In this document: piece after piece, positions 1 through 64,000 of the stretch
Position numbering within the stretch: position 1 is the stretch's first letter
Layout: every line of letters starts with the position of its first letter
NCBI RefSeq assembly: GCF_964204645.1
Contig: NW_027437435.1
Location: 62,001 to 126,000, forward strand
Direction: 5' to 3'
Length of the DNA stretch: 64,000 bases
Origin: Tubulanus polymorphus
Lineage: Eukaryota; Animalia; Nemertea
The notes under the pieces: model-generated
Seen by the model: only the letters and a program-made list of their open reading frames with translations
Databases searched by the model: none
What the model was told of the DNA's origin: nothing
Made by a program: the position numbers and the translations under genes

Positions 1-3000
1 CGCGAGAAAAGTCGTTTTCGTATCGAATATTCTCACTATCGGTAAAACGACAATGTCGATGCGTAAAAGCGCTCAAATCGTCAGGAAAAGCACTTTTCGA
101 CGCGAAAACGTCGTTCAGCGCGAGAAACGACGTTTTCGTATCGAATATTCTCCCTATCGGAAAAACGACAATGTCGATGCGTAAAAGCGCTCAAATCGTC
201 AGGAAAAGCACTTTTCGACGCGAAAACGTCGCTCAGCGCGAGAAAAGACGTTTTCTTATCGAATATTCCCCCTATCGGAAAAACGACAATGCCGATGCGT
301 AAAAGCGCTCAAATCGTCAGGAAAAGCACTTTTCGACGCGAAAACGTCGCTCAGCGCGAGAAAGACGTTTTCGTATCGAATATTCCCCCTATCGGTAAAA
401 CGACAATGCCGATGCGTAAAAGCGCTCAAATCGTCAGGAAAAGCACTTTTCGACCCAAAAACGTCGTTCGGCGCGAGAAAAGTCGTTTTCGTATCGAATA
501 TTCTCCCTATCGGTAAAACGACAATGTCGATGCGTAAATGCGTTCAAATCGTCAGGAAAAGCACTTTTCGACCCGAAAACGTAGTTCAGCGCGAGAAAAG
601 ACGTTTTCTTATCGTATATTCCCCCTATCGGAAAAACGACAATGTCGATGCGTAAAAGCGCTCAAATCATAAGGAAAAGCACTTTTCGACGCGAAAACGT
701 CGCTCAGAGCGAGAAAAGACGTTTTCGTATCGAATATTCCCCCTATCGGAAAAACGACAATGCCGATGCGTAAAAGCGCTCAAATCGTCAGGAAAAGCAC
801 TTTTCGACGCGAAAACGTCGCTCAGCGCGAGAAAAGACGTTTTCGTATGGAATATTCGCCCTATCGTAAAAACGACAATGCCGATGCGTAAAAGCGCTCA
901 AATCGTCAGGAAAAGCACTTTTCGACGCGAAAACGTCGTTCAGTGCGAGAAAAGACCTTTTCGTATCGAATATTCCCCCTATCGGAAAAACGACAATGTC
1001 GATGCGTAAAAGCGCTCAAATCGTCAGGAAAAGCACTTTTCGACCCGAAGACGTCGTTCAGCGCGAGAAAAGTCGTTTTCGTATCGAATATTCTCCCTAT
1101 CGGTAAAACGACAATGTCGATGCGTAAAAGCGCTCAAATCGTCAGGAAAAGCACTTTTCGACGCGAAAACGTCGTTCAGCGCGAGAAAAGTCGTTTTCGT
1201 ATCGAATATTCTCCCTATCGGTAAAACGACAATGCCGATGCGTAAAAGCGCTCAAATCGTCAGGAAAAGCACTTTTCGACGCGAAAACGTCGTTCGGCGC
1301 GAGAAAAGTCGTTTTCGTATCGAATATTCTCCCTATCGGTAAAACGACAATGTCGATGCGTAAATGCGTTCAAATCGTCAGGAAAAGCACTTTTCGACGC
1401 GAAAACGTCACTCAGCGCGAGAAAAGACGTTTTCGTATCGAATATTCGCCCTATCGTAAAAACGACAATGCCGATGCGTAAAAGCGCTCAAATCGTCAGG
1501 AAAAGCACTTTTCGACGCGAAAACGTCGTTCAGCGCGAGAAAAGACGTTTTCGTATCGAATATTCCCCCTATCGGAAAAACGACAATGTCGATGCGTAAA
1601 AGCGCTCAAATCGTCAGGAAAAGCACTTTTCGACGCGAAAACGTCGTTCAGCGCGAGAAAAGTCGTTTTCGTATCGAATATTCTCCCTATCGGTAAAACG
1701 ACAATGCCGATGCGTAAAAGCGCTCAAATCGTCAGGAAAAGCACTTTTCGACCCAAAAACGTCGTTCGGCGCGAGAAAAGTCGTTTTCGTATCGAATATT
1801 CTCCCTATCGGTAAAACGACAATGTCGATGCGTAAAAGCGCTCAAATCGTCAGGAAAAGCACTTTTCGACGCGAAAACGTCGTTCAGCGGGAGAAAAGAC
1901 GTTTTCGTATCGAATATTCTCACTATCGGTAAAACGACAATGTCGATGCGTAAAAGCGCTCAAATCGTCAGGAAAAGCACTTTTCGACGCGAAAACGTCG
2001 CTCAGCGCGAGAAAAGACGTTTTCGTATCGAATATTCGCCCTATCGTAAAAACGACAATGCCGATGCGTAAAAGCGCTCAAATCGTCAGGAAAAGCACTT
2101 TTCGACGCGAAAACGTCGTTCGGCGCGAGAAAAGACGTTTTCGTATTGAATATTCTCCCTATCGGAAAAACGACAATGTCGATGCGTAAAAGCGCTCAAA
2201 TCGTCAGGAAAAGCACTTTTCGGCGCGAAAACGTCGCTCAGCGCGAGAAAAGACGTTTTCGTATGGAATATTCGCCCTATCGTAAAAACGACAATGCCGA
2301 TGCGTAAAAGCGCTCAAATCGTCAGGAAAAGCACTTTTCGACGTGAAAACGTCGTTCAGCGCGAGAAAAGACCTTTTCGTATCGAATATTCCCCCTATCG
2401 GAAAAACGACAATGTCGATGCGTAAAAGCGCTCAAATCGTCAGGAAAAGCACTTTTCGACCCGAAAACGTCGTTCAGCGCGAGAAAAGTCGTTTTCGTAT
2501 CGAATATTCTCACTATCGGTAAAACGACAATGTCGATGCGTAAAAGCGCTCAAATCGTCAGGAAAAGCACTTTTCGACGCGAAAACGTCGTTCAGCGCGA
2601 GAAACGACGTTTTCGTATCGAATATTCTCCCTATCGGAAAAACGACAATGTCGATGCGTAAAAGCGCTCAAATCGTCAGGAAAAGCACTTTTCGACGCGA
2701 AAACGTCGCTCAGCGCGAGAAAAGACGTTTTCTTATCGAATATTCCCCCTATCGGAAAAACGACAATGCCGATGCGTAAAAGCGCTCAAATCGTCAGGAA
2801 AAGCACTTTTCGACGCGAAAACGTCGCTCAGCGCGAGAAAGACGTTTTCGTATCGAATATTCCCCCTATCGGTAAAACGACAATGCCGATGCGTAAAAGC
2901 GCTCAAATCGTCAGGAAAAGCACTTTTCGACCCAAAAACGTCGTTCGGCGCGAGAAAAGTCGTTTTCGTATCGAATATTCTCCCTATCGGTAAAACGACA

Positions 3001-6000
3001 ATGTCGATGCGTAAATGCGTTCAAATCGTCAGGAAAAGCACTTTTCGACCCGAAAACGTAGTTCAGCGCGAGAAAAGACGTTTTCTTATCGTATATTCCC
3101 CCTATCGGAAAAACGACAATGTCGATGCGTAAAAGCGCTCAAATCATAAGGAAAAGCACTTTTCGACGCGAAAACGTCGCTCAGAGCGAGAAAAGACGTT
3201 TTCGTATCGAATATTCCCCCTATCGGTAAAACGACAATGCCGATGCGTAAAAGCGCTCAAATCGTCAGGAAAAGCACTTTTCGACCCAAAAACGTCGTTC
3301 GGCGCGAGAAAAGTCGTTTTCGTATCGAATATTCTCCCTATCGGTAAAACGACAATGTCGATGCGTAAATGCGTTCAAATCGTCAGGAAAAGCACTTTTC
3401 GACCCGAAAACGTAGTTCAGCGCGAGAAAAGACGTTTTCTTATCGTATATTCCCCCTATCGGAAAAACGACAATGTCGATGCGTAAAAGCGCTCAAATCA
3501 TAAGGAAAAGCACTTTTCGACGCGAAAACGTCGCTCAGAGCGAGAAAAGACGTTTTCGTATCGAATATTCCCCCTATCGGAAAAACGACAATGCCGATGC
3601 GTAAAAGCGCTCAAATCGTCAGGAAAAGCACTTTTCGACGCGAAAACGTCGCTCAGCGCGAGAAAAGACGTTTTCGTATGGAATATTCGCCCTATCGTAA
3701 AAACGACAATGCCGATGCGTAAAAGCGCTCAAATCGTCAGGAAAAGCACTTTTCGACGCGAAAACGTCGTTCAGTGCGAGAAAAGACCTTTTCGTATCGA
3801 ATATTCCCCCTATCGGAAAAACGACAATGTCGATGCGTAAAAGCGCTCAAATCGTCAGGAAAAGCACTTTTCGACGCGAAAACGTCACTCAGCGCGAGAA
3901 AAGACGTTTTCGTATCGAATATTCGCCCTATCGTAAAAACGACAATGCCGATGCGTAAAAGCGCTCAAATCGTCAGGAAAAGCACTTTTCGACGCGAAAA
4001 CGTCGTTCAGCGCGAGAAAAGACGTTTTCGTGTCGAATATTCTCCCTATCGGTAAAACGACAATGTCGATGCGTAAAAGCGCTCAAATCGTCAGGAAAAG
4101 CACTTTTCGACGCGAAAACGTAGTTCAGCGCGAGAAAAGACGTTTTCTTATCGAATATTCCCCCTATCGGAAAAACGACAATGTCGATGCGTAAAAGCGC
4201 TCAAATCGTCAGGAAAAGCACTTTTCGACGCGAAAACGTCGTTCAGCGGGAGAAAAGACGTTTTCGTATCGAATATTCTCACTATCGGTAAAACGACAAT
4301 GTCGATGCGTAAAAGCGCTCAAATCGTCAGGAAAAGCACTTTTCGACGCGAAAACGTCGCTCAGCGCGAGAAAAGACGTTTTCGTATCGAATATTCGCCC
4401 TATCGTAAAAACGACAATGCCGATGCGTAAAAGCGCTCAAATCGTCAGGAAAAGCACTTTTCGACGCGAAAACGTCGTTCAGCGCGAGAAAAGACCTTTT
4501 CGTATCGAATATTCCCCCTATCGGAAAAACGACATGTCGATGCGTAAAAGCGCTCAAATCGTCAGGAAAAGCACTTTTCGACCCGAAAACGTCGTTCAGC
4601 GCGAGAAAAGTCGTTTTCGTATCGAATATTCTCACTATCGGTAAAACGACAATGTCGATGCGTAAAAGCGCTCAAATCGTCAGGAAAAGCACTTTTCGAC
4701 GCGAAAACGTCATTCAGCGCGAGAAACGACGTTTTCGTATCGAATATTCTCCCTATCGGAAAAACGACAATGTCGATGCGTAAAAGCGCTCAAATCGTCA
4801 GGAAAAGCACTTTTCGACGCGAAAACGTAGTTCAGCGCGAGAAAAGACGTTTTCTTATCGAATATTCCCCCTATCGGAAAAACGACAATGCCGATGCGTA
4901 AAAGCGCTCAAATCGTCAGGAAAAGCACTTTTCGACGCGAAAACGTCGTTCAGCGCGAGAAACGACGTTTTCGTATCGAATATTCTCCCTATCGGAAAAA
5001 CGACAATGTCGATGCGTAAAAGCGCTCAAATCGTCAGGAAAAGCACTTTTCGACGCGAAAACGTAGTTCAGCGCGAGAAAAGACGTTTTCTTATCGAATA
5101 TTCCCCCTATCGTAAAAACGACAATGCCGATGCGTAAAAGCGCTCAAATCGTCAGGAAAAGCACTTTTCGACGCGAAAACGTCGCTCAGCGCGAGAATGA
5201 CGTTTTCGTATCGAATATTCCCCCTATCGGAAAAACGACAATGTCGATGCGTAAAAGCGCTCAAATCGTCAGGAAAAGCACTTTTCGACGCGAAAACGTC
5301 GTTCAGCGCGAGAAAAGTCGTTTTCGTATCGAATATTCTTCCTATCGGTAAAACGACAATGCCGATGCGTAAAAGCGCTCAAATCGTCAGGAAAAGCACT
5401 TTTCGACCCAAAAACGTCGTTCGGCGCGAGAAAAGTCGTTTTCGTATCGAATATTCTCCCTATCGGTAAAACGACAATGTCGATGCGTAAATGCGTTCAA
5501 ATCGTCAGGAAAAGCACTTTTCGACCCGAAAACGTAGTTCAGCGCGAGAAAAGACGTTTTCTTATCGTATATTCCCCCTATCGGAAAAACGACAATGTCG
5601 ATGCGTAAAAGCGCTCAAATCATAAGGAAAAGCACTTTTCGACGCGAAAACGTCGCTCAGAGCGAGAAAAGACGTTTTCGTATCGAATATTCCCCCTATC
5701 GGAAAAACGACAATGCCGATGCGTAAAAGCGCTCAAATCGTCAGGAAAAGCACTTTTCGACGCGAAAACGTCGCTCAGCGCGAGAAAAGACGTTTTCGTA
5801 TGGAATATTCGCCCTATCGTAAAAACGACAATGCCGATGCGTAAAAGCGCTCAAATCGTCAGGAAAAGCACTTTTCGACCCAAAAACGTCGTTCGGCGCG
5901 AGAAAAGTCGTTTTCGTATCGAATATTCTCCCTATCGGTAAAACGACAATGTCGATGCGTAAATGCGTTCAAATCGTCAGGAAAAGCACTTTTCGACGCG

Positions 6001-9000
6001 AAAACGTCGCTCAGCGCGAGAAAAGACGTTTTCGTATCGAATATTCGCCCTATCGTAAAAACGACAATGCCGATGCGTAAAAGCGCTCAAATCGTCAGGA
6101 AAAGCACTTTTCGACGCGAAAACGTCGTTCAGCGCGAGAAAAGACGTTTTCTTATCGTATATTCCCCCTATCGGAAAAACGACAATGTCGATGCGTAAAA
6201 GCGCTCAAATCATAAGGAAAAGCACTTTTCGACGCGAAAACGTCGCTCAGCGCGAGAAAAGACGTTTTCGTATCGAATATTCCCCCTATCGGAAAAACGA
6301 CAATTTCGATGCGTAAAAGCGCTCAAATCGTAAGGAAAAGCACTTTTCGACGCGAAAACGTCGTTCAGCGCGAGAAAAGACGTTTTCGTATTGAATATTC
6401 TCCCTATCGGAAAAACGACAATGTCGATGCGTAAAAGCGCTCAAATCGTCAGGAAAAGCACTTTTCGACGCGAAAACGTCGCTCAGCGCGAGAAAAGACG
6501 TTTTCGTATGGAATATTCGCCCTATCGTAAAAACGACAATGCCGATGCGTAAAAGCGCTCAAATCGTCAGGAAAAGCACTTTTCGACGCGAAAACGTCGC
6601 TCAGCGCGAGAAAAGACGTTTTCTTATCGTATATTCCCCCTATCGGAAAAACGACAATGTCGATGCGTAAAAGCGCTCAAATCATAAGGAAAAGCACTTT
6701 TCGACGCGAAAACGTCGCTCAGCGCGAGAAAAGACGTTTTCGTATCGAATATTCCCCCTATCGGAAAAACGACAATGTCGATGCGTAAAAGCGCTCAAAT
6801 CGTAAGGAAAAGCACTTTTCGACCCGAAAACGTAGTTCAGCGCGAGAAAAGTCGTTTTCGTATCGAATATTCTCACTATCGGTAAAACGACAATGTCGAT
6901 GCGTAAAAGCGCTCAAATCGTCAGGAAAAGCACTTTTCGACGCGAAAACGTCGTTCAGCGCGAGAAAAGACGTTTTCGTGTCGAATATTCTCCCTATCGG
7001 TAAAACGACAATGTCGATGCGTAAAAGCGCTCAAATCGTCAGGAAAAGCACTTTTCGACGCGAAAACGTAGTTCAGCGCGAGAAAAGACGTTTTCTTATC
7101 GAATATTCCCCCTATCGGAAAAACGACAATGTCGATGCGTAAAAGCGCTCAAATCGTCAGGAAAAGCACTTTTCGACGCGAAAACGTCGTTCAGCGGGAG
7201 AAAAGACGTTTTCGTATCGAATATTCTCACTATCGGTAAAACGACAATGTCGATGCGTAAAAGCGCTCAAATCGTCAGGAAAAGCACTTTTCGACGCGAA
7301 AACGTCGCTCAGCGCGAGAAAAGACGTTTTCGTATCGAATATTCGCCCTATCGTAAAAACGACAATGCCGATGCGTAAAAGCGCTCAAATCGTCAGGAAA
7401 AGCACTTTTCGACGCGAAAACGTCGTTCGGCGCGAGAAAAGACGTTTTCGTATTGAATATTCTCCCTATCGGAAAAACGACAATGTCGATGCGTAAAAGC
7501 GCTCAAATCGTCAGGAAAAGCACTTTTCGACGCGAAAACGTCGCTCAGCGCGAGAAAAGACGTTTTCGTATGGAATATTCGCCCTATCGTAAAAACGACA
7601 ATGCCGATGCGTAAAAGCGCTCAAATCGTCAGGAAAAGCACTTTTCGACGCGAAAACGTCGTTCAGCGCGAGAAAAGACCTTTTCGTATCGAATATTCCC
7701 CCTATCGGAAAAACGACAATGTCGATGCGTAAAAGCGCTCAAATCGTCAGGAAAAGCACTTTTCGACCCGAAAACGTCGTTCAGCGCGAGAAAAGTCGTT
7801 TTCGTATCGAATATTCTCACTATCGGTAAAACGACAATGTCGATGCGTAAAAGCGCTCAAATCGTCAGGAAAAGCACTTTTCGACGCGAAAACGTCGTTC
7901 AGCACGAGAAAAGACGTTTTCTTATCGTATATTCCCCCTATCGGAAAAACGACAATGTCGATGCGTAAAAGCGCTCAAATCATAAGGAAAAGCACTTTTC
8001 GACGCGAAAACGTCGCTCAGCGCGAGAAAAGACGTTTTCGTATCGAATATTCCCCCTATCGGAAAAACGACAATTTCGATGCGTAAAAGCGCTCAAATCG
8101 TAAGGAAAAGCACTTTTCGACGCGAAAACGTCGTTCAGCGCGAGAAAAGACGTTTTCGTATTGAATATTCTCCCTATCGGAAAAACGACAATGTCGATGC
8201 GTAAAAGCGCTCAAATCGTCAGGAAAAGCACTTTTCGACGCGAAAACGTCGCTCAGCGCGAGAAAAGACGTTTTCGTATGGAATATTCGCCCTATCGTAA
8301 AAACGACAATGCCGATGCGTAAAAGCGCTCAAATCGTCAGGAAAAGCACTTTTCGACGCGAAAACGTCGCTCAGCGCGAGAAAAGACGTTTTCTTATCGT
8401 ATATTCCCCCTATCGGAAAAACGACAATGTCGATGCGTAAAAGCGCTCAAATCATAAGGAAAAGCACTTTTCGACGCGAAAACGTCGCTCAGCGCGAGAA
8501 AAGACGTTTTCGTATCGAATATTCCCCCTATCGGAAAAACGACAATGTCGATGCGTAAAAGCGCTCAAATCGTAAGGAAAAGCACTTTTCGACCCGAAAA
8601 CGTAGTTCAGCGCGAGAAAAGTCGTTTTCGTATCGAATATTCTCACTATCGGTAAAACGACAATGTCGATGCGTAAAAGCGCTCAAATCGTCAGGAAAAG
8701 CACTTTTCGACGCGAAAACGTCGTTCAGCGCGAGAAAAGACGTTTTCGTGTCGAATATTCTCCCTATCGGTAAAACGACAATGTCGATGCGTAAAAGCGC
8801 TCAAATCGTCAGGAAAAGCACTTTTCGACGCGAAAACGTAGTTCAGCGCGAGAAAAGACGTTTTCTTATCGAATATTCCCCCTATCGGAAAAACGACAAT
8901 GTCGATGCGTAAAAGCGCTCAAATCGTCAGGAAAAGCACTTTTCGACGCGAAAACGTCGTTCAGCGGGAGAAAAGACGTTTTCGTATCGAATATTCTCAC

Positions 9001-12000
9001 TATCGGTAAAACGACAATGTCGATGCGTAAAAGCGCTCAAATCGTCAGGAAAAGCACTTTTCGACGCGAAAACGTCGCTCAGCGCGAGAAAAGACGTTTT
9101 CGTATCGAATATTCGCCCTATCGTAAAAACGACAATGCCGATGCGTAAAAGCGCTCAAATCGTCAGGAAAAGCACTTTTCGACGCGAAAACGTCGTTCGG
9201 CGCGAGAAAAGACGTTTTCGTATTGAATATTCTCCCTATCGGAAAAACGACAATGTCGATGCGTAAAAGCGCTCAAATCGTCAGGAAAAGCACTTTTCGA
9301 CGCGAAAACGTCGCTCAGCGCGAGAAAAGACGTTTTCGTATGGAATATTCGCCCTATCGTAAAAACGACAATGCCGATGCGTAAAAGCGCTCAAATCGTC
9401 AGGAAAAGCACTTTTCGACGCGAAAACGTCGTTCAGCGCGAGAAAAGACCTTTTCGTATCGAATATTCCCCCTATCGGAAAAACGACAATGTCGATGCGT
9501 AAAAGCGCTCAAATCGTCAGGAAAAGCACTTTTCGACCCGAAAACGTCGTTCAGCGCGAGAAAAGTCGTTTTCGTATCGAATATTCTCACTATCGGTAAA
9601 ACGACAATGTCGATGCGTAAAAGCGCTCAAATCGTCAGGAAAAGCACTTTTCGACGCGAAAACGTCGTTCAGCGCGAGAAACGACGTTTTCGTATCGAAT
9701 ATTCTCCCTATCGGAAAAACGACAATGTCGATGCGTAAAAGCGCTCAAATCGTCAGGAAAAGCACTTTTCGACGCGAAAACGTAGTTCAGCGCGAGAAAA
9801 GACGTTTTCTTATCGAATATTCCCCCTATCGGAAAAACGACAATGCCGATGCGAAAAAGCGCTCAAATCGTCAGGAAAAGCACTTTTCGACGCGAAAACG
9901 TCGTTCAGCGCGAGAAACGACGTTTTCGTATCGAATATTCTCCCTATCGGAAAAACGACAATGTCGATGCGTAAAAGCGCTCAAATCGTCAGGAAAAGCA
10001 CTTTTCGACGCGAAAACGTAGTTCAGCGCGAGAAAAGACGTTTTCTTATCGAATATTCCCCCTACCGGAAAAACGACAATGCCGATGCGTAAAAGCGCTC
10101 AAATCGTCAGGAAAAGCACTTTTCGACGCGAAAACGTCGCTCAGCGCGAGAATGACGTTTTCGTATCGAATATTCCCCCTATCGGAAAAACGACAATGTC
10201 GATGCGTAAAAGCGCTCAAATCGTCAGGAAAAGCACTTTTCGACGCGAAAACGTCGTTCAGCGCGAGAAAAGTCGTTTTCGTATCGAATATTCTTCCTAT
10301 CGGTAAAACGACAATGCCGATGCGTAAAAGCGCTCAAATCGTCAGGAAAAGCACTTTTCGACCCAAAAACGTCGTTCGGCGCGAGAAAAGTCGTTTTCGT
10401 ATCGAATATTCTCCCTATCGGTAAAACGACAATGTCGATGCGTAAATGCGTTCAAATCGTCAGGAAAAGCACTTTTCGACGCGAAAACGTCGCTCAGCGC
10501 GAGAAAAGACGTTTTCGTATCGAATATTCGCCCTATCGTAAAAACGACAATGCCGATGCGTAAAAGCGCTCAAATCGTCAGGAAAAGCACTTTTCGACGC
10601 GAAAACGTCGTTCAGCGCGAGAAAAGACGTTTTCTTATCGTATATTCCCCCTATCGGAAAAACGACAATGTCGATGCGTAAAAGCGCTCAAATCATAAGG
10701 AAAAGCACTTTTCGACGCGAAAACGTCGCTCAGCGCGAGAAAAGACGTTTTCGTATCGAATATTCCCCCTATCGGAAAAACGACAATTTCGATGCGTAAA
10801 AGCGCTCAAATCGTAAGGAAAAGCACTTTTCGACCCGAAAACGTAGTTCAGCGCGAGAAAAGTCGTTTTCGTATCGAATATTCTCACTATCGGTAAAACG
10901 ACAATGTCGATGCGTAAAAGCGCTCAAATCGTCAGGAAAAGCACTTTTCGACGCGAAAACGTCGTTCAGCGCGAGAAAAGACGTTTTCGTGTCGAATATT
11001 CTCCCTATCGGTAAAACGACAATGTCGATGCGTAAAAGCGCTCAAATCGTCAGGAAAAGCACTTTTCGACGCGAAAACGTAGTTCAGCGCGAGAAAAGAC
11101 GTTTTCTTATCGAATATTCCCCCTATCGGAAAAACGACAATGTCGATGCGTAAAAGCGCTCAAATCGTCAGGAAAAGCACTTTTCGACGCGAAAACGTCG
11201 TTCAGCGGGAGAAAAGACGTTTTCGTATCGAATATTCTCACTATCGGTAAAACGACAATGTCGATGCGTAAAAGCGCTCAAATCGTCAGGAAAAGCACTT
11301 TTCGACGCGAAAACGTCGTTCAGCGCGAGAAAAGACCTTTTCGTATCGAATATTCCCCCTATCGGAAAAACGACAATGTCGATGCGTAAAAGCGCTCAAA
11401 TCGTAAGGAAAAGCACTTTTCGACCCGAAAACGTAGTTCAGCGCGAGAAAAGTCGTTTTCGTATCGAATATTCTCACTATCGGTAAAACGACAATGTCGA
11501 TGCGTATAAGCGCTCAAATCGTCAGGAAAAGCACTTTTCGACGCGAAAACGTAGTTCGGCGCGAGAAAAGACGTTTTCTTATCGAATATTCCCCCTATCG
11601 GAAAAACGACAATGTCGATGCGTAAAAGCGCTCAAATCGTCAGGAAAAGCACTTTTCGACGCGAAAACGTCGCTCAGCGCGAGAAAAGACGTTTTCGTAT
11701 CGAATATTCGCCCTATCGTAAAAACGACAATGCCGATGCGTAAAAGCGCTCAAATCGTCAGGAAAAGCACTTTTCGACGCGAAAACGTCGTTCAGCACGA
11801 GAAAAGACGTTTTCTTATCGTATATTCCCCCTATCGGAAAAACAACAATGTCGATGCGTAAAAGCGCTCAAATCATAAGGAAAAGCACTTTTCGACGCGA
11901 AAACGTCGCTCAGCGCGAGAAAAGACGTTTTCGTATCGAATATTCCCCCTATCGGTAAAACGACAATGTCGATGCGTAAAAGCGCTCAAATCGTCAGGAA

Positions 12001-15000
12001 AAGCACTTTTCGACGCGAAAACGTAGTTCAGCGCGAGAAAAGACGTTTTCTTATCGAATATTCCCCCTATCGGAAAAACGACAATGTCGATGCGTAAAAG
12101 CGCTCAAATCGTCAGGAAAAGCACTTTTCGACGCGAAAACGTCGTTCAGCGGGAGAAAAGACGTTTTCGTATCGAATATTCTCACTATCGGTAAAACGAC
12201 AATGTCGATGCGTAAAAGCGCTCAAATCGTCAGGAAAAGCACTTTTCGACGCGAAAACGTCGCTCAGCGCGAGAAAAGACGTTTTCGTATCGAATATTCG
12301 CCCTATCGTAAAAACGACAATGCCGATGCGTAAAAGCGCTCAAATCGTCAGGAAAAGCACTTTTCGACGCGAAAACGTCGTTCAGCGCGAGAAAAGACGT
12401 TTTCGTATCGAATATTCCCCCTATCGGAAAAACGACAATGTCGATGCGTAAAAGCGCTCAAATCGTAAGGAAAAGCACTTTTCGACCCGAAAACGTAGTT
12501 CAGCGCGAGAAAAGTCGTTTTCGTATCGAATATTCTCACTATCGGTAAAACGACAATGTCGATGCGTAAAAGCGCTCAAATCGTCAGGAAAAGCACTTTT
12601 CGACGCGAAAACGTCGTTCAGCGCGAGAAAAGACGTTTTCGTGTCGAATATTCTCCCTATCGGTAAAACGACAATGTCGATGCGTAAAAGCGCTCAAATC
12701 GTCAGGAAAAGCACTTTTCGACGCGAAAACGTAGTTCAGCGCGAGAAAAGACGTTTTCTTATCGAATATTCCCCCTATCGGAAAAACGACAATGTCGATG
12801 CGTAAAAGCGCTCAAATCGTCAGGAAAAGCACTTTTCGACGCGAAAACGTCGTTCAGCGGGAGAAAAGACGTTTTCGTATCGAATATTCTCACTATCGGT
12901 AAAACGACAATGTCGATGCGTAAAAGCGCTCAAATCGTCAGGAAAAGCACTTTTCGACGCGAAAACGTCGCTCAGCGCGAGAAAAGACGTTTTCGTATCG
13001 AATATTCGCCCTATCGTAAAAACGACAATGCCGATGCGTAAAAGCGCTCAAATCGTCAGGAAAAGCACTTTTCGACGCGAAAACGTCGTTCGGCGCGAGA
13101 AAAGACGTTTTCGTATTGAATATTCTCCCTATCGGAAAAACGACAATGTCGATGCGTAAAAGCGCTCAAATCGTCAGGAAAAGCACTTTTCGACGCGAAA
13201 ACGTCGCTCAGCGCGAGAAAAGACGTTTTCGTATGGAATATTCGCCCTATCGTAAAAACGACAATGCCGATGCGTAAAAGCGCTCAAATCGTCAGGAAAA
13301 GCACTTTTCGACGCGAAAACGTCGTTCAGCGCGAGAAAAGACCTTTTCGTATCGAATATTCCCCCTATCGGAAAAACGACAATGTCGATGCGTAAAAGCG
13401 CTCAAATCGTCAGGAAAAGCACTTTTCGACCCGAAAACGTCGTTCAGCGCGAGAAAAGTCGTTTTCGTATCGAATATTCTCACTATCGGTAAAACGACAA
13501 TGTCGATGCGTAAAAGCGCTCAAATCGTCAGGAAAAGCACTTTTCGACGCGAAAACGTCGTTCAGCGCGAGAAACGACGTTTTCGTATCGAATATTCTCC
13601 CTATCGGAAAAACGACAATGTCGATGCGTAAAAGCGCTCAAATCGTCAGGAAAAGCACTTTTCGACGCGAAAACGTAGTTCAGCGCGAGAAAAGACGTTT
13701 TCTTATCGAATATTCCCCCTATCGGAAAAACGACAATGCCGATGCGAAAAAGCGCTCAAATCGTCAGGAAAAGCACTTTTCGACGCGAAAACGTCGTTCA
13801 GCGCGAGAAACGACGTTTTCGTATCGAATATTCTCCCTATCGGAAAAACGACAATGTCGATGCGTAAAAGCGCTCAAATCGTCAGGAAAAGCACTTTTCG
13901 ACGCGAAAACGTAGTTCAGCGCGAGAAAAGACGTTTTCTTATCGAATATTCCCCCTATCGGAAAAACGACAATGCCGATGCGTAAAAGCGCTCAAATCGT
14001 CAGGAAAAGCACTTTTCGACGCGAAAACGTCGCTCAGCGCGAGAATGACGTTTTCGTATCGAATATTCCCCCTATCGGAAAAACGACAATGTCGATGCGT
14101 AAAAGCGCTCAAATCGTCAGGAAAAGCACTTTTCGACGCGAAAACGTCGTTCAGCGCGAGAAAAGTCGTTTTCGTATCGAATATTCTTCCTATCGGTAAA
14201 ACGACAATGCCGATGCGTAAAAGCGCTCAAATCGTCAGGAAAAGCACTTTTCGACCCAAAAACGTCGTTCGGCGCGAGAAAAGTCGTTTTCGTATCGAAT
14301 ATTCTCCCTATCGGTAAAACGACAATGTCGATGCGTAAATGCGTTCAAATCGTCAGGAAAAGCACTTTTCGACCCGAAAACGTAGTTCAGCGCGAGAAAA
14401 GACGTTTTCTTATCGTATATTCCCCCTATCGGAAAAACGACAATGTCGATGCGTAAAAGCGCTCAAATCATAAGGAAAAGCACTTTTCGACGCGAAAACG
14501 TCGCTCAGAGCGAGAAAAGACGTTTTCGTATCGAATATTCCCCCTATCGGAAAAACGACAATGCCGATGCGTAAAAGCGCTCAAATCGTCAGGAAAAGCA
14601 CTTTTCGACGCGAAAACGTCGCTCAGCGCGAGAAAAGACGTTTTCGTATGGAATATTCGCCCTATCGTAAAAACGACAATGCCGATGCGTAAAAGCGCTC
14701 AAATCGTCAGGAAAAGCACTTTTCGACCCAAAAACGTCGTTCGGCGCGAGAAAAGTCGTTTTCGTATCGAATATTCTCCCTATCGGTAAAACGACAATGT
14801 CGATGCGTAAATGCGTTCAAATCGTCAGGAAAAGCACTTTTCGACGCGAAAACGTCGCTCAGCGCGAGAAAAGACGTTTTCGTATCGAATATTCGCCCTA
14901 TCGTAAAAACGACAATGCCGATGCGTAAAAGCGCTCAAATCGTCAGGAAAAGCACTTTTCGACGCGAAAACGTCGTTCAGCGCGAGAAAAGACGTTTTCT

Positions 15001-18000
15001 TATCGTATATTCCCCCTATCGGAAAAACGACAATGTCGATGCGTAAAAGCGCTCAAATCATAAGGAAAAGCACTTTTCGACGCGAAAACGTCGCTCAGCG
15101 CGAGAAAAGACGTTTTCGTATCGAATATTCCCCCTATCGGAAAAACGACAATTTCGATGCGTAAAAGCGCTCAAATCGTAAGGAAAAGCACTTTTCGACC
15201 CGAAAACGTAGTTCAGCGCGAGAAAAGTCGTTTTCGTATCGAATATTCTCACTATCGGTAAAACGACAATGTCGATGCGTAAAAGCGCTCAAATCGTCAG
15301 GAAAAGCACTTTTCGACGCGAAAACGTCGTTCAGCGCGAGAAAAGACGTTTTCGTGTCGAATATTCTCCCTATCGGTAAAACGACAATGTCGATGCGTAA
15401 AAGCGCTCAAATCGTCAGGAAAAGCACTTTTCGACGCGAAAACGTAGTTCAGCGCGAGAAAAGACGTTTTCTTATCGAATATTCCCCCTATCGGAAAAAC
15501 GACAATGTCGATGCGTAAAAGCGCTCAAATCGTCAGGAAAAGCACTTTTCGACGCGAAAACGTCGTTCAGCGGGAGAAAAGACGTTTTCGTATCGAATAT
15601 TCTCACTATCGGTAAAACGACAATGTCGATGCGTAAAAGCGCTCAAATCGTCAGGAAAAGCACTTTTCGACGCGAAAACGTCGTTCAGCGCGAGAAAAGA
15701 CCTTTTCGTATCGAATATTCCCCCCTATCGGAAAAACGACAATGTCGATGCGTAAAAGCGCTCAAATCGTAAGGAAAAGCACTTTTCGACCCGAAAACGT
15801 AGTTCAGCGCGAGAAAAGTCGTTTTCGTATCGAATATTCTCACTATCGGTAAAACGACAATGTCGATGCGTATAAGCGCTCAAATCGTCAGGAAAAGCAC
15901 TTTTCGACGCGAAAACGTAGTTCGGCGCGAGAAAAGACGTTTTCTTATCGAATATTCCCCCTATCGGAAAAACGACAATGTCGATGCGTAAAAGCGCTCA
16001 AATCGTCAGGAAAAGCACTTTTCGACGCGAAAACGTCGCTCAGCGCGAGAAAAGACGTTTTCGTATCGAATATTCGCCCTATCGTAAAAACGACAATGCC
16101 GATGCGTAAAAGCGCTCAAATCGTCAGGAAAAGCACTTTTCGACGCGAAAACGTCGTTCAGCACGAGAAAAGACGTTTTCTTATCGTATATTCCCCCTAT
16201 CGGAAAAACAACAATGTCGATGCGTAAAAGCGCTCAAATCATAAGGAAAAGCACTTTTCGACGCGAAAACGTCGCTCAGCGCGAGAAAAGACGTTTTCGT
16301 ATCGAATATTCCCCCTATCGGTAAAACGACAATGTCGATGCGTAAAAGCGCTCAAATCGTCAGGAAAAGCACTTTTCGACGCGAAAACGTAGTTCAGCGC
16401 GAGAAAAGACGTTTTCTTATCGAATATTCCCCCTATCGGAAAAACGACAATGTCGATGCGTAAAAGCGCTCAAATCGTCAGGAAAAGCACTTTTCGACGC
16501 GAAAACGTCGTTCAGCGGGAGAAAAGACGTTTTCGTATCGAATATTCTCACTATCGGTAAAACGACAATGTCGATGCGTAAAAGCGCTCAAATCGTCAGG
16601 AAAAGCACTTTTCGACGCGAAAACGTCGCTCAGCGCGAGAAAAGACGTTTTCGTATCGAATATTCGCCCTATCGTAAAAACGACAATGCCGATGCGTAAA
16701 AGCGCTCAAATCGTCAGGAAAAGCACTTTTCGACGCGAAAACGTCGTTCAGCGCGAGAAAAGACGTTTTCGTATCGAATATTCCCCCTATCGGAAAAACG
16801 ACAATGTCGATGCGTAAAAGCGCTCAAATCGTCAGGAAAAGCACTTTTCGACGCGAAAACGTCGTTCAGCGCGAGAAAAGACGTTTTCGTATCGAATATT
16901 CCCCCTATCGGTAAAACGACAATGTCGATGCGTAAAAGCGCTAAAATCGTCAGGAAAAGCACTTTTCGACGCGAAAACGTCGTTCGGCGCGAGAAAAGAC
17001 GTTTTCGTATTGAATATTCTCCCTATCGGAAAAACGACAATGTCGATGCGTAAAAGCGCTCAAATCGTCAGGAAAAGCACTTTTCGACGCGAAAACGTCG
17101 CTCAGCGCGAGAAGAGACGTTTTCGTATGGAATATTCGCCCTATCGTAAAAACGACAATGCCGATGCGTAAAAGCGCTCAAATCGTCAGGAAAAGCACTT
17201 TTCGACGCGAAAACGTCGCTCAGCGCGAGAAAAGACGTTTTCGTATGGAATATTCGCCCTATCGTAAAAACGACAATGCCGATGCGTAAAATCGCTCAAA
17301 TCGTCAGGAAAAGCACTTTTCGACGCGAAAACGTCGCTCAGCGCGAGAAAAGACGTTTTCGTATCGAATATTCCCCCTATCGGAAAAACGACAATGTCGA
17401 TGCGTAAAAGCGCTCAAATCGTCAGGAAAAGCACTTTTCGACGCGAAAACGTCGTTCAGCGCGAGAAAAGACGTTTTCGTATCGAATATTCTCCCTATCG
17501 GAAAAACGACAATGTCGATGCGTAAAAGCGCTCAAATCGTCAGGAAAAGCACTTTTCGACGCGAAAACGTAGTTCAGCGCGAGAAAAGACCTTTTCTTAT
17601 CGAATATTCCCCCTATCGGTAAAACGACAATGTCGATGCGTAAAAGCGCTCAAATCGTCAGGAAAAGCACTTTTCGACGCGAAAACGTCGTTCGGCGCGA
17701 GAAAAGACGTTTTCGTATTGAATATTCTCCCTATCAGAAAAACGACAATGTCGATGCGTAAAAGCGCTCAAATCGTCAGGAAAAGCACTTTTCGACGCGA
17801 AAACGTCGCTCAGCGCGAGAAAAGACGTTTTCGTATGGAATATTCGCCCTATCGTAAAAACGACAATGCCGATGCGTAAAAGCGCTCAAATCGTCAGGAA
17901 AAGCACTTTTCGACGCGAAAACGTAGTTCAGCGCGAGAAAAGACGTTTTCTTATCGAATATTCCCCCTATCGGAAAAACGACAATGTCGATGCGTAAAAG

Positions 18001-20890
18001 CACTCAAATCGTCAGGAAAAGCACTTTTCGACGCGAAAACGTCGCTCAGCGCGAGAAAAGACGTTTTCGTATCGAATATTCGCCCTATCGTAAAAACGAC
18101 AATGCCGATGCGTAAAAGCGCTCAAATCGTCAGGAAAAGCACTTTTCGACGCGAAAACGTCGTTCAGCGCGAGAAAAGACGTTTTCTTATCGTATATTCC
18201 CCCTATCGGAAAAACGACAATGTCGATGCGTAAAAGCGCTCAAATCGTCAGGAAAAGCACTTTTCGACGCGAAAACGTCGCTCAGCGCGAGAAAGACGTT
18301 TTCGTATCGAATATTCCCCCTATCGGAAAAACGACAATGTCGATGCGTAAAAGCGCTCAAATCGTCAGGAAAAGCACTTTTCGACGCGAAAACGTCGTTC
18401 AGCGCGAGAAAAGTCGTTTTCGTATCGAATATTTTCCCTATCGGTAAAACGACAATGCCGATGCGTAAAAGCGCTCAAATCGTCAGGAAAAGCACCTTTC
18501 GACCCAAAAACGTCGTTCGGCCCGAGAAAAGTCGTTTTCGTATCGAATATTCTCCCTATCGGTAAAACGACAATGTCGATGCGTAAATGCGTTCAAATCG
18601 TCAGGAAAAGCACTTTTCGACCCGAAAACGGAGTTCAGCGCGAGAAAAGACGTTTTCTTATCGTATATTCCCCCTATCGGAAAAACGACAATGTCGATGC
18701 GTAAAAGCGCTCAAATCATAAGGAAAAGCACTTTTCGACGCGAAAACGTCGCTCAGAGCGAGAAAAGACGTTTTCGTATCGAATATTCCCCCTATCGGAA
18801 AAACGACAATGCCGATGCGTAAAAGCGCTCAAATCGTCAGGAAAAGCACTTTTCGACGCGAAAACGTCGTTCAGCGCGAGAAAAGACCTTTTCGTATCGA
18901 ATATTCCCCCTATCGGAAAAACGACAATGTCGATGCGTAAAAGCGCTCAAATCGTCAGGAAAAGCACTTTTCGACCCGAAGACGTCGTTCAGCGCGAGAA
19001 AAGTCGTTTTCGTATCGAATATTCTCCCTATCGGTAAAACGACAATGTCGATGCGTAAAAGCGCTCAAATCGTCAGGAAAAGCACTTTTCGATGCGAAAA
19101 CGTCGTTCAGCGCGAGAAAAGTCGTTTTCGTATCGAATATTCTCCCTATCGGTAAAACGACAATGCCGATGCGTAAAAGCGCTCAAATCGTCAGGAAAAG
19201 CACTTTTCGACCCAAAAACGTCGTTCGGCGCGAGAAAAGTCGTTTTCGTATCGAATATTCTCCCTATCGGTAAAACGACAATGTCGATGCGTAAATGCGT
19301 TCAAATCGTCAGGAAAAGCACTTTTCGACGCGAAAACGTCGCTCAGCGCGAGAAAAGACGTTTTCGTATCGAATATTCGCCCTATCGTAAAAACGACAAT
19401 GCCGATGCGTAAAAGCGCTCAAATCGTCAGGAAAAGCACTTTTCGACGCGAAAACGTCGTTCAGCGGGAGAAAAGACGTTTTCGTATCGAATATTCTCAC
19501 TATCGGTAAAACGACAATGTCGATGCGTAAAAGCGCTCAAATCGTCAGGAAAAGCACTTTTCGACGCGAAAACGTCGCTCAGCGCGAGAAAAGACGTTTT
19601 CGTATCGAATATTCGCCCTATCGTAAAAACGACAATGCCGATGCGTAAAAGCGCTCAAATCGTCAGGAAAAGCACTTTTCGACGCGAAAACGTCGTTCAG
19701 CGCGAGAAAAGACCTTTTCGTATCGAATATTCCCCCTATCGGAAAAACGACAATGTCGATGCGTAAAAGCGCTCAAATCGTCAGGAAAAGCACTTTTCGA
19801 CGCGAAAACGTCGTTCAGCGCGAGAAAAGACGTTTTCGTATCGAATATTCCCCCTATCGGTAAAACGACAATGTCGATGCGTAAAAGCGCTCAAATCGTC
19901 AGGAAAAGCACTTTTCGACGCGAAAACGTCGTTCGGCGCGAGAAAAGACGTTTTCGTATTGAATATTCTCCCTATCGGAAAAACGACAATGTCGATGCGT
20001 AAAAGCGCTCAAATCGTCAGGAAAAGCACTTTTCGACGCGAAAACGTCGCTCAGCGCGAGAAAAGACGTTTTCGCATGGAATATTCGCCCTATCGTAAAA
20101 ACGTAAATGCCGATGCGTAAAAGCGCTCAAATCGTCAGGAAAAGCACTTTTCGACGCGAAAACGTCGCTCAGCGCGAGAAAAGATGTTTTCGTATGGAAT
20201 ATTCGCCCTATCGTAAAAACGACAATGCCGATGCGTAAAAGCGCTCAAATCGTCAGGAAAAGCACTTTTCGACGCGAAAACGTCGTTCAGCGCGAGAAAA
20301 GACCTTTTCATATCGAATATTCCCCCTATCGGAAAAACGACAATGTCGATGCGTAAAAGCGCTCAAATCGTAAGGAAAAGCACTTTTCGACCCGAAAACG
20401 TAGTTCAGCGCGAGAAAAGTCGTTTTCGTATCGAATATTCTCACTATCGGTAAATCGACAATGTCGATGCGTAAAAGCGCTCAAATCGTCAGGAAAAGCA
20501 CTTTTCGACGCGAAAACGTAGTTCAGCGCGAGAAAAGACGTTTTCTTATCGAATATTCCCCCTATCGGAAAAACGACAATGTCGATGCGTAAAAGCGCTC
20601 AAATCGTCAGGAAAAGCACTTTTCGACGCGAAAACGTCGCTCAGCGCGAGAAAAGACGTTTTCGTATCGAATATTCGCCCTATCGTAAAAACGACAATGC
20701 CGATGCGTAAAAGCGCTCAAATCGTCAGGAAAAGCACTTTTCGACGCGAAAACGTCGTTCAGCACGAGAAAAGACGTTTTCTTATCGTATATTCCCCCTA
20801 TCGGAAAAACGACAATGTCGATGCGTAAAAGCGCTCAAATCATAAGGAAAAGCACTTTTCGACGCGAAAACGTCGCTCAGCGCGAGAAAA
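1..20890. repeat. 118-bp satellite array, left block (~177 monomers, continues off the window edge)
   Basis: The monomer CGCGAGAAAAGACGTTTTCGTATCGAATATTCCCCCTATCGGAAAAACGACAATGTCGATGCGTAAAAGCGCTCAAATCGTCAGGAAAAGCACTTTTCGACGCGAAAACGTCGTTCAG recurs head-to-tail (starts at 1, 119, 237...) with a few variant positions per copy. Confidence 0.99.
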
Positions 20891-21310
20891 TTTAGCAACA
20901 CTAATCTGACAGCTAAGCTCTAAAATAGATATTGAAAAATGGGTATCAAAATAATCGACAGAATCTTGCGATTCTGAATTTTGTATTTATATTCAAGTAT
21001 TATAAGTTTTATAAATCAATATGTTTGTGTTTTTTTTTTTATTAACTAAAATATTGTCTGAACCTATTGGAGTATTAACATGTTCATGCAAGCTGTTACC
21101 TTCCTGGCAGGTATGACCAGTCAAGGGTATCGCAAACAAGCGAACTTGTCATTTCTTGAGATCGACAATCTGTCGTTCTGAGTAATTATTTATAATTTAT
21201 AACAATGTGTAATTAACAAGTTTGTACCAACAATTAGCAGGTTTGGCATTGGTTACCACCAACAAGGGTGATCCAAACCTTAGTTACCGTGGGCAAAGTC
21301 ACGGAACAGA

Positions 21311-21373
21311 CCAATCAGGGTTATGGTATTTTTGAGGTATAAATAGTGGACGAAGGGCAGCTGAGGTCACTTT
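21311..21373 (+). promoter_or_regulatory. LTR Pol II core promoter: CCAAT (21311), TATAAATA (21338-21345), Inr TCACTTT with predicted +1 at A21369
   Basis: TATA starts 31 nt upstream of the A in a YYANWYY initiator. The same layout is in the 3' LTR (TATA 30852, Inr 30881). Confidence 0.8.
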
Positions 21374-21441
21374 ATGATGAACCTCGCTTTAAGGAATAAA
21401 TCTGTGTATATTTTAATCGTCTGCTCTTCGTCAAATTACAG
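21368..21441 (+). repeat. LTR internal 74-bp repeat copy 1 (R1), with AATAAA, followed by splice donor CAG|GTATGT
   Basis: Exact copy at 21860-21933, and at 30882-30955 and 31367-31440 in the 3' LTR. AATAAA at 21395-21400; GTATGT starts at 21442. Confidence 0.93.
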
Positions 21442-21859
21442 GTATGTGTAATAAGTTTTATAATATTTTATTAAGTCATATTCTATGGAAATATTGACTA
21501 GGCCTAGGATGTACTTTATTTAATAATATTACTTATTAAGTATGGCCGAATACATGGTGTTTTAATATAATAGTTGAAATAATATTAATCAATTATACTA
21601 GAGCAATAGTATGTGTTTAAATAGGTTAGATGTCTAGATGTCTTGAGCAGTTATGTTCTATTTTAATTAACTTGGCCGCCATTTTTGGCAAGTAATCAAT
21701 GAGAATTACGGCCAGAATATGCTCGATATCAGAGAACATTAGTTTCGTATTTAAGTATTATGAAATAAGTCGACAGTATACTAATCATTAAGATAAACAC
21801 GTTTTATATTTAATCTGTATCATTTATACTCATATATCATCACATATCTATTAATGTAG

Positions 21860-21933
21860 CACTTTATGATGAACCTCGCTTTAAGGAATAAATCTGTGTA
21901 TATTTTAATCGTCTGCTCTTCGTCAAATTACAG
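21860..21933 (+). repeat. LTR internal 74-bp repeat copy 2 (R2), ending in acceptor-like TCTGCTCTTCGTCAAATTACAG|G, followed by a GT-rich U5
   Basis: Identical to 21368-21441. AATAAA at 21887-21892. Downstream GGTCTTGCGTTTGTAGTTGTC resembles a polyA downstream element. Confidence 0.93.
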
Positions 21934-22015
21934 GGTCTTGCGTTTGTAGTTGTCTTAGCTAGAACTACCGAAAGTTACTGAGGAATACATCTATCCAAAC
22001 TTTCTATCATTAAAA

Positions 22016-22033
22016 TGGTGGAGAACCCAGCTT
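22016..22033 (+). promoter_or_regulatory. Primer-binding site, probably tRNA-Ala
   Basis: TGGTGGAGAA begins 1 nt after the 5' LTR and is complementary to the ...TTCTCCACCA 3' end recalled for animal tRNA-Ala(AGC). The match beyond 10 nt is not verified. Confidence 0.65.
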
Positions 22034-22042
22034 CGAATACCG

Positions 22043-23326
22043 ATGCCACAACCATCTAACTACCGTACGATCGTAACAAGACAACAAACGAACCAAGTTC
22101 GGCAAAACGTTGAAAACCCAGTATTGATTCCGCTATACGAGCCGCCGAGAGATATTCGACAAATTGTAGTTCGCGAGGAGGACGAGGAGGTACATCTGGC
22201 AGAAATCGACCAGGTGGATAACGGTATAGACATTAACGAAAACCTAGAGGGTAACATGCCTTATAAACTCGACCTTCCGGGTTACGACCACAGTCGGCCT
22301 ATCAAAAGTTGGCTGAATGACTTTGACCGTTGGGTCCAAGCGACAAATATACCGCTCGAGCAGCAAACCACAGCCCTAATACTGCGTTTATCTGGTTCCT
22401 CCAGATCCGCCATAGATACATTGACTCTCGAACAACAGAACGATTTGGAGGAAGTAAAAAAATGCTTGGAAAATAAATTTAAACCTATAAGAGACCCAAT
22501 GAGAGGTCTAGATAAACAACAAGCAGGCGAGTCCGTACAGGCGTACATGGACCGAGTAGAAAGGGCAGCTAGCCAGTCAGAATTTACGTTGACATGTGCT
22601 ATCGAACAGGCCATAGATTGCCTTAACGACTCTATTAAACCTTTAGTCGCAACTCATTGCCCTGATACATTTGATAAATTAAGGAAAATTGCAATGAACG
22701 CAGAATCAGCAGCAGGGGGTAAAATTACCGCGACTTGTAGTCTCACCACAGCGGTCGACAAACTAACTAGTCATTTGGAAAATGTACAATTGCGACCGGA
22801 CAATAAGGTGTGTGCATGTCAAGTAAACGCGATAACCGATAGTAAAAGTGACAATGGATTTAATTATGCGAATAGACAGAATTATCAAACACAGCAACAA
22901 CAACAGTCCTGGTCTCCTCAATTCGTGCCACAGCCACAACAGTTTTGGCCGCAGCAGCAGTTTTGGGCGCCACAACATCAGCCGCAGTTCCAGCAACCGC
23001 ATTTCCAGCAGCCGCAGTTCCAGCAGCAGCAGCAGCAGCAGCAGCAATTCCAGCAGCCGCAGTTCCAGCAGCAGCAGCAGCAGCAGCAGCGGTTCCATCA
23101 GCCGCAGTTCCAGCAGCAGCAGCAGCAGCAGCAGCAGTTCCAACAGCAGCAGTTCCGGCAACAGCACTACAGGGGACACCAGCGGCATAGAGGGAACAGC
23201 AATAGGAGAAATCAATGGTCGCAGCCAAATGGACAAAATAATTCAGGTAAACGGGTTCCATTATGTTATACATGCAATACCCCAGGTCATATATCTCGAA
23301 ATTGTCCGAACTCAGGTCAGAAATAG
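22043..23326 (+). CDS. gag: Gag with long Q/P/F-rich low-complexity tract and C-terminal CCHC zinc knuckle
   Basis: 427-aa ORF directly after the PBS. Capsid-like helical region (WLNDFDRW...GESVQAYMDR) and zinc knuckle CYTCNTPGHISRNC. Confidence 0.93.
   Translation: MPQPSNYRTIVTRQQTNQVRQNVENPVLIPLYEPPRDIRQIVVREEDEEVHLAEIDQVDNGIDINENLEGNMPYKLDLPGYDHSRPIKSWLNDFDRWVQATNIPLEQQTTALILRLSGSSRSAIDTLTLEQQNDLEEVKKCLENKFKPIRDPMRGLDKQQAGESVQAYMDRVERAASQSEFTLTCAIEQAIDCLNDSIKPLVATHCPDTFDKLRKIAMNAESAAGGKITATCSLTTAVDKLTSHLENVQLRPDNKVCACQVNAITDSKSDNGFNYANRQNYQTQQQQQSWSPQFVPQPQQFWPQQQFWAPQHQPQFQQPHFQQPQFQQQQQQQQQFQQPQFQQQQQQQQRFHQPQFQQQQQQQQQFQQQQFRQQHYRGHQRHRGNSNRRNQWSQPNGQNNSGKRVPLCYTCNTPGHISRNCPNSGQK
22890..23166 (+). 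repeat. CAG-rich coding repeat (QQPQF plus Q-run units) in gag
   Basis: Repeated CAGCCGCAGTTC followed by CAG runs. Confidence 0.95.
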
Positions 23327-26300
23327 GGGTGCGAGCCTGTCCAAGAGAATCCAACTATGGACGGGCACCCGAAGGTTGAAGTTGCGTTCCTGGCGACATT
23401 AGAGAAAAATGTTGCCACAGTATTTGTGTCGGGGCACAGAATTAACGCATTGCTTGACACAGGTGCTGGTATTTCTTGTATATCATTGTCATGTCTGAAC
23501 AAAACTAAATTTGCTAATGAAACGTTGTCACCGCCTGAGATAAAAGAAGTAGTTGGCGTGAGTGGAAGTATATTGTCGGTCCTAGGTACGGTAAACCTGC
23601 CCCTAATCTTCCCGGGTATAAAGACGCCAGTCGAGCAAAAATTTCATGTATTTCAACATCTTCATCAACCCCTTTTACTAGGTTTAGATTTCATAACGGA
23701 GAAGCAGGTAATAATTGATATACCCAATAAAGTCTTTAGTATGACGAGTGTTGAGGATAAAGTTTTGAGCATGGAGATCCATACTAAGTTTGCACGCACG
23801 ATTAAACCAATCAAATTGAAAGCTAAATCAGAACTTCAAATTCCTGTGAAAGTTTCTAAAACTCTTGATAAACAAACTGTACTTTTGTCACCAATACAAG
23901 AATTGGTGGCTATGAATTATACAGGTGCCCGTTGCTTAGTAACAGTTAATAATGGTAGAGCAGTAATGAGATTATTGAACCCAACTAAATCAGTTATAAA
24001 AATTCCAAAAGGGCAATCTATAGCATATATATCGGATGTTGAAGAGTCATCAATTATGTCACTTGACGCAGAAGAAACTGTTTCTGTAAATAATATTAAT
24101 GATGAAACACCGGATTATGATACTAGCGAAGCTATGAAGTTCCCTCCTACGGGACACACTCCAAAAGTTGAAGATTTACAATTTGACTTATCTAATTCGG
24201 ATCTAAATAATGAACAAAAAGAATTGTTACTAGCTTTCCTTCATAGGAATCGTGATAGATTTTCTTCCAACTTGAATGAATTAGGGCATACTTCCATATA
24301 CGAACATACTATTGATACTGGGGATAGTCCCCCGGTTTGCCAGAGGCCATATCGCTGTAATGGGATAATTAGAGAAGAGCAAGATCGTCAGATAGACGAA
24401 ATGCTCAAAGCCGATGTTATAACTACATCAAACTCACCGTTTAATTCACCTGTTGTGATGGTAAAGAAAAAGTCAGGCGAATATCGCTTCGCGGTGGACT
24501 ATCGTAAATTAAATGCTATTACTAAATCGGTTTCTTACCCACTACCACGAATTGCCGACGTTGTTGACTCCGTAGCAGAGTCTAAAGCAAAATTATTTAC
24601 AACTCTCGATATGACCTCCGGTTTCTGGCAAATTAAGTTAGATCCGGCTACTATGCATAAATCTACCTTTGTTACTCAAAATGGCGCCTACATGTTTAAA
24701 AGACTACCATTTGGTCTTAAGAATTCACCCATGGCATTCCAAATGACCATGAATGAAGTCCTCCGTGGCTATCATTGGAAATTTTGCTTAGTGTATGTAG
24801 ACGACATTTTGGTATACAGTAGAGACTTTACAGAACATTTACAGCATTTGCAACTGGTTTTTAACCGTTTACGACAAGCTAATATGACATTGAAGCCGTC
24901 CAAATGTCACTTTGCTCAAAGCAGTGCCCCATATTTGGGATATATTTTCACCAAAGATGGTGTAAAAGCAGATCCGTCGAAATGTCAGGCAGTACAAACG
25001 TTCCCAGTTCCTAGAAACGTGAAAGAACTGCGCTCATTCTTGGGCTTGTGTAACTTCTATCGCCGTTTCGTCTGGAATTATTCGCATATCGCTACTAAAT
25101 TGACTCCATTGTTACAGAAAGAATCCAAATTTATTTGGACTGATGAGCATCAGGAAGCATTTCTACAATTGAAAGAGTGCCTATTATCGCCACCCATTTT
25201 AGCCTATCCTGATAATGATAAAGAATACTTACTCTGCACTGATGCGTCTGATACAGCGGTAGGTTATATACTGGCTCAGCGCGACGATAATGGTCGCGAG
25301 CGCGTTATTTGTTATGGTGGTCGTGCTCTTTCTGCCCAACAACGTCGTTGGGATACTAGGGAAAAAGAAGGTCTAGCTATTGTGCTAGGAGTAGACGCAT
25401 ATAGGGAATATTTGGCCCCTAAAAAGTTTACTATTTATACTGATCACCAGTCCTTGACTATCTTAGATAATGCTAAGGATATGACCACGAAAGTTGCTAG
25501 GTGGGCAACAAAGTTACAAAATTATGAATTTGACATAATACATCGCCAAGGCAAGAAAAATGATAATGCGGATAGCCTATCTAGACGCGAATACCCTACT
25601 GTCATTGATACTAGTGAACATGACGACTTCCCGGCGCCTATTGATGTAGTGTCGCCAGGAGTACATGAACTATTCGCAGATCTGTTTCAAAAGGATACAG
25701 GTGAATCACCGCCGGCCGGTAACCATACATCGTATGGATGGCGGCAAGCTGAGTTTCAGTACGATACTAAGGGTTGCGAGACTGAAAGTACACGAGACGA
25801 TATGGAAGCTGAGGTTCCTGTTTGTGTAGTGGATGATTTAGATATCGCTACCACTCAGCGTTCTTGTTCAGATTGCTCGCCTATCATTCAATATTTGGAA
25901 CATGACATCTTACCCCAGGATCGGAAGTTGGCCATCAAAGTGCAATGGTCGTCTCAATGCTTTCACATGTACAAAGGAGCGCTTTACCGTAGTTATCAGC
26001 GTAACCAGTCTCCTAGAGGTCTACCTTCGGTTACTCAGCTGGTAGTACCGTTAAGCTTGAGACCAGACGTGCTGTTCGCGTATCATGATTGCAGGGCTGG
26101 AGGAGGCCATGTCGGTATCCAGAAAGTATACGATGCTATGAGGCAAAAGTATTACTGGAAAAATATGTACCGAGATATTACTCAATATGTTTCTTCATGT
26201 ATGTTATGTCAGAAAGCTAAAGCTCCTACTCACCAAAAATCACCACCTCTCACTAACATGCCTATAACCGACACATTTGCTAGATGGCATATGGATTTCC

Positions 26301-27469
26301 TCGGTCCACTTCCGGAGGGACCAACTGGTGAGAAGCATATCTTATTAGTCGTAGATAGTTTCTCTAGGTGGCCCGAAGCCTTTGCGCTTAAAACTCAGGA
26401 AGCTTCAGAAGTAGCCAAAGTTTTGTACGATCAGATATTCGCTCGATACGGTGCACCAGGTGCATTAGTTTCAGATCGAGGTGCAAACTTTCTATCCAAA
26501 CTGGTAACAGCAGTTTGTGAGCTGTTCCAAGTCACACGTACTCGTACATCAGCTTACCATCCTCAAACAAATTCTACCTGTGAACGGACCAATAGAACCA
26601 TCGCTCAGATGTTCCGCACTTACGTCAAAGAAGATCAAACAGATTGGCCCGACGTGTTGTCGAGTGTTCTTATGGGTCTTAGGTCGTCAGCTAGCCAATC
26701 GACGGGATTTTCCCCCTTTCAGGTGTTATTTGGCAAAGAAATGAACCTACCTATTGATACCTCATTAATACCCAAGGATAACCTCCCTACCACGGTCACG
26801 GACCATATAAATCAATTGAAAGATCGCTTGTCTATTGTTAAGGATATAGCTAAATCCCAAAATGAGACCGCACAATTACGAAACAAAAACTTACATGATA
26901 AGAAATCAGCCACACCTACGTTTAAATTACATGATAAAGTATTGCTTAAGAATAATAAAGTGGGGAGAGGTAAATCCAAGAAATTTACTACGAAATATAA
27001 AGGGCCATACTATATTTCTCAGTATGGTAAGAATTTCACGTATCAATTGCGCTCTTGCGAAGATGATGCACCTTATAAGTCGCCACTTAATGCATCACTG
27101 CTGAAACCATATGTTGATAGTGGAAAATTTCCGCATTTGCGAAAAACCGCAGCGGATGGGGATAAGCCACAAACCGATAATACCAATAGTATCCCTGCAC
27201 CTAGCAGCAACAAAGTTCAGGCCAGGCCCAACACTAATGTCACTGCGAAAGATGGCAAAATGTACAAAATTGACAAAATATTAGGCACGAAATTCAAAAA
27301 TAATGTAAGAGTATTCAAAGTTCAATGGTCAGACAAAAACTCAACAAACTCATGGGTCAATGAGGACGATGTCACTCAACTCGCAATCGACAAATATTTT
27401 GAAACCCACACCAGAAAAGGCACAGGCCGAAAAAGAAAAAGACAATCAGTTTTCAAATCGCGGCGCTAG
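23327..27469 (+). CDS. pol: Pol polyprotein: aspartic protease, RT, RNase H, integrase, chromodomain; same frame as gag (first ATG 23357)
   Basis: LLDTGAG (PR), LPFGLKNSP and YVDDIL (RT), TDASD (RH), H..GGGH..CMLC zinc finger, WHMDFLGP/LVSDRG/CERTN (DDE), GPY motif, and YKIDKILG..FKVQW..NSWVNEDDV (chromodomain). No stops in 1370 aa. Confidence 0.97.
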   Translation, partial: GCEPVQENPTMDGHPKVEVAFLATLEKNVATVFVSGHRINALLDTGAGISCISLSCLNKTKFANETLSPPEIKEVVGVSGSILSVLGTVNLPLIFPGIKTPVEQKFHVFQHLHQPLLLGLDFITEKQVIIDIPNKVFSMTSVEDKVLSMEIHTKFARTIKPIKLKAKSELQIPVKVSKTLDKQTVLLSPIQELVAMNYTGARCLVTVNNGRAVMRLLNPTKSVIKIPKGQSIAYISDVEESSIMSLDAEETVSVNNINDETPDYDTSEAMKFPPTGHTPKVEDLQFDLSNSDLNNEQKELLLAFLHRNRDRFSSNLNELGHTSIYEHTIDTGDSPPVCQRPYRCNGIIREEQDRQIDEMLKADVITTSNSPFNSPVVMVKKKSGEYRFAVDYRKLNAITKSVSYPLPRIADVVDSVAESKAKLFTTLDMTSGFWQIKLDPATMHKSTFVTQNGAYMFKRLPFGLKNSPMAFQMTMNEVLRGYHWKFCLVYVDDILVYSRDFTEHLQHLQLVFNRLRQANMTLKPSKCHFAQSSAPYLGYIFTKDGVKADPSKCQAVQTFPVPRNVKELRSFLGLCNFYRRFVWNYSHIATKLTPLLQKESKFIWTDEHQEAFLQLKECLLSPPILAYPDNDKEYLLCTDASDTAVGYILAQRDDNGRERVICYGGRALSAQQRRWDTREKEGLAIVLGVDAYREYLAPKKFTIYTDHQSLTILDNAKDMTTKVARWATKLQNYEFDIIHRQGKKNDNADSLSRREYPTVIDTSEHDDFPAPIDVVSPGVHELFADLFQKDTGESPPAGNHTSYGWRQAEFQYDTKGCETESTRDDMEAEVPVCVVDDLDIATTQRSCSDCSPIIQYLEHDILPQDRKLAIKVQWSSQCFHMYKGALYRSYQRNQSPRGLPSVTQLVVPLSLRPDVLFAYHDCRAGGGHVGIQKVYDAMRQKYYWKNMYRDITQYVSSCMLCQKAKAPTHQKSPPLTNMPITDTFARWHMDFLGPLPEGPTGEKHILLVVDSFSRWPEAFALKTQEASEVAKVLYDQIFARYGAPGALVSDRGANFLSKLVTAVCELFQVTRTRTSAYHPQTNSTCERTNRTIAQMFRTYVKEDQTDWPDVLSSVLMGLRSSASQSTGFSPFQVLFGKEMNLPIDTSLIPKDNLPTTVTDHINQLKDRLSIVKDIAKSQNETAQLRNKNLHDKKSATPTFKLHDKVLLKNNKVGRGKSKKFTTKYKGPYYISQYGKNFTYQLRSCEDDAPYKSPLNASLLKPYVDSGKFPHLRKTAADGDKPQTDNTNSIPAPSSNKVQARPNTNVTAKDGKMYKIDKILGTKFKNNVRVFKVQWSDKNSTNSWVNEDDVTQLAIDKYFETHTRKGTGRKRKRQSVFKSRR

Positions 27470-27574
27470 GTGTCATTCGAGCATCTTTGTTGCAACATTG
27501 CAATCGCCTCATTTCAACTCCGCTTGGGAGCAATTTAGATCAGAACTTAATTTTATGTTGAAAGTTTCTGTGCT

Positions 27575-30097
27575 ATGGGTCACCGGCCGGGACCTCTTTT
27601 ACTTATCAATACTAAATTTTGGCCTCTCTTCTTCTTTTCTCCTGTAGGCGAATCTTCTCAAGTTGGGCACTGCCTCATAATAGTTGCTTTGTTAACGGTG
27701 TTTTCATTAATACCCGCAGCCGCCGCTTTGAATCAGCCCATCAATTATGGTGTAACTTTCGGAAAAGTGGGCACAGTAAGTCAGTCCAACGAATATTGGC
27801 TACATACATTCTGTATTGTATTGCCTCGAGAAATGAACATGGCCCAATTCGGCGATTGCCACGACCAGAGTCCTATATGCGTATTGCGACGCAAGACAGC
27901 TATTCACCTAAACGAGTTACAAACGCGACTAAATACTCATGTCCGCTACGTTAACCAGTATGTTCACGATTTAATTCCGGAACACGTCAGCTTAAATAAA
28001 TCTAGAAGTCGCCGCGGAGCCCCTTTAGGCTTCATTGGCAGTCTTTCAAAAACTCTATTTGGTACCGCGACAATGGATGACGTGGAACTTTTAGCCTCGC
28101 ATATCAATGCTTTGCAGCAACGTTCGTCAGAATTAGCTACTGCTTTAACGCAGCATGGCGATCATTTGTCCTCATATACGAGGAACATGCTTAAAAGAAC
28201 TGATAAGGCGTTCAAGGGTATAAAGGCGAACCATAGAGCGATATCGGATTTATATACGCAATTTCAAGCAACCACCAATGATATTTTAGCAGCTTCAGCT
28301 AGCATTGACAAAATTTACGCGACTTACGCGGAAACTAGCTTAGAAGCAGAACTGCACTTATCTGAGTTTAAAGCGTCGGTAGCTCAATTATTACGTGGGA
28401 AATTATCACCAAGTCTCATTCCTATCCAGGTCCTACAAGACGCCATGAACCAGATAAGCGCAGTTCTTATTACGAAACATCATAATTTCAAATTAGTCAA
28501 AGTAGCACCCACATTTTATTATGACCATGGAAGGCTTTTGATGTCTAGGAAAGGACCAGAAATATTTGTTTCGGTTAAGTTTTTAATTACGCCCTTAGCG
28601 GCTCCACTTCATATGTTTCGGGTGAATTCATTCCCTATGCCTGTCCATGACACTTCGAAGCACTCGACCACAATTGGGAATTTACCAACGTATCTAATTG
28701 TATCAGCGGATGCTCAGTATTATTCAGCTTTTACAGTATCTGACGTGGCCGAATGTCGGCATTATTATAAGCATTGGCTTTGCCCATTTAATCAAGCCTT
28801 GTCGACGGCATCTAGTAAATCTTGTATACTTGCTTTATACTTAGGAGATAAAGATAATATTATAAAGTTTTGCGATTTTAGAGTCAATCTGGATTCAGTA
28901 CGTTCGAAAATTGTCGAATTGGAACCATCCACTTTAGTTTTGTATAACGTACCAAGAATTGCTTTGAAATGTGGCCTTTCGGAAAAGTACGTCGAGGGTT
29001 GTTCCTTTTGTATTAAACACATTCCTTGTTTCTGTCAAGTCAGCGCACCCGGTTTAAAATTAAGTCCGCGTTTAAATTCATGTAGTCAGGGTAAGAATAT
29101 TACGACAATTCACCCAGTAAATCTGGCCGTTATACAGTCATTTTTTGATATATCTACGCATGAAGCTATTTCTAGTGGGTTAGTCTTAGAAAGACCAGTT
29201 AAAGTGATACCACCTTCGTTTGATATCTATAATCATTCCATGAACAGTCTTATTGCGGATGACGAGAAGCATAGTTTAAGTTTGAAGCGCGTAACTTCTG
29301 CAATTAAAAATGATAGTCGTATATTTAGAACTCTTTCTGAATCTGTAATGGCAGGAGAAGTAGCCATTAACGAGTCATGGCCCAGCAACAGGGACTTAGT
29401 TTCGTTACTGGCCCTTATTTTAGCGAGTACCTTGTTAGCTTTAATAATTATTCAGCAGTACCGTATCACTAAGTTAGCGGGTCTAGTTGCAATTTTACAA
29501 AATATTCACTCTGCTTCAGCAGCTACTATACCACCGGAATTTCGTTACGTGGGTCCTACCTTGGCAACCAAGACTGGGCCACTCGGATGGGAACCTCTTA
29601 TTAGCTACATAACGTCATCTCTTGTCGGAACCTTTACGTTATTAGGCATTTGCACCTTAATCTATTTATTGTATCGACGCTTCCGCTTTACTCCTCATTC
29701 TACTTTAGTCATTGAGCTCTCTGATTCTGTTAGTTGCGTGCAAATTCCCTTAATGAATTTTCAATTGTGCCCAGTGCATTTGTTGGTTTCGATACCTAGT
29801 AAAGTTGATGATGTAGATGTTGAAGGTCACTGCTTTCCCAAATTGATAGGAAAATGGGACAATTTTAGAGTAACCAATAGGTTAAGTCAACAATCTTGGC
29901 TAGTACCGACTTCTGTTAACTTATCGCTGGCACAAGCAAGGGCAGCACGATGTGCATTAAACTGTCCCTTGTCATTTACCATACATTTTGCTTTAGTTCA
30001 CCATGATCGATTTTATATTTTGGAGAGCCCAGCTATAGCGCCAGGTCCGCGTGTTACTTCCAATCATGGACAACTACTCCCTATTACCAACGAATAA
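27575..30097 (+). CDS. env: Env-like class I fusion glycoprotein (baculovirus F / errantivirus Env type); true N-terminus probably supplied by splicing
   Basis: Signal-like LIIVALLTVFSLIPAAAA, furin site RSRR followed by fusion peptide GAPLGFIGSLSKTLFGTATMDDV, heptad region, Cys-rich ectodomain and C-terminal hydrophobic helices. Confidence 0.9.
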   Translation: MGHRPGPLLLINTKFWPLFFFSPVGESSQVGHCLIIVALLTVFSLIPAAAALNQPINYGVTFGKVGTVSQSNEYWLHTFCIVLPREMNMAQFGDCHDQSPICVLRRKTAIHLNELQTRLNTHVRYVNQYVHDLIPEHVSLNKSRSRRGAPLGFIGSLSKTLFGTATMDDVELLASHINALQQRSSELATALTQHGDHLSSYTRNMLKRTDKAFKGIKANHRAISDLYTQFQATTNDILAASASIDKIYATYAETSLEAELHLSEFKASVAQLLRGKLSPSLIPIQVLQDAMNQISAVLITKHHNFKLVKVAPTFYYDHGRLLMSRKGPEIFVSVKFLITPLAAPLHMFRVNSFPMPVHDTSKHSTTIGNLPTYLIVSADAQYYSAFTVSDVAECRHYYKHWLCPFNQALSTASSKSCILALYLGDKDNIIKFCDFRVNLDSVRSKIVELEPSTLVLYNVPRIALKCGLSEKYVEGCSFCIKHIPCFCQVSAPGLKLSPRLNSCSQGKNITTIHPVNLAVIQSFFDISTHEAISSGLVLERPVKVIPPSFDIYNHSMNSLIADDEKHSLSLKRVTSAIKNDSRIFRTLSESVMAGEVAINESWPSNRDLVSLLALILASTLLALIIIQQYRITKLAGLVAILQNIHSASAATIPPEFRYVGPTLATKTGPLGWEPLISYITSSLVGTFTLLGICTLIYLLYRRFRFTPHSTLVIELSDSVSCVQIPLMNFQLCPVHLLVSIPSKVDDVDVEGHCFPKLIGKWDNFRVTNRLSQQSWLVPTSVNLSLAQARAARCALNCPLSFTIHFALVHHDRFYILESPAIAPGPRVTSNHGQLLPITNE
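27608..27648 (+). promoter_or_regulatory. Splice acceptor for env subgenomic mRNA
   Basis: Branch-like TACTAAA (27610), pyrimidine tract CCTCTCTTCTTCTTTTCTCCT and TAG|G at 27645-27648, just ahead of the signal peptide. Confidence 0.8.
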
Positions 30098-30368
30098 TTC
30101 GTTGTTTTCCTTTTTATATGCTACGATTTTGTACATTATGAATATTATGTAACTTTAAGATATCGTACATTAAAAAAGTACGTTTTAAATGTATGTAACT
30201 TTTGCATGTTTACGAATGTTGTGTAACTATAAACTATCACGGAACATTATACATGTATGTAACTATATTTCTTTATATTTGATTGTATCACCAACTATAT
30301 TTGTGTAGGTAATTACGTTTTGCTGGTATTATTTTATATCTCTTACCCATAAGGTAGGGTTTCATTTT

Positions 30369-30405
30369 GCTTTTGAGGACAAAAGCCAACCATAGTGTGT
30401 GAGGA
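30369..30405 (+). promoter_or_regulatory. Pre-LTR hairpin (GCTTTTG-AGGA-CAAAAGC) and atypical polypurine-tract position (AGTGTGTGAGGA)
   Basis: A 7-bp stem containing TTGAGGACAA lies 19 nt upstream of the 3' LTR. The tract abutting the LTR is only partly purine. Confidence 0.55.
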
Positions 30406-31521
30406 TTTAGCAACACTAATCTGACAGCTAAGCTCTAAAATAGATATTGAAAAATGGGTATCAAAATAATCGACAGAATCTTGCGATTCTGAATTTTGTA
30501 TTTATATTCAAGTATTATAAGTTTTATAAATCAATATGTTTGTGTTTTTTTTTTATTAACTAAAATATTGTCTGAACCTATTGGAGTATTAACATGTTCA
30601 TGCAAGCTGTTACCTTCCTGGCAGGTATGACCAGTCAAGGGTATCGCAAACAAGCGAACTTGTCATTTCTTGAGATCGACAATCTGTCGTTCTGAGTAAT
30701 TATTTATAATTTATAACAATGTGTAATTAACAAGTTTGTACCAACAATTAGCAGGTTTGGCATTGGTTACCACCAACAAGGGTGATCCAAACCTTAGTTA
30801 CCGTGGGCAAAGTCACGGAACAGACCAATCAGGGTTATGGTATTTTTGAGGTATAAATAGTGGACGAAGGGCAGCTGAGGTCACTTTATGATGAACCTCG
30901 CTTTAAGGAATAAATCTGTGTATATTTTAATCGTCTGCTCTTCGTCAAATTACAGGTATGTGTAATAAGTTTTATAATATTTTATTAAGTCATATTCTAT
31001 GGAAATATTGACTAGGCCTAGGATGTACTTTATTTAATAATATTACTTATTAAGTATGGCCGAATACATGGTGTTTTAATATAATAGTTGAAATAATATT
31101 AATCAATTATACTAGAGCAATAGTATGTGTTTAAATAGGTTAGATGTTCTTGAGCAGTTATGTTCTATTTTAATTAACTTGGCCGCCATTTTTGGCAAGT
31201 AATCAATGAGAATTACGGCCAGAATATGCTCGATATCAGAGAACATTAGTTTCGTATTTAAGTATTATGAAATAAGTCGACAGTATACTAATCATTAAGA
31301 TAAACACGTTTTATATTTAATCTGTATCATTTATACTCATATATCATCACATATCTATTAATGTAGCACTTTATGATGAACCTCGCTTTAAGGAATAAAT
31401 CTGTGTATATTTTAATCGTCTGCTCTTCGTCAAATTACAGGGTCTTGCGTTTGTAGTTGTCTTAGCTGGAACTACCGAAAGTTACTGAGGAATACATCTA
31501 TCCAAACTTTCTATTATTAAA
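30406..31521 (+). repeat. 3' LTR (1116 bp)
   Basis: Direct repeat of 20891-22014, ending TATTAAA before the AAAA duplication. Confidence 0.96.
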
Positions 31522-34500
31522 AAAAGACGTTTTCGTATCGAATATTCCCCCTATCGGTAAAACGACAATGTCGATGCGTAAAAGCGCTCAAATCGTCAGG
31601 AAAAGCACTTTTCGACGCGAAAACGTAGTTCAGCGCGAGAAAAGACGTTTTCTTATCGAATATTCCCCCTATCGGAAAAACGACAATGTCGATGCGTAAA
31701 AGCGCTCAAATCGTCAGGAAAAGCACTTTTCGACGCGAAAACGTCGTTCAGCGGGAGAAAAGACGTTTTCGTATCGAATATTCTCACTATCGGTAAAACG
31801 ACAATGTCGATGCGTAAAAGCGCTCAAATCGTCAGGAAAAGCACTTTTCGACGCGAAAACGTAGTTCAGCGCGAGAAAAGACGTTTTCGTATCGAATATT
31901 CGCCCTATCGTAAAAACGACAATGCCGATGCGTAAAAGCGCTCAAATCGTCAGGAAAAGCACTTTTCGATGCGAAAACGTCGTTCAGCGCGAGAAAAGAC
32001 CTTTTCGTATCGAATATTCCCCCTATCGGAAAAACGACAATGTCGATGCGTAAAAGCGCTCAAATCGTCAGGAAAAGCACTTTTCGACGCGAAAACGTCG
32101 CTCAGCGCGAGAAAAGACGTTTTCGTATGGAATATTCGCCCTATCGTAAAAACGACAATGCCGATGCGTAAAATCGCTCAAATCGTCAGGAAAAGCACTT
32201 TTCGACGCGAAAACGTCGTTCAGCGCGAGAAAAGACCTTTTCGTATCGAATATTCCCCCTATCGGAAAAACGACAATGTCGATGCGTAAAAGCGCTCAAA
32301 TCGTAAGGAAAAGCACTTTTCGACCCGAAAACGTAGTTCAGCGCGAGAAAAGTCGTTTTCGTATCGAATATTCTCACTATCGGTAAAACGACAATGTCGA
32401 TGCGTAAAAGCGCTCAAATCGTCAGGAAAAGCACTTTTCGACGCGAAAACGTAGTTCAGCGCGAGAAAAGACGTTTTCTTATCGAATATTCCCCCTATCG
32501 GAAAAACGACAATGTCGATGCGTAAAAGCGCTCAAATCGTCAGGAAAAGCACTTTTCGACGCGAAAACGTCGCTCAGCGCGAGAAAAGACGTTTTCGTAT
32601 CGAATATTCGCCCTATCGTAAAAACGACAATGCCGATGCGTAAAAGCGCTCAAATCGTCAGGAAAAGCACTTTTCGACGCGAAAACGTCGTTCAGCACGA
32701 GAAAAGACGTTTTCTTATCGTATATTCCCCCTATCGGAAAAACAACAATGTCGATGCGTAAAAGCGCTCAAATCATAAGGAAAAGCACTTTTCGACGTGA
32801 AAACGTCGCTCAGCGCGAGAAAAGACGTTTTCGTATCGAATATTCCCCCTATCGGAAAAACGACAATGTCGATGCGTAAAAGCGCTCAAATCGTCAGGAA
32901 AAGCACTTTTCGACGCGAAAACGTCGTTCAGCGCGAGAAAAGACGTTTTCGTATTGAATATTCTCCCTATCGGAAAAACGACAATGTCGATGCGTAAAAG
33001 CGCTCAAATCGTCAGGAAAAGCACTTTTCGACGCGAAAACGTAGTTCAGCGCGAGAAAAGACGTTTTCTTATCGAATATTCCCCCTATCGGAAAAACGAC
33101 AATGTCGATGCGTAAAAGCGCTCAAATCGTCAGGAAAAGCACTTTTCGACGCGAAAACGTCGCTCAGCGCGAGAAAAGACGTTTTCGTATCGAATATTCG
33201 CCCTATCGTAAAAACGACAATGCCGATGCGTAAAAGCGCTCAAATCGTCAGGAAAAGCACTTTTCGACCCGAAAACGTCGCTCAGCGCGAGAAAAGACGT
33301 TTTCGTATCGAATATTCCCCCTATCGGAAAAACGACAATGTCGATGCGTAAAAGCGCTCAAATCGTAAGGAAAAGCACTTTTCGACCCGAAAACGTAGTT
33401 CAGCGCGAGAAAAGTCGTTTTCGTATCGAATATTCTCACTATCGGTAAAACGACAATGTCGATGCGTAAAAGCGCTCAAATCGTCAGGAAAAGCACTTTT
33501 CGACGCGAAAACGTCGTTCAGCGCGAGAAAAGACGTTTTCGTGTCGAATATTCTCCCTATCGGTAAAACGACAATGTCGATGCGTAAAAGCGCTCAAATC
33601 GTCAGGAAAAGCACTTTTCGACGCGAAAACGTAGTTCAGCGCGAGAAAAGACGTTTTCTTATCGAATATTCCCCCTATCGGAAAAACGACAATGTCGATG
33701 CGTAAAAGCGCTCAAATCGTCAGGAAAAGCACTTTTCGACGCGAAAACGTAGTTCAGCGCGAGAAAAGACGTTTTCTTATCGAATATTCCCCCTATCGGA
33801 AAAACGACAATGTCGATGCGTAAAAGCGCTCAAATCGTCAGGAAAAGCACTTTTCGACGCGAAAACGTCGTTCAGCGCGAGAAAAGACGTTTTCGTGTCG
33901 AATATTCTCCCTATCGGTAAAACGACAATGTCGATGCGTAAAAGCGCTCAAATCGTCAGGAAAAGCACTTTTCGACGCGAAAACGTCGCTCAGCGCGAGA
34001 AAAGACGTTTTCGTATCGAATATTCCCCCTATCGGAAAAACGACAATGTCGATGCGTAAAAGCGCTCAAATCGTCAGGAAAAGCACTTTTCGACCCGAAA
34101 ACGTCGTTCAGCGCGAGAAAAGTCGTTTTCGTATCGAATATTCTCACTATCGGTAAAACGACAATGTCGATGTGTAAAAGCGCTCAAATCGTCAGGAAAA
34201 GCACTTTTCGACGGGAAAACGTCGTTCAGCGCGAGAAAAGACGTTTTCTTATCGAATATTCCCCCTATCGGAAAAACGACAATGTCGATGCGTAAAAGCG
34301 CTCAAATCGTCAGGAAAAGCACTTTTCGACGCGAAAACGTCGTTCAGCGCGAGAAAAGACGTTTTCGTGTCGAATATTCTCCCTATCGGTAAAACGACAA
34401 TGTCGATGCGTAAAAGCGCTCAAATCGTCAGGAAAAGCACTTTTCGACGCGAAAACGTAGTTCAGCGCGAGAAAAGACGTTTTCTTATCGAATATTCCCC

Positions 34501-37500
34501 CTATCGGAAAAACGACAATGTCGATGCGTAAAAGCGCTCAAATCGTCAGGAAAAGCACTTTTCGACGCGAAAACGTAGTTCAGCGCGAGAAAAGACGTTT
34601 TCGTATCGAATATTCGCCCTATCGTAAAAACGACAATGCCGATGCGTAAAAGCGCTCAAATCGTCAGGAAAAGCACTTTTCGATGCGAAAACGTCGTTCA
34701 GCGCGAGAAAAGACCTTTTCGTATCGAATATTCCCCCTATCGGAAAAACGACAATGTCGATGCGTAAAAGCGCTCAAATCGTCAGGAAAAGCACTTTTCG
34801 ACGCGAAAACGTCGCTCAGCGCGAGAAAAGACGTTTTCGTATGGAATATTCGCCCTATCGTAAAAACGACAATGCCGATGCGTAAAATCGCTCAAATCGT
34901 CAGGAAAAGCACTTTTCGACGCGAAAACGTCGTTCAGCGCGAGAAAAGACCTTTTCGTATCGAATATTCCCCCTATCGGAAAAACGACAATGTCGATGCG
35001 TAAAAGCGCTCAAATCGTAAGGAAAAGCACTTTTCGACCCGAAAACGTAGTTCAGCGCGAGAAAAGTCGTTTTCGTATCGAATATTCTCACTATCGGTAA
35101 AACGACAATGTCGATGCGTAAAAGCGCTCAAATCGTCAGGAAAAGCACTTTTCGACGCGAAAACGTAGTTCAGCGCGAGAAAAGACGTTTTCTTATCGAA
35201 TATTCCCCCTATCGGAAAAACGACAATGTCGATGCGTAAAAGCGCTCAAATCGTCAGGAAAAGCACTTTTCGACGCGAAAACGTCGCTCAGCGCGAGAAA
35301 AGACGTTTTCGTATCGCATATTCGCCCTATCGTAAAAACGACAATGCCGATGCGTAAAAGCGCTCAAATCGTCAGGAAAAGCACTTTTCGACGCGAAAAC
35401 GTCGTTCAGCACGAGAAAAGACGTTTTCTTATCGTATATTCCCCCTATCGGAAAAACAACAATGTCGATGCGTAAAAGCGCTCAAATCGTCAGGAAAAGC
35501 ACTTTTCGACGCGAAAACGTCGCTCAGCGCGAGAAAAGACGTTTTCTTTTCGAATATTCCCCCTATCGGAAAAACGACAATGCCGATGCGTAAAAGCGCT
35601 CAAATCGTCAGGAAAAGCACTTTTCGACGCGAAAACGTCGTTTAGCGCGAGAAAAGACGTTTTCGTGTCGAATATTCTCCCTATCGGAAAAACGACAATG
35701 TCGATGCGTAAAAGCGCTCAAATCGTCAGGAAAAGCACTTTTCGACGCGAAAACGTCGCTCAGCGCGAGAAAAGACGTTTTCTTTTCGAATATTCCCCCT
35801 ATCGGAAAAACGACAATGCCGATGCGTAAAAGCGCTCAAATCGTCAGGAAAAGCACTTTTCGACGCGAAAACGTCGCTCAGCGCGAGAAAAGACGTTTTC
35901 TTTTCGAATATTCCCCCTATCGGAAAAACGACAATGCCGATGCGTAAAAGCGCTCAAATCGTCAGGAAAAGCACTTTTCGACGCGAAAATGTCGCTCAGC
36001 GCGAGAAAAGACGTTTTCTTTTCGAATATTCCCCCTATCGGAAAAACGACAATGCCGATGCGTAAAAGCGCTCAAATCGTCAGGAAAAGCACTTTTCGAC
36101 GCGAAAACGTCGCTCAGCGCGAGAAAAGACGTTTTCGTGTCGAATATTCTCCCTATCGGTAAACAACAATGTCGATGCGTAAAAGCGCTCAAATCGTCAG
36201 GAAAAGCACTTTTCGACGCGAAAACGTCGTTCGGCGCGAGAAAAGACGTTTTCTTATCGAATATTCCCCCTATCGGTAAAACGACAATGTCGATGCGTAG
36301 AAGCGCTCAAATCGTCAGGAAAAGCACTTTTCGACCCGAAAACGTCGTTTAGCGCGAGAAAAGACGTTTTCGTGTCGAATATTCTCCCTATCGGTAAAAC
36401 GACAATGTCGATGCGTAAAAGCGCTCAAATCGTCAGGAAAAGCACTTTTCGACGCGAAAACGTCGCTCAGCGCGAGAAAAGACGTTTTCGTATCGAATAT
36501 TCCCCCTATCGGAAAAACGACAATGTCGATGCGTAAAAGCGCTCAAATCGTCAGGAAAAGCACTTTTCGACCCGAAAACGTCGTTCAGCGCGAGAAAAGT
36601 CGTTTTCGTATCGAATATTCTCACTATCGGTAAAACGACAATGTCGATGCTTAAAAGCGCTCAAATCGTCAGGAAAAGCACTTTTCGACGCGAAAACGTC
36701 GTTCAGCGCGAGAAAAGACGTTTTCGTGTCGAATATTCCCCCTATCGGTAAAACGACAATGTCGATGCGTAAAAGCGCTCAAATCGTCAGGAAAAGCACT
36801 TTTCGACGCGAAAACGTAGTTCAGCGCGAGAAAAGACGTTTTCTTATCAAATATTCCCCCTATCGGAAAAACGACAATGTCGATGCGTAAAAGCGCTCAA
36901 ATCGTCAGGAAAAGCACTTTTCGACGCGAAAACGTCGTTCAGCGCGAGAAAAGACGTTTTCTTTTCGAATATTCCCCCTATCGGAAAAACGACAATGTCG
37001 ATGCGTAAAAGCGCTCAAATCGTCAGGAAAAGCACTTTTCGACGCGAAAACGTCGTTCAGCGCGAGAAAAGACGTTTTCTTTTCGAATATTCCCCCTATC
37101 GGAAAAACGACAATGTCGATGCGTAAAAGCGCTCAAATCGTCAGGAAAAGCACTTTTCGACGCGAAAACGTCGTTCAGCGCGAGAAAAGACGTTTTCGTA
37201 TCGAATATTCCCCCTATCGGAAAAACGACAATGCCGATGCGTAAAAGCGCTCAAATCGTCAGGAAAAGCACTTTTCGACGCGAAAACGTCGTTTAGCGCG
37301 AGAAAAGACGTTTTCGTGTCGAATATTCTCCCTATCGGTAAAACGACAATGTCGATGCGTAAAAGCGCTCAAATCGTCAGGAAAAGCACTTTTCGACGCG
37401 AAAACGTCGCTCAGCGCGAGAAAAGACGTTTTCGTATCGAATATTCCCCCTATCGGAAAAACGACAATGCCGATGCGTAAAAGCGCTCAAATCGTCAGGA

Positions 37501-38327
37501 AAAGCACTTTTCGACGCGAAAACGTCGTTCAGCGCGAGAAAAGACGTTTTCGTATCGAATATTCCCCCTATCGGTAAAACGACAATGTCGATGCGTAAAA
37601 GCGCTCAAATCGTCAGGAAAAGCACTTTTCGACGCGAAAACGTCGTTCGGCGCGAGAAAAGACGTTTTCGTATTGAATATTCTCCCTATCGGAAAAACGA
37701 CAATGTCGATGCGTAAAAGCGCTCAAATCGTCAGGAAAAGCACTTTTCGACGCGAAAACGTCGCTCAGCGCGAGAAAAGACGTTTTCGTATGGAATATTC
37801 GCCCTACCGTAAAAACGACAATGCCGATGCGTAAAAGCGCTCAAATCGTCAGGAAAAGCACTTTTCGACGCGAAAACGTCGTTCAGCGCGAGAAAAGACC
37901 TTTTCGTATCGAATATTCCCCCTATCGGAAAAACGACAATGTCGATGCGTAAAAGCGCTCAAATCGTCAGGAAAAGCACTTTTCGACCCGAAAACGTCGT
38001 TCAGCGCGAGAAAAGTCGTTTTCGTATCGAATATTCTCACTATCGGTAAAACGACAATGTCGATGCGAAAAAACGCTCAAATCGTCAGGAAAAGCACTTT
38101 TCGACGCGAAAACGTCGTTCAGCGCGAGAAAAGACGTTTTCGTGTCGAATATTCTCCCTATCGGTAAAACGACAATGTCGATGCGTAAAAGCGCTCAAAT
38201 CGTCAGGAAAAGCACTTTTCGACGCGAAAACGTCGCTCAGCGCGAGAAAAGACGTTTTCTTATCGAATATTCCCCCTATCGGAAAAACGACAATGTCGAT
38301 GCGTAAAAGCGCTCAAATCGTCAGGAA
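31522..38327. repeat. 118-bp satellite array, middle block (~58 monomers)
   Basis: Same monomer and orientation as the left block. Confidence 0.99.
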
Positions 38328-38695
38328 TACTCGCGAAACTCATAAAAATGAAAAATTAATTCTCACACGCTCGAATTAATTTTTCATTTTTATGAGTTTC
38401 ACTCCTAATTCAAGTAGAAATTGTAATTATTTTTATGTTTTTCATTTTTTACTCACCCGCCCGTTCAACCTTAAGCTTGAAAGCCTATTATCCCTATTAC
38501 TCTTAAAATATTCATATATATGAATAACATTTAAATCATTGAACTTCTAAAATCAATTTTAATAAAAAATATAGTATTAAAATGGAAGCAAATAAGTACT
38601 ACTGCCCAACATGTAATATCGATATAGATAAATCCCAAAAAGCAAGACGCAATAAAACTAGAACACATTTAGAGAATAAATTGAAACTAGAATAT
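38328..38695 (+). repeat. Left TIR remnant (368 bp; outer 94 bp missing)
   Basis: Reverse complement of 56256-56623 with 3 substitutions seen. Contains a perfect 28-bp stem with 10-nt loop (38335-38400) and the first 38 codons of pPolB. Confidence 0.93.
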
Positions 38696-41600
38696 AAAGA
38701 TGATATATTAGAAACTAAATTAGAAGAATTAAAGGATGAAAAAGAAACATACAAATGTGATACATGTAATCAATCATTCAGCGATAAAAGATATTATAAT
38801 GAACATTTAAAATCTAAAAGTCATATTAGAAATAAGAATAATGATATTTTAGGTGAAGATTATTTTGATAATGATAACGATAAGAAACAGAAGACAATTA
38901 AAAGAATAAAAAATAAATTAAACAATAAAAGACCATACATGGAAGATGTAAGAAATTATATTAATTCATTAGATAATAAAAAAGATATAGAGATAACCGA
39001 AGCATTTAAAAGTGATATTGGTCCAGCAGCTATCGAGTTTAAATTTCATAAAGGAAAAACAATAGAAGAAAATAAAAAACATTTAGAAAATATGAAAGAA
39101 ATAATAAAAATGATTACAAACGTAGAATATCCAAAAATTAGTATATCAGTTAAAGTAAAGTTTATAAAATCTGAAGATAAACCAATATATAATATAAATT
39201 CTCATTCACAACATATTATATCTAAACAACATATAGATGATAAATTAAATAAATGTTATAATGAAATAAAAACTAAAATAGAAGAGAAATATTTTGAAGG
39301 ATCTGGTTTAATATTTGATGAGATAATATTTATAACTTTACATGTTTATAACACAAAATATAATAAGTTAACTAAATCAAAACCAATTGATGAAAATAAT
39401 TTATCATATTATAAAGATGATAGTATAAATGGAACAAGTTATATTAAACTACCATTTAAAACTAATGGTGTAATAAATATACAAAATTTTGATAATAAAT
39501 GTTTTATATGGGCTATAATAAGTTGTTTACACCCAGTTGAAGATTATAAACAACATAGTTTTAGATTAACTCATTATAAACAATTTGAAAATAATTATAA
39601 GATAGATAAGTATCCTGTTAGAATTAAAAATATTCCAAAAATAGAAAGAGATAATAATATAAAGATAAATGTATTTGATTTAATCAAATTACCAAATACA
39701 AAAGGAAATAATATTAAACATTATACATTAGAACCTTTATACCTATCAAAAGATTATGATTCAAATGATGTTATAGATATACTATATTATGAGAATCATT
39801 ATATGTGGATTAAACAAATAGATTTATTTTTTAGAACAGAAAGTGATCACCATAATAAAATATATCTATGTAGAAAATGTTTACATAAATTTAGTAATGA
39901 AAGTACATTATTAAATCATAAACAACTATGTGATAATCATGATTATTGTAAATTAGTTTTACCAAATGAAAAGGATAAAATATTAGAATTCAAAAAAAAT
40001 GATTACAAAAATAAAGTACCATTTGTAATATATGGAGATTTTGAATCATTAAATAAAGAATTAACAGATAAAGATAGAAAAGATATATATTATAAAAGAA
40101 AGAAATTAAATTCTAATGAAAGTGATTATTCAGATGAACCACCAATAACAAATACTATTAAAAAGATTCATCAATCAGCTGCAGCTTTCGGGTTATATAT
40201 TAAATCTGATTATCCAGAACTAATCGAAAGTGAATATTATAATTATAGAAATGAAAATGTTATCAATCATTTTTGTGACTTATTAATTGAATATGAAATA
40301 AGATTTAGTAAATTATTGAATACAAATATAGAAATTATAATGACAGAAGAAGATAAAGAAGTATTTGCGTTTGCAGATAAATGTTATTATTGTGAAAAGA
40401 TATTTAATTATAAAGATAAAAAAGTAAGAGACCATGATCATTTGAATGGAAAGTTTAGAGGCGCTGCACATGAGAATTGTAACTTACAAGCTAAGAAAAT
40501 TAACTTTATACCAGTTATATTTCATAATCTATCAGGATATGATGCACATTTATTTATCAAACAGCTATGTTATAAAATAGAAGAAATCAATAATGAAATA
40601 GAAATATTAAATTCAAATAGATCAAAAGATAAAATACCAACTTATAAATTTAGAATGTTAGCTAAAACATCTGAGAATTATATATCATTCCAATTTGGTT
40701 GTCTAAGATTTATAGATTCATATAGATTTTTAAGTAGTTCATTAGATAACTTATCAAAATCATTAGTTGATGATGAATTAAAGATATTAAAAGAATATGA
40801 CCCAAATAATGATGATTTTAAATTAATGAGATATAAAGGAGTAATTCCATATTCTTTCTATAAAAATCATAATGATTTTAAAATAACTGAATTATTAAAA
40901 GAACAATTCTATGATGAATTAAAAAATGAATATGTTAAAGATGAAGTCTATAATAGAACATTGAATATTTGGAATCATTTCAAAATAGAAAATCACGGGC
41001 AATTAGTAGATTTATATTTAAAATCAGATGTATTATTATTAACCGATATATTCGAAAGGTTTAGAGATGTAAACCTAAAATATTTCAATATTGATCCTTG
41101 TCATTGTTATTCATCACCAGGATTAACATGGGATTGTGGATTAAAATTTACAGATATAAAAATGGATTTGTTAACAAATATAGATCAATTACTATTATTT
41201 GAAAAATCTATAAGAGGAGGTGTTTCAGGTGTATTGGGTGATAGATATTTCAATGTAAATGATAATCCTGGATATAAATTATTATACATAGATGCAAATA
41301 ATCTTTATGGTTGGGCAATGATGGAACCACAACCTTATGGGATGTTTGAAATAACTGAAGTTTTACAAATTGATAAATTTGATTGGAAGAAAAGAATCCT
41401 AGATATTGCAGATGATTCAGATATTGATTACTTCTTCGTTGTAGATTTAGAATACCCTGAAAATATTAAATTCAAATCTAGAAATCTAGCATATTTTCCC
41501 GAACATAAAACTGTTAAACATGAAGAATTATCAAATTATCAAAAAATAATTAAACCTGATAATCATATTCATACTGAAAAGTTAATGGTAACTCAAGAAG

Positions 41601-42616
41601 ATAAATATAATTACGTTGTGCATTATAGAATGTTGAAGTTTTATTTGAGACAAAGAATGATATTAAAAAAAGTACATAGATATATTTCATTCAGTCAATC
41701 TAAATGGTTAGAAAAATATATAGATTTTAATACTACACAGAGAACTAAATCTAAAACTGATTTTGAGAAGGATTTTTTTAAGTTAATGAATAATGCATTC
41801 TATGGAAAAACTTGTGAAAACATAAGAAATAGAAATGATATTGAGTTAGTTAGTAATGGTAAAAGGATAAGGTATTTACAATCATATCCTAAGTTTATAG
41901 GTAACAGAATATTTGATGAAAATTTAGCAGCAGTTAATATGAGAAGAACTTCAATGAAATTTAATAAACCGATTTATGTTGGAGCTGCAGTTTTAGAAAT
42001 TTCAAAGCTATTGATGTATGAATTCTATTATAACGTATTACAACCTCATTTTGGAGAAAAACATATAGAAATCTTATATTTTGATACAGATTCTTACATA
42101 TTAAAGATAAAAACTGATAATATAACAGATGATTTAAAAACATTAAAACATCATTTTGATTTCAGTAACTATCCTAAAGATCATGAATTGTTTAGCAATG
42201 ATAATAAAAAAGTTCCCGGTAAATTCAAAGATGAATTAGGTGGTGAAGAAATGATAGAGTTCATAGGTATTAGATCTAAAATGTATTCATATAAAACTAA
42301 AGAACATGAAGCTAAAAAGTTAAAAGGAATAACCAAAAGCGTTGTTGAAAAGAATATTCATTTTAAAGATTACATCAATTGTATATTTAATGAAGAAGTT
42401 AGAAAACATAAGATGAAATGTTTAAGATCTGAAGATCATGAAATGTATATTGAAGAGATAGAGAAGATAAGTCTAAACCCATTTGATGATAAAAGATATA
42501 TTTTAGATGATGGAATCCACACAGTCGCCTATGGTTGCAATTTAGATGAATATATAAAATTCAAAAGAGAAGAAACAAAAAAAAATGAGATTATGAAAAG
42601 GATTCTAGCGTGTTAA
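38582..42616 (+). CDS. polB: Protein-primed family B DNA polymerase with N-terminal C2H2 fingers and inserted endonuclease VII-like domain
   Basis: Exonuclease motifs YGDFES, FHNLSGYD and FIDSYRF; polymerase motifs YIDANNLYGWAM, KLMNNAFYGK and YFDTDS; CYYC..VRDHDHLNGKFRGAAHENCN insert. Uninterrupted 1344 aa. Confidence 0.97.
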   Translation: MEANKYYCPTCNIDIDKSQKARRNKTRTHLENKLKLEYKDDILETKLEELKDEKETYKCDTCNQSFSDKRYYNEHLKSKSHIRNKNNDILGEDYFDNDNDKKQKTIKRIKNKLNNKRPYMEDVRNYINSLDNKKDIEITEAFKSDIGPAAIEFKFHKGKTIEENKKHLENMKEIIKMITNVEYPKISISVKVKFIKSEDKPIYNINSHSQHIISKQHIDDKLNKCYNEIKTKIEEKYFEGSGLIFDEIIFITLHVYNTKYNKLTKSKPIDENNLSYYKDDSINGTSYIKLPFKTNGVINIQNFDNKCFIWAIISCLHPVEDYKQHSFRLTHYKQFENNYKIDKYPVRIKNIPKIERDNNIKINVFDLIKLPNTKGNNIKHYTLEPLYLSKDYDSNDVIDILYYENHYMWIKQIDLFFRTESDHHNKIYLCRKCLHKFSNESTLLNHKQLCDNHDYCKLVLPNEKDKILEFKKNDYKNKVPFVIYGDFESLNKELTDKDRKDIYYKRKKLNSNESDYSDEPPITNTIKKIHQSAAAFGLYIKSDYPELIESEYYNYRNENVINHFCDLLIEYEIRFSKLLNTNIEIIMTEEDKEVFAFADKCYYCEKIFNYKDKKVRDHDHLNGKFRGAAHENCNLQAKKINFIPVIFHNLSGYDAHLFIKQLCYKIEEINNEIEILNSNRSKDKIPTYKFRMLAKTSENYISFQFGCLRFIDSYRFLSSSLDNLSKSLVDDELKILKEYDPNNDDFKLMRYKGVIPYSFYKNHNDFKITELLKEQFYDELKNEYVKDEVYNRTLNIWNHFKIENHGQLVDLYLKSDVLLLTDIFERFRDVNLKYFNIDPCHCYSSPGLTWDCGLKFTDIKMDLLTNIDQLLLFEKSIRGGVSGVLGDRYFNVNDNPGYKLLYIDANNLYGWAMMEPQPYGMFEITEVLQIDKFDWKKRILDIADDSDIDYFFVVDLEYPENIKFKSRNLAYFPEHKTVKHEELSNYQKIIKPDNHIHTEKLMVTQEDKYNYVVHYRMLKFYLRQRMILKKVHRYISFSQSKWLEKYIDFNTTQRTKSKTDFEKDFFKLMNNAFYGKTCENIRNRNDIELVSNGKRIRYLQSYPKFIGNRIFDENLAAVNMRRTSMKFNKPIYVGAAVLEISKLLMYEFYYNVLQPHFGEKHIEILYFDTDSYILKIKTDNITDDLKTLKHHFDFSNYPKDHELFSNDNKKVPGKFKDELGGEEMIEFIGIRSKMYSYKTKEHEAKKLKGITKSVVEKNIHFKDYINCIFNEEVRKHKMKCLRSEDHEMYIEEIEKISLNPFDDKRYILDDGIHTVAYGCNLDEYIKFKREETKKNEIMKRILAC

Positions 42617-42644
42617 TCAATTTCAATAAAAATTTGTATAATAA

Positions 42645-42986
42645 ATGGAGAGTAAACAAGTACACAGTGAATTCTTAGATAGAATTAAAGATACTTCAAG
42701 CGTCAAATCTGTAGATTATAAATTTAAAAAACTAACTGAGTTAACAATTCACAAGAAATATTTAATTACTAACATTGAAACAATTACTAATAAATATGGA
42801 GATAAATTAGTAATTCATTTAGAATATGAAGGATTAAAAGGAAATAAATATAAATTCAGAACTTATTTACCAGATAGATTTCATAGATTATCAAGTGAAG
42901 ATTTAGAAGAATTATGTTCTGGAGATTTCTATTTCGTATACAAAGGTAAGAATGAAAAAGGGCACCATGAAATAGATTTCGAATAA
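42645..42986 (+). CDS. Small Maverick protein, possibly OB-fold ssDNA-binding
   Basis: 113-aa ORF with TAAATG start directly after pPolB. Beta-rich pattern (TNKYGDKLVI, TYLPDRF, FVYKG). The fold is a guess. Confidence 0.5.
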   Translation: MESKQVHSEFLDRIKDTSSVKSVDYKFKKLTELTIHKKYLITNIETITNKYGDKLVIHLEYEGLKGNKYKFRTYLPDRFHRLSSEDLEELCSGDFYFVYKGKNEKGHHEIDFE

Positions 42987-43003
42987 GAAAATATGTAAAA
43001 TAA

Positions 43004-43759
43004 ATGGTGGAATTAAAAGAATACAGAATATTTGTTGATTCTAGAAAACTTACAAATTATAAATCTCATAATTTATTAGTACAATTAGATAGATAATTTA
43101 AGAATTGTGTAGATTTAAAATTAGTTAATATAAGTTTATGTAATTCTTTTCATAATATATCGAATAAAAGTCTTGATCATTTAGCTTTTAAAATTTATGT
43201 TAGAAATTTGAATAAATGGTTTCATCTTTATCTAAAACCAGGATTATATAATTTAGAAACATTAGCGCAAGAAATTAATAAAAGAGCTCGTTTAAAAATG
43301 GGCTCAGCTGCTCGATTTGAAATTAAATTCATCAAAAGTGATAGTTCGAATAAAATAAGAATAAAGTTAACTAATGAACAACATAGATTTCTAGTAAGAA
43401 AACCTTTAGCTAAACTGTTTGGAATTCTTCCGGATAGACATTATTCAAATATTGATACTTATACAAATATAATACCTTTTACACATTTTTATATTTATTG
43501 CAATTTAATCGATCCTACAAAAACATTTGAAGCAACTAAAGATACAACATGTAATTCTAGTATATTAAATATTTTACCATTAAAAAATGTTAAACAATTT
43601 GGAACGCAAATAAATTATGATTTAGCTGAATGTGATTTCAAACCTTGTATTCCTCAATTTAATAATTTTAAATTAGAAATAAGAAATCATAATGGATACT
43701 TAATTGATTTGAATAACTTTCCTGTAATTTATGAATTAGTTATAAGATGTAAAGAGTAA
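43004..43759 (+). pseudogene. Minor capsid (penton-like) gene with premature TAA at 43094-43096
   Basis: TAAATG start at 43004 is in frame with ORF 43208-43759. Motifs NSFHNI, KPGLYN, FYIYCNLI and LEIRNHNGYLIDLNNFPV resemble Polinton pentons. Confidence 0.7.
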
Positions 43760-43775
43760 TTTTTCACCTATATAA

Positions 43776-44120
43776 ATGAATATAACTGTTGGACCGAGTA
43801 TATGTTTTGGGTTTGATTTTAAACGTGAGAAAGAAATGAAATTTAACATTACTGATGTAATAATACATATCAAAAATATTGCATTTTCTAATGAAACAAC
43901 ATTTGAGTATGAAACAACAATAGATAAAGAAACTTTTAATATAGAAAAGATTACCGAATCTTTAAGATTTTATGAATTAGATGAAGATTTTATAATCGAT
44001 GATATTAAAAAAATAATAATTGAAATATATACAAATGAAACTAGTAATAAAATAAATGTTGAATTAATCATAAATAAGTTAACTAAATATTTTGATGATA
44101 GTAATTTTTTTGATAAATAA
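43776..44120 (+). CDS. Hypothetical Maverick protein
   Basis: 114-aa ORF, TAAATG start, tightly packed in the gene block. Confidence 0.7.
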   Translation: MNITVGPSICFGFDFKREKEMKFNITDVIIHIKNIAFSNETTFEYETTIDKETFNIEKITESLRFYELDEDFIIDDIKKIIIEIYTNETSNKINVELIINKLTKYFDDSNFFDK

Positions 44121-44342
44121 ATGAGTGATAATAAGTGGATAATAACTGGATTATATAATGGCGCATTACTATCAGTTGGAACTGTTGGTTATTCAATGGT
44201 ATTAAAAAAAGTATTCAAAATGGGAAGTGTTAATGTTGATAGATTTGATATAAATGATATTTTAAAATTAACATTAGCAGTTACTTTATCTAATTTAACT
44301 ATTGATTATTTGGAAAAACAAAAATATATTCCTCCCATATAA
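44121..44342 (+). CDS. Small hydrophobic Maverick protein
   Basis: 73 aa; the stop of the previous gene forms TAAATG; two hydrophobic segments. Confidence 0.7.
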   Translation: MSDNKWIITGLYNGALLSVGTVGYSMVLKKVFKMGSVNVDRFDINDILKLTLAVTLSNLTIDYLEKQKYIPPI

Positions 44343-44366
44343 ATGCATAATTTTTTTGTTAAATAA

Positions 44367-44789
44367 ATGGCTTCTGCAATTATAACTATTATAGGATCGG
44401 CAATTGTTAACGCTTTAGCATTTACTGGTGGTGGATATTTATTTAAACATATTGATAAAAATAGTTCATTAGGAGAACAAAGAAGACATAACTTAGCGTT
44501 AGAGAAATACAATAAAGCTGCAGAAGAATATAGAGAAAAGAGACAAAACTATATGGATTACATCAATAAAGAATTATATGATCAGAAGATTTCACATAGA
44601 GATTTTCAATCAGTTGATGATGCAATGAGTTTATATAACGCAGTAACAAATAAAGAAAAATTACATCTATACAAACCTAAATTATCAGATTATTATACCC
44701 CAAGTAAAGAACAACAGAAATATGAAATAATTTGGATTTTAGGTGGAACAGTTATTGTTATATTTATTGCTTATAAGTTTACTAATTAG
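44367..44789 (+). CDS. Maverick membrane protein (hydrophobic N- and C-termini, central coiled coil)
   Basis: 140 aa, TAAATG start, MASAIITIIGSAIVNALAF...IIWILGGTVIVIFIAY. Confidence 0.8.
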   Translation: MASAIITIIGSAIVNALAFTGGGYLFKHIDKNSSLGEQRRHNLALEKYNKAAEEYREKRQNYMDYINKELYDQKISHRDFQSVDDAMSLYNAVTNKEKLHLYKPKLSDYYTPSKEQQKYEIIWILGGTVIVIFIAYKFTN

Positions 44790-44807
44790 TAATTTTTTTC
44801 TAAATAA

Positions 44808-45242
44808 ATGGAAGATAAAGTTGATAGTATTGATATTATTCCTCATGATATAAATAAAACTAAATTAAAAACATATTTAGAAAAACAAATATTAGAATTT
44901 GAAAGTGACTTAAAGATAAAAAAGAAAAAATATTTAAAAAGTAAAATTATATATTATTTGATTATAAGTGGTTCGGTTACAATTAGTTCTGTGATAACAT
45001 TTTTAGCAATATTCAGCCCATTAACACCTTTGGCTATATCAATTGGTGTATTAGGATTAAGTTCAAGTGTTTTAACTGGTATAAGTTCAAAATTAAATAT
45101 AAAAAGTAATAAAGAAAAAAATAAAACTAATATAAAAGAAATTAATAGATTAAAGAATACACTAGATTATATAATAAGTTTAAATGGTCATATAACAGTT
45201 GAAGAACAAGATAAATTATTAAAAGAATTAATAAATTATTAA
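44808..45242 (+). CDS. Maverick two-TM protein
   Basis: 144 aa, TAAATG start, hydrophobic hairpin IIYYLIISG...ISIGVLGLSSSVL. Confidence 0.75.
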   Translation: MEDKVDSIDIIPHDINKTKLKTYLEKQILEFESDLKIKKKKYLKSKIIYYLIISGSVTISSVITFLAIFSPLTPLAISIGVLGLSSSVLTGISSKLNIKSNKEKNKTNIKEINRLKNTLDYIISLNGHITVEEQDKLLKELINY

Positions 45243-45258
45243 TTTTTTAGTTATATAA

Positions 45259-46560
45259 ATGGGGTTTCCAAAAGCTTTCCAATATAATAAATCAATTAAA
45301 TATAATATTCCAGCAATAGATTTTAAGAAAAATATTATATATAAAAATGTAGTTTTAAATTCATTAACTAATTTAGAAATTTATGTTAATGAATCACAGT
45401 TTTTTATTTCTAAAATGGAAAATATATTTAATACATATGAAGTTACTTTTACTCGAGATGAATATCATATATATAAAGTAAAATCTAATATGAAATATTG
45501 GCAGAATCAATTAAATTTTGCTGTTTATTGTGCAACAACAGGATGTGGAATTAGTTGGAATGATCATTTAAATAACTTAGATAAAAATTTGAAGTATTCT
45601 GATTTAAAATTAATTCACACAATATTTAGATTTCACACATATTTTCAAATCAGAATAATATTAAATGAATTAGAATGTCCATTACCCGGGTCTAAATATT
45701 TTAAAGAATTGGATAATAATATTAATCTATCTAAGTTTTATAAAATATGTAATGAATTTAATATAAATATTAATTCCGATTTTAGAGCGCATGGTAAATT
45801 GCAAGGTGTTGGTGAAGAGTTTGAAATAAAAAGAATTGATTATATGCAAAGAATTTCAGCTTATCATAATTATAAAATTGATAATAATAATGGTTGGGTT
45901 ACTTTCATTTTAGAAAATGGTGAAGGTTTTACAAAATCAGGTATACAAAGAATAAATCAATCTATTAGAACTTATTTAATTTGTATTCTAGGCGCTCAAG
46001 TTGAAACAAGATCCCCAATAATTGGAAATGATAACACTTCATTCGATGCGCAGAAACAATTTAAAGTTTTATTTGAAGATTCAATTCATAATGATAAAAA
46101 TAGATCGATTCCAGAAAACATTATAAGATATCAAAATTATTTAGATAAATCTCATGTAAGACTTAATTATTGTATAGGCCCTAATCTATTAATTATTTCT
46201 AATGATTTAGTATTAAAGATGGGAAACATAATTGGTTATAATAATCTAATTAAAACTGCAACAATAAATAATTCATTTGGATTAAATGATATAAATAAAA
46301 AGATTATTACTGCTCCAAAATTAATGGAAGGTGAAAAAAATAAAAAACATATTCAATCAACTGAAACTAAAACTAAGAATATCAAATTAAATAATGATTC
46401 TAAAATAAAAGATTACAATACATCAGAAAATATTAAAACTGATAATATTCAACATGATATAATTAAACTAAATGATGATAATAAATCCCATGAAAATACT
46501 AAATTAGCTATAACTTGTATAGGAATTGTAATCGGAGGAATATTATATTTTAAATTTTAA
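45259..46560 (+). CDS. Maverick protein of unknown function with C-terminal membrane anchor
   Basis: 433 aa, TAAATG start, YWQNQLNFAVYCATTGCGIS motif, tail LAITCIGIVIGGILYF. Confidence 0.85.
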   Translation: MGFPKAFQYNKSIKYNIPAIDFKKNIIYKNVVLNSLTNLEIYVNESQFFISKMENIFNTYEVTFTRDEYHIYKVKSNMKYWQNQLNFAVYCATTGCGISWNDHLNNLDKNLKYSDLKLIHTIFRFHTYFQIRIILNELECPLPGSKYFKELDNNINLSKFYKICNEFNININSDFRAHGKLQGVGEEFEIKRIDYMQRISAYHNYKIDNNNGWVTFILENGEGFTKSGIQRINQSIRTYLICILGAQVETRSPIIGNDNTSFDAQKQFKVLFEDSIHNDKNRSIPENIIRYQNYLDKSHVRLNYCIGPNLLIISNDLVLKMGNIIGYNNLIKTATINNSFGLNDINKKIITAPKLMEGEKNKKHIQSTETKTKNIKLNNDSKIKDYNTSENIKTDNIQHDIIKLNDDNKSHENTKLAITCIGIVIGGILYFKF

Positions 46561-46576
46561 TTTTTTTATTATGTAA

Positions 46577-48178
46577 ATGGATGTAGAAGGCGGAGAAGAT
46601 TATGAAATTGGAGAAATGGGAAATAATAATGAAGGATATATTGATGATGATTATAATGATGCAGAAACTAATATTGATAATGATGATGAATCAGCATATA
46701 ATTCTAATTTAGCAGATAGTGGTTCTAAAGCCCCATCAACAGATGAATTTGATAGAAGAACTAGATCGAGAATAAATCCTGAAAATGAAATTCCAGGTTT
46801 ATCAAAAGAAGATATAAAAAATAGTAAATTTATATATAAGTTCCAACGTGTATTTGAAAGATCTGGATATAATATAAATTACATAGGTGCCAGATATTTA
46901 GTACAAGAATTAAAATCTTTAGATGGTGAATATTATTATCATTTGAAAGATGATTATTATATTAATATCACTAATCAAAGGACAAGACTAAGTAAAATAT
47001 TAGCAAAATCAACTTTGAGTGATTTAGAACCAGATAGAATTAAGAGAATAAGTAATAGAAATGAAATAACTGATGTTACACAAGAAGAAAGAGATGAAAA
47101 TATAAGAGTATTTAGTGAAAGAATTGATGACTTATTTAAAATAATCGATGATAATCCAGAAACGGAAATGGAAGAGAATAGAGATCGATTAGATAAATTA
47201 AGATCTTCAACACCCGAAACATCGAGAAGAGATATTCAACAAATTGATAATGATTCAAGTCAATTACAATTAGGAAAACGTTTAGATAACTTACTGGATA
47301 CAATGAATTCATTTGAAGAAGATATGATTAGTGTTTTAGATACGCCCGGTACTGAAACTGGAATAAATCGAATACAATCTTTACTAGAAAAAGGATTATT
47401 TGATTTAACTGATGATGAATTAGAAGCATTTCCTGAACAAGCACGTAGAGAAATTAAAGGTATGCAAGAATCAGCTGATAAAATTGCGCATGAAAAAAGT
47501 AAAAGAGATATTAAAATTAGATTTTTAGAAAAAGATAGAACTGATAAAAATAAAGAAATAGAACAATTAAAATTAGATAGAGATAATAAAGTTATTGAAG
47601 AAATTGAATTTAAAAAAAGAAATGCATATTTAGAAAAAGAAATTGATGATTTAGAATATAACATAGAATTACAAAAAGAAGAAATTAAATTATTATTAAA
47701 ATCATATGATTATAATATAAATAGATTAAAAGTTATTTTTAAAGATTTGTTGATTAAACCAAATTCTGAAATATCATTAAAAGACAGAATAAAGTTATTA
47801 TTTAAATTAGAAGGAATAACAATTCTTTCAATTCTAACAGCTGTTACTATGTTATTTACAACAATTGGTTTAGCAATATCAAATGCTTTGAAATCTACTC
47901 CTACTCCCACTCCTAACAAACCAGATAAACCTCCAGGTAATAATTCTATACAAGATAAAGTTAAGGATGGTTTAAAGAAATTAGCAAAATATTTATGGGA
48001 ACTATCTAAAAAATCTGCTGCAGCATAGCCAGGAATTATTGCTTCAATTGTTGGTTTTATATTGAAATCTGCAGGAAACATTATTAACTTTGCTGCTGAA
48101 CATATTATTTTATTTTTAATTACAGTTGTAAGTGCTATTATTTCTGGTTTAGTAAATATGATATCAAAAAATAAATAA
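46577..48178 (+). pseudogene. Acidic, coiled-coil membrane protein with in-frame TAG at 48026-48028
   Basis: The 483-aa ORF continues past the TAG for 49 hydrophobic codons (PGIIASIVGFILKSAG...) to TAA at 48176-48178, which abuts the next gene. Confidence 0.75.
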
Positions 48179-48200
48179 TTAATTTTTTTTTGTTAAATAA

Positions 48201-49444
48201 ATGAGTGGGAGTTATATAAGTCCTTCTAAGATTTCTAGAATATCTAATGCTATTAAAGCAGAAAGATTACATCATATAATTACTCATAACCCTTCAAATA
48301 TTAATCCCGATGAAACTTTATATGTTAGAATTCCTAGATTAACACAAAATACTTTTTATGTTCCAAATAGTATTTATTTATCAGCTGATATAAAAGTAAT
48401 CGGTAATAATAATAATTATGTTGTTGATAATGTTGGAAGATATTTTATTAAAAAGTTAACAATAAAGATTGGTCCAGAAACAGTTTTCTCATTAGATGAT
48501 TATAATTTATTTATGCATTATAAAGATTTATGGTTAACTAAAGAAAATAGAAATAATATGATATTTCAAGGAATCCAATCAGAAAACCAAAATAAATTAA
48601 GATCTGAAGCCAATAACGCAGTAGTAAATAATGAAATAGATAATTTGATTAAAAAGATTTATGGAAGCAAATATAAAATTCCATTAGATTTTGAATTGAT
48701 AAATAATAATGCACCTTTATATACGCAATTCAAGAAGATATTATATTTGAGATAACATTTGCTCCTGTAAATGAAATTTTATTATCTAGCGTTGTTAAAG
48801 ATATGAGTTATAAATTATCGAATATATGTTTAGAATATGATACAGTAACTGATGAAAATATTTCAAGTATAATTCAAACTCAATACAATCAAGGATTTTC
48901 ATTATTATATGATTATATTGATAAATTTAAAACTGTAACTATTAATGCAAATGATGAAATAATTAATGAGAATATTAACTTCCCAAGAAGATCTATTAAA
49001 GGTATATTAATATTTTTTACCATTGGAACGTATACTAATGGCGCAATAAATGTTGATAATTATTATAATCCTGAAATAACAAAAGTAGAAATAACTATCG
49101 AAGGTATAGCGAATAAAATATTTTGTCAAGGAATGAGAATGATAGATCAATGGGTAGAAATTAAAAAACATTTTATGAATGAAAAAGTAAAATCATTTGA
49201 AAATTGTAACATTAATCAAATTGATTATTATACCGGTAATAAATATGCATTATGGTTAGATTTTAGAACAACAGAGGATAATTCATTACATGGTTCTGGA
49301 AAAAAACTACAGAACACTAAAGACGGAATACAATTATTCATGACAAAGAAAAAGGGAATCAAAAATTTTAAAATGCATATTTATATTATATCTGACGCGC
49401 AATTAAATATTGTAAATTCACAATTAGATAGTGTTATGTATTAA
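48201..49444 (+). pseudogene. Major capsid protein (double jelly-roll) split by a frameshift near 48720
   Basis: ORFs 48201-48755 and 48803-49444 join through YAIQEDIIFEITFAP in the second frame. Motifs HNPSNINP..LYVRIP, YKLSNICLEYD, NINFPRRSIKGIL and LWLDFRT..LHGSG resemble Polinton MCPs; total ~410 aa. Confidence 0.8.
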
Positions 49445-49476
49445 AATTTTAACTTTAATAAAAATATATATAATAA

Positions 49477-50382
49477 ATGGAAGGAGGTAAAGTATATAAA
49501 CATATTCCATACATCGATACACATGAAAATAATGATGGTTTATATTATGTAATACCTTGTAATATAGCTTTGATATTTGATCCTATTTTTTAAAATTATA
49601 AAACTTAACTGATAGAAATCGATAATAATAAAAGTGGTGTTGTTAATAATAGTGAAATTGATAATAATGTAATACCTACTACACCTGTAATACCTACTAC
49701 TACATCTGTAATACCTACTACTACATCTGTAATATTTACTACAGTAATACCTACTACATCTAATAATGTAATACCTTCTACATATAATAATGCAATAATA
49801 TTAGATGTTAGTGAAAATAGAAATTATTGTGGTTATTGTAATGGTGAATTTTCAAACGCTCCATCAAATTGGAATAAACATATGAATACAAATTCACATA
49901 TTACTAATGTTATAGAACGTGTTGGTTTAAGAGAATTTATAGAACACCCATTTAGATATGTTACAAAGTTTGTTTCAAATCAAAAAGTAAATGGTAAAGA
50001 ATTATATGAAGATTTTTTATTAGCAACACCTAATAAAGATGAATTAGATTTAACCGATGCTAATGAAATATTAGGATCAAACACTGTAAATGAAATATTA
50101 GGAGCAAACACTAATAAAGATAATAATGATAATGATGCCATAAAGCACCAACATGATGATATAGTTACAGTTAAACATATTGATAATAAAGATTTTATAA
50201 AACTTAAAGTAGAAAATAATAATAAATTTGATTGGATGAATAAGTTTAAAAATGAAACAACTATTGATGATGCGGTAAAAAAGATGAAGAATGAGTATAA
50301 AAATAATAGAGAATTTGAAGAAGAAAATTCGGTAAAGAATTTGAATAAATTGTTAGGGGGGTCTGATAGGGAAAGTGATTAA
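49477..50382 (+). pseudogene. Disrupted gene with VIPTT-type repeats and a C2H2 finger
   Basis: TAAATG start at 49477 is in frame with ORF 49882-50382, with TAA stops at 49591 and 49606. YCGYCNGEF..WNKHMNTNSH lies downstream of the stops. Confidence 0.6.
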
Positions 50383-50469
50383 GATATTAATTATATTTAA
50401 CTAAAATAATAATATTAGTTGAAAATTGTATAAAATAATAGTAAATAAAAAAGGGGCTTTTAAGTATTT

Positions 50470-50576
50470 AAGGTATCTAATAGGGTATCAGGTATTAGGG
50501 TATCAGGTATTAGGGTATCAGGTATTAGGGTATCTAATGGGGTATTAGGTATTAGGGTATCTAATACATAGGTATA
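50470..50576. repeat. 15-bp tandem repeat (TTAGGGTATCAGGTA) between the convergent gene blocks
   Basis: About three near-exact units plus degenerate flanking units; TTAGGG at 50495, 50510, 50525 and 50552. Confidence 0.9.
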
Positions 50577-50583
50577 CAAATAG

Positions 50584-51198
50584 TTATTTTATAAATTTAT
50601 ATTCATATGGAAATTGTAATCTCATAAGTAATTTGGAACCTTTATTATTTTTTAGTTTATTCATATATTCATCATGTAATTCAGTAGGTATAATTTGATT
50701 TTCTTCCAATGATTGTTGCATAGATTTTCTATCTTTGTTGTAGAATAAAACTAGAAATCTTATATTCTCTCTAAAATCTTTCACAATTGAATTATATTTC
50801 TGATTTAAAACCCAAGTTGTTATCCCAAAATGTCTACCAGAGAAAGCTAAATAACACAACTCACTTTCTCTAATTTTAGAATCATGTAAATTTGCGCAAT
50901 CATCAATAATAAATAATGTATTAGATCCTTTATAAGTATCAATTGCTATTTTTATACAATTATCTAAATTTTCTTTTACTGTTTTAGAATTTAATATAAT
51001 AAACTTTTTATCTTTAAAAATTATATCTCTATTATACGTTTCATTCATTTCATAAGTAGGACAGAATAATATTATATTATCAAAATGATTTTTATAAATG
51101 GTTTCTAATAAATCTAATATGAAGTGTGTTTTACCACAATTTGTAACTCCAGTTATTAACATATTATGTGGTTCAAATATAAACAAATCTTTATTCAT
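50584..51198 (-). CDS. A32/FtsK-like genome packaging ATPase
   Basis: Walker A GVTNCGKT, Walker B LFIIDD and GRHFGITTWVLNQ motif. Confidence 0.93.
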   Translation of the reverse strand: MNKDLFIFEPHNMLITGVTNCGKTHFILDLLETIYKNHFDNIILFCPTYEMNETYNRDIIFKDKKFIILNSKTVKENLDNCIKIAIDTYKGSNTLFIIDDCANLHDSKIRESELCYLAFSGRHFGITTWVLNQKYNSIVKDFRENIRFLVLFYNKDRKSMQQSLEENQIIPTELHDEYMNKLKNNKGSKLLMRLQFPYEYKFIK

Positions 51199-52279
51199 TT
51201 ATTCTTTTAATTTTACTAGATAAAATCCATTCATTAAATTTATCATCATATCCTTTATATTTCACCAAAGAATACTTTTTTCCTTTAAGAGTTTTTGTTT
51301 TCAATACTTTTTCTATTTTGTATTCTATTTCATCTGGATTTGGTACTAATGATAATTCTTGTTCATAAAAATAACCTAATATTTCTTCATCTTTTAAATC
51401 AAACAATTTATAAACAAATGGTTTAGTTAATATTATCTTTTTAATTTTAAATATTTCTTCAGTAAAATTAGGGGTATAACCTTTATAAAATGTTTTTCGA
51501 TATTTAGAAATTCTAACATGTTGTCCTATTTTAAATTTAGGTTCTCCAAAATCATGTGTAACAAATGCTCCATATAAATTATTCCAAACTATTTCTGAAT
51601 TGTCTTCTTTTCTAGCTTGTATAGGTTTCATATTTATAGAACTATGTTTAGAATTATTATAACCTTTAACTTAATCATCTAACACATCGATATATTTATA
51701 TGTTTCATTAGCGGTGAAATATTTCCACATTCTAGTTTTCAATGTTTTATTAAATCTTTCTATAACAGATGCTTTTTTATCTGAATGTGTTGAAAAATAT
51801 TCTACATCGTTATCAGTTAATAGTTTTTTAAAATGTTTGTTATAAAATTCTTTACCTTCATCAAATTGTATTTTATCTGGGATAGCTTCTTTAAATATTA
51901 ATTTGAAAGAATTTGTAACTTCTATACCAGTTTTATATTTAATCGGGATACTCCATGCGTATCTACTGAATATATCTATAACATTTAGTATCCAAAAATA
52001 TCCTTTGTTATATTCTTCTAAGTTTTTCATATCAATTAAATCAGCTTGCCATTGTTGGTCAATATATGAAACCATTACTTTTCTTGTTAAATATTTTTTA
52101 TCCATCTTTTTATGAATTTGATATGTGGGTTGATTTTGTAACCATGATTTTAATTCACTATATTTTATATTGCTATTATCAGATTTAATTTTATTCCATA
52201 ATTCTGAAACGTTAGAGTATGATACTTCACTTTCTGGGTTATAATATAAATCTCTCAAATATTGTTCTTTTTTCATCAT
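51191..52279 (-). pseudogene. Retroviral-like (rve) integrase with C-terminal chromodomain, in-frame TAA at 51671-51673
   Basis: WQADLIDM, IDIFSRYAW, IQFDEGKEF and IERFNKTLK motifs. The two ORFs share a frame (DVLDD*VKGYNNSKHSSINMKP). Chromodomain YKIEKVLK..SLVKYKGYDDKFNEWI. Confidence 0.93.
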
Positions 52280-52282
52280 ATT

Positions 52283-52684
52283 TTAATCCATTAATAATAT
52301 TTTAGATTTATTTTCATTTGATTTATTTTCTGGTATGATAGGTTTATTGTCTGTACACGGATAACTAAGTTTCCGATCATCGGAATCATCTTTATCATCA
52401 GAATTGAATTTTGATTTATATATTACACCAGGGAATATAATAATTGTGATTAACCCAATTGTAATATATAAGTAATTATTTCTTCCACTATTAGAAGAAT
52501 TAGATGGATTATTATTTGAATCAATACCACCGTGTGGGTGCCGTACGGCATCATCGGGTGATTCATTTATATCAGTTAATTTCTTTTTCTTAGCTTTTTT
52601 TAATTCTGAAGATCTTTTACCTAATTCTCTTGCCCATTTAATTTGTTTCTCGGATCTAGCCTTTTTCTTAACTCCATCACTCAT
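52283..52684 (-). CDS. Basic single-TM Maverick protein
   Basis: 133 aa, TAAATG start, K/R-rich N-terminus, TM YLYITIGLITIIIFPGVIY. Confidence 0.75.
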   Translation of the reverse strand: MSDGVKKKARSEKQIKWARELGKRSSELKKAKKKKLTDINESPDDAVRHPHGGIDSNNNPSNSSNSGRNNYLYITIGLITIIIFPGVIYKSKFNSDDKDDSDDRKLSYPCTDNKPIIPENKSNENKSKILLMD

Positions 52685-53279
52685 TTATTTTAGTTAATTT
52701 TTGTTCTGATTCATTTTCTGTTTCGACGTTTGGTTGTAGTACATCTGTTTCGTTCTTACCTGATTTATATTCCATAGGCTTGATGTTCGAAAATGTTATG
52801 ACGCCAGTAGAAATTAATGTCATAACAGATCCTAATTGAAATGAAGCATATCCAACCCATTTTTGTAATTCAGTCATAACTAAGTAGTCATTTTTCAAAT
52901 CACTATATAATTTATTTTCATCATCAATTGGTATTAACTGGTTACATAACTTAGAATAACATTTGACAATACCATTCGAAATAGAATCATTTATTTTAGC
53001 TAATCTTGCCTCTTCATAAATCTTAAAATATTTTATTACTTTATCTGGTTTCATAGCATCTAGTTCTTGAAAAGTAATGATTCTATTTAAAAACTCCTTA
53101 GATTTCCCGCCAGCAATTAATAATTCAAGATGATGCTTACAATATAAATAGTATTCATAATCTATATTGTTATTAACTTGAATAGAATTAGAAACAACTG
53201 TATCTTTATTATCACTAATACCTAAATCATCTAATGTCTTTTCAATATCAATATTATTCTTATTAGATTTCTTTGACAT
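52677..53279 (-). CDS. Hypothetical Maverick protein
   Basis: 200-aa ORF, TAAATG start, overlaps the next gene by 8 nt. Confidence 0.75.
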   Translation of the reverse strand: MSKKSNKNNIDIEKTLDDLGISDNKDTVVSNSIQVNNNIDYEYYLYCKHHLELLIAGGKSKEFLNRIITFQELDAMKPDKVIKYFKIYEEARLAKINDSISNGIVKCYSKLCNQLIPIDDENKLYSDLKNDYLVMTELQKWVGYASFQLGSVMTLISTGVITFSNIKPMEYKSGKNETDVLQPNVETENESEQKLTKINE

Positions 53280-53585
53280 TTATATTAGAGGAAAAAAGCA
53301 AAAAAAAATATTATAAGTATTCTTCAAATGATACTAGATAGTTAAAGTTAAAGAATTCTAGTATTGACTACTGATACTAGCTATTTGAATTTAAAGAATT
53401 TCTATTCGGATCTATTCAAAATATAAAGTATTCTCTTTTGAAAAGAAAATATTAAAAATATAATAGAATTCATTAGCTAGTTGAAGTTATTGTTTTTTAA
53501 ATACTTTTTATTTAAATTAGGATTTAGATTATCTCACTACTATTGTCTATCTATTAGGAGCAGTAACTATAACTGTCCAGATAAG

Positions 53586-54263
53586 TCATTTCGGATCCTT
53601 GATATCAAATTCCTCAACGTATTGTTCATTCTGTGGGTTACTATTCCACCAATCAATAAATTTCCTTGCTTTATTCAACTGTTCCAAATATAATTGTAAA
53701 TCTAGTTTATTAGATTTGATTTGATTTTCTTTCTTTTCTAAAGGTCTTAAATTTTTCCAATTCCAAATAAGTTTTTTATTGTATTCATCGTTCATGTTAA
53801 ATTTAGATATTGGTAACACGTGATCAATATGGTAATAATCCCCATAATTATCTATATTCATTTTATCATCGAATTGATATATAATCCATGATTTGAGAAA
53901 TTCATCTGAACAACCCAACAAATTAGATAGTGTTTCTGAATGTGTTTCTTTGTTGAATAATTGTGTTAATCTAGACCGTAAACATTGTTTCAATCTAAAA
54001 TTAAGATCTGTTTGATATCTTTCTCTCATATATTCTGTCATATAATCATTATAAGCTTCTCTATTATCTTCTCGATATTGTTTGTTATATAGTTTAATAC
54101 AAGTTTTACAATAATATTGAAAACCATCTTTGCTAATCTTACGCTTACTAAATTCTGTTAAAGCTAATTTATCTAATTCACATTTAGAACATTTCTTGTA
54201 GTATATGTTTATAACGCCAGTGTTATTTGTAATATTGATAGTTTGTGGTTGTTCTGGTTCCAT
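53586..54263 (-). CDS. HNH-type endonuclease with N-terminal CxxC zinc ribbon (giant-virus-like)
   Basis: KKCSKC..FSK..KDG...YCKTC followed by LLGCS..NYG.YHIDHVLP..NLRPL..ENQIKSN (beta-beta-alpha-metal core). Confidence 0.85.
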   Translation of the reverse strand: MEPEQPQTINITNNTGVINIYYKKCSKCELDKLALTEFSKRKISKDGFQYYCKTCIKLYNKQYREDNREAYNDYMTEYMRERYQTDLNFRLKQCLRSRLTQLFNKETHSETLSNLLGCSDEFLKSWIIYQFDDKMNIDNYGDYYHIDHVLPISKFNMNDEYNKKLIWNWKNLRPLEKKENQIKSNKLDLQLYLEQLNKARKFIDWWNSNPQNEQYVEEFDIKDPK

Positions 54264-54410
54264 TTATTATACGTATTTTTTTACTAAATTGGTTAATAAT
54301 TTTAGAATCCTCTTCCATTTCTTCGACCAACGTAATCCTTTTTCATTCTTCGTTGCTTTTAATAAGTTGTTTCGATTCCTTGATATCTAAATCATACCAC
54401 TGAGCAAAAC

Positions 54411-54760
54411 CCGCGTCACATGCGGACATACAGGAGCGTTTTTGCTTAATGCGCATGCGTTAATCATAATTATATATTCATTCTATAAATTCTGTAAAAT
54501 AGAAACAACACATGCGTTACATGCGTCACATGCGGCCATTTATGGCCGGTTTTGCTTAATGCACATGTGTTAATCATAATTATATATTCATTATGCAAAT
54601 TCTGTAAAATAGAAACAACTGAAGATAGAAAATTCAAACGCATTCATGTTCTCGTCACATGCGTTACATGCGTCACATGCGGCCATTGATGTCCGCTTTT
54701 GCTTAATACGCATGCGCTAATCATAATTATATATTCATTCTATAAATAGAAACAACTGAA
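54411..54760. repeat. Three imperfect ~110-145-bp intergenic direct repeats
   Basis: GCGTCACATGCGG...TTTTGCTTAAT..CATG..TAATCATAATTATATATTCATT...AAATAGAAACAAC starting near 54412, 54522 and 54669. Confidence 0.9.
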
Positions 54761-54856
54761 CATAGAACATTCACCAAGTAGATTTACACAATGCATTATA
54801 CAAGTATGTTCAGTCGTTTCTTCCAATACATCACTTGATTTCTATATTTTTAAAAT

Positions 54857-55642
54857 TTATAATTCCAACCAGAACTCTTTAATTATTGGGTCATTTTCAA
54901 TCATTTTTTCAATTTCTTGTAAATGTTTAACAACATCAACAAATGACAAGCTTAATAATTGGAATTTTTTATATGTAATTAGTCTACCTACGCTTCTTAA
55001 TCTTCTATCATGTCTGGCACTAATAGTTATGTATTTTCTAACCCAAGAAGTCCAAGAAATCCCCGCAGTTTGTTTATTAAACATTAAAAATCCCCTATTT
55101 AAATAATCCCCGAAAATGATATGATCCCATAAATGATTTGCTTTTTTACATAACAAGGTTCTATAATTTTTTTTCAATAAAACAGTTATTTCATTAAATG
55201 ATGTTATACCTTCTATTTCTTTAAAACTTACATCTGTTTCAATTGATAATTTTGATTTTAAAAACTTATTTAACTCATTTCCGCTCATTTTCTTTTTAGT
55301 TTTTGTTCCTTTTCCTTTTAGTCTTAACAATATTTCTACATTGGTTGTTGGTCTTTTCGGTAATGATGTTACACTTGATTGCTGGTTTTCTATTATTTTT
55401 TCTAAAATTAATGTCATTTCTTGATGGTAATATAAATGTTTTTTAACTTCTTCTAACGTTTCATCTTCCATATCGAAAGATTCTTTTACTTCAACACCCA
55501 TTTCGATTGGTTCATATTCCATTTCGGTTGGTTCATCTTCCATTTCGGTTGGTTCATCTTCCATTTCGGTTGGTTCATCTTCCATTTCGGTTGTCCTCTG
55601 AGAATCAAGAGTACTTCTTGGTACAAACGACATTTTATTCAA
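54857..55642 (-). CDS. Hypothetical protein with 7-aa acidic repeats (TEMEDEP) and helical basic C-terminus
   Basis: 261-aa ORF; the start is uncertain (first ATG ~55633). 21-bp tandem repeat at ~55497-55593. Confidence 0.65.
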   Translation of the reverse strand: MNKMSFVPRSTLDSQRTTEMEDEPTEMEDEPTEMEDEPTEMEYEPIEMGVEVKESFDMEDETLEEVKKHLYYHQEMTLILEKIIENQQSSVTSLPKRPTTNVEILLRLKGKGTKTKKKMSGNELNKFLKSKLSIETDVSFKEIEGITSFNEITVLLKKNYRTLLCKKANHLWDHIIFGDYLNRGFLMFNKQTAGISWTSWVRKYITISARHDRRLRSVGRLITYKKFQLLSLSFVDVVKHLQEIEKMIENDPIIKEFWLEL

Positions 55643-56096
55643 CTAAAAGATATCAGCGGTAGAACAGGAACCGCGATATTAAATGATATAAATATTTTCA
55701 AGTCTATCGTTTCTAATTATTATAACTTATTATAGTTCAAGTTATTATCTATCTAACGTAAAATAGAATTAACTGTATGAAGTTGTAGTTGTCAAAAGCA
55801 CTTAAAGGTTTCATATTTAATAACCCCAATAACTACAAAAAACAGTACTTACATTTAGATTTATAATTGTAAACTATAAACTCCTAATTTCGTTTCGAAA
55901 GATAGAATATCCTGAGCACAATGTTACAGCGCCTGTTCATTTCCGGGGCGATTTCTAGAATGAACACGTCGTTGATTATGCCACGTCATCTAGTTCCGGC
56001 GCGCCTTTTCTAGAATATTCTACACGTTTCTGATTATGACGTGTCATAATGTCTCGTCGTTATAGTAACAACTGTAACAGCTGTGAATTTATAGAT

Positions 56097-56369
56097 TTAT
56101 TCTATAGCTCTGTACATTGAATGTATATAGGCTAAAATAGAATCATTTTCTAGTATAAACATCGTATCCTCAACGTATTGTTCATTATTTGGATCAGTGT
56201 TCCATAATTCAATAAATTTCTTTCCTTTTGTTAACTGTTCTGAATATAACTGTAAATATTCTAGTTTCAATTTATTCTCTAAATGTGTTCTAGTTTTATT
56301 GTGTCTTGCTTTTTGGGATTTATCTATATCGATATTACATGTTGGGCAGTAGAACTTATTTGCTTCCAT
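56097..56369 (-). CDS. Chimeric 90-aa ORF: pPolB N-terminal finger from the TIR fused to an HNH-gene-like C-terminus
   Basis: First 38 aa match pPolB at 36 positions. LQLYSEQLTKGKKFIELWNTDPNNEQYVED resembles LQLYLEQLNKARKFIDWWNSNPQNEQYVEE of ORF 53586-54263. Confidence 0.65.
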   Translation of the reverse strand: MEANKFYCPTCNIDIDKSQKARHNKTRTHLENKLKLEYLQLYSEQLTKGKKFIELWNTDPNNEQYVEDTMFILENDSILAYIHSMYRAIE

Positions 56370-56717
56370 TTTAATACTATATTTTTTATTAAAATTGATT
56401 TTAGAAGTTCAATGATTTAAATGTTATTCATATATATGAATATTTTAAGAGTAATAGGGATAATAGGCTTTCAAGCTAAAGGTTGAACGGGCGGGTGAGT
56501 AAAAAATGAAAAACATAAAAATAATTACAATTTCTACTTGAATTAGGAGTGAAACTCATAAAAATGAAAAATTAATTCGAGCGTGTGAGAATTAATTTTT
56601 CATTTTTATGAGTTTCGCGAGTAATTCAAGTAGAAATTGTAATTATTTTTATGTTTTTCATTTTTTACGAGCTCGACCGTTCGACCTTTGGCTTGAAAGC
56701 CTATTATCCCTATTACT
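56256..56717 (-). repeat. Right TIR (462 bp, complete); outer 268 bp is an imperfect palindrome
   Basis: Inverted match to 38328-38695. Ends CCCTATTACT, then the satellite resumes at AATATTCCCCC. Confidence 0.92.
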
Positions 56718-59700
56718 AATATTCCCCCTATCGAAAAACGACAATGTCGATGCGTAAAAGCGCTCAAATCGTCAGGAAAAGCACTTTTCGACGCGAAAAC
56801 GTCGCTCAGCGCGAGAAAAGACGTTTTCTTTTCGAATATTCCCCCTATCGGAAAAACGACAATGTCGATGCGTAAAAGCGCTCAAATCGTCAGGAAAAGC
56901 ACTTTTCGACGCGAAAACGTCGTTCAGCGCGAGAAAAGACGTTTTCGTATCGAATATTCTCACTATCGGTAAAACGACAATGTTGATGCGTAAAAGCGCT
57001 CAAATCGTCAGGAAAAGCACTTTTCGACGCGAAAACGTCGCTCAGCGCGAGAAAAGACGTTTTCTTTTCGAATATTCCCCCTATCGGAAAAACGACAATG
57101 CCGATGCGTAAAAGCGCTCAAATCGTCAGGAAAAGCACTTTTCGACGCGAAAACGTCGCTCAGCGCGAGAAAAGACGTTTTCTTATCGAATATTCCCCCT
57201 ATCGGAAAAACGACAATGTCGATGCGTAAAAGCGCTCAAATCGTCAGGAAAAGCACTTTTCGACGCGAAAACGTCGCTCAGCGCGAGAAAAGACGATTTC
57301 TTTTCGAATATTCCCCCTATCGGAAAAACGACAATGCCGATGCGTAAAAGCGCTCAAATCGTCAGGAAAAGCACTTTTCGACGCGAAAACGTCGCTCAGC
57401 GCGAGAAAAGACGTTTTCTTTTCGAATATTCCCGCTATCGGAAAAACGACAATGCCGATGCGTAAAAGCGCTCAAATCGTCAGGAAAAGCACTTTTCGAC
57501 GCGAAAACGTCGCTCAGCGCGAGAAAAGACGTTTTCTTTTCGAATATTCCCCCTATCGGAAAAACGACAATGCCGATGCGTAAAAGCGCTCAAATCGTCA
57601 GGAAAAGCACTTTTCGACGCGAAAACGTCGCTCAGCGCGAGAAAAGACGTTTTCTTTTCGAATATTCCCCCTATCGGAAAAACGACAATGTCGATGCGTA
57701 AAAGCGCTCAAATCGTCAGGAAAAGCACTTTTCGACGCGAAAACGTCGTTCAGCGCGAGAAAAGACGTTTTCGTATCGAATATTTCCCCTATCGGAAAAA
57801 CGACAATGCCGATGCGTAAAAGCGCTCAAATCGTCAGGAAAAGCACTTTTCGACGCGAAAACGTCGTTCGGCGCGAGAAAAGACGTTTTCGTATTGAATA
57901 TTCTCCCTATCGGAAAAACGACAATGTCGATGCGTAAAACCGCTCAAATCGTCAGGAAAAGCACTTTTCGACGCGAAAACGTAGTTCCGCGCGAGAAAAG
58001 ACGTTTTCTTATCGAATATTCCCCCTATCGGTAAAACGACAATGTCGATGCGTAGAAGCGCTCAAATCGTCAGGAAAAGCACTTTTCGACCCGAAAACGT
58101 CGTTCAGCGCGAGAAAAGACGTTTTCTTTTCGAATATTCCCCCTATCGGAAAAACGACAATGCCGATGCGTAAAAGCGCTCAAATCGTCAGGAAAAGCAC
58201 TTTTCGACGCGAAAACGTCGTTTAGCGCGAGAAAAGACGTTTTCGTGTCGAATATTCTCCCTATCGGTAAAACGACAATGTCGATGCGTAAAAGCGCACA
58301 AATCGTCAGGAAAAGCACATTTCGACGCGAAAACGTCGCTCAGCGCGAGAAAAGACGTTTTCGTATCGAATATTCCCCCTATCGGAAAAACGACAATGTC
58401 GATGCGTAAAAGCGCTCAAATCGTCAGGAAAAGCACTTTTCGACGCGAAAACGTCGTTCGGCGCGAGAAAAGACGTTTTCGTATTGAATATTCTCCCTAT
58501 CGGAAAAACGACAATGTCGATGCGTAAAACCGCTCAAATCGTCAGGAAAAGCACTTTTCGACGCGAAAACGTAGTTCCGCGCGAGAAAAGACGTTTTCTT
58601 ATCGAATATTCCCCCTATCGGTAAAACGACAATGTCGATGCGTAGAAGCGCTCAAATCGTCAGGAAAAGCACTTTTCGACCCGAAAACGTCGTTCAGCGC
58701 GAGAAAAGACGTTTTCTTTTCGAATATTCCCCCTATCGGAAAAACGACAATGCCGATGCGTAAAAGCGCTCAAATCGTCAGGAAAAGCACTTTTCGACGC
58801 GAAAACGTCGTTTAGCGCGAGAAAAGACGTTTTCGTGTCGAATATTCTCCCTATCGGTAAAACGACAATGTCGATGCGTAAAAGCGCACAAATCGTCAGG
58901 AAAAGCACATTTCGACGCGAAAACGTCGCTCAGCGCGAGAAAAGACGTTTTCGTATCGAATATTCCCCCTATCGGAAAAACGACAATGTCGATGCGTAAA
59001 AGCGCTCAAATCGTCAGGAAAAGCACTTTTCGACCCGAAAACGTCGTTCAGCGCGAGAAAAGTCGTTTTCGTATCGAATATTCTCACTATCGGTAAAACG
59101 ACAATGTCGAAGCGTAAAAGCGCTCAAATCGTCAGGAAAAGCACTTTTCGACGCGAAAACGTCGTTCAGCGCGAGAAAAGACGTTTTCGTGTCGAATATT
59201 CTCCCTATCGGTAAAACGACAATGTCGATGCGTAAAAGCGCTCAAATCGTCAGGAAAAGCACTTTTCGACGCGAAAACGTAATTCAGCGCGAGAAAAGAC
59301 GTTTTCTTATCAAATATTCCCCCTATCGGAAAAACGACAATGTCGATGCGTAAAAGCGCTCAAATCGTCAGGAAAAGCACTTTTCGACGCGAAAACGTCG
59401 TTCAGCGCGAGAAAAGACGTTTTCGTATCGAATATTCTCACTATCGGTAAAACGACAATGTCGATGCGTAAAAGCGCTCAAATCGTCAGGAAAAGCACTT
59501 TTCGACGCGAAAACGTCGCTCAGCGCGAGAAAAGTCGTTTTCTTTTCGAATATTCCCCCTATCGGAAAAACGACAATGCCGATGCGTAAAAGCGCTCAAA
59601 TCGTCAGGAAAAGCACTTTTCGACGCGAAAACGTCGCTCAGCGCGAGAAAAGACGTTTTCTTTTCGAATATTCCCCCTATCGGAAAAACGACAATGCCGA

Positions 59701-62700
59701 TGCGTAAAAGCGCTCAAATCGTCAGGAAAAGCACTTTTCGACGCGAAAACGTCGTTTAGCGCGAGAAAAGACGTTTTCGTGTCGAATATTCTCCCTATCG
59801 GTAAAACGACAATGTCGATGCGTAAAAGCGCTCAAATCGTCAGGAAAAGCACTTTTCGACGCGAAAACGTCGCTCTGCGCGAGAAAAGACGTTTTCGTAT
59901 CGAATATTCCCCCTATCGGAAAAACGACAATGCCGATGCGTAAAAGCGCTCAAATCGTCAGGAAAAGCACTTTTCGACGCGAAAACGTCGCTCAGCGCGA
60001 GAAAAGACGTTTTCTTTTCGAATATTCCCCCTATCGGAAAAACGACAATGCCGATGCGTAAAAGCGCTCAAATCGTCAGGAAAAGCACTTTTCGACGCGA
60101 AAACGTCGCTCAGCGCGAGAAAAGACGTTTTCTTTTCGAATATTCCCCCTATCGGAAAAACGACAATGCCGATGCGTAAAAGCGCTCAAATCGTCAGGAA
60201 AAGCACTTTTCGACGCGAAAACGTCGCTCAGCGCGAGAAAAGACGTTTTCGTGTCGAATATTCTCCCTATCGGTAAAACGACAATGTCGATGCGTAAAAG
60301 CGCTCAAATCGTCAGGAAAAGCACTTTTCGACGCGAAAACGTCGTTCGGCGCGAGAAAAGACGTTTTCGTATTGAATATTCTCCCTATCGGAAAAACGAC
60401 AATGTCGATGCGTAAAAGCGCTCAAATCGTCAGGAAAAGCACTTTTCGACGCGAAAACGTAGTTCAGCGCGAGAAAAGACGTTTTCTTATCGAATATTCC
60501 CCCTATCGGTAAAACGACAATGTCGATGCGTAGAAGCGCTCAAATCGTCAGGAAAAGCACTTTTCGACCCGAAAACGTCGTTCAGCGCGAGAAAAGACGT
60601 TTTCTTATCGTATATTCCCCCTATCGGAAAAACGACAATGCCGATGCGTAAAAGCGCTCAAATCGTCAGGAAAAGCACTTTTCGACGCGAAAACGTCGTT
60701 CAGCGCGAGAAAAGACATTTTCTTTTCGAATATTCCCCCTATCGGAAAAACGACAAAGTCGATGCGTAAAAGCGCTCAAATCGTCAGGAAAAGCGCTTTT
60801 CGACGCGAAAACGTAGTTCAGCGCGAGAAAAGACGTTTTCTTATCAAATATTCCCCCTATCGGAAAAACGACAATGTCGATGCGTAAAAGCGCTCAAATC
60901 GTCAGGAAAAGCACTTTTCGACGCGAAAACGTCGTTCAGCGCGAGAAAAGACGTTTTCGTATCGAATATTCTCACTATCGGAAAAACGACAATGTCGATG
61001 CGTAAAAGCGCTCAAATCGTCAGGAAAAGCACTTTTCGACGCGAAAACGTCGCTCAGCGCGAGAAAAGACGTTTTCTTTTCGAATATTCCCGCTATCGGA
61101 AAAACGACAATGCCGATGCGTAAAAGCGCTCAAATCGTCAGGAAAAGCACTTTTCGACGCAAAAACGTCGCTCAGCGCGAGAAAAGACGTTTTCTTTTCG
61201 AATATTCCCCCTATCGGAAAAACGACAATGCCGATGCGTAAAAGCGCTCAAATCGTCAGGAAAAGCACTTTTCGACGCGAAAACGTCGCTCAGCGCGAGA
61301 AAAAACGTTTTCTTTTCGAATATTCCCCCTATCGGAAAAACGACAATGCCGATGCGTAAAAGCGCTCAAATCGTCAGGAAAAGCACTTTTCGACGCGAAA
61401 ACGTCGCTCAGCGCGAGAAAAGACGTTTTCTTTTCGAATATTCCCCCTATCGGAAAAACGACAATGCCGATGCGTAAAAGCGCTCAAATCGTCAGGAAAA
61501 GCACTTTTCGACGCGAAAACGTCGTTCGGCGCGAGAAAAGACGTTTTTGTATCGAATATTCCCCCTATCGGAAAAACGACAATGCCGATGCGTAAAAGCG
61601 CTCAAATCGTCAGGAAAAGCACTTTTCGACGCGAAAACGTCGTTCGGCGCGAGAAAAGACGTTTTCGTATCGAATATTCTCACTATCGGTAAAACGACAA
61701 TGTCGATGCGTAAAAAGCGCTCAAATCGTCAGGAAAAGCACTTTTCGACGCGAAAACGTAGTTCAGCGCGAGAAAAGACGTTTTCTTATCGAATATTCCC
61801 CCTATCGGAAAAACGACAATGTCGATGCGTAAAAGCGCTCAAATCGTCAGGAAAAGCACTTTTCGACGCGAAAACGTCGTTCGGCGCGTGAAAAGACGTT
61901 TTCGTATCGAATATTCTCCCTATCGGAAAAACGACAATGTCGATGCGTAAAAGTGCTCAAATCGTCAGGAAAAGCCCTTTTCGACGCGAAAACGTCGTTC
62001 GGCGCGAGAAAAGACGTTTTCGTATCGAATATTCTCCCTATCGGAAAAACGACAATGTCGATGCGTAAAAGCGCTCAAATCGTCAGGAAAAGCACTTTTC
62101 GACGCGAAAACGTCGTTCGGCGCGAGAAAAGACGTTTTCGTATCGAATATTCCCCCTATCGGAAAAACGACAATGCCGATGCGTAAAAGCGCTCAAATCG
62201 TCAGGAAAAGCACTTTTCGACGCGAAAACGTCGTTCGGCGCGAGAAAAGACGTTTTCGTATCGAATATTCCCCCTATCGGAAAAACGAATATGCCGATGC
62301 GTAAAAGCGCTCAAATCGTCTGGAAAAGCACTTTTCGACGCGAAAACGTCGTTCAGCGCGAGAAAAGACGTTTTCGTATCGAATATTCCCCCTATCGGAA
62401 AAACGACAATGTCGATGCGTAAAAGCGCTCAAATCGTCAGGTAAAGCACTTTTCGACGCGAAAACGTCGCTCAGCGCGAGAAAAGACGTTTTCTTTTCGA
62501 ATATTCCCCCTATCGGAAAAACGACAATGTCGATGCGTAAAAGCGCTCAAATCGTCAGGAAAAGCACTTTTCGACGCGAAAACGTCGTTCGGCGCGAGAA
62601 AAGACGTTTTCGTATCGAATATTCCCCCTATCGGAAAAACGACAATGCCGATGCGTAAAAGCGCTCAAATCGTCAGGAAAAGCACTTTTCGACGCGAAAA

Positions 62701-64000
62701 CGTCGTTCAGCGCGAGAAAAGACGTTTTCTTTTCGAATATTCCCCCTATCGGAAAAACGACAATGCCGATGCGTAAAAGCGCTCAAATCGTCAGGAAAAG
62801 CACTTTTCGACGCGAAAACGTCGCTCAGCGCGAGAAAAGACGTTTTCGTGTCGAATATTCTCCCTATCGGTAAAACGACAATGTCGATGCGTAAAAGCGC
62901 TCATATCGTCAGGAAAAGCACTTTTCGACGCGAAAACGTCGTTCGGCGCGAGAAAAGACGTTTTCGTATCGAATATTCCCCCTATCGGAAAAACGACAAT
63001 GCCGATGCGTAAAAGCGCTCAAATCGTCAGGAAAAGCACTTTTCGACCCGAAAACGTCGTTCGGCGCGAGAAAAGACGTTTTCGTATCGAATATTCCCCC
63101 TATCGGAAAAACGACAATGCCGATGCGTAAAAGCGCTCAAATCGTCTGGAAAAGCACTTTTCGACGCGAAAACGTCGTTCGGCGCGAGAAAAGACGTTTT
63201 CGTATCGAATATTCCCCCTATCGGAAAAACGACAATGTCGATGCGTAAAAGCGCTCAAATCGTCAGGAAAAGCACTTTTCGACGCGAAAACGTCGTTCAG
63301 CGCGAGAAAAGACGTTTTCGTATCGAATATTCTCACTATCGGTAAAACGACAATGTCGATGCGTAAAAGCGCTCAAATCGTCAGGAAAAGCACTTTTCGA
63401 CGCGAAAACGTCGTTTAGCGCGAGAAAAGACGTTTTCGTGTCGAATATTCTCCCTATCGGTAAAACGACAATGTCGATGCGTAAAAGCGCTCAAATCGTC
63501 AGGAAAAGCACTTTTCGACGCGAAAACGTCGTTCAGCGCGAGAAAAGACCTTTTCGTATCGAATATTCCCCCTATCGGAAAAACGACAATGTCGATGCGT
63601 AAAAGCGCTCAAATCGTCAGGAAAAGCACTTTTCGACGCGAAAACGTCGTTCAGCGCGAGAAAAGACCTTTTCGTATCGAATATTCCCCCTATCGGAAAA
63701 ACGACAATGTCGATGCGTAAAAGCGCTCAAATCGTCAAGAAAAGCACTTTTCGACGCGAAAACGTCGTTCGGCGCGAGAAAAGACGTTTTCGTATCGAAT
63801 ATTCCCCCTATCGGAAAAACGACAATGTCGATGCGTAAAAGCGCTCAAATCGTCAGGAAAAGCACTTTTCGACCCGAAAACGTCGTTCAGCGCGAGAAAA
63901 GTCGTTTTCGTATTGAATATTCTCACTATCGGTAAAACGACAATGTCGATGCGTAAAAGCGCTCAAATCGTCAGGAAAAGCACTTTTCGACGCGAAAACG
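56718..64000. repeat. 118-bp satellite array, right block (~62 monomers, continues off the window edge)
   Basis: Same monomer and orientation; enriched in the TTTTCTTTTCGAAT variant and in private mutations. Confidence 0.99.

Follow-up and report, generated by a model that had tools for sequence, protein, structure and literature searches.

A likely self-renewing intron in the LTRs of an errantivirus-type element from the nemertean Tubulanus polymorphus

Both long terminal repeats (LTRs) of a retroelement from the nemertean Tubulanus polymorphus contain what is likely a self-renewing intron, that is, two copies of a likely exon 1 placed around a likely intron. The second copy (R2) probably arises anew from spliced RNA when the element is reverse transcribed, and this would put the intron back into both new LTRs. 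The element lies in a 64,000-nt stretch of DNA (assembly GCF_964204645.1, contig NW_027437435.1, positions 62,001 to 126,000 of the forward strand), which was analysed as a whole and is referred to here as the window. Introns are expected to be lost when spliced RNA is reverse transcribed, and the available text of PMC8557442 treats Penelope-like elements as an unusual exception.

The element is 10.6 kb long (20891-31521) and lies within an array of a 118-bp satellite, with a target duplication of 4 nt (AAAA). Only 2 substitutions, a duplication of 7 nt and 1 nt in a T run distinguish the two LTRs, and the insertion is therefore young. The order of the pol domains (protease, reverse transcriptase (RT), RNase H, integrase), the two direct LTRs, the primer-binding site after the 5' LTR and the target-site duplication are those of Ty3/gypsy elements (Metaviridae), and the third open reading frame (ORF) is related to baculovirus F, as in errantiviruses of the F type. 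This ORF matches PF12259 with an E value of 7.9e-10 (38.4 bits, cut-off 24.1). The positions of all features are collected in Table 1.

Table 1. Features of the element and of its 5' LTR (positions in the window)
Feature	Position	Strand	Remarks
5' LTR	20891..22014	+	1124 nt; ends TTTA...TAAA; preceded by AAAA duplication; within 118-bp satellite
TATA box TATAAA	21338..21343	+	30 nt upstream of repeat start
U3 arm	21349..21360	+	predicted 12-bp pairing with R1 21421-21432; only in U3-containing RNA
R1, predicted exon 1	21368..21441	+	AATAAA at 21395; branch-like site, pyrimidine tract, CAG end
Spacer, A+T-rich	21442..21859	+	last letters differ among copies
Predicted 492-nt intron (spacer and R2)	21442..21933	+	donor GTATGT, acceptor TACAG; splicing putative
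R2	21860..21933	+	exact copy of R1; AATAAA at 21887; likely landing site of strong-stop DNA and likely 3' cleavage site
U5	21934..22014	+	start G/T-rich
Primer-binding site	22016..22033	+	starts TGG
gag	22043..23326	+	zinc knuckle, glutamine-rich tract; TAG end in frame with pol
pol	23327..27469	+	protease, RT, RNase H, integrase, chromodomain-like tail
env-like ORF	27551..30097	+	Baculo_F; strong acceptor-like AG ends at 27647
3' LTR	30406..31521	+	R1 30882-30955, spacer 30956-31366, R2 31367-31440, U5 31441-31521

A sequence-only reading had proposed that each LTR is built as U3-R1-spacer-R2-U5. This layout and its coordinates hold in both LTRs: R1 and R2 agree at 74/74 letters, and they are separated by spacers of 418 nt (5' LTR) and 411 nt (3' LTR) with a G+C content of 26%. 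The repeat recurs in the 3' LTR at 30882 and 31367, and only these four copies were found in the window. Both of its edges fall on transcription or splicing signals, as judged with consensus motifs for donors, TATA boxes and introns. An Inr-like site has its A at 21369, 1 nt after the repeat start, and the motif TATAWAW, which occurs twice in the 1124-nt LTR, is found near either repeat only before R1, with none in the spacer. At the other edge, R1 runs into the donor CAG/GTATGT (21441/21442), which carries 8/9 consensus letters and is the best of the LTR; in 9515 nt, no more than 3 donor-like 9-mers reach 8/9 consensus letters or better. The probability that both repeat ends meet TATA and donor signals by chance is about 1e-5 to 5e-5, a rough, post hoc estimate.

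R2 ends in an acceptor-like TACAG/G (21933/21934). The predicted intron has the marks of a U2-type intron (GT donor, branch-like site, 65% pyrimidine tract and AG, by consensus), and there is no AG between 21885 and 21933. Since cleavage is predicted inside the 74-nt unit, the unit, which extends from the start site to the donor, is better called exon 1 than R. A repeat with these limits looks like a cDNA copy of a first exon, and R2-U5 would then read as an exon-exon junction. The letters of the predicted spliced junction are identical to those of the genomic R2-U5 border, and therefore short reads across 21441^21934, a check that the sequence-only reading had proposed, cannot reveal splicing.

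Two other explanations for parts of the LTR were tried and dropped. The sequence-only reading had named TGTAG/C at 21859 as an alternative acceptor; as a family feature this site was rejected, as two letters are missing in 29/39 reads and also in contigs of four further runs (X1-X4, see below). A tandem-LTR origin of the spacer was rejected as well, since its local alignments to U3, U5 and the 3' UTR (both strands where run) were no better than those of shuffled sequences (218-278/300). Given these shuffle-level alignments, an 18-nt likeness between U3 and the spacer was treated as chance.

The prevalence of the double layout was surveyed in five (X1-X5) of ten sequencing runs, all from one organism and none on record as RNA; the other runs (X6-X10) were left out, as each contained at most 0.02 of the words looked for. 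X5 consists of raw DNA reads from a different sample and study, while X1 consists of contigs that may come from the window's own sample. In X5, the depth was 38 at the spacer edges and 48 in U5 (ratio 0.80), so about 80% of the LTR depth comes with a spacer. Four of 218 reads skip 492 nt and run from U3 through one repeat into U5, which identifies single-repeat LTRs; their implied depth is 11-18 of about 48. Roughly three quarters of the LTRs thus have the double-repeat layout, and the rest have a single repeat. This speaks against the case that the sequence-only reading had named as fatal, namely that most copies have one R with no donor. Contig depths in X1 were 387 for U3, 369 for the spacer and 360 for U5, and the flow through the repeat was balanced (754 versus 756), as it should be for DNA.

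The layout is also found in a diverged subfamily, whose differences were assigned, unphased, by matching read counts. About 5% of the spacer letters (17 substitutions and 5 indels), 7% of the U5 letters and 8% of the gag letters differ, and the order spacer-R2-U5 is still present. One contig with the spacer end, R2 and U5 of this subfamily was present in both X2 and X3. Among the 32 gag differences listed (40 of 118 rows), 13 are synonymous and 4 are of the CpG type, a weak sign that the subfamily is a separate replicating lineage. Because the double layout is the majority form and is common to the diverged subfamily, a one-off duplication in the window copy is excluded.

Conservation of the layout in other copies and in related families had been named as a check. 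Within the species the layout is the majority form and extends to copies that differ by 5-8%. Among loci from relatives it was seen in 0/151. A direct pol scan of viral contigs gave no relatives, and alignment scans gave 79 + 72 loci with 25-56% identity. These loci held 17 exact repeats, none of which ended at a donor. The result says little, because the contigs of these relatives are mostly short and distant.

The two repeat borders differ in their variability. At the spacer-R2 border, 20/39 reads share one form and 9/39 have a T-to-G change immediately before R2; the window copy shows a third state in each of its LTRs, in which 2 letters are added, the last of them a G. The U3-R1 border has one state, and no variant is listed for it among about 45-50 reads in the complete variant table. 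In HIV-1, according to the available text of PMC12172438, copying of the cap adds a G directly upstream of the start site in about 5% of cycles, and small slips cluster at the U3-R junction. If the borders are read as in HIV-1, strong-stop DNA would end at the 5' edge of R2, not of R1. One detail counts against this: with a copied cap, transcription would begin at C21368, which lies 1 nt from the A of the Inr. The repeats also share a change: G>T occurs at 21393 (5/43 reads) and at 21885 (6/48 reads), the same offset in R1 and R2, with a chance probability of about 0.014 for this one unphased site. In the diverged copy, R2 has two further substitutions and a 3-nt gap with no listed counterpart in R1, and we infer that these R2-only changes arose after insertion.

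Three runs, X2, X3 and X4, behave as if they contained RNA. They are termed RNA-like only by their unbalanced depth and their three graph shapes, which under one sample label are unexpected for DNA of one individual; they are not recorded as RNA. Contigs cannot show the end or the level of an RNA, and the evidence from these runs is suggestive only. In X4, R1 and the spacer lie in one contig with a depth of 113.5 (spacer alone about 99-111), U3 has a depth of 139.3, and U5 drops to 5.8, 24-fold below U3. This suggests molecules that continue past R1, cross the spacer and terminate in R2, as the sequence-only reading had predicted. In X2, the depth of the repeat (82.2) is higher than its inflow (53.3) and its outflow (47.5), as if molecules both began and ended inside it. 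The spacer in X2 (16.6) is below the U5-gag segment (30.9), which indicates many 5' ends without a spacer; the spacer amounts to only 45% of U3, which counts against a simple model. X3 contains a single U3-R-U5 contig (depth 126), and the 5' half of the spacer is absent from this run, so most U3-bearing molecules in it skip the spacer. This path may reflect a single-repeat copy that is expressed, RNA cut in R1 or a 3' copy that is spliced. The claim that 3' ends lie inside R2, past the spacer, fits the depths in X4; the path in X3 stands against it.

Taken together, we propose the following cycle. Transcription would start at 21366-21369, as indicated by the TATA box, the Inr-like site and the repeat edge. 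At the 5' end of the RNA, the donor after R1 would be spliced to the AG that ends R2, giving an exon 1-U5 leader. At the 3' end, the RNA would pass through R1 and the spacer and be cleaved in R2 before the AG, as X4 suggests. Strong-stop DNA would then land on R2, to judge by the border variation, and copy spacer, R1 and U3. Each new R2 would derive from an old R1, which would keep the two equal, and one shared change was seen. The two ends of the RNA would likely be treated differently, since a cap ahead of the donor and more donors downstream, in gag (22189, 22213 and 22250), are found with the 5' copy alone. A cap favours splicing of the first intron. The gag donors could define the exon that follows R2 and could silence its poly(A) site at the 5' end alone.

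Loss of the intron would go in one direction only: strand transfer to R1, cleavage in R1 and a repeat deletion would each leave a single-repeat LTR. For the intron to persist, selection in its favour is therefore probably required as well. The scheme is leaky, as seen from the single-repeat LTRs present as DNA and the spacer-free path in X3. In this respect the mechanism of the sequence-only reading has to be qualified; the majority layout, the diverged subfamily, the R2 border, the shared change and X4 all agree with it, and its cycle is the only reading that meets the geometry, the border variation, the shared change and the X4 depths.

One rival is an ordinary LTR without splicing, in which transcription starts at R2, and R1 and the spacer form a long U3 left by an old duplication. 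It accounts equally well for the depths in X4 and X2 and for the variable spacer-R2 border. Nevertheless, we consider it unlikely, as the only nearby TATAWAW precedes R1 and none lies in the spacer, R1 ends exactly at the best donor, and the spacer lacks homology to U3 and U5 and is thus not left over from a tandem LTR. R1 should also drift if it were passive, but it has 1 change, the shared one, against 3 substitutions and a gap in R2. Passive 110-bp repeats in SNV were deleted at 41% per cycle, according to the available text of PMC3187697. The same border and depth data bear on a rival in which RNA does start at R1 and is reverse transcribed unspliced, with R1-spacer-R2 as a long R. R2 would then come from a rare spliced template, and the donor would serve mainly U1-mediated control of polyadenylation or a translated mRNA. 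Retroviruses package unspliced RNA, and some molecules in X2 bear the spacer. The foamy virus donor in R, which controls poly(A) choice (available text of PMC3694450), also favours this rival. It predicts errors at the U3-R1 border, however, and two independent changes were found at spacer-R2 and none at U3-R1; this placement of the transfer errors speaks against unspliced RNA with a long R as the template. The low spacer depth in X2 relative to U5-gag points the same way, and we regard this rival, too, as improbable.

Less probable still is a recent one-off template-switch duplication in the family that has no function and is being lost. Single-repeat LTRs do exist (the 4 reads in X5), and the spacer-free path in X3 is strong, as such a duplication would predict. 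The double layout, however, prevails in two samples and also occurs in the diverged subfamily, and the listed gag differences (13/32 synonymous, only 4/32 of the CpG type) likewise stand against it.

The self-renewing intron resembles several known systems in part. No description of a duplicated exon, or of an intron, in an LTR was found in the literature covered, which excludes most subscription papers. Foamy viruses have a single R and are not known to have an acceptor in the LTR, hence no intron would be rebuilt in them. Intron gain by segmental duplication reportedly involves duplication of an AG/GT. The foamy virus LTR is similar in that its major splice donor lies in R and that U1 binding and a different fold at the 3' end decide the use of the poly(A) site, and it differs in that the donor is upstream of the poly(A) signal (available text of PMC3694450). 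In the intron gain described by Hellsten et al. 2011 (available text of PMC3265369), a sequence that ends in AG is the end of the exon in the first copy and the acceptor in the second, a dual use also proposed here. That gain is a single genomic event, whereas here the spacer lies outside the duplicate and the copy is likely renewed through RNA. In Penelope-like elements (D. virilis Penelope; Chlamys-3_cRei), a spliceosomal intron of the 5' leader inside the terminal repeat survives retrotransposition, as is proposed for the present case. Deletion of the Penelope intron abolished the reporter protein, a proposed selective reason for keeping it (available text of PMC2377424), and the significance of the introns kept by Penelope-like elements is called unknown in that of PMC8557442. 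These elements carry pseudo-LTRs and a GIY-YIG endonuclease and lack tRNA-primed strand transfer, whereas the present element has an rve integrase and true LTRs; the likeness is confined to the retention of a leader intron. The descriptions available in PMC8557442 and PMC2377424 contain no duplicated exon 1.

With regard to its relatives, the element is consistent with the 'ancient' errantiviruses of the F type described by Chary and Hayashi (eLife 2026, available text of PMC13524379), with which it shares the gag-pol-env Ty3/gypsy layout and a Baculo_F-type env. The main text of that paper, as available, contains 0 matches for 'splic' and 1 for 'intron', and the internal structure of the LTR is apparently undescribed there. 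A chromodomain-carrying errantivirus clade found in Cnidaria, Mollusca and Annelida is reported in the same text. The pol tail of the present element did not match Pfam Chromo; in a pairwise comparison it shares 27% identity with the tail of a relative that carries PF00385 (E 7e-07). Long composite proteins (36-45%) aside, identity to the pol relatives is 49-58%, and the named ones among the close relatives are from molluscs (Pinctada, Mytilus and Haliotis, 49-56%).

We lean slightly towards the view that this is a general route by which LTR retroelements can carry a spliceosomal intron, in which the 3' splice site and the poly(A) signal lie in exon 1 itself and reverse transcription rewrites this exon behind the intron in each cycle. 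If so, the errantivirus would exemplify the route in an animal and in an element with an envelope gene, and traces of the mechanism would be visible at the population level. A route within ordinary LTR strand transfer would alter how U3, R and U5 are defined and annotated. The retroelement would gain a host-like spliced leader with fewer ATGs (3 in the predicted spliced leader of 182 nt versus 18 in the unspliced leader of 674 nt), and solo LTRs would be a concrete source of new introns and promoter-exon units. Self-renewal also predicts that R1 and R2 pair by subfamily.

As to how R1 might be passed over at the 3' end, a helix between the U3 arm, which lies between the TATA box and the start site, and the pyrimidine tract of R1 could form at the 3' end only and mask R1. 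We regard this model as a lead only. The predicted helix has a pair probability of about 0.65 and is borderline, being matched in 137 and 91 of 2000 shuffles; 6 other segments of the element show stronger pairing with R. The fold that includes U3 is likewise borderline against shuffles (z -1.78), and it is the only one to be so: shuffles fold as well as R1 taken from the start site and as R2 in its contexts (z 0.81, 1.73 and 1.54).

Several further observations were made on the element. The LTR ends (20891-20894 and 31518-31521) read TTTA...TAAA, not the usual TG...CA, and owing to an A run the boundary is uncertain by about 1 letter. The primer-binding site is presumably tRNA-Ala-like; a search gave no confirmation of the tRNA. 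The TAG of gag (23324-23326) is directly in frame with pol, suggesting stop-codon read-through or use of an internal ATG. Upstream of the zinc knuckle, gag contains a glutamine-rich repeat with a period of 15 bp (22898-23197). The donor-like site in gag at 22250/22251 is in phase with the strong env acceptor at 27647/27648 (95% pyrimidine), and from this donor and acceptor pair a spliced env mRNA is likely. In X2, the leader contig ends at 22249, and the depth beyond drops about tenfold.

The surroundings of the element are repetitive. The 118-bp satellite array extends over 1-20890, 31522-38327 and 56624-64000, with copies about 95% alike. Of the X5 reads that leave the LTR end, 12 enter the 118-bp satellite and 14 enter other, mixed flanks. 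The same satellite also holds an 18-kb A+T-rich element (38328-56623) with terminal inverted repeats of 368 nt, presumably Polinton/Maverick-like; 3 of its 11 ORFs scanned match a Pox_A32 ATPase, an rve integrase and an endonuclease VII.
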